Assembly: GCA_964549615.1 (NCBI GenBank) | Contig: CAZJVP010000022.1 | Coordinates: 1-23,493, forward strand | DNA: 23,493 nucleotides | DNA from: an uncultured Thermococci archaeon | Lineage (GTDB): Archaea; CAYQAE01; CAYVLA01 | Direction of reading: 5' to 3' | In this document: positions 1 through 23,493 of the stretch, one piece after another | Layout of the letters: each line of letters starts with the position of its first letter | Numbering within the stretch: the first letter of the stretch is position 1 | The notes under the pieces: model-generated | The model's input: the letters and a program-made list of their open reading frames with translations, nothing else | Told to the model about the DNA's origin: nothing | Database searches by the model: none | Program-made: the position numbers and the translations under genes

Positions 1-656
1 AGCCTCAAGAGCATTGCCCCCGGACTCTGGGTCATCACCTGGGTTGCCTTCGCCAGCTGGTCGGCGGCTTGCTGTTCGCCCTGGGCTATGATGACCCTGG
101 AGCGCCTCTCCCTCTCGGCCTCGGCCTGCCTGGCCATAGCTCGCTTCATGGTGTCAGGCACCTCCACGTTCTTGATCTCAACGGCCGAAACCTTGATGCC
201 CCAGGGATCCGTGGCCTCGTCGACCGTGGCTTGGAGCTTCTTGTTCAGCTCATTCCTCTCCGTGAGGACCTGGTCCAGGAACGCAGTCCCTATCACGTTC
301 CTAAGGCTCGTCTGGGCATAAAGCGAGGTCGCTGCTATGAAGTTGGTCACCTGAACGACGGATTTCTCGGGATCCATGACGCGCATGTACAGCACGGCGT
401 CCACCCGGATCGGCACGTTGTCCCTGGTGATCACATCCTGGGGTGGGACATCCAAGACCATGGTCCTGAGGTCGACCCTCACCATCTTCTCGAAGATCGG
501 GATTATGAAGAAAAGCCCCGGCCCCCTGGCGCCCACGAGCCTTCCAAGCCTGAAGATGACCCCCCTCTCGTACTCCCTCACTATCTTGATCGCCGAGGCG
601 ATGATGATGAGCAGGAAGAACACCAGAGCTGCCAGCGGAACGAACCAGTCTGCCAT
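1..656 (-). CDS. SPFH/band 7 (stomatin/slipin) family membrane protein, 3' end outside window
   Basis: Not in the ORF track because it runs off the edge. Manual translation from ATG 656 gives MADWFVPLAALVFFLLIIIASAIKIVREYERGVIFRLGRLVGARGPGLFFIIP...DLRT..LDVPPQDVITRDNV...TDPWGIKVSAVEIK...MKRAMARQAEAERERR, the standard stomatin signature. Frame is open to position 1. Confidence 0.95.
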   Translation of the reverse strand, partial: MADWFVPLAALVFFLLIIIASAIKIVREYERGVIFRLGRLVGARGPGLFFIIPIFEKMVRVDLRTMVLDVPPQDVITRDNVPIRVDAVLYMRVMDPEKSVVQVTNFIAATSLYAQTSLRNVIGTAFLDQVLTERNELNKKLQATVDEATDPWGIKVSAVEIKNVEVPDTMKRAMARQAEAERERRSRVIIAQGEQQAADQLAKATQVMTQSPGAMLLR

Positions 657-688
657 GACGATGCGCCGCCCACCGTTTTGCCCCTTTC

Positions 689-702
689 CCATAAATATTT
701 GT
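689..702 (-). promoter_or_regulatory. Putative archaeal TATA box for the stomatin gene
   Basis: AT-rich AAATATTTAT (minus strand, 700-691) in GC-rich DNA, ~35 nt upstream of ATG 656. Confidence 0.55.
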
Positions 703-736
703 GGGTCCTCTGGACGCCGCTGCAGCCTCCCCCAAA

Positions 737-1969
737 TCAAGCTTGCTTCCGGGCCTTCCTGAGCGCCGCCTCGACCGCCGCAACCATGTCGTTGAGTTCC
801 TTGCGGGTGTAGTTCGTGCTATTAGGCAGCGAGACAGCCCGCTTGAGCGCCCTCTCGAGCACCGGGCAGCGCCGAATCTTCCGGAACCTGTTCAGGGGAT
901 CCGTGAAGGGCCTGCCCGCCCGGTTTATGGTCGCGCGCGTCTTGAAGATGTCCAGCTCATAGGCCGGCTGCCCGCTGTACACCTGGCCCGCGGGAACTCC
1001 CTCCTCCCTGACAAGCTCGCTGAACTGCCCGGCGGTCATCTTGATCTCGTCCGGAAGGTAGTAGATGATCGAGTAGTGGACTGGACGGGAGCCCGGAATG
1101 ATCTTCCTGGGGATCAGGCCGAGCTGCTCCATCCTGGGATTGAGATACCCAGCGTTGGAGTTCACGATCTCCACGATCTTGTCCAGCTTCCGCAGCTGCG
1201 CCAGCGCCACCGCGGCCTGGAGCTCGGACATCCTGTAATTGAGTCCCAGCGGCCCCGCGTGGGAGCCCGAGAATCTGTTGTATCCGTGATCGTGAAATCT
1301 CACGGCGTTGTCGTAGATTCGGTCGTCATCGGTTGTGACGATCCCCCCCTCCCCGGACGTGATCATCTTGTTCAGCTGCAGGCTGAAACACCCGATGTCG
1401 CCGAGCGCCCCCACCTTCTTTCCCCTCAAGGAGGCGCCGTGCGCGTGGGAACAATCCTCGATCAGGTAGAGGTCCTTCTCCTCCGCGACCTCCCGCAGGC
1501 CCGTCATGTCCGCCGGGAATCCCAGCAGGTGGACGGGAAGGATGGCTTTCGTCCTCGGCGTCACCGCTTCCCTGACGGACCTGGGATCAAGATTCATTGT
1601 CTCGTACTCGACATCTGCGAAGACTGGAACCCCGCCGCACAGGAGGACGGGAGTGATGTTTGCTATGAACGTGACGGGAGGCACTATGACCTCCTCGCCC
1701 GCGCCTATGCCGCAGGCGGCCACCCCCTCGTGCACGGCCGCGGTTCCGCTTGAAACTGCAAGCGCGTGTCTGGCGCCGATGTACCGGGCGAACTCGGCCT
1801 CGAAGGCATCAGCCTTGTGCCTCGGATCGGGCCCGTAGAATCGGAAGAGCGACTTGGATCGGACGACTTCCTGCACCTCCTTGAGTTCCTCCCTGCCTAT
1901 CAGGTTCACCCCGAAGCCGGTGTACGGCCACGGCTCCTTGCGAACCGGCCCACTTTTCCTGCGAGCCAT
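737..1969 (-). CDS. DegT/DnrJ/EryC1/StrS family PLP-dependent (sugar) aminotransferase
   Basis: Motifs SSGTAA, VIVPPVTFIA, ILPVHLLG, IEDCSHAHG (PLP Asp), FSLQLNKMITSGEGG (Schiff-base Lys), NYRMSELQAA. ATG 1969 preferred over GTG 1978 because SD GGTGAGGTG lies 6 nt upstream. Confidence 0.93.
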   Translation of the reverse strand: MARRKSGPVRKEPWPYTGFGVNLIGREELKEVQEVVRSKSLFRFYGPDPRHKADAFEAEFARYIGARHALAVSSGTAAVHEGVAACGIGAGEEVIVPPVTFIANITPVLLCGGVPVFADVEYETMNLDPRSVREAVTPRTKAILPVHLLGFPADMTGLREVAEEKDLYLIEDCSHAHGASLRGKKVGALGDIGCFSLQLNKMITSGEGGIVTTDDDRIYDNAVRFHDHGYNRFSGSHAGPLGLNYRMSELQAAVALAQLRKLDKIVEIVNSNAGYLNPRMEQLGLIPRKIIPGSRPVHYSIIYYLPDEIKMTAGQFSELVREEGVPAGQVYSGQPAYELDIFKTRATINRAGRPFTDPLNRFRKIRRCPVLERALKRAVSLPNSTNYTRKELNDMVAAVEAALRKARKQA

Positions 1970-2014
1970 CCTCGACACCTCACCAACGCGCCTCGGCGGG
2001 AGGGAAGCGATCCC

Positions 2015-2980
2015 CTAGTCTTCCCACCGCCAGTTCATTTGCCTTTCCACCTTCCTTATGTCCTTCAGAAACGGGGCACCTTCCATGGGACCCAGCTTCG
2101 TGACGGCAAAGGCACCGACCGTGTTTCCGAGCCTGCCGCACTCAAGGATTGACCGCCCAGCCACATAGCTCGTCGTGAAACCCGCGTCAAAGCAGTCCCC
2201 AGCACCGGTCGGGTCAACCCTGGGCATCACGCGCTCGATCGGAAACGGCGGCACCCTCACCTCCTGGTTTTCGGTGAAGATGGTGCAACCCTCGGATCCC
2301 ATCTTCAGCGCCACGACCTTCGCATCCCTCAGAAGCGCTCTGCACGCCTTGGCTGGCTCAGCGATGCCTGTAAGCATGCTCGCCTCCTCGCCGCTCGGCA
2401 AGACTATGTCGCACACCTCCAGGACCGGGCGACAGATCTCCCTGACCCTCTCGATGCCGAGAAGCTCGGGCCTTAGGTTGGGATCCAGGCTGATCAACCC
2501 GCCGCGGGACTTGACGATCTTCATGGCCTTGTAGCAGGCCTCGCGGCTGGAATCGCTCACGGAGAGCGCCGAACCCATGAGATGAAGGAGCTTTGCGCCT
2601 GCAAGGTAGGCGGGGTCTACATCGTTAGGACCAAGCGTCCCGGCCGCGGAGTACCTGAGATGGAAGATGAATTTCCTAGAACCGTCCCGGTTGTAGGAGA
2701 CGAACGCGCACCCCGTGGTATGGCCTTCCCTCCTCTTCACCTGGGACACATCCACCTTATCCTCCCTCAACCGGTTCTCCACGACATCTCCGAAATCATC
2801 CGGGCCCAGAACCCCGATGAAGCCGGTCGACGCACCCAGCCTCGCCGCAGCATCTATGTAGATCGCCGGCGCACCACTTGGGAAGGGCCCCATGAACTCG
2901 GCCGGCGTGTTCAGCGGGATCCCTACCTCCTTTCGCATTATCTCTACCAGCATCTCTCCCATGGAGACTATCTCTGGCAT
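2015..2980 (-). CDS. PfkB/ribokinase-family sugar kinase
   Basis: GEMLVE, PSGAPAI..AAARLG, DPNLRPEL and the anion-hole motif DPTGAGDCF. ATG 2980 has SD GGTGAG and follows the YjbQ stop by 1 nt. Confidence 0.94.
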   Translation of the reverse strand: MPEIVSMGEMLVEIMRKEVGIPLNTPAEFMGPFPSGAPAIYIDAAARLGASTGFIGVLGPDDFGDVVENRLREDKVDVSQVKRREGHTTGCAFVSYNRDGSRKFIFHLRYSAAGTLGPNDVDPAYLAGAKLLHLMGSALSVSDSSREACYKAMKIVKSRGGLISLDPNLRPELLGIERVREICRPVLEVCDIVLPSGEEASMLTGIAEPAKACRALLRDAKVVALKMGSEGCTIFTENQEVRVPPFPIERVMPRVDPTGAGDCFDAGFTTSYVAGRSILECGRLGNTVGAFAVTKLGPMEGAPFLKDIRKVERQMNWRWED

Positions 2981-2981
2981 C

Positions 2982-3413
2982 TCACTCACCCAGCACCTGC
3001 ACGCAATACTCCCGGGAAAGGGGTCCGTCCATCTCCACGAAATATATGTTCTGTCTTCCGCCCCTGACGATCTTCCCGTTCTCGACGGGAAAGATCGCGT
3101 TGATCCCTGTCAGCATCCCCCTGAGATGGCAGTGGGCGTTCACCCCGAGCCTGCCGTCGAAGTCGAGATACCTTGCGTGGTGGTAGTTCAGCCCCTCCGG
3201 CACCAGCCTCCTCAGCGTGTCCAACGTGTCCTCCTCAAGGCAGGGCAGGCCCTCGTTCACGGTGATGCCCGTGGTCGTGTGCATCGTTATCACGTTCACG
3301 ATCCCCTGTGTTATTCCGGATTTCCTGACGACCTCCTCCACCTTGTCGGTTATGTTGATCATCTCCATCTCCTTCTTGCTCTGGACCACAAGTTTCTCTA
3401 GGTGCACCTTCAT
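2982..3413 (-). CDS. yjbQ: YjbQ/UPF0047 family protein (secondary thiamine-phosphate synthase family)
   Basis: INITD..V..SGI..G, HTTTGITVNE, NAHCH, Q.IYFVEMDGP..R motifs. ATG 3413 forms an ATGA overlap with the upstream stop and has SD GGAGGTG. Confidence 0.9.
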   Translation of the reverse strand: MKVHLEKLVVQSKKEMEMINITDKVEEVVRKSGITQGIVNVITMHTTTGITVNEGLPCLEEDTLDTLRRLVPEGLNYHHARYLDFDGRLGVNAHCHLRGMLTGINAIFPVENGKIVRGGRQNIYFVEMDGPLSREYCVQVLGE

Positions 3414-4279
3414 CGCCACACCTCCCTCGATCCGAGGAAACGCTCGGCATTCTTTCGGAATATCAGTTCCTGTGCCCCATCACTGAGGCCCAGCGCCTTC
3501 ACGGCCTCGACCATCTTGACCGTTTCGATCCTGGGATAGTTCGAACCGAACATCACCTGGTTTCTCAGCGAGCGCTCCAACCAAGTCGTGGGGATCTGGC
3601 AGGAGAACGTCTGGCGGATGAACTCCATGGGCGTGTCCGCGTAGAGGCACGATGTGTCCGCATGGATCGTGGGATACTTGAGCATCAACGCAACCGTATC
3701 CATGACCCAGGGCCAGCCGAAGTGCGCGACGCAGATCTTCAGCTTCGGGAATCTGGTTGCCACCGCCTCCAGGAGGAGGGGTCGGCAGGGATCGAGCTTG
3801 GAGCCGGGTTCCCAGCTGAGCCCGCTGTGGAAGAGGATGGGCACTCCGAGCTCCGACGCCCTTGCATAGATCGGGAACACCTTCTCGTCGTCGGGCCTGA
3901 ACTCTTGGATGCCTGGAGCCAACTTGAGCCCGACGAGCCCCAACTCCTTGACCGCCGCGTCGAGGTCGTCTGGTGCGGACTTGGAGTGTGGATCAACGCT
4001 GGCGAAGCCCGCGAACCTGTCCTTCGCCCGGTCGACCAGCTCTGCTATCTGCTGGTTGGAGTATATCCTGCATCCCCTGGAGGTGGTGCAGTCTATCGGA
4101 AGCAGCACGGACTTTCGGATTCCCGCAACGTCCATCTGCAGCAGGAAGGTCTCGAGGGGCTGCGGGCGGTTGTGAAGCCCGAACACCTCCTTCGTGACCC
4201 TCAACATCTGCTTGTCCTTCTTCATCGTCTCCTCAACGAGCACCGGGTGCGTATGTATGTCGATCATGCTTCTTTTCAC
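3410..4279 (-). CDS. Amidohydrolase-superfamily protein (Amidohydro_2/COG2159-like TIM barrel)
   Basis: IDIHTH (HxH), RFAGFASVDP, GLKL.P, PILFHSG, AHFGWPW, DTS, FGSNYP, NAERFLG. GTG 4279 overlaps the LarA stop (GTGA). Alternative ATG at 4267. Confidence 0.9.
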   Translation of the reverse strand: MKRSMIDIHTHPVLVEETMKKDKQMLRVTKEVFGLHNRPQPLETFLLQMDVAGIRKSVLLPIDCTTSRGCRIYSNQQIAELVDRAKDRFAGFASVDPHSKSAPDDLDAAVKELGLVGLKLAPGIQEFRPDDEKVFPIYARASELGVPILFHSGLSWEPGSKLDPCRPLLLEAVATRFPKLKICVAHFGWPWVMDTVALMLKYPTIHADTSCLYADTPMEFIRQTFSCQIPTTWLERSLRNQVMFGSNYPRIETVKMVEAVKALGLSDGAQELIFRKNAERFLGSREVWR

Positions 4280-5544
4280 CTTAGTCTGGGCACTATCTCG
4301 GCCGCCCTCTTGAAGGCAAGGACCTCCGGCGAGCTGCCGGCGCCCCTAAGGGCCATCTCCACAGCCTCCTGAGGGTCCCGTGCATACTCGAAGCCGAGGG
4401 TCTCGGTTTGCTTTCTCGTCAATCCGACGGTGTAGACTATCACCCTCATCTTCTCTAGAATCTTGCCCACGTGAAGCATTGCCGCAATCGCACATAGGTC
4501 CTTGAGCTCCCCTGACTCCATCATGGCCTCTGCCCTGGATGGATAAAGGTAACCGTGCTTCTCCAGCTCGGGATGCTCCTTGGACGCTCCTTCCCAGCAG
4601 GGGGAGAACATGACTATGGTGCCCCCGGGCTTCACGGCGAGCTCCGCCGCTTCCAGGGCCTTGACCGCCTGCCACATATCGATGTCGGCCGGGTGCGAGT
4701 CGACCACGGCGATGTCGACCTTGTGATCGATCGGTATGCAGTAGATCTCGTCCGACGCCTCGACGCCCCTGCGATGCGCCTCCACCGGGTGGCCGAAGAA
4801 GCACCCAACCATCCTGCCCCTTCCATCCAGCACCGTGTTTGCGATCGCCTTCAGGCCCGCCTTTGCGGCTATCTCCTCGATCTCGGCCCGCACCGGGTTG
4901 TCCGCCACGCCTAGGATGTCTTCGCCCTCGAACCTTCCCGCGATCACGTGGGTTCGGCCGGTCGTCTCGGCCCCGCTCAGGCCGGGCTGGACTATCTTTC
5001 CGCCCCCCGTGTACCCGGCAACCCTGTGGGCCACGATGTTCCCGAGCCCGATGCTCCAGTCGGATTCCAATATGCTTCGGTTGACCGAGATCGGTATTCC
5101 CGAGCGGGTGGTGCCGAGGTCGGACAACATCGACTCATCCCTCCAGTAGTGGTTGAAAACGTGGAACCTCGACAGCACATCATCGCCCGCCTTCCGTGCC
5201 ATCTCCTCCTTCGTCATGTACCTATGGGTCCCCAAGGCGAACACAACTCGGATGTCCTCGTCCCCCAGCCCGGCCGATTCCAGTTCCCTAAGCAGCGGCG
5301 GGAGCATGAGCCTCGTCGGAGTCTGTCGCGTGATGTCGTCAAGTATGATGAGCGCCTTGTCGCCCTTTGAGACCTGGGAGGCGATCGGGTCGCATCCGAT
5401 CGGCCGGCAGAGCGAGCGCGCGATCATCGTCTCCGCCGGCTCCTTGGGGCGGTGTTCCTTCGGAGCGTGGATGCCGGCCAGCACGCGGTCAGGTATCTCG
5501 ACCCTGATCCGGCCCTTTCCGAGGTGGAAGAAGATCCGTGCCAT
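4276..5544 (-). CDS. larA: LarA-family nickel-pincer-nucleotide-dependent alpha-hydroxy-acid racemase/epimerase (422 aa)
   Basis: DDITRQTP, ALGTHR, H..AGYTGGGKIVQPG, a downstream His (TTGRTH), NPVRAEIEE, WQAVKAL, KPGGTIV...C.EG. True start is probably ATG 5544 (MARIFF), 11 nt after the upstream stop. Substrate is not established. Confidence 0.92.
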   Translation of the reverse strand: MARIFFHLGKGRIRVEIPDRVLAGIHAPKEHRPKEPAETMIARSLCRPIGCDPIASQVSKGDKALIILDDITRQTPTRLMLPPLLRELESAGLGDEDIRVVFALGTHRYMTKEEMARKAGDDVLSRFHVFNHYWRDESMLSDLGTTRSGIPISVNRSILESDWSIGLGNIVAHRVAGYTGGGKIVQPGLSGAETTGRTHVIAGRFEGEDILGVADNPVRAEIEEIAAKAGLKAIANTVLDGRGRMVGCFFGHPVEAHRRGVEASDEIYCIPIDHKVDIAVVDSHPADIDMWQAVKALEAAELAVKPGGTIVMFSPCWEGASKEHPELEKHGYLYPSRAEAMMESGELKDLCAIAAMLHVGKILEKMRVIVYTVGLTRKQTETLGFEYARDPQEAVEMALRGAGSSPEVLAFKRAAEIVPRLR

Positions 5545-5555
5545 GGTCCTACCGG

Positions 5556-6671
5556 TCACAGCGATAGTATGTCGGGACGCTGCACCTTGACCCCCTCCAC
5601 CTCGTGGGTGATGGTGGGCCACGCGCGTGTCTGCGTGACGATGAGCGCGCCGCCCTGCGTGCAGACGATCGTGTCCTCGCTCTTGGTCCCCGCTATCGAG
5701 GGATTCCACGCAAAGGCCTGGTTGGGCCTGACGGATTCCCTGCAGGACGGCGTTGCGAGGAAATCCCTTGTCTGGTAACCGGTCGCGCCCCCTTGGTGGT
5801 GAAACATCCACTGGTCAGGGTAGCCAGTTGCGGCGTAGTCCTCGATTGCCCTCGAAAGAAGCCAGGATACGGACCGTCCCTCTTTGGTCCGCGAGATCAA
5901 CCCGGCGTCGATCCTTGTGCACGCGTCGTGTTTCCTTGCCAGTTCCCGCGGGACGCCTCCCAAGCTCACAAGCCGGGTGGCAGATGCGATCAGGCCCCAC
6001 TTCCTTCCGCACGCGACGAGCATGGCATACTTCCTCAGCTTCCTATCCGTGGGGATGGGGTGACGGTAGAGCTGTATCCTCTTGTCCACCGCAACCAGGA
6101 TGACGGCGGGCAGGACGCCGGAGGCCAGAAGATTGCGCGCAAGCAGGGAGGCGATCTCATGTTCGGTGCGGCCTGGCCTCACCTGCCTGCAAGCCCTCTC
6201 GACAGCTAGGCCGGTAAGCTTGCCGACCTGCTTGTACCGGTCAACCTCCTCCGGCGTGAGGCTGTATCTAAGGGGCGATATCTCGTCGTCCACCATCTCC
6301 GCCCCCGGGAATGGCCAGTCCGTTCCGATCTTTCCGTTTCCGACAAGCTCCCTGATGATCTCGAACCGGCGATCCTCATGCCATGGGGTCTCCCTGACCT
6401 CGAATCCTTGGCCCTCGACCTCCTCGGCAGCCATCCTCCCAGCCTCGATGTTGTTCGTTACCAGGAACTTTTTGTCCGCTGTCACGACGACGGTGGACAC
6501 GCCCCTTCGGTTCGTGATCTCGACGTGGTTGTCGCCCCCGCAGGTGAACCAGGCGAAGTTCTTCGAGGTCGTGAGGCAAAGCGCGGAGAATCCCCTCTCT
6601 TCCAGGAAATTGCGAACCCTCTTCTCCTTCACGGCAATCTCGGACTTGGAGGGCTTCAACGCTTCTCGCAC
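5556..6671 (-). CDS. M24 (pita-bread fold, creatinase/aminopeptidase-P-like) protein lacking most metal ligands
   Basis: Creatinase-like N-domain (NFAWFT), PG.TE.EIA, YRHP, GLIASATR, HHQGGATGY, WNPS, KSEDT. GTG start 7 nt after the oxidoreductase stop. Confidence 0.85.
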   Translation of the reverse strand: MREALKPSKSEIAVKEKRVRNFLEERGFSALCLTTSKNFAWFTCGGDNHVEITNRRGVSTVVVTADKKFLVTNNIEAGRMAAEEVEGQGFEVRETPWHEDRRFEIIRELVGNGKIGTDWPFPGAEMVDDEISPLRYSLTPEEVDRYKQVGKLTGLAVERACRQVRPGRTEHEIASLLARNLLASGVLPAVILVAVDKRIQLYRHPIPTDRKLRKYAMLVACGRKWGLIASATRLVSLGGVPRELARKHDACTRIDAGLISRTKEGRSVSWLLSRAIEDYAATGYPDQWMFHHQGGATGYQTRDFLATPSCRESVRPNQAFAWNPSIAGTKSEDTIVCTQGGALIVTQTRAWPTITHEVEGVKVQRPDILSL

Positions 6672-6678
6672 CCTAGCA

Positions 6679-7836
6679 CTACTCGATGGTGATCCATCTC
6701 CTCTCTCTGTTGCTCTTCAGCATGGCCTCACACAACACGACCTCGTGGTGCCCGTCCGCAAAAGTCGGGAAGTCCGGCGGGGAGGACTTGGGATCCTTTC
6801 CGGCGGCCACGAACTCGTAGAAGTTCCTCATGAACATCTTGATGCCATCTGGGTACGCCTCTGGATGGCCGCCCGGGTAAGCGGCGTAGCGCTTCGCCTC
6901 GGGAAGGAGCAGTGAAGGATCCTTGACGAGCAACTCGTTTGCCCGTTCCCTTCTGCCGATCCACATCTCATTCGGCCTTTCTTGGTCCCAAGCAAGCGCA
7001 CACTTGGACCCGTCGACCTCAATGTACAGCCTGTTCTTCCTTCCTGCCGCCATCTGTGATATTCCGAACAGACCCTTCGCCCCATTTTCCAGCTCGAACA
7101 GCACGCCCGCATAGTCCTCGGTCGTTATGGTCTTCTCCTCGTAGTCCTCGGGACGAAGCTCCTTTCCAAGGTACGTCTCTATCGGCGCCTTAGGCTTCTT
7201 GCGAACGGGCAGGATAGTTCTGAGGTCGGCACACACCTTGACGATATTGAGCCCGGTCACGAACTGGGCTGTGTCGCACCAATGTGATCCAACATCCCCG
7301 ATGGCCCTCGAAGCCCCTCCCACCTCGGGTTCAAGCCTCCAGTTGTAGTCCGTTTCCAGGAATAGCCAGTCCTGTAGGTAGGAGCCCCTGACCGCGTATA
7401 TCTGGCCGACGTCCCCCCTCTTGACCATCGCCCTTGCGTGCTGGACGAGCGGGTAGTGCCTGTAGTTGAAGTTGATCCCGTTCACGACCCCGGCGTCGGA
7501 TGCCAGCTTGACGAGCTTGGAAGACTCCCTGCTGTCCATCGCCAAGGGTTTCTCCGAGATTATGTGCTTGCCAGCCGCGATTATGTCCTGGTTTATCTGG
7601 AAATGGAGGAAGTTCGGCGTGCAGTTGTGCACCACCTCTATCTCAGGGTCCTGCAGGATCTGTCGGTAGTCGCCGAACGCGTTAGGGATGTGCAACTGCT
7701 CCGCCTTCTGCTTCGCAATGGCCTCGTTGGCCTCGGCCAGCGCCTTCACCTCCACGAAACCCAGCCTCCGAACGGCTTCGACGTGAGCTGGACCTATGAA
7801 ACCCGTCCCAATGATTCCGGCCTTGATCCTCCTCAT
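6679..7836 (-). CDS. Gfo/Idh/MocA family NAD(P)-dependent oxidoreductase
   Basis: GIIGTGFIG Rossmann motif, CTPN.LH, SEKPLA, NFNYR, NWR, GDVGSH(W)CD. ATG 7836 has SD GGAGG. First gene of the operon. Confidence 0.95.
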   Translation of the reverse strand: MRRIKAGIIGTGFIGPAHVEAVRRLGFVEVKALAEANEAIAKQKAEQLHIPNAFGDYRQILQDPEIEVVHNCTPNFLHFQINQDIIAAGKHIISEKPLAMDSRESSKLVKLASDAGVVNGINFNYRHYPLVQHARAMVKRGDVGQIYAVRGSYLQDWLFLETDYNWRLEPEVGGASRAIGDVGSHWCDTAQFVTGLNIVKVCADLRTILPVRKKPKAPIETYLGKELRPEDYEEKTITTEDYAGVLFELENGAKGLFGISQMAAGRKNRLYIEVDGSKCALAWDQERPNEMWIGRRERANELLVKDPSLLLPEAKRYAAYPGGHPEAYPDGIKMFMRNFYEFVAAGKDPKSSPPDFPTFADGHHEVVLCEAMLKSNRERRWITIE

Positions 7837-7898
7837 CAAATCCGCCTCCGCGGGACGAACGCGCCCCTCTCGGCCTTGGTCGCCGCACCTTGCTCATC

Positions 7899-7912
7899 CA
7901 TATTAAATGTTG
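7899..7912 (-). promoter_or_regulatory. Putative TATA box for the 7-gene operon
   Basis: ATTTAATA on the minus strand at 7908-7901, ~65 nt upstream of ATG 7836, consistent with a short leader containing the GGAGG SD. Confidence 0.6.
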
Positions 7913-8003
7913 CTAGGTCGCGGGCCGAAATTCGCAAATCCTCGGAGCCATGGACGGGCCGAGCCTTGCCGGGCATTCAGTCCTAGGGCCTCTCCCAGCT
8001 TCC

Positions 8004-8021
8004 CAGAAAAGACCTTTAAGC
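8004..8021 (+). promoter_or_regulatory. Putative BRE+TATA for the CDF transporter
   Basis: CAGAAAAG-ACC-TTTAAG (TATA 8015-8020) ~30 nt upstream of ATG 8049, suggesting a near-leaderless transcript. Confidence 0.6.
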
Positions 8022-8048
8022 GCCAGGTCCGACGCAAGACCTGCTGAG

Positions 8049-8918
8049 ATGCCGGAAAAGGATCCCGACAGGAAAGCTAAGCGGGCAGCGACGATAGGAA
8101 TCTGGGGGAACCTTCTGCTCACAAGCTTCAAGCTCGTCGCCGGCCTGCTGTCGGCCAGCATGGCCGTCATCGCGGACTCCATTCATTCCCTCTCGGATCT
8201 GCTGGCCTCAGCACTGGTCTACGTTGGGCTGCGTGAGGCGAAAAGACCGCCCGACAAGGAACATCCCTTCGGCCATGGTGGCATAGAGGCCGTGATCGGC
8301 CTCATCATTGCGGTGTCCCTTGCGATAATTGCCTATGAGCTGGCAAGGGAGTCGGCGGCGAGGTTGCTCCGCGGCCACTTGCCCGCCATCGGGGCGCTGG
8401 CGATTGTCGCATCGATCCTCTCCATCCTGGTGAAGGAGGCCATGGCCCGATACACCTTCGCGGCTGCGAGGGAGGCAAGAAGCCCGTCGTTGGAGGCCAA
8501 TGCATGGGATCACCGCTCAGACGCGATCTCGTCTGTGGCGGTGCTGTTTGGGGTCACCGCCGCGTTCCTTGGCTTTAGGATACTGGACCCCCTCTTCGCC
8601 CTCGGCATGGCCTTCATAATCGGTGCGATAGGGATCAAGATAGGCAGGAAGAACGTTGAGAACCTGATCGGAACTGTGCCCGACCCGGAGATGGCGTCAA
8701 AGATCCGAAAGCTTGTCGAGGTGCTCCCGGAGGTCAAAAGCGTGCACAAGATTCGCCTACACTACTTCGGGCCCTACGCCGAGGTCGACATGCACGTCAT
8801 CATGAACCCGTACATGACGATCCAGAGGAGCCACGCCGTCACCGACCGCCTCATAGAGAAAGTTAAACAGGACTTTCCCGAGATCGCGTTCGTCAACATC
8901 CACGTCGAGCCGAAGTGA
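8049..8918 (+). CDS. Cation diffusion facilitator (CDF, FieF/YiiP-like) metal transporter
   Basis: S.AVIADSIHSLSD, PPDKEHPFGHG..E, DHRSD, LDP, C-terminal domain with H and IHVEP. About six hydrophobic helices. ATG 8049 chosen from promoter spacing. Confidence 0.94.
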   Translation: MPEKDPDRKAKRAATIGIWGNLLLTSFKLVAGLLSASMAVIADSIHSLSDLLASALVYVGLREAKRPPDKEHPFGHGGIEAVIGLIIAVSLAIIAYELARESAARLLRGHLPAIGALAIVASILSILVKEAMARYTFAAAREARSPSLEANAWDHRSDAISSVAVLFGVTAAFLGFRILDPLFALGMAFIIGAIGIKIGRKNVENLIGTVPDPEMASKIRKLVEVLPEVKSVHKIRLHYFGPYAEVDMHVIMNPYMTIQRSHAVTDRLIEKVKQDFPEIAFVNIHVEPK

Positions 8919-9251
8919 GATCGGCCAGCACCTAGGAACGAGAGGCTTTTGCGCTCAAGAAGCCTGACTGCAACCGCGAAAACCACCAAGGCGCAGAACG
9001 TTGCTTGCGGCGTCGGCCAGCGGCGCGGCCCCAAAACCGGCGATCCGTCTGCGTCCTCCAGCTCGAGACCACCTGACATGGGCGGAATTGTATGCATGGA
9101 GAGATCGCCCTCCAACTCCAGCGTCGACATCGCCGGAACGACGAGAAAGGCCACGAAAGTTGCGGGCGCCAAAGATGCGTGATGCCTTACGTCCCGACCG
9201 TCGCCGATCGAGTTATTAGCCCAATCACGAGTACATGGTCGAGGGACCGGC

Positions 9252-10700
9252 TTGGATACAGGCGTGGAGATAATCGTTGATGCGGGCAGCGCGGTGGGGG
9301 ATATCCACCCCCACATATATGGCCACTTCATCGAACACTTGGGCCGATGCATCTACGGCGGCGTCTGGGTGGGTCCTGCGTCCAAGATCCCCAACGTGGA
9401 CGGCTTCCGGAAGGACGTGCTCGAAGCAACGAGGGCGATCCGCCCGCCCATAATCCGCTGGCCCGGGGGGAACTTCGCCTCGGGTTACCACTGGGAGGAC
9501 GGCGTCGGCCCTAGGGACCGGAGGCCGGTTCGTTTCGATCTGGCATGGAAGGGGCTTGAGCCGAACCAGTTCGGGACCGATGAGTTCATCGAATTCTGCC
9601 GGAGGACGGGGGCCGAGCCCTACATCTGCGTGAACATGGGCTCCGGGACTGCGGAGGAGGCGGCGCGCTGGGTCGAATACTGCAACCTTACGACGCAGAC
9701 CCACCATGCCCAGAGGAGAGCAAGCCTGGGACATCCGCAGCCGCATGGAGTTAAGTACTGGGGGCTGGGCAACGAGGCCTACGGCGAGTGGCAGATCGGC
9801 CATTTCTCGGCGGATGGCTACTCGAAAAGCTGCTACGAGTATGCCAAGCTCATGAGGAGGGTTGACCCCTCAATCAAGCTCGTCGCGGTTGGGTGCGACT
9901 CCCCGGACTGGAATCGCCGGGTCCTAGCGGAATGCTGGAAGCTCATCGATTACATATCCCTCCACAAGTACTACAGGGGCGGGGATGACTACTACGACGT
10001 TGTCGCGGCTCCCCTAGAAGCTGAGCGGTCCTTGCGAGACCTTTCCCGGATCGTCGAGACGACCGTCCCAGCACAGCACCCCGTGCACATCGCCTTCGAT
10101 GAGTGGAACCTGTGGTACCCCGAGGCGACGGAAGAGAACGGGCTCCACCAGAGGGCCAGCCTCACGGACGGCATATTCGCATCCGGCATTTTCAACGCAT
10201 TGCACAGGATGTGTCGAACCGTCAAGATGGCCAACCTCGCCCAGCTCGTTAACGTGCTTCCGGCGATAGTCACCGACGACGAGGGAAGGATGTACCTCAA
10301 CCCGACCTACCTTGCCTTCAAGCTGTACGTCCACCACACAGGGACCACGGCACTGAGAACCGTGGCATTCTCCGATACATACCGCTCCCAGAAGTACGGG
10401 CTGAACGAGGTGCCCTACGTTGATGCTTCGGCAAGCCTTGGGCCAAGCGTGCTCCACGTGGCGCTCGTCAATCGTTCCAAGGGACAGGACCTAGAAGCCG
10501 TCATCAAGCTCAGGAACGCAAAGGCACGAGCAGGAGGGTGGGTGATGGAGCTGAATGGGGAAAGGCCGGACTCCTACAATAGCTTCGACCAGCCTGACGC
10601 CGTCGCCCTCAACGAACGGCCGCTTGGCCAGTCAGGTCCCAACATCGAGCTCCAGCTTCCACCCCATTCATCCGCGATCGTGGACCTGCCCATTGCCTAG
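9252..10700 (+). CDS. abfA: GH51 alpha-L-arabinofuranosidase
   Basis: IYGHFIEHLGRCIYGG, RWPGGNFASGYHWEDGVGP, FGTDEF, YWGLGNE (acid/base), AFDEWNLW (nucleophile), MANLAQLVNVL. No signal peptide. TTG start with GAGGG SD. Confidence 0.95.
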   Translation: MDTGVEIIVDAGSAVGDIHPHIYGHFIEHLGRCIYGGVWVGPASKIPNVDGFRKDVLEATRAIRPPIIRWPGGNFASGYHWEDGVGPRDRRPVRFDLAWKGLEPNQFGTDEFIEFCRRTGAEPYICVNMGSGTAEEAARWVEYCNLTTQTHHAQRRASLGHPQPHGVKYWGLGNEAYGEWQIGHFSADGYSKSCYEYAKLMRRVDPSIKLVAVGCDSPDWNRRVLAECWKLIDYISLHKYYRGGDDYYDVVAAPLEAERSLRDLSRIVETTVPAQHPVHIAFDEWNLWYPEATEENGLHQRASLTDGIFASGIFNALHRMCRTVKMANLAQLVNVLPAIVTDDEGRMYLNPTYLAFKLYVHHTGTTALRTVAFSDTYRSQKYGLNEVPYVDASASLGPSVLHVALVNRSKGQDLEAVIKLRNAKARAGGWVMELNGERPDSYNSFDQPDAVALNERPLGQSGPNIELQLPPHSSAIVDLPIA

Positions 10701-11411
10701 GCCGGCCTTGAGCGCGGTCGCCAAGTGTCTCGCCAGCAGGTGGAAGGAAAGGCCGATCGAGGCTATCGCGGCGTAGACGATCAAGCCTCCCAAAAGCGGG
10801 ATCACGCTCAGCACGGCGGCTGCCATCATGAGGACTCCCGAGCCCCTCAGGAAGTCGTGATCCAACTCCCTGCCGACCCTGTAGAACTCGTAGCCGCCGG
10901 AGATGAACCCTGCGACGAGCCCGACGAGCCCAAGAAGCCCAGCCCCCGCCAAGAGCAATAGCGAAGGCACGGCCGGCGCGAGCTCTTCAGCCGTCCTTCC
11001 CGCCGAAAGGGCGTTGACCATTTCCTCCAGGGCGGTCGGAAGAATCAGGGAACTCGCCATGGACATCACGCCTGCCAGGACCAAGCAGAAGAACGCGGCC
11101 AGGGCGAGGATCCTTCTCGTCACCCGCCATACTCCCAAAAAGCCCAGCGCGAAGAGAACGTACCCACCAAGCTGCAAGGCGAGAAATGGCTTGGCCTTCT
11201 CCACACTATCCCTTATCTGAGGAAGCGCCTCTCTCAAGGCGTCAAGCGTCTCGTTGATGTCCGCGCCCGGGCTGAAAAGCGGGGTCAGGTTGAGGGATCC
11301 GGAGGCAGCGCGCGTCGACGATCCCTGAGAGAGGAGCCCGCCGATGATCGCCAGCGCAGCCCCGACCATGCCGCCGTAGATCAGGCTATCCTTACCCAAC
11401 GTCCTTCTCAT
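10668..11411 (-). CDS. Multi-pass membrane protein (DUF996/DUF973-like), last gene of ABC-2 operon
   Basis: About six hydrophobic segments and a ...FLRGSGVLMMAAAVLSVIPLLG pattern recalled from archaeal DUF996-type proteins. Start overlaps the upstream gene by 20 nt. Confidence 0.75.
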   Translation of the reverse strand: MRRTLGKDSLIYGGMVGAALAIIGGLLSQGSSTRAASGSLNLTPLFSPGADINETLDALREALPQIRDSVEKAKPFLALQLGGYVLFALGFLGVWRVTRRILALAAFFCLVLAGVMSMASSLILPTALEEMVNALSAGRTAEELAPAVPSLLLLAGAGLLGLVGLVAGFISGGYEFYRVGRELDHDFLRGSGVLMMAAAVLSVIPLLGGLIVYAAIASIGLSFHLLARHLATALKAGLGNGQVHDRG

Positions 11412-12048
11412 CCCCTGATCCTTGCTCCCTGAGTCTCTGCAGCCAGCCTGGTTCGGGCCTCTGCCTGCGTCTCTTTGTTACCTTCCTTCGCATCGACCTC
11501 ACAACCAACCCAGTTGCGAGGGGAAGGACCGGCATGCCGACTATCACGAGGTAAGATCGCCTCGTCAGGGACGGTATCACCCGGATCCTCGGACCGAATG
11601 CCAAGTCCCCAGCCTCGACGTAGCCATCCCTTCCGTCCAGTTTAAAGGTTCCCTTGAGCTTCAGGAAGTAGTAGCCCCTTTCCGGTATCCTGATCTTGAA
11701 AAGGCCGGCTGCATTCGATGGGCCGGAAAGAACCTGCCATGAGGCGTTTACGCGGCCCACGATCCATCCAGGGTCCAACGCCACATATGTCTGGTTCTCG
11801 CCATCGTAGAACATTACCTCCAGGGTCACGTTCGTCAGGGTCAGGTTTGCCAGCTGCAGCTCGAATGCGAGATCGAACTCCTCCCCTACATCCACCTTGG
11901 GACCCAGGCCCGCCCCCATCTGGGGCGCCGTTATCAGGATGGACACCGGCCCGGAGCTAGCCTGTGCTGCTGATGTGCCGGGGCGGATCACCTGGCCAGA
12001 CGCTCCGCAGAGGGAGAGCACCAGAAGGAACGCGAGCGCCAACCTCAA
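11392..12048 (-). CDS. Signal-peptide-bearing, C-terminally membrane-anchored hypothetical protein
   Basis: N-terminal MRLALAFLLVLSLCGASG, beta-rich middle with N-x-T/S sequons (NLT, NVT, NQT, NAS), TM segment YLVIVGMPVLPLATGLVV then basic RRKVTKRRR. TTGA overlap with the permease stop. Confidence 0.8.
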   Translation of the reverse strand: MRLALAFLLVLSLCGASGQVIRPGTSAAQASSGPVSILITAPQMGAGLGPKVDVGEEFDLAFELQLANLTLTNVTLEVMFYDGENQTYVALDPGWIVGRVNASWQVLSGPSNAAGLFKIRIPERGYYFLKLKGTFKLDGRDGYVEAGDLAFGPRIRVIPSLTRRSYLVIVGMPVLPLATGLVVRSMRRKVTKRRRQRPEPGWLQRLREQGSGDEKDVG

Positions 12049-12848
12049 GCAACATCCTCCTTTAGTCCTACGACGCAGATCGCCGCAATGATGAAGATGA
12101 CGCAGTACGCAAGGAGCCCTGCAACGCCCAGATAAAGTTCGTTCCCGTTTTCGAAGAGCTCTTCGGTCACCATGCTGGAATACCTGATCAGGGAGAAGTT
12201 CCTGATGAAATTCAGTATCTTTGCAACGGATTCAAAGCTTGAGAAAAGCTGCCTCGCGACCGAGATTCCCATGAAGGCGAAGAGAACCCCGAGGCTGCCC
12301 ATGGCAGAAGACTTGACGGACGAGGTCACGCTGGATATGAAGATCGATACCGAACTCATGGCGCCAGCGACGAGTATCGTGGAGAGATAACCCAAGAGGA
12401 GCTTGCCCCAGGCAACATCTCCGACGAGGCCCCGACCCCCCAGGACGAAGTACAGCAGCGAGGTGAGCAGTATCGCGATCCACGTGACCAGTATCGCCGC
12501 ATACTTGCCCAGAACCAGGGATGAGGATGAGATGGGAGCCGTCTTGATGAGGGGGAGGGTCCGCATGGCCTTCTCGCTGACGATCGAGTCCATGGAGAAC
12601 GCTACGGCATAGAAGAGGGCCAGAAGGGAGAGCAGCCCGACGACCATCTGGACGATCGGGTCAGTCCCCATCGGGATCTCCGTCTGGATCCACATGAAGA
12701 AGCTCATGCCGATGAAGGCGACGGTCGCCATCGAGTACGGCCTCAGACTCAGGAAGCCGTCCCTGAGCTCCTTCCTCGCGACAATGAGGCTTGAGGAGAG
12801 ATCGGATAGCCCGACCGCCACCCGCTGTCTCGTGTTGGCAAGGTCCAA
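12045..12848 (-). CDS. ABC-2 type transporter permease
   Basis: VARKEL, SIVSEK..RTL.LI..APIS...LVLGKY ABC-2 signature, about six TM helices, adjacent to the ATPase gene. Confidence 0.92.
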   Translation of the reverse strand: MDLANTRQRVAVGLSDLSSSLIVARKELRDGFLSLRPYSMATVAFIGMSFFMWIQTEIPMGTDPIVQMVVGLLSLLALFYAVAFSMDSIVSEKAMRTLPLIKTAPISSSSLVLGKYAAILVTWIAILLTSLLYFVLGGRGLVGDVAWGKLLLGYLSTILVAGAMSSVSIFISSVTSSVKSSAMGSLGVLFAFMGISVARQLFSSFESVAKILNFIRNFSLIRYSSMVTEELFENGNELYLGVAGLLAYCVIFIIAAICVVGLKEDVA

Positions 12849-12854
12849 ACATCG

Positions 12855-13784
12855 TCACCCCGTGTAGCTCATGAAGACATCCTCAAGAGTCGGCTCCTGA
12901 AGGTTCATGCAAAGCAGCTCGGCCCCCTGCTGGACGAGGAACCTTGCAAGCTCGGGCCGTCTCTCCTCGAAGGTCCCCACCTCGACGGCAAGCTCTCCCC
13001 CGCCCTTAACGACGACCCTCTTCACCCACGGCAGGGACTCGATCAGGCGTGCAAGGTCCTCCGGCCCTATCCCCCCTGGTCCTATCGCCACCTCGATGAC
13101 GTTGGAGGCCCTCACCTTCTCCCTCAGTCCCTCGGGGCTGTCCACGGCGACGATCCGGCCCTTGTTTATTATGCCCACCTCCTTGCAGACCATCTCCACC
13201 TCCGGGAGGATGTGGGTGCATAGGAAGATCGTCTTGCCGCTCTCCCCAAGGTCGAGTATCAGCTCCCTCACCTCTCTTGTGCCCCTCGGATCCAGCCCGG
13301 AGGTCGGCTCATCCAGGAAGAGGAGCTTGGGATCGTGGATCAGGAGACGCGCGATGTTGAGCCGCTGCCTCATCCCCAGGGAGAAGGACTTGGTCTCAAG
13401 ATTCCGTTCATCGTACAACCCCACCTCCTTGAGTGCCTCGGCGATCGCTCCCTCGAGATCCCTCACCCTGAACAACCTCCCGAAATAGCGCAGAAACTCA
13501 AGGGGAGTCATCTCGGGGTAGAATCCCGGGGATTCGGGAAGGTAGCCAAGGATCCTCTTGATGGCCATGTAGTCCTTTACGATGTCCATGCCCCAGACGA
13601 GGGCCGACCCGGAAGTAGGCCGGATGAGACAGGACAACATCCTGATTGTGGTCGTTTTCCCTGCTCCGTTGGGGCCGAGAAAGCCGAAGACGGTTCCCTT
13701 GCCGACCTTTAGATCGATGTGGTCTACCGCCGCAAAACCGTCGAAGGTCTTCGTTAGGCCCCTGCACTCGACCGCAAGATCCAT
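12855..13784 (-). CDS. ABC transporter ATP-binding protein (ABC-2/multidrug type)
   Basis: Walker A GPNGAGKTT, signature FSLGMRQR, Walker B LLFLDEPTSGLDP, CTH switch, C-terminal PTLEDVF. Confidence 0.96.
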   Translation of the reverse strand: MDLAVECRGLTKTFDGFAAVDHIDLKVGKGTVFGFLGPNGAGKTTTIRMLSCLIRPTSGSALVWGMDIVKDYMAIKRILGYLPESPGFYPEMTPLEFLRYFGRLFRVRDLEGAIAEALKEVGLYDERNLETKSFSLGMRQRLNIARLLIHDPKLLFLDEPTSGLDPRGTREVRELILDLGESGKTIFLCTHILPEVEMVCKEVGIINKGRIVAVDSPEGLREKVRASNVIEVAIGPGGIGPEDLARLIESLPWVKRVVVKGGGELAVEVGTFEERRPELARFLVQQGAELLCMNLQEPTLEDVFMSYTG

Positions 13785-13828
13785 CAGAAGGTCCCCTTCG
13801 GGCGCTTGAGGCCTACCTGCCCCGGGCC

Positions 13829-13841
13829 AGTATATAAATCC
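13829..13841 (-). promoter_or_regulatory. Putative TATA box for the ABC-2 operon
   Basis: TTTATATA on the minus strand (13838-13831), ~47 nt upstream of ATG 13784. Confidence 0.65.
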
Positions 13842-13956
13842 CCCCCGAACGAACGGGTGTGGACTCCCTCGCCGTCAATGGACCGGCCTGTGCCGCATCC
13901 TCACCGGAAGTCGGCCGCGCCACGCTCAGGACGCCGGCCGCGGGATCCATCTCTCC

Positions 13957-13972
13957 CCGAAAGAGTTAATAG
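13957..13972 (+). promoter_or_regulatory. Putative BRE+TATA for the 14010/14441 gene pair
   Basis: CCGAAAGA-GTTAATAG ~40 nt upstream of ATG 14010, which has SD GGTGA at 14000-14004. Confidence 0.6.
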
Positions 13973-14009
13973 AATTTCCGAGACCATCATACGCCCCTCG
14001 GTGATCAAG

Positions 14010-14423
14010 ATGGCGGAAAAACCTAGGCTTCGGCTGCCAAAGAAGTGGATCATAATCCTCGCCGTCATCGTAGTCGTTGCCATAATCGCTCTATTGCTTG
14101 CGACGTACAAGCCGCCGGAGTTGAGCTTGGAGGTGAGGATGGCCAGGGATGGGGCCAAACTGGACCTAACCCTGATCTACAGCGCAAGGGAGACCAACAT
14201 AACGGCTGGCGACTATAGGGTCAAGGTCGACATCCGGCGGATGATCGACTCGTCGCAGACCAAGAAGACCGTCGTCAACGTCCAGCTCCCCGAGATCGCG
14301 GTGGGATCCTCCGCAAACCAGACATTCGCCTTCGAGGTGGAGGGCTACACGGATCTTGACATCTACGTGTTCAGGGGCAACAAGCAGGTTATATTCAACA
14401 CCCAGAGAATCCCATTGGCGTAG
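14010..14423 (+). CDS. N-terminally membrane-anchored hypothetical protein with beta-sandwich-like external domain (137 aa)
   Basis: Basic N-terminus, TM WIIILAVIVVVAIIALLLA, alternating beta pattern, sequons NIT and NQT. Ends 17 nt before the radical SAM start. Confidence 0.8.
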   Translation: MAEKPRLRLPKKWIIILAVIVVVAIIALLLATYKPPELSLEVRMARDGAKLDLTLIYSARETNITAGDYRVKVDIRRMIDSSQTKKTVVNVQLPEIAVGSSANQTFAFEVEGYTDLDIYVFRGNKQVIFNTQRIPLA

Positions 14424-14440
14424 CTTCTGGAGGCCCCAAC

Positions 14441-15970
14441 ATGACCAGGGTAGTGCTCACCGCTGATCGCACCCTGATGTCAGAGTATCAGAACAACATG
14501 TTCTTCGGGTTCTCCGCCTCTTTCCCCAAGAAGTTTATGCCCGCGCCCATTTACTACAGGATGTTCGCGCCCAGCGTTCCCGTCTCCAACGGCAGGGCCG
14601 TGATTGCCCCCTACGCCCTTCGTAAGATAGAGGCCGCGCTGCTCGCCGACGGGTTCAGCCAGGATGACGTCGTGGTGGCCCACCCCTCCCATCTTTCCAA
14701 GTTCATCGATGCGGATACGCGGGTGCTGGGCGTCTCCACCATGGACCCGCTGGGCTATGGACCGGTCACCTCGACCTTCACCAACATCTACGAGAACCCC
14801 GCCTACGTCCCCGGCCGGTTCAGAGAGATCTTCCTAGATCCAGCCGTTAGGAAGTTCCGACCCAAGACGATCGTGGGCGGGCCTGGCTCATGGCAGCTTG
14901 ACAAGTACCCCGGCCCCAGGGACGAGCTGGGCATCGACTGCGTCGTCACCGGCGAGGGCGAGATCACCTTCCCCAAGCTCGTCCGCATGGCGGAGAGGGG
15001 CGAGCCGCTGCCAAGGTCCGTGGAGGGGGAGATCGTCCCCGTAGAAAAAATGCCGAACATCGTCAACCCCACGGTGAACGCCATGGTGGAGGTTGCCAGG
15101 GGCTGCGGGAGAGGGTGCAAGTTCTGCACGCCCACCCTGCTGAAGTTCAGGTGCCGGCCCATCGAGGATATCCTCAAGGAGGTGGCCGTCAACACCCGCG
15201 CGGGCTACAAGCAGATATACATACACGCCGAGGATGTCTGGCGTTACGGCGCCAAGGGGGTTCGGCCCGACAAGGCCAAGGTCATCGAGCTGTTCAAGAG
15301 CATATACAAGTTCCAAGGGGTCACCAAGGTTTTCCCGTCCCACGGGGCCCTCGCTTCGGTCGCGTGCGAGAGGGACCTTCTCCCGTCGGTATCCGAGGTC
15401 TTGGAAATGGGCGAACACAACCTCAACGGGTACCAGACCGGCGTGGAGACCGGTTCCCCAGCGTTGGTTGAACGGCATATGGCAGGCAAGGTGAAACCCT
15501 TCCAGCCAAAGGAGTGGCCCGAGGTCGTCCGACAGGCCTTTGAGATCTCCGTGGATTCGCACTGGATCCCATGCGCCACGATGCTGGTCGGACTGCCGGG
15601 CGAGACGGACGATGACGTGGTGAGATCCATCGAGCTTGTGGATGATCTGCGGGACCTAATGTCCGGCATCTTCCCGCTTTTCTTCGTGGCGATGGGAAGC
15701 ATGTCTGACGAAAGGAACTTCACGAGGCAGGACATGACCCCGCTTCACTGGGAGTTCATCGTGAGATGCTGGGAGCACAACCTGAGGTACATACCCTATT
15801 TCGTCAAGCACGCGGGAATGGAGAGCCGCTTCTGGAACTTCGTGCTCGAGCACATCTTGGTGCCTATCGGCCGCGCCAAACTGCACGGTTACGCCAGCAA
15901 GATGAGGGCCGAGATGGGAGAGGAGATCCAGAAGCGGCTCAGCGCGGCCGCCCAAGGGGCTCCGGCCTAG
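14441..15970 (+). CDS. Radical SAM protein with B12-binding-like N-terminal region; resembles archaeal GDGT-modifying Grs/Gms family
   Basis: CxxxCxxC in EVARGCGRGCKFC, plus LTADR, APYALRKIEAAL, DPLG.GP, IVGGPGSWQ, GEGE, HAED, GVETGS, GLPGET. SD GGAGG. Subfamily call is from recalled motifs. Confidence 0.88.
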   Translation: MTRVVLTADRTLMSEYQNNMFFGFSASFPKKFMPAPIYYRMFAPSVPVSNGRAVIAPYALRKIEAALLADGFSQDDVVVAHPSHLSKFIDADTRVLGVSTMDPLGYGPVTSTFTNIYENPAYVPGRFREIFLDPAVRKFRPKTIVGGPGSWQLDKYPGPRDELGIDCVVTGEGEITFPKLVRMAERGEPLPRSVEGEIVPVEKMPNIVNPTVNAMVEVARGCGRGCKFCTPTLLKFRCRPIEDILKEVAVNTRAGYKQIYIHAEDVWRYGAKGVRPDKAKVIELFKSIYKFQGVTKVFPSHGALASVACERDLLPSVSEVLEMGEHNLNGYQTGVETGSPALVERHMAGKVKPFQPKEWPEVVRQAFEISVDSHWIPCATMLVGLPGETDDDVVRSIELVDDLRDLMSGIFPLFFVAMGSMSDERNFTRQDMTPLHWEFIVRCWEHNLRYIPYFVKHAGMESRFWNFVLEHILVPIGRAKLHGYASKMRAEMGEEIQKRLSAAAQGAPA

Positions 15971-16018
15971 GTTGCCAGCGGGTTGGCCTGCCCCAAGAGC
16001 CGGCCGGACCATGGAGAA

Positions 16019-17158
16019 CTAAAGTTCCCTGTGGAACGTGGAGATGCTCTGCCCGCCTCGCTTCCTGTCCAGGACGACGTCCTCTATCCTGAGCCCGCCG
16101 ACGCCCCGCTTGGCTATCCCGGGCTCAACCGTGTGGACGTAGTTTGCGTGGAGCACATCCTGCGAATCGGGCTTGATGTAGGGCGGCTCATGGCAGGCCA
16201 CCCCAATGCCGTGGCCCAAAAACGGTGGAAACCCGTACCCCGCCTTCGCTATGGCGTCCCTGGCAGCTTTGTCCACCTGGTTCGATGATATGCCATCCCT
16301 TATGCTGTCGATGGCGGCTTGCTGGCCCTCCAAGAGGGCTGCCCATATCTTGCGCTGCTCCGGACTGGGCGTCCCCACGACCCAGGTTCGGGTCAGGTCA
16401 CACCAGTAGCCGTCAACGCAGGTGTTGAGCTCGATGAGAACTGCATCGCCGGCCTTGATCCTCCTCTGGGAACTGATGTTGTAGGGCCTAGGTGCTTTAA
16501 GCGAGTTCGGGCCGGACATGACGAAGGCAAAGGCCCTCGCGACGGCCGCCTTGCCCTTGTAGCCGAAGCCCTCCTCGTATATAGTCTTCTCGCACGCGGC
16601 AGCGACCTGCGTCTCCTTCACCCCTTCGTCCAGAACGTCGTAGGCTGAAGTCAGGCCCTCCCCGGAAAGTTCCGCCGCGAGCCTCATCGCGGCTATCTCG
16701 CCGGGCGTCTTGAGCTTCCTCATCTCCAGGATGAGGTCGGATGCGTCGACGAGCTCGCAGGAAGGCAGGGCTTTCTTCAAGAATTCAAGATGCTGGAACC
16801 CGACGTGGGCATTCTCCACGCCGATCGCGTTCCCTGCGATCAGCTCGAACGACCCCTCGTAGCCAACCTTCCCCTTCACCCCGAGCTCGTTCAGCAGGCG
16901 GGAGGCCTCCTCGTACGGCTTGCCAGTGTAGATCCTCACGTCCCTTGCCCACGCCTTCCCCGCGAACTCGACCTCGTAGTCGGGCGCCAAGAGAACCGGT
17001 TCGCCCTCTGCGGGCACCACGGAGAACGACCAGCCCCTGATCGGCCAGTACCCTGAGAAGTAGAGGACGTTCTCCGAGTTCCTGCAGACGATGAAGTCCA
17101 CGCCCCGTTCGCGCATCATGGACTGTGCCCTTTGGACCTTGGCCTTCTCGTACCTCAC
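16019..17158 (-). CDS. Xaa-Pro peptidase family (M24B) protein, divergent
   Basis: ENVLYFSG, R.LKT..EI, GYWCDLTRT, GHGIG...HE, TVEPG, GLRIEDVV. GTG start with GAGGAG upstream. Confidence 0.92.
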   Translation of the reverse strand: MRYEKAKVQRAQSMMRERGVDFIVCRNSENVLYFSGYWPIRGWSFSVVPAEGEPVLLAPDYEVEFAGKAWARDVRIYTGKPYEEASRLLNELGVKGKVGYEGSFELIAGNAIGVENAHVGFQHLEFLKKALPSCELVDASDLILEMRKLKTPGEIAAMRLAAELSGEGLTSAYDVLDEGVKETQVAAACEKTIYEEGFGYKGKAAVARAFAFVMSGPNSLKAPRPYNISSQRRIKAGDAVLIELNTCVDGYWCDLTRTWVVGTPSPEQRKIWAALLEGQQAAIDSIRDGISSNQVDKAARDAIAKAGYGFPPFLGHGIGVACHEPPYIKPDSQDVLHANYVHTVEPGIAKRGVGGLRIEDVVLDRKRGGQSISTFHREL

Positions 17159-17191
17159 ACCATCTCCTCGGTCGCGACGCGGCCGTGTGAG

Positions 17192-17203
17192 GGATATAAA
17201 TTG
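17192..17203 (-). promoter_or_regulatory. Putative TATA box for the peptidase gene
   Basis: TTTATAT on the minus strand (17200-17194), ~36 nt upstream of GTG 17158. Confidence 0.6.
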
Positions 17204-17232
17204 GTCTGAAGCAGCCTACTCCCCGGCGAGGC

Positions 17233-17433
17233 CTAGCATATGTAATCCGGGCAGGAGTTTTCCTTGGTGAATCTCGGTCTGCAGTTCATGCATACGCCCA
17301 TCGAGACGTCAAAGCATTCCAGACACACGACCTTCGCGCAGCCCATGCACCTTCGCAGGTTGGATGGGTTAACCCTCCGACCGCAGAGCGGGCAGGTCAC
17401 CCTCCTGACGACCTTCCGGTCCGGAGCCCACAC
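17233..17433 (-). CDS. Small zinc-finger protein with four CxxC pairs
   Basis: CPLC-x11-CMGC-x4-CLEC-x7-CMNC. TTTTTAT box (17463-17457) ~24 nt upstream of the GTG, consistent with a leaderless mRNA. Confidence 0.8.
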   Translation of the reverse strand: MWAPDRKVVRRVTCPLCGRRVNPSNLRRCMGCAKVVCLECFDVSMGVCMNCRPRFTKENSCPDYIC

Positions 17434-17661
17434 AACCCTATCTCGCCGCCTCCTGAATAAAAAGATGGTGCTGTCCGCGGTCTTCTAACGCCTAACGTCT
17501 ACCCCACCGTATGTCTTGTTCATCAAGAACTCTTCGGTCCATCGTTGCCCGTCTGCTTCTACCCGTATGATCGGGACGATCCAGGCATCTGCTTGGCGCT
17601 AGGTTCTGCTAACGCCAATTGCACCCTTCCACGCGTCCGTTACCCGTCCTGGTTGCTTCGG

Positions 17662-17770
17662 GGAACATACGGACTGCATGAAAACTGCATTGACAATCCA
17701 GGAAACTGCATGAGGACCGCACACAAACCCCATAGAAGGTGCATGCAGGCTACATGAAGACTGCACGGAC
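17662..17770 (+). repeat. Degenerate 11-bp-period tandem array (~10 units, consensus ACTGCATGAAR)
   Basis: Units start at 17662, 17673, 17684, 17695 (10 bp), 17705, 17716, 17727, 17738, 17749, 17760. CA is invariant at unit positions 5-6. Confidence 0.75.
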
Positions 17771-17871
17771 TGGGACCAGTTCCGGGTGTGCTCAGCGAAC
17801 CTAGGCTAGCCCAGATGATGGATACGGAAACATACTATCATACTGACGACATCAACAAGTTGCGACTGCTG

Positions 17872-17960
17872 TGGCTTCCTCTGGCTTGGGCTTGGCTTGG
17901 CCTCAGACACTTGGCCTGGCCTCAGGCGTCAGGTCAGGCCAGGCCAGGCCTGGCCTCAGG
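17872..17960. repeat. TGGCY/AGGCC pentamer tract with palindromes
   Basis: TGGCCTCAG x3 (17898, 17917, 17951). Inverted repeat TGGCCTGGCCT 17912-17922 / AGGCCAGGCCA 17936-17946. Perfect 16-bp palindrome AGGCCAGGCCTGGCCT at 17941-17956. Confidence 0.8.
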
Positions 17961-17974
17961 CAAAGCTTAAATGG
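17960..17974 (+). promoter_or_regulatory. Orphan BRE+TATA-like promoter with no credible downstream CDS
   Basis: GCAAAG-CTTAAAT (TATA-like 17966-17972). The expected start ~25 nt later falls on the GGGG run at 17995. Confidence 0.5.
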
Positions 17975-17994
17975 TCAAGATGCAGATAGATTAC

Positions 17995-18066
17995 GGGGTC
18001 GGGGAAGGTTCGTATCTCTTTTTCAAATCACCCCCCAAACAATCCCCCCTTTCCCGGCCCTTCCCC
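17995..18066 (+). ncRNA. Candidate small stem-closed RNA
   Basis: GGGTCGGGGAAGG (17996-18008) can pair with CCTTTCCCGGCCC (18048-18060): 13 bp with two G-U pairs. Begins at the predicted TSS. No known family recognised. Confidence 0.3.
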
Positions 18067-18331
18067 AGAAAGATTCAGAACCGCTGCGGAGAATGGACTC
18101 AGCCTCAGCTACCACGATACCCGGAATGCCCGGAAGGATGATCCTAGGCCCGATCCAAGACGCTGGTCAGGGCAGGGTTCTCCGAACCAGAGGTGATCTC
18201 AGGCCGATTTGGTCGATATGTCGCCATGGAACACAGGTTCGACAATCAACAGGAAGGCCAACAAGTCTAGGCCTCGCTCCCCAGCAAGCAACCCAACTCC
18301 TCTCGGGAAGCAGACCTGTAGAACCGTAGGT

Positions 18332-18772
18332 CTAGCGCAATCCTTTCTCCCAAGCCTTCACAACAGCGTTCATAACCCTCTTCGGGATCCATCCCTTGGC
18401 CGCCTGTTTGGCCACCACCAGCCTGTCATAATACACCCTATGGTACTTTATCTTGTCACCGCTAAACTCGTACACACAGACGGCCGGTGCTTCCCATCTC
18501 AACCCGCTAGTCATGCCCCTCAGCATATACTCACGGACCGCCTTTTTGCCCTGAACCATGATGCCGAACCCGGCATCCATGAAGGACAGTTCTTGAACGC
18601 GTGTGGAGTTCCAGGTCAGGAATCGCCTTATCTCGTCTTTGCCCACGAATCTGCCCTCTGGCGCAACCCAGGCTGCGTCTTCTGACAGGAAGGAAAGCGT
18701 CTTCTCAACATCCCTCTTGACAAAAGCTTCCGCAAAGCTCCGTATCGTAGTCTCGATCATTTCCTGAGACAT
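18332..18772 (-). CDS. SnoaL-like / NTF2-family protein (146 aa)
   Basis: F.EAF..RDVE....LSEDA.W..P.G.FVGKDEIRRF ... VYEF.GDKI...RVYYD pattern. ATG 18772 with SD GGGGTG. Confidence 0.88.
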   Translation of the reverse strand: MSQEMIETTIRSFAEAFVKRDVEKTLSFLSEDAAWVAPEGRFVGKDEIRRFLTWNSTRVQELSFMDAGFGIMVQGKKAVREYMLRGMTSGLRWEAPAVCVYEFSGDKIKYHRVYYDRLVVAKQAAKGWIPKRVMNAVVKAWEKGLR

Positions 18773-19069
18773 CTCGCCACCCCTTCTTTGGGCATCCATT
18801 ATCCAGGTATCCATATGGCGCCCCGCCGCTCGGCGCCGGGAGGAACCAAACCCCCCTTCAATATATCGTGGTTCTGCCATAAAAGGAATGCGGTCGGTGA
18901 GCTGTCGCAGCTGATCTTGAACCAGGCCTGTTCCAAGGTGAAACCAACAGATTCTCCGAGAGAGGTCCAGTATCCTGAACTGCCCTTCTCTGAAACGGCA
19001 GCACCACTCCCCATCCTTATAGCGGTCTAACGATGCCTCCCGGTGATGTTCAAACAGCACTCTCCGAGT

Positions 19070-19540
19070 AATGTGAGCGAAGTAGGCGACACCGCTCGGA
19101 GGGCAAGTCCCCCTATCTCCGATACCGGATAGAACTCCTCTAGATTCCCCCACCCCTCGGTCGGCTAGAGAGGACCCCACTCCAAGTCGACCTGTTTGAT
19201 TCCACAACCATCAACGATCAAGAGCTTCCTGGCGCTGGCGACCATTCCCAATGGATAGTCGGTCCTGACAGATACATTGCCACCTGCCCTAGATAGTATC
19301 GTTGGAGAAGAAGAACGAGACAGTACTCAGTCATATTCGGTTGGACAGGGCGATCGTTTCCCGAGGGCCGGCAGCCAGACCGATTTGGCTGAACTGTCGA
19401 GGCCCAGAACCAACCGACCCCATGGCTGCAACTAGGCAGAGTTCCTTGTCAAACACCAGGATCGATCCCCTCACCCTGCACGAAGGGTTCGGACCCTGCG
19501 GCTACTACGATCCAGTCGTCGGGGGCATAGTCGAGGATCC
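19070..19540 (-). pseudogene. Decayed 3'-half paralog of the adjacent NHL-repeat surface protein
   Basis: Manual translation gives LDYAPDDWIVVAAGS...GI/LVFDKE..GSVGSGPRQFSQI..ETIALSNRI*LSTVSFFFSNDT/DYPLGM...KLLIVDGCGIKQVDLEWGPL*PTE...PVSEIGGLAL. This aligns with VFDRE..GSAGSGPGQFSQV..DTIIVSDRYHSSTVSFFFRNGT..DHPTGL..RLLVGDGGGVKTIDVNWGSLHPIE..PITEAGMLAL of 19602..20807. Stops at 19333-19331 and 19167-19165, plus frameshifts. Confidence 0.85.
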
Positions 19541-19601
19541 TGAGCCATCATCCCCCTCCGGTCTACGCTATCGGAGGACAATAGTGTTTTGTACCTTAGT
19601 C

Positions 19602-20807
19602 TCAGGTCAAGAGGGCATTTCTTCTCGCTAGAGAAACAGAGAGGATCCCTACAAGGACCAAGAGGGCAAGCATTCCGGCCTCGGTGATTGGCTCAGGTCC
19701 AGGTTCGGGATTCGCTAGTATCTCTATCGGATGGAGGGAACCCCAATTCACATCTATGGTCTTGACACCTCCACCGTCTCCAACCAGCAGTCTCCCAGAT
19801 CGCATGATCAGGCCCGTGGGATGATCAAGCCCAGACACTCGCCCTGCGTAAGTCCCATTTCTGAAGAAGAAGGACACCGTGCTGGAATGGTATCGATCAG
19901 ACACAATGATGGTATCTCCGGGAGCTACGGCAAGACTGGTGACCTGGCTGAACTGCCCTGGCCCAGAGCCCGCGGAGCCGAAGGTAGTCACCCATCGGAA
20001 CTCCCGGTCAAAGACATGGACCCTCTCGGCTGTGTAGTAGGTTGTCGAGCCCTCCGCAATGATGATCCTGTCCTGTGAATCCACGGCAACATCGAAAGGC
20101 ACCCCGCAGTATGCCTTCTCTCCAGGCGGGTTGAACTTGAACGAGGTCGCAAGATCCATCAACCCCGGTTGCTTTCCCTGCTCGTATACTAGGATCCGCG
20201 AGTTCCCCGAGGACCTGTAGTCGCCCACGATCACCCTGTCCTTGGAGTCCACAGCCACAGACCAAGGAAATCCTACCTCTTCATCGGGCGGTATGGGTAA
20301 AGCACCTGACCAAGACAAATCGGGGCACAGGATCCATACGGTGGCATTTCTTGTATCCGCTATGTAGATGTTGCCCTGGGAGTCAACAGCCACATCGTGA
20401 CAGTCCTTCATCCAAGGAGCAGGAACGGTTGCACTACTGGAGTTGGCCAGGATCGCCTCCACCTGTCCCTTCTTGTTAATGACCAGCAATCTGTCATGGT
20501 GGTAATCAGCTATCAGGAGTCTTTGCCTTGGGGAATCGTAAGCCAACTGGACCCACTGACTTGTTGCCACATCCCCTAGGCCATCTGCCCGGGAGAATCC
20601 CGACGATACCTCCTCTAGGTAGGCCACGACCCCGGAATCGCTCGGCAACACTTCCCTACCCGTAGCGATGATAGGGTTTGCCACAATACAGACCATCAAG
20701 GAACCGATAAGGGAGAAAACTGCTGTGGACCTGTTCACTATAGACCTGTTCACTATAGACCTGTTCACCCAATCGTTCAAGCACAGTCCTCGGCACCGTC
20801 TTGTCAT
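19602..20807 (-). CDS. Secreted NHL-repeat (beta-propeller) protein with C-terminal membrane anchor
   Basis: Repeated DVAVDSQGNIYIADT.N, PWSVAVDSKDRVIVGD, PFDVAVDSQDRIIIAE, FGSAGSGPGQF. N-terminal hydrophobic signal and C-terminal PEPITE+TM+RR. SD GGAGGAG before ATG 20807. Confidence 0.92.
   Translation of the reverse strand: MTRRCRGLCLNDWVNRSIVNRSIVNRSTAVFSLIGSLMVCIVANPIIATGREVLPSDSGVVAYLEEVSSGFSRADGLGDVATSQWVQLAYDSPRQRLLIADYHHDRLLVINKKGQVEAILANSSSATVPAPWMKDCHDVAVDSQGNIYIADTRNATVWILCPDLSWSGALPIPPDEEVGFPWSVAVDSKDRVIVGDYRSSGNSRILVYEQGKQPGLMDLATSFKFNPPGEKAYCGVPFDVAVDSQDRIIIAEGSTTYYTAERVHVFDREFRWVTTFGSAGSGPGQFSQVTSLAVAPGDTIIVSDRYHSSTVSFFFRNGTYAGRVSGLDHPTGLIMRSGRLLVGDGGGVKTIDVNWGSLHPIEILANPEPGPEPITEAGMLALLVLVGILSVSLARRNALLT
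20728..20768. repeat. 15-bp perfect tandem repeat (2.7 copies) within the NHL gene N-terminus
   Basis: GACCTGTTCACTATA at 20728 and 20743 plus GACCTGTTCAC at 20758, encoding VNRSI-VNRSI-VNRST. Confidence 0.9.
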
Positions 20808-20822
20808 CGTAATCTCCTCCTT

Positions 20823-23493
20823 CTATGGCGCAAGATACCCCCAGAACTCCTGCTGTTTGGCCCACATATTGTTCACGACCAAATCCGGGTCATGATAGAA
20901 ACTTGAGGCGTACGAGTCGGGGTACCAGAACCAGACCAGGGCTATCGCGCTCTCGGTTGCATGGTTGTAGTAGTACTCCAAGGTGTAGTCACCAGGGGAT
21001 ATCTGGCTGCCGGTCTGGTTGTTATCCTCCTCGAAGAAGGGCGCGATCATATTCTCAGGCGGGTCGTACGCCTGACCGAAGATGATGAGCTTGGCGTTGG
21101 ACGACATCTCACCGGTGGCCCATGTTATGTCTTGGTCGATACAGTAGTGCGGATAGTAGGTGTTGGTGTCGCCCCTCGGATACAGAGGGTAGACATAAGG
21201 ATCGATCCCTACCCAGTCATCCCCGATTATGTAGTTGGATGCAATGGCATCGTAGCTTGCGAAGATGTTGTCATAGTCGAAGGGATCGAACCAGTCCATC
21301 GGCTGTGCATTCGGCTCGGGATCTGGATACAGCCATACGTTGTCGAAGTAGACCTGGTGCATACAGTTCTCCGAGTAGTCCTGCACCCAAACCCGGATCT
21401 TCACGGAATTGATCAGCCCATCAGGTCCCTGGACATAGCTAGTGACATCATGAGCTGGCCAGTCCACCCAGCCCGTATTGGCAGTTCCGCCCTCCACGAG
21501 CGGGAATGTGTGAAGGATGGTGCCCCACTCATCGAGCAACTCCACATACGCGTTGTTACCTGAAGCCACATCACACACGGCCTTGTACCTGAGGCTGAGA
21601 TAGACATCTGGGTCCGAGCCCTTCCACTCGCCTAACGAATAGATCGAACTGCTGGTCACGTTCTGGACACCCATACCAGTGCCAGTCTTGGAGATCTTCA
21701 GAACCCCGTCCTCTACCGCGGCGGTGTAGTAGCTTGCAGTGTTGTCCTCCCAGAAGTAGAAGCTGCCCGCCCTTTGGTTGCCGACTCTGTAGAAGTTCAG
21801 GAAGAGAGGCTTGCCACCGTAGATGCTTTCTGCTATGTTCCTCATGGTGGTCAGTTTCGAGAGGTTCATCTGGTTCCCATCGTAGAAGCTTATCGGCTCG
21901 TCAAAGAGCCAGACGGCCCGAACAGAGCCGTAGGCCCCGGAGTTGGTCAGCTTGTTCTTGTACTTTGTCAGCTCGGTCGTTGCTCCCGTTTCCTTGTCGC
22001 CGTCTTCCCAACCCGAGTCGAACCAGAGCCACCTGAGGGTGGTGTGTACGTCCAAGATTATCCCCAGACCATTCTCCACGGCAATTACTGGGTAGTTCTC
22101 GTTGTACCAGTCGGATTGACTATCGTAGATCTTGTCGGGTATGACTATGAGGTTGCTCTGGCTCGCCGCGGTCTGGATGTGGTACTGGTCAGTTTCAGGC
22201 ACACCGTAGTGCTCCCCTGTCCCGCTGTCTATGACCTGCATGTATCCGTATCCCATGGTCACTTTGAACCACCAGACCGGGCCCTCCGTTGTGTCGACGC
22301 CGTCGTCCGCGAGAACCCGCCAGTAATAGGTCGTGCGATAGCCTCTCTCTCCGATTGTGCAGCTCGAATCCCCGCCCTCGTAGATGAGGGTAGCGGGCGG
22401 GTTGGCCTCGTCGAGATAGACCCGGTAGGTCAGGCTGTCCCCATCCGGGTCCGTACATGTCCAGTCCATGTCTACGACAGGACGGGGAACCGTTGCCCAG
22501 TCCTGTGGAGATGGATCGGAAGGACTATTCGGCGGGCGATTGGTGGTGAAGCTCCACACATCCCCCTCGGTCATCTTCCCACCCGTGTCCTGGGAGACGA
22601 TCTGCCAGTAGTAGGTCGTGCCATGGTAGAGGCCGGTGATGTAGATCGATGTATCCGAGAACAGCCCAACGTAGTTCATCGGAGGAGAGTACAGATCAAG
22701 GTAGACGTGATAGTTCACCGTCTCGTTACCGTTGGGGTCCCCGCCGCTCCAAGAAAGGGTGAGGGAGGCCGCCTGGCGGGTCGCGCCGTCCGGGGGAGAC
22801 GGTTTGGAAGGAGCGTAGGGCGGATCGTTGGGTGGTGGTTCGTATCCGGTGGTGAAGTTCCACACAGGGCCTGTGGTATTGGCTCCATACTCATCCTCTG
22901 CAACGATCTTCCAGTAGTAGGTGGTCCCCTCGCTCAGATTGCTCTTTGGCAGGGTGTTTGTTGTGATCGTGGCGTTCAAGGCGGGGTCGGGGCTAGTTCC
23001 AAAGTAGACGTGGTGGTAGGCCACACTATCCCCTGGATCAGGATCCGAGCAGCTCCAGGTCAGGTTGAGGCTTCTCGAGGTCTCGTTGGTGCCACTTGCC
23101 GGAGAAGGACTGTTCGGTGTATCGGGCGGGTGGTTATAGCCTGTGCTGTAAAGCTTCACGTTGTCGAACCATGCCTGCTGGGCCCAGTAGGCGATCCAAC
23201 CATCCTGGATCCTGAGCCTGACCTGGACGCTGGAGCGTCCGGCAAGCATGCTGGTCACATCGAACACCTGGCCGTACGTCCACCCTGTGTCGTACGTGCC
23301 GCCAGCCACAAGCGTGATACTGCCCAGGCTTTGGGATCCGTCGTAGAAGTCGACCCTCGCGTTGGTCACCGTGCTGTAGGCCCAGTTGGATCTGGCCCTC
23401 CAGTCCAGCTTGAGGTACATCGTGCCCTGCCATCCGGTAATGTCGACCTGGCGGTAGATGTAGTGGTCCATGTCATAGGGATTCTCGTAGCCC
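20823..23493 (-). CDS. Large multidomain, probably extracellular protein (CBM-like module, 3 FN3-like repeats, putative glycoside hydrolase barrel); 5' end outside window
   Basis: Frame stays open upstream of ATG 23471 to the edge (GYENPYD-MDHY). Three N.PP..P..PSP...W...DP.G....Y.VY...TTYYW...D...G.VW.F repeats, two copies of a GGT..TGW...DVTS...QD...FDNV.LY module, and a C-terminal region with WLFDEP, GIDPY, GQAY. Confidence 0.88.
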   Translation of the reverse strand, partial: GYENPYDMDHYIYRQVDITGWQGTMYLKLDWRARSNWAYSTVTNARVDFYDGSQSLGSITLVAGGTYDTGWTYGQVFDVTSMLAGRSSVQVRLRIQDGWIAYWAQQAWFDNVKLYSTGYNHPPDTPNSPSPASGTNETSRSLNLTWSCSDPDPGDSVAYHHVYFGTSPDPALNATITTNTLPKSNLSEGTTYYWKIVAEDEYGANTTGPVWNFTTGYEPPPNDPPYAPSKPSPPDGATRQAASLTLSWSGGDPNGNETVNYHVYLDLYSPPMNYVGLFSDTSIYITGLYHGTTYYWQIVSQDTGGKMTEGDVWSFTTNRPPNSPSDPSPQDWATVPRPVVDMDWTCTDPDGDSLTYRVYLDEANPPATLIYEGGDSSCTIGERGYRTTYYWRVLADDGVDTTEGPVWWFKVTMGYGYMQVIDSGTGEHYGVPETDQYHIQTAASQSNLIVIPDKIYDSQSDWYNENYPVIAVENGLGIILDVHTTLRWLWFDSGWEDGDKETGATTELTKYKNKLTNSGAYGSVRAVWLFDEPISFYDGNQMNLSKLTTMRNIAESIYGGKPLFLNFYRVGNQRAGSFYFWEDNTASYYTAAVEDGVLKISKTGTGMGVQNVTSSSIYSLGEWKGSDPDVYLSLRYKAVCDVASGNNAYVELLDEWGTILHTFPLVEGGTANTGWVDWPAHDVTSYVQGPDGLINSVKIRVWVQDYSENCMHQVYFDNVWLYPDPEPNAQPMDWFDPFDYDNIFASYDAIASNYIIGDDWVGIDPYVYPLYPRGDTNTYYPHYCIDQDITWATGEMSSNAKLIIFGQAYDPPENMIAPFFEEDNNQTGSQISPGDYTLEYYYNHATESAIALVWFWYPDSYASSFYHDPDLVVNNMWAKQQEFWGYLAP

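Follow-up and report, generated by a model that had tools for sequence, protein, structure and literature searches.

A lineage-specific archaeal operon that possibly breaks down an N-substituted sugar derivative

In an uncultured hot-spring archaeon, two gene modules that occur apart from each other in bacteria are combined in one mosaic operon around a putative nickel-pincer-nucleotide (NPN) dependent LarA-type epimerase. Module A comprises a sugar oxidoreductase and a metal-ligand-free M24-like enzyme; in module B, Amidohydro_2 and YjbQ form a pair and a PfkB kinase is close by. Most likely, the operon serves to break down or salvage an Amadori-type N-substituted sugar derivative (a glycated amine) or a close chemical relative of one. 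In full, we tentatively propose that the route is lineage-specific, acts on a sugar derivative that is N-substituted or Amadori-like, and ends in C2 epimerization of a 2-hydroxy acid. The PfkB kinase would phosphorylate the ketose part; the Amidohydro_2-YjbQ pair, possibly as a complex, would carry out a non-redox hydrolysis, hydration or decarboxylation; the creatinase-like M24 enzyme would split a C-N (or C-O) bond without metal; Gfo would oxidize a ring hydroxyl; and LarA would invert C2 of the resulting 2-hydroxy acid for entry into central metabolism.

Gene organization and promoter

Seven co-directional open reading frames lie on the minus strand of the window (the whole stretch of 23,493 nucleotides analysed), where the initial annotation had placed them. 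The features are, in the order of transcription:

7900-7912, minus strand: inferred promoter element CAACATTTAATAT, a TATA-like box with conserved upstream bases, ~64 nt before the ATG at 7836
6679-7839, minus strand: Gfo/Idh/MocA, NAD(P)-dependent sugar oxidoreductase; 385-386 aa, ATG at 7836; accessory first gene
5556-6671, minus strand: M24-like protein with a two-domain creatinase/prolidase fold; 371 aa; core gene
4276-5544, minus strand: LarA-family, putative NPN-dependent 2-hydroxy-acid racemase/epimerase; 422 aa; core gene
3410-4279, minus strand: Amidohydro_2 TIM-barrel protein of an invariant-Asn subfamily (FGSN[YF]PR); 289 aa; core gene
2982-3413, minus strand: YjbQ/UPF0047; 143 aa; core gene
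2015-2980, minus strand: PfkB-family sugar kinase; 321 aa; core gene, 1 nt past YjbQ
737-1969, minus strand: DegT/DnrJ/EryC1 PLP-dependent aminotransferase; 410 aa; loosely attached last gene

Pfam bears out the family assignments originally made for all seven genes: Gfo/Idh/MocA (PF01408, 84.9 bits; PF22725, 85.6 bits), M24-like (weak matches to PF00557, 43.3 bits, and PF01321, 24.9 bits), LarA (PF09861, 190.9 bits; PF21113, 38.8 bits), Amidohydro_2 (PF04909, 139.8 bits), YjbQ (PF01894, 107.4 bits, with a match to NCBIfam TIGR00149 as well), PfkB (PF00294, 174.1 bits) and DegT (PF01041, 307.4 bits). With the start codons of the initial annotation, its gene order and its gaps of 7, 11, -4, -4, 1 and 45 nt were recovered; overlaps of 4 nt join the LarA stop to the Amidohydro_2 start and the Amidohydro_2 stop to YjbQ. 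A GH51 arabinofuranosidase gene is located 1.4 kb upstream of the operon and is syntenic in three related loci (L015, L097 and L098).

The single promoter claimed for these genes is present. From 7908 to 7900 the minus strand reads ATTTAATAT, inside a 110-nt spacer common to the operon and a divergent CDF transporter gene, and this is one of just 10 A/T-only runs of at least 7 nt in the window. The motif CAACATT(T)AATAT (13-14 nt) is situated 60-75 nt ahead of the first gene in all seven related loci examined (L096 and L097 were left out) and occurs a single time in the 3.2 Mb genome. In the two loci where Gfo is absent, it precedes the M24-like gene instead. We infer that this conserved upstream element acts as the operon promoter, and the claim of an operon stands in the form of a compact gene unit behind it.

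A five-gene core confined to one family

The invariant core consists of five genes: M24-like, LarA, Amidohydro_2, YjbQ and PfkB. Across eight loci from at least three genera (one of which, L097, stops after Amidohydro_2), the successive gaps, where the genes on both sides can be seen, are 9-14, -7 to +2, -4 to -1 and 1 nt. The core is intact despite rearranged flanks: L014 and L099 lack Gfo, CDF and AbfA on the upstream side, and inserted genes are found downstream of PfkB in some relatives. A 98% complete genome of the same class (G001) jointly lacks orthologues of LarA, Amidohydro_2, Gfo, M24-like and PfkB.

Recurrence beyond the host family, a test set by the initial annotation, was not found: among the related archaeal loci and the bacterial M24-like and distant LarA loci surveyed, the seven-gene set is confined to one uncultured archaeal family. 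No such set surrounds any of 79 bacterial M24-like loci, where YjbQ occurs in none, any LarA homologue in two and any Amidohydro_2 homologue in three (24-32% identity). The same holds for 75 more distant LarA loci (40-47% identity), none of which contains M24-like, Amidohydro_2 or YjbQ; they lend no support to the description of the operon as "built around" LarA.

These counts also favour an account that we regard as improbable, namely that the genes are co-transcribed without forming a single pathway, as a lineage-specific array kept by inheritance in a compact genome. The array would consist of unrelated or pairwise-related units: Gfo with M24-like, LarA alone, Amidohydro_2 with YjbQ and PfkB, and DegT alone. 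Consistent with it, flanking genes including Band7 are likewise syntenic within the host family, DegT and Gfo vary among the loci, and the rest of the host genome contains over 20 Gfo-like and 10 DegT-like matches, so that members of these two families are likely to be neighbours by chance. The account has to contend with the five-gene order and the near-identical overlaps and tiny gaps kept in all related loci while both flanks are rearranged, with a promoter that moved with the core upon Gfo loss, and with the joint lack of core genes in G001. For the Amadori reading, the syntenic Band7 flank and the single-family range are a weakness, because vertical inheritance could account for part of the conservation.

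Module B in bacterial clusters

For Amidohydro_2, no NCBIfam match was found, and the nearest solved structure is the uncharacterized BB4693 (3IRS). An alignment of 21 sequences shows an invariant Asn in the motif FGSN[YF]PR, which we take to stand at the strand-8 Asp position of the superfamily. The YjbQ subfamily is small, with 10 representatives at E ≤ 1e-30 among 1.84 billion.

At least 40% identity is reached by three of the bacterial Amidohydro_2 matches found; in each case YjbQ is directly downstream and the two genes overlap. The pairs (Amidohydro_2/YjbQ identity) are located in a Chloroflexota genome, G447 (40%/43%), on a Niallia taxi megaplasmid (41%/52%), where SIS, Amidohydro_2, YjbQ and PfkB are consecutive, and on E. 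faecium DO plasmid 2 (48%/41%). Each cluster encodes a SIS protein, an FrlD-like PfkB kinase, an amino-acid transporter and a GntR-family regulator (with a UTRA domain seen for G447 and Niallia), and parts are homologous across the three (FrlD 33-45%, SIS 32-54%, permease 55%). A YjbQ match at E ≤ 1e-15 occurs in just four plasmid-library records, the top two being the Niallia and E. faecium plasmids. Two fragmentary, low-quality database proteins carry fusions, of Amidohydro_2 to YjbQ (P0370) and of YjbQ to the PfkB C-terminus (P0371).

Complex prediction for Amidohydro_2 and YjbQ gave a median score of 0.55 (best control 0.00), with partner pLDDT of at least 90 and runs agreeing in at least 86% of contacts. 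Of 80 solved complexes, 58 reach the mark applied, as do 2 of 110 mismatched pairs; just seven of the 80 reach it with scores of 0.60 or less, and so do both mismatches. The prediction weakly supports a complex.

The best NCBIfam model for PfkB is tagatose kinase (ketohexose 6-kinase; 294 bits vs a cut-off of 420), followed by IolC (155 bits) and KDG kinase (144 bits); the nearest solved structures are 3IQ0 and then T. thermophilus KDG kinase. The archaeal kinase is no FrlD orthologue: its full-length alignments with the FrlD-like kinases of the three clusters above show 22-25% identity, and it scores 49.6 bits on NF007321 (cut-off 247).

The occurrence of the Amidohydro_2-YjbQ pair with PfkB nearby inside frl-like clusters of three bacteria gives some support to the originally suggested N-substituted or amino sugar. 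The Amadori reading is weakened in that the operon lacks a SIS (FrlB-type) deglycase, a transporter and a regulator, all three of which every frl-like cluster has, in that its kinase is not an FrlD orthologue, and in that module B is known from three bacterial contexts and two low-quality fragments, with one orthologue only in 401 sampled Chloroflexota genomes.

The M24-like enzyme and module A

Aligned to prolidase 1PV9, the M24-like protein lacks four of the five prolidase metal ligands. In our alignment its family shows the motifs HHQGG.TGY, QAF/YAWNPS and NPS..G.K.EDT, the first and last of them invariant. Its predicted model (pLDDT 92.5) has the fold of C-N hydrolases: among the top 32 ranks it resembles prolidases, creatinases and the ectoine hydrolase DoeA, with TM scores of 0.71-0.80 at 14-20% identity. 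Non-canonical active sites had been claimed for four members of the operon; they could be shown for two, M24-like and Amidohydro_2, and LarA is canonical by alignment. By eye, Gfo (EKP; D-x-x-x-H), PfkB (GAGD) and DegT (lysine in SLQLNK) also presumably have canonical motifs.

The 97 same-strand immediate neighbours of M24-like genes at the 79 bacterial loci include FGGY kinases (12), Zn-ADH (6), Gfo (6), DctP (5), galactokinases (4) and AraA (3). On a Thermus plasmid the order is xylF, permease, ATPase, ROK, xylA, xylB, M24, Gfo and SDR, the last four overlapping, and on a Pantoea plasmid it is MFS, GMC oxidoreductase, M24 and SDR. Transporters near the bacterial genes are of the ribose/xylose-type ABC, TRAP and TTT kinds (sugar- or acid-type) and not of the amino-acid type, which further weakens the Amadori reading.

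LarA and an oxidative alternative

Residues R73, H107, H173, K183, H199, Q292 and K295 of the operon LarA align with R75, H108, H174, K184, H200, Q295 and K298 of L. plantarum LarA, and every catalytic and NPN-binding residue that section 6 of PMC11770544 names is present. Among NCBIfam models LarAH6 malate racemase scores highest (301 bits vs a cut-off of 500), and the specificity positions are R174, V175, I353 and A354. The host genome encodes LarC (338.9 bits), LarE (286 bits vs a cut-off of 150) and a LarB candidate. Relatives at 40-47% identity adjoin MFS, KduI/IolB, four-carbon acid-sugar kinases, TRAP and Gfo. This sugar-acid context also tells against the Amadori reading, as does the fact that an Amadori scheme needs no 2-hydroxy-acid epimerase.

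An unlikely alternative is the oxidative breakdown of a neutral sugar, such as L-arabinose from the nearby GH51 arabinofuranosidase, the synteny of which is in its favour. Gfo would convert the aldose to a lactone, Amidohydro_2 or M24-like would open it, LarA would epimerize the aldonate at C2 in the manner of GntE, and PfkB would phosphorylate a keto-deoxy or ketose product. Models of sugar 1-/3-dehydrogenases do match Gfo, among them haloarchaeal xylose dehydrogenase Gfo6 (73.8 bits), although Gfo is dispensable, and Amidohydro_2 (PF04909) includes sugar lactonases, although the solved relatives nearest by sequence are decarboxylases/hydratases (ACMSD, LigW, LigJ) and BB4693 rather than lactonases. 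C2 epimerization of D-gluconate/D-mannonate by LarA homologues is described in PMC7583248 and PMC11770544, but the operon LarA scores just 88 bits on the hexonate-epimerase model NF052594. The KDG/KDGal kinase matches of PfkB also fit. Nine of the 79 M24-like loci contain AraA and ten an AraD-like aldolase, and a deltaproteobacterial locus (L050) has, in this order, TctC, DctP, M24-like, PfkB, KDPG aldolase, LarA (41% identity), Zn-ADH and a 2-hydroxyacid dehydrogenase. Neither a sugar-acid dehydratase nor an aldolase is encoded in the operon, however, and the presence of Amidohydro_2-YjbQ in frl-like clusters would be left unexplained.

The variable end genes

Gfo, listed as an operon member in the initial annotation, is one here and in six of eight related loci; it is missing from two, and a 96% complete relative of a sister genus (G004) dispenses with it, having no orthologue genome-wide (best match 32% identity). 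Its best NCBIfam model is levoglucosan dehydrogenase (196.9 bits vs a cut-off of 650) and its nearest solved structures are 4H3V, 4GQA and 6A3F. The distance from PfkB to DegT is 45 nt here and 347, 1090, 1174, 2074 and 2099 nt in the other five of the six loci with both genes visible; other genes lie between them in four of those five, one of them, in L099, annotated on the opposite strand. The transamination step of the earlier proposal, which rests on DegT, is weakened by this separation. The best NCBIfam model for DegT is PseC (199 bits vs a cut-off of 423.5). Among solved structures the Kdo8N transaminase 5K8B comes first, ahead of perosamine synthases and scyllo-inosose aminotransferases.

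We consider very doubtful a variant from the initial annotation, aminocyclitol or inositol-type catabolism, in which Gfo would be an inositol/inosamine dehydrogenase, DegT a scyllo-inosose/inosamine aminotransferase and PfkB an IolC-like kinase. Glutamine:scyllo-inosose and 2-deoxy-scyllo-inosose aminotransferases do match DegT at 175-184 bits, Gfo scores 99.5 bits on IolG and 109-112 bits against solved scyllo-inositol dehydrogenases, PfkB matches IolC, and KduI/IolB accounts for 7 of 114 immediate neighbours scanned of LarA homologues. Yet DegT and Gfo are precisely the two genes not fixed in the cluster, every score is far under its family cut-off, and Pfam identifies no homologue of IolE, IolD, IolB or an aldolase in the operon. 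We know of no role for M24-like, Amidohydro_2 or YjbQ in inositol routes.

Comparison with known systems

As the initial annotation had it, the operon matches no described pathway among those checked: its parts recur in bacterial sugar and glycated-amino-acid clusters, and the best NCBIfam models all score under their cut-offs. Levoglucosan dehydrogenase LgdA (6A3F) provides both the best NCBIfam model and a close solved relative of Gfo, and ring oxidation could start breakdown in the operon as it does in LgdA-type pathways. Gfo nevertheless falls far below the cut-off of that model and is dispensable in the sister genus, and no xylose-isomerase-like TIM-barrel eliminase/hydratase genes follow downstream.

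Creatinase works metal-free. The M24-like protein likewise lacks a dinuclear metal site and shares the two-domain pita-bread fold of creatinase, prolidase and DoeA, from which it differs in its low identity, its own invariant motifs and its gene contexts of sugar kinases, oxidoreductases and transporters rather than peptide or osmolyte genes.

LarA has the Lar_N and LarA_C domains in common with Mar2 (6D6Z), the 9EID broad-spectrum racemase and GntE, together with both catalytic histidines and the NPN-binding Arg/Lys/His. Mar2 is the closest by sequence (201 bits), and the gene context is sugar-related, as for GntE. It differs from MARs, which have H/Q-K in place of I353-A354, from characterized LarA, in which F175-F176 corresponds to R174-V175, and from GntE, the E, V, A, H signature of which is absent. 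This putative NPN-dependent enzyme scores under every NCBIfam cut-off and has none of the signatures of the characterized groups.

The frl-type fructosamine (Amadori) clusters, E. coli frlABCDR and B. subtilis frlBONMD, have gene roles that are summarized in PMC5270733. The operon differs from them in having no SIS deglycase, transporter or GntR regulator, in a kinase of a different PfkB subfamily, and in M24-like, LarA and Gfo, which are not members of frl clusters. No description of the role of Amidohydro_2-YjbQ in frl-like clusters was found in the searchable literature. A PfkB-family kinase is nonetheless present in both systems, the only close bacterial relatives found of the Amidohydro_2-YjbQ pair are inside three frl-like clusters, and one of these, in Niallia, has the order Amidohydro_2, YjbQ, PfkB in common with the archaeal operon.

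Gene content and layout of the operon

The operon occupies positions 737–7839 of the window and holds seven ORFs, all on the minus strand. Pfam upheld all seven family assignments of the initial annotation, and its intergenic gaps of 7, 11, −4, −4, 1 and 45 nt were reproduced with its start codons. In the direction of reading, the features are:

7912–7900, minus strand: predicted promoter element, reading CAACATTTAATAT, approximately 64 nt upstream of the operon's ATG (7836)
6679–7839, minus strand: Gfo/Idh/MocA gene (Gfo)
5556–6671, minus strand: M24-like gene
4276–5544, minus strand: LarA gene
3410–4279, minus strand: Amidohydro_2 gene
2982–3413, minus strand: YjbQ gene
2015–2980, minus strand: PfkB gene
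737–1969, minus strand: DegT gene

The source genome (3.2 Mb in 104 contigs, 99.5% complete, in which the window is the entire 23.5 kb contig C22) belongs to a GTDB phylum of five species only. Its closest genomes in the collection are archaeal, one sister genus having been deposited as ‘Candidatus Hadarchaeota archaeon’, and the sole DNA run that contains the window, one of three listed from hot-spring metagenomes, may represent its source; no RNA run was among those listed. By tblastn, the genome has more than 20 further Gfo/Idh/MocA-like, 10 further DegT-like and six further PfkB-like matches. The archaeon has unusually many sugar oxidoreductases and aminotransferases for sugars.

YjbQ passes the function-unknown NCBIfam model TIGR00149 and is the exception among the operon proteins; no NCBIfam model reached its cut-off for the other six. 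The best models were levoglucosan dehydrogenase for Gfo (NF052479, 196.9 bits against a cut-off of 650), tagatose kinase for PfkB (NF049991, 294 against 420), PseC for DegT (199 against 423.5) and archaeal PepQ for the M24-like protein (21.8 against 630), and the Amidohydro_2 protein had no NCBIfam match.

The layout is that of a single unit, as the genes share a strand, overlap or are separated by short gaps, and stand behind one conserved promoter element; co-transcription is predicted. The single upstream promoter that had been proposed is borne out to the extent that a motif, CAACATT(T)AATAT, lies at the same distance ahead of the first operon gene in all seven related loci compared (the window, L013, L014, L015, L098, L099 and L100), although promoter function is a prediction. 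At the two of these loci that have no Gfo, the motif lies ahead of the M24-like gene instead. The motif is conserved across genera over 13–14 nt and occurs once in the 3.2 Mb genome. Because it is both conserved in seven of seven loci and unique in the genome, there is good evidence that it would act as an operon-specific promoter or operator, and it could contain an operator in addition to a TATA box. A/T-only runs of at least 7 nt are rare in the window (10 in all), and several lie directly upstream of gene starts. One of them (3040–3047) was considered as a second, internal promoter before PfkB and rejected: it comprises codons for a conserved N-I-Y-F of YjbQ and varies among relatives in the manner of coding sequence.

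Upstream of the operon and divergent from it are genes for a CDF cation-efflux protein (7950–8918, plus strand) and a GH51 α-L-arabinofuranosidase (9252–10700, plus strand). Both are syntenic in the related loci L015, L097 and L098 and absent in L014 and L099.

A five-gene core restricted to one archaeal family

Related loci were found in three genomes of the family (G002, G003 and G004) and on four metagenome contigs (L097–L100); a further contig, L096, is 100% identical to the window and is not independent. The order M24-like, LarA, Amidohydro_2, YjbQ, PfkB is consistent with all eight loci, two contigs ending within the cluster, and wherever both neighbors are visible the successive gaps are 9–14, −7 to +2, −4 to −1 and 1 nt. 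The two outer genes are less constant. Gfo is present in six of the eight loci, and G004 (96% complete) has no Gfo orthologue anywhere, its best match being 32% identical. The distance from PfkB to DegT is 45 nt in the source genome only and 347, 1090, 1174, 2074 and 2099 nt in relatives. Gfo and DegT are not fixed parts of the unit, and a conserved five-gene core with two accessory genes describes the locus best.

Genes inserted between PfkB and DegT, among the ORFs scanned in L098 and L099, are:

L098, 13662–14642
L099, 8031–9020
L099, 6967–8058

They include a DcrB/PsbP-like gene in both L098 and L099 and, in L099, an opposite-strand Mem_trans (AEC-family) transporter gene; each is absent from the window and from G002.

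A Band7 gene 3′ of DegT is syntenic in all related loci, which means that simple vertical synteny accounts for some of the conservation. Beside this synteny stands the invariant order of the core; that the genes form a co-transcribed but functionally mixed array seems unlikely.

Beyond the family, the set was not recovered. The one genome of the neighboring family in the same class (G001, 98% complete) has no orthologue of LarA, Amidohydro_2, Gfo, M24-like or PfkB, all five being absent at once. A tblastn search within 10 kb of 79 bacterial M24-like genes (40–52% identity) detected LarA at two loci, Amidohydro_2 at three (24–32% identity), PfkB at one, DegT at one, Gfo at five and YjbQ at none. 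Around 75 LarA homologues (40–47% identity), tblastn gave PfkB at two loci and DegT and Gfo at five each, with M24-like, Amidohydro_2 and YjbQ each at zero of the 75. No Amidohydro_2 match above 38% identity was present among 200 other archaeal genomes, and 401 Chloroflexota genomes yielded one match. Neither the seven-gene nor the five-gene set was found outside the family in these 79 M24-like loci, 75 LarA loci, 200 archaeal genomes and 401 Chloroflexota genomes. Recurrence of the set is confined to one archaeal family, and the operon is not a widespread pathway.

We found no description of the gene set, the Amidohydro_2–YjbQ pair or the sugar-linked M24-like family in the open-access literature searched, including passages of PMC11770544, PMC7583248 and PMC5270733; Table S1 of PMC7583248, on gene contexts, may list the neighborhood of the operon LarA subgroup. 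The proposal of an undescribed pathway is tenable, and what gives way is the notion of a recurrent seven-gene pathway, in place of which there is a family-restricted mosaic. The original observation was largely right.

LarA is a putative epimerase with relatives in a sugar-acid setting

The LarA protein contains both expected domains above their cut-offs (Lar_N, PF09861, 190.9 bits; LarA_C, PF21113, 38.8 bits). In an alignment against 6C1W, residues R73, H107, H173, K183, H199, Q292 and K295 correspond to Lactobacillus plantarum LarA R75, H108, H174, K184, H200, Q295 and K298. Section 6 of PMC11770544 gives His108 and His174 as catalytic and Arg75, Lys184 and His200 as binding the nickel-pincer nucleotide (NPN), and all five have counterparts in the operon enzyme (H107, H173, R73, K183 and H199). 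The same section places specificity at F175, F176, W358 and T359, with the signatures F, F, W, E/Q for LAR; E, V, A, H for GntE; Y, F, H/Q, T for HGR; and H/Q, K for MAR. The operon LarA has R174, V175, I353 and A354 at these positions, the latter two assigned through a Mar2 alignment, and fits none of the four signatures. Malate racemase (LarAH6/Mar2) was rejected as an assignment, as the best NCBIfam model of the protein, NF052593, scores 301.2 bits where 500 are required and the MAR signature is absent, I353-A354 aligning to the H-K of Mar2. The protein is a putative NPN-dependent enzyme that would invert C2 of a 2-hydroxy acid.

For cofactor synthesis genes, the genome has larC on contig C78 (PF01969, 338.9 bits) and larE on C3 (TIGR00268, 286.3 bits against a cut-off of 150); of two AIRC-domain matches, a 277-aa frame on C104 is a LarB candidate only. 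A second LarA homologue (30–38% identity) is apparently split over the contig ends of C68 (11396–11857) and C89 (1–909), so the genome has at least two LarA-family genes.

The orthologue group of the operon LarA comprises 17 clusters at 64% identity or more, after which identity drops to 45%. Among 114 neighboring ORFs scanned around relatives at 40–47% identity were MFS transporters (11), KduI/IolB proteins, four-carbon acid-sugar kinases and FAD oxidoreductases (seven each), TRAP binding proteins (six), and FGGY kinases and Gfo proteins (five each). Neighbors of these kinds place the relatives in a sugar-acid context. At one locus from a deltaproteobacterium, L050, genes for TRAP/TTT binding proteins are followed by those for an M24-like protein, PfkB, KDPG aldolase, LarA, Zn-ADH and 2-hydroxyacid dehydrogenase. 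Two alternatives may be weighed here. A neutral aldose-to-aldonate route with C2 epimerization would give LarA a direct part, each step being conjectural, and is a doubtful but sizeable alternative, set against the contexts of the Amidohydro_2–YjbQ pair described below. An inositol or aminocyclitol route, equally conjectural in its steps, might be suggested by the KduI/IolB neighbors, and we regard this route as very unlikely.

The M24-like protein belongs to a sugar-linked family without the metal site

The M24-like protein matches the pita-bread catalytic domain (43.3 bits) and Creatinase_N (24.9 bits) in Pfam. Its predicted structure (pLDDT 92.5) has the prolidase/creatinase/DoeA fold, with TM scores of 0.71–0.80 at 14–20% identity among the best 32 matches. 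When the sequence is aligned with Pyrococcus furiosus prolidase 1PV9, using what we take to be the ligand numbering of that enzyme (Asp, Asp, His, Glu, Glu), the last Glu alone is kept of the five metal ligands; the four other positions hold Ala, Ala, Gly and a residue that is not acidic. Conservation is strong across this large family, which has 4819 proteins at E ≤ 1e-10 among 8000 candidates scored and shows 63 invariant columns across 24 sequences from many phyla. Databases annotate it as ‘M24 family metallopeptidase’ only; in the ESM Atlas the protein falls in clusters auto-named ‘Peptidase M24’, with no structure record for it. The window also encodes a canonical M24 Xaa-Pro peptidase (16019–17158, minus strand; PF00557, 169.5 bits), with a TATA-like run at 17194–17202, 36–44 nt upstream, in contrast to the metal-ligand-free protein of the operon.

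Bacterial members are found with sugar genes, an association we call module A. The 97 immediate same-strand neighbors at the 79 bacterial loci include FGGY kinases (12), Zn-ADH (six), Gfo (six), TRAP binding proteins (five), galactokinases (four) and AraA (three); within 6 kb, FGGY kinases occur at 18 of the 79 loci, an AraD-like aldolase at 10 and AraA at nine. The order is xylF-xylA-xylB-M24-Gfo-SDR in Thermus, with successive overlaps from xylA to SDR, MFS-GMC oxidoreductase-M24-SDR in Pantoea, and malQ-M24 in Nostoc. On the basis of these neighbors, Gfo followed by M24-like is a type of pair that recurs at the family level, the bacterial partner Gfo proteins being 23–30% identical to the archaeal one. 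Bacterial M24-like genes often lie near araA, araD or abfA, as the archaeal operon lies by a GH51 gene. The Thermus thermophilus example is on plasmid pHB5018c (L209, 148–9739), where a xylose operon of xylF, permease, ATPase, ROK, xylA and xylB genes continues, through overlaps, into M24-like, Gfo/Idh/MocA and SDR genes, and it offers a cultivable system for work on the family.

Amidohydro_2 and YjbQ recur as a pair in frl-like clusters

The Amidohydro_2 protein (PF04909, 139.8 bits) has a nearly invariant HxH (H9, H11) in an alignment of its subfamily, and Asn247, within the motif FGSN[YF]PR, is invariant in 21 of 21 sequences, its position being assigned from the motif and not from a structure. 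This residue presumably occupies the site of the strand-8 Asp, the superfamily metal ligand or catalytic base. The nearest solved relative is the uncharacterized BB4693, with Ala at this position, followed by ACMSD/LigW-type decarboxylases. The Asn-type subfamily comprises 1570 proteins at E ≤ 1e-15; bacterial members at 53–59% identity are numerous. Archaeal matches at 28–38% identity (in G165 and other genomes), with neither YjbQ nor another operon gene adjoining, were treated as paralogues.

In all three bacterial matches of at least 40% identity with visible context, the next gene downstream is YjbQ, which overlaps Amidohydro_2 or abuts it. These are in the Chloroflexota genome G447, on a Niallia taxi megaplasmid (order SIS, Amidohydro_2, YjbQ, PfkB) and on Enterococcus faecium DO plasmid 2 (amidohydrolase, YjbQ, amino-acid permease, GntR, frlD, GntR, SIS). 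The three clusters are homologous fructosamine (frl)-like systems, with FrlD-like kinases at 33–45%, SIS proteins at 32–54% and permease at 55% identity. We term the pair with a nearby PfkB kinase module B; its adjacencies were also seen in two fragmentary database proteins. One of these, P0370, was rejected as a natural Amidohydro_2–YjbQ fusion, given its partial start and frameshift-like end, and kept solely as adjacency evidence. The archaeal PfkB holds the same place after YjbQ and is of another subfamily, at 22–25% identity to bacterial FrlD-like kinases over full-length alignments and 49.6 bits against the 247-bit cut-off of the FrlD-type model NF007321. The E. faecium Amidohydro_2 protein, with a shorter N-terminus, matches residues 80–282 of the archaeal protein only, and its cluster (L208, 6079–14133) adjoins an IS1216 copy and aminoglycoside and streptothricin resistance genes.

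Taken together, the operon and the bacterial contexts suggest a paired function for Amidohydro_2 and YjbQ. Complex prediction gave a median score of 0.55 against 0.00 for the best control, with runs agreeing in at least 86% of contacts and partner pLDDT of at least 90. Of 80 solved complexes, 58 attained the mark used, as did two of 110 mismatched pairs; scores of 0.60 or below that reached it came from seven of the 80 solved complexes and both mismatches. The model thus lends weak support to a complex of the two proteins.

YjbQ proteins of this subfamily are rare: among 1.84 billion there are 10 representatives at E ≤ 1e-30, and four plasmid records have a match at E ≤ 1e-15. A plasmid-borne YjbQ homologue from Candidatus Thiodictyon syntrophicum (H43, 43469–43891; 36% identity) adjoins a gene with a RuBisCO large-subunit-like domain. 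Two homologues, P0446 and P0499, are fused to other domains, one having an N-terminal domain of ∼250 aa and the other a C-terminal region that resembles polyprenyl synthase by eye. On contig C78 of the source genome (L194) are:

5021–5467: YjbQ/UPF0047 paralogue
7973–9670: larC
12029–12442: YjbQ/UPF0047 paralogue

A functional link between YjbQ and LarC was rejected, as the paralogues lie ∼3 kb either side of larC among unrelated genes, those between them including an ABC transporter and a GNAT acetyltransferase. One paralogue follows myo-inositol-1-phosphate-synthase-like and HAD phosphatase genes.

Possible substrates and comparison with known systems

The locus is best viewed as a combination, made within one archaeal lineage, of modules that in bacteria serve separately in the catabolism of carbohydrate derivatives. 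As its substrate we tentatively prefer an N-substituted, Amadori-like sugar derivative, a possible assignment in which every reaction step is inferred: module B is found in no informative contexts other than frl-like ones, small-molecule C–N hydrolases have the same fold as the M24-like protein, and the operon kinase is closest to ketohexose kinase. Against this assignment, no SIS-domain deglycase (FrlB), dedicated transporter or GntR-family regulator is among the seven genes or the scanned flanking genes, the kinase is not FrlD-like, few contexts underlie module B, and LarA has no required role.

Amadori-type compounds, or glycated amines, arise spontaneously at high temperature. A bolder and decidedly unlikely extension of the Amadori-like assignment is a route without FrlB by which thermophilic archaea, as well as some bacteria, would break down or repair glycated amines. 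The metal-free M24 ‘pita-bread’ enzyme and a two-subunit Amidohydro_2–YjbQ enzyme would carry out the C–N and rearrangement chemistry, and the nickel-pincer LarA epimerase would then correct the stereochemistry of the resulting sugar acid. If true, this would provide the first native functions for UPF0047/YjbQ, the Asn-type Amidohydro_2 subfamily and the bacterial M24-like family, which has thousands of database homologues. An Amadori-like substrate would itself show how a hot-spring archaeon handles heat-driven glycation and would give the nickel-pincer cofactor a new physiological role; should this assignment fail, enzyme discovery would still have a well-defined five-gene unit to draw on. 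Of the five core proteins, four (M24-like, Asn-type Amidohydro_2, YjbQ/UPF0047 and an unclassified LarA subgroup) come from conserved families or subfamilies without assigned native function, and the operon and its bacterial contexts supply testable substrate classes for all four. The most useful new leads are modules A and B and the conserved promoter.

The operon differs from two known systems to which its parts are related. Fructosamine clusters of the frl type combine an FrlD-type kinase, the SIS deglycase FrlB, a transporter and a GntR regulator, whereas the operon is without all four. M24 metallopeptidases such as prolidase and aminopeptidase P bind metal through five ligands, whereas the M24-like protein of the operon keeps their fold and one ligand.
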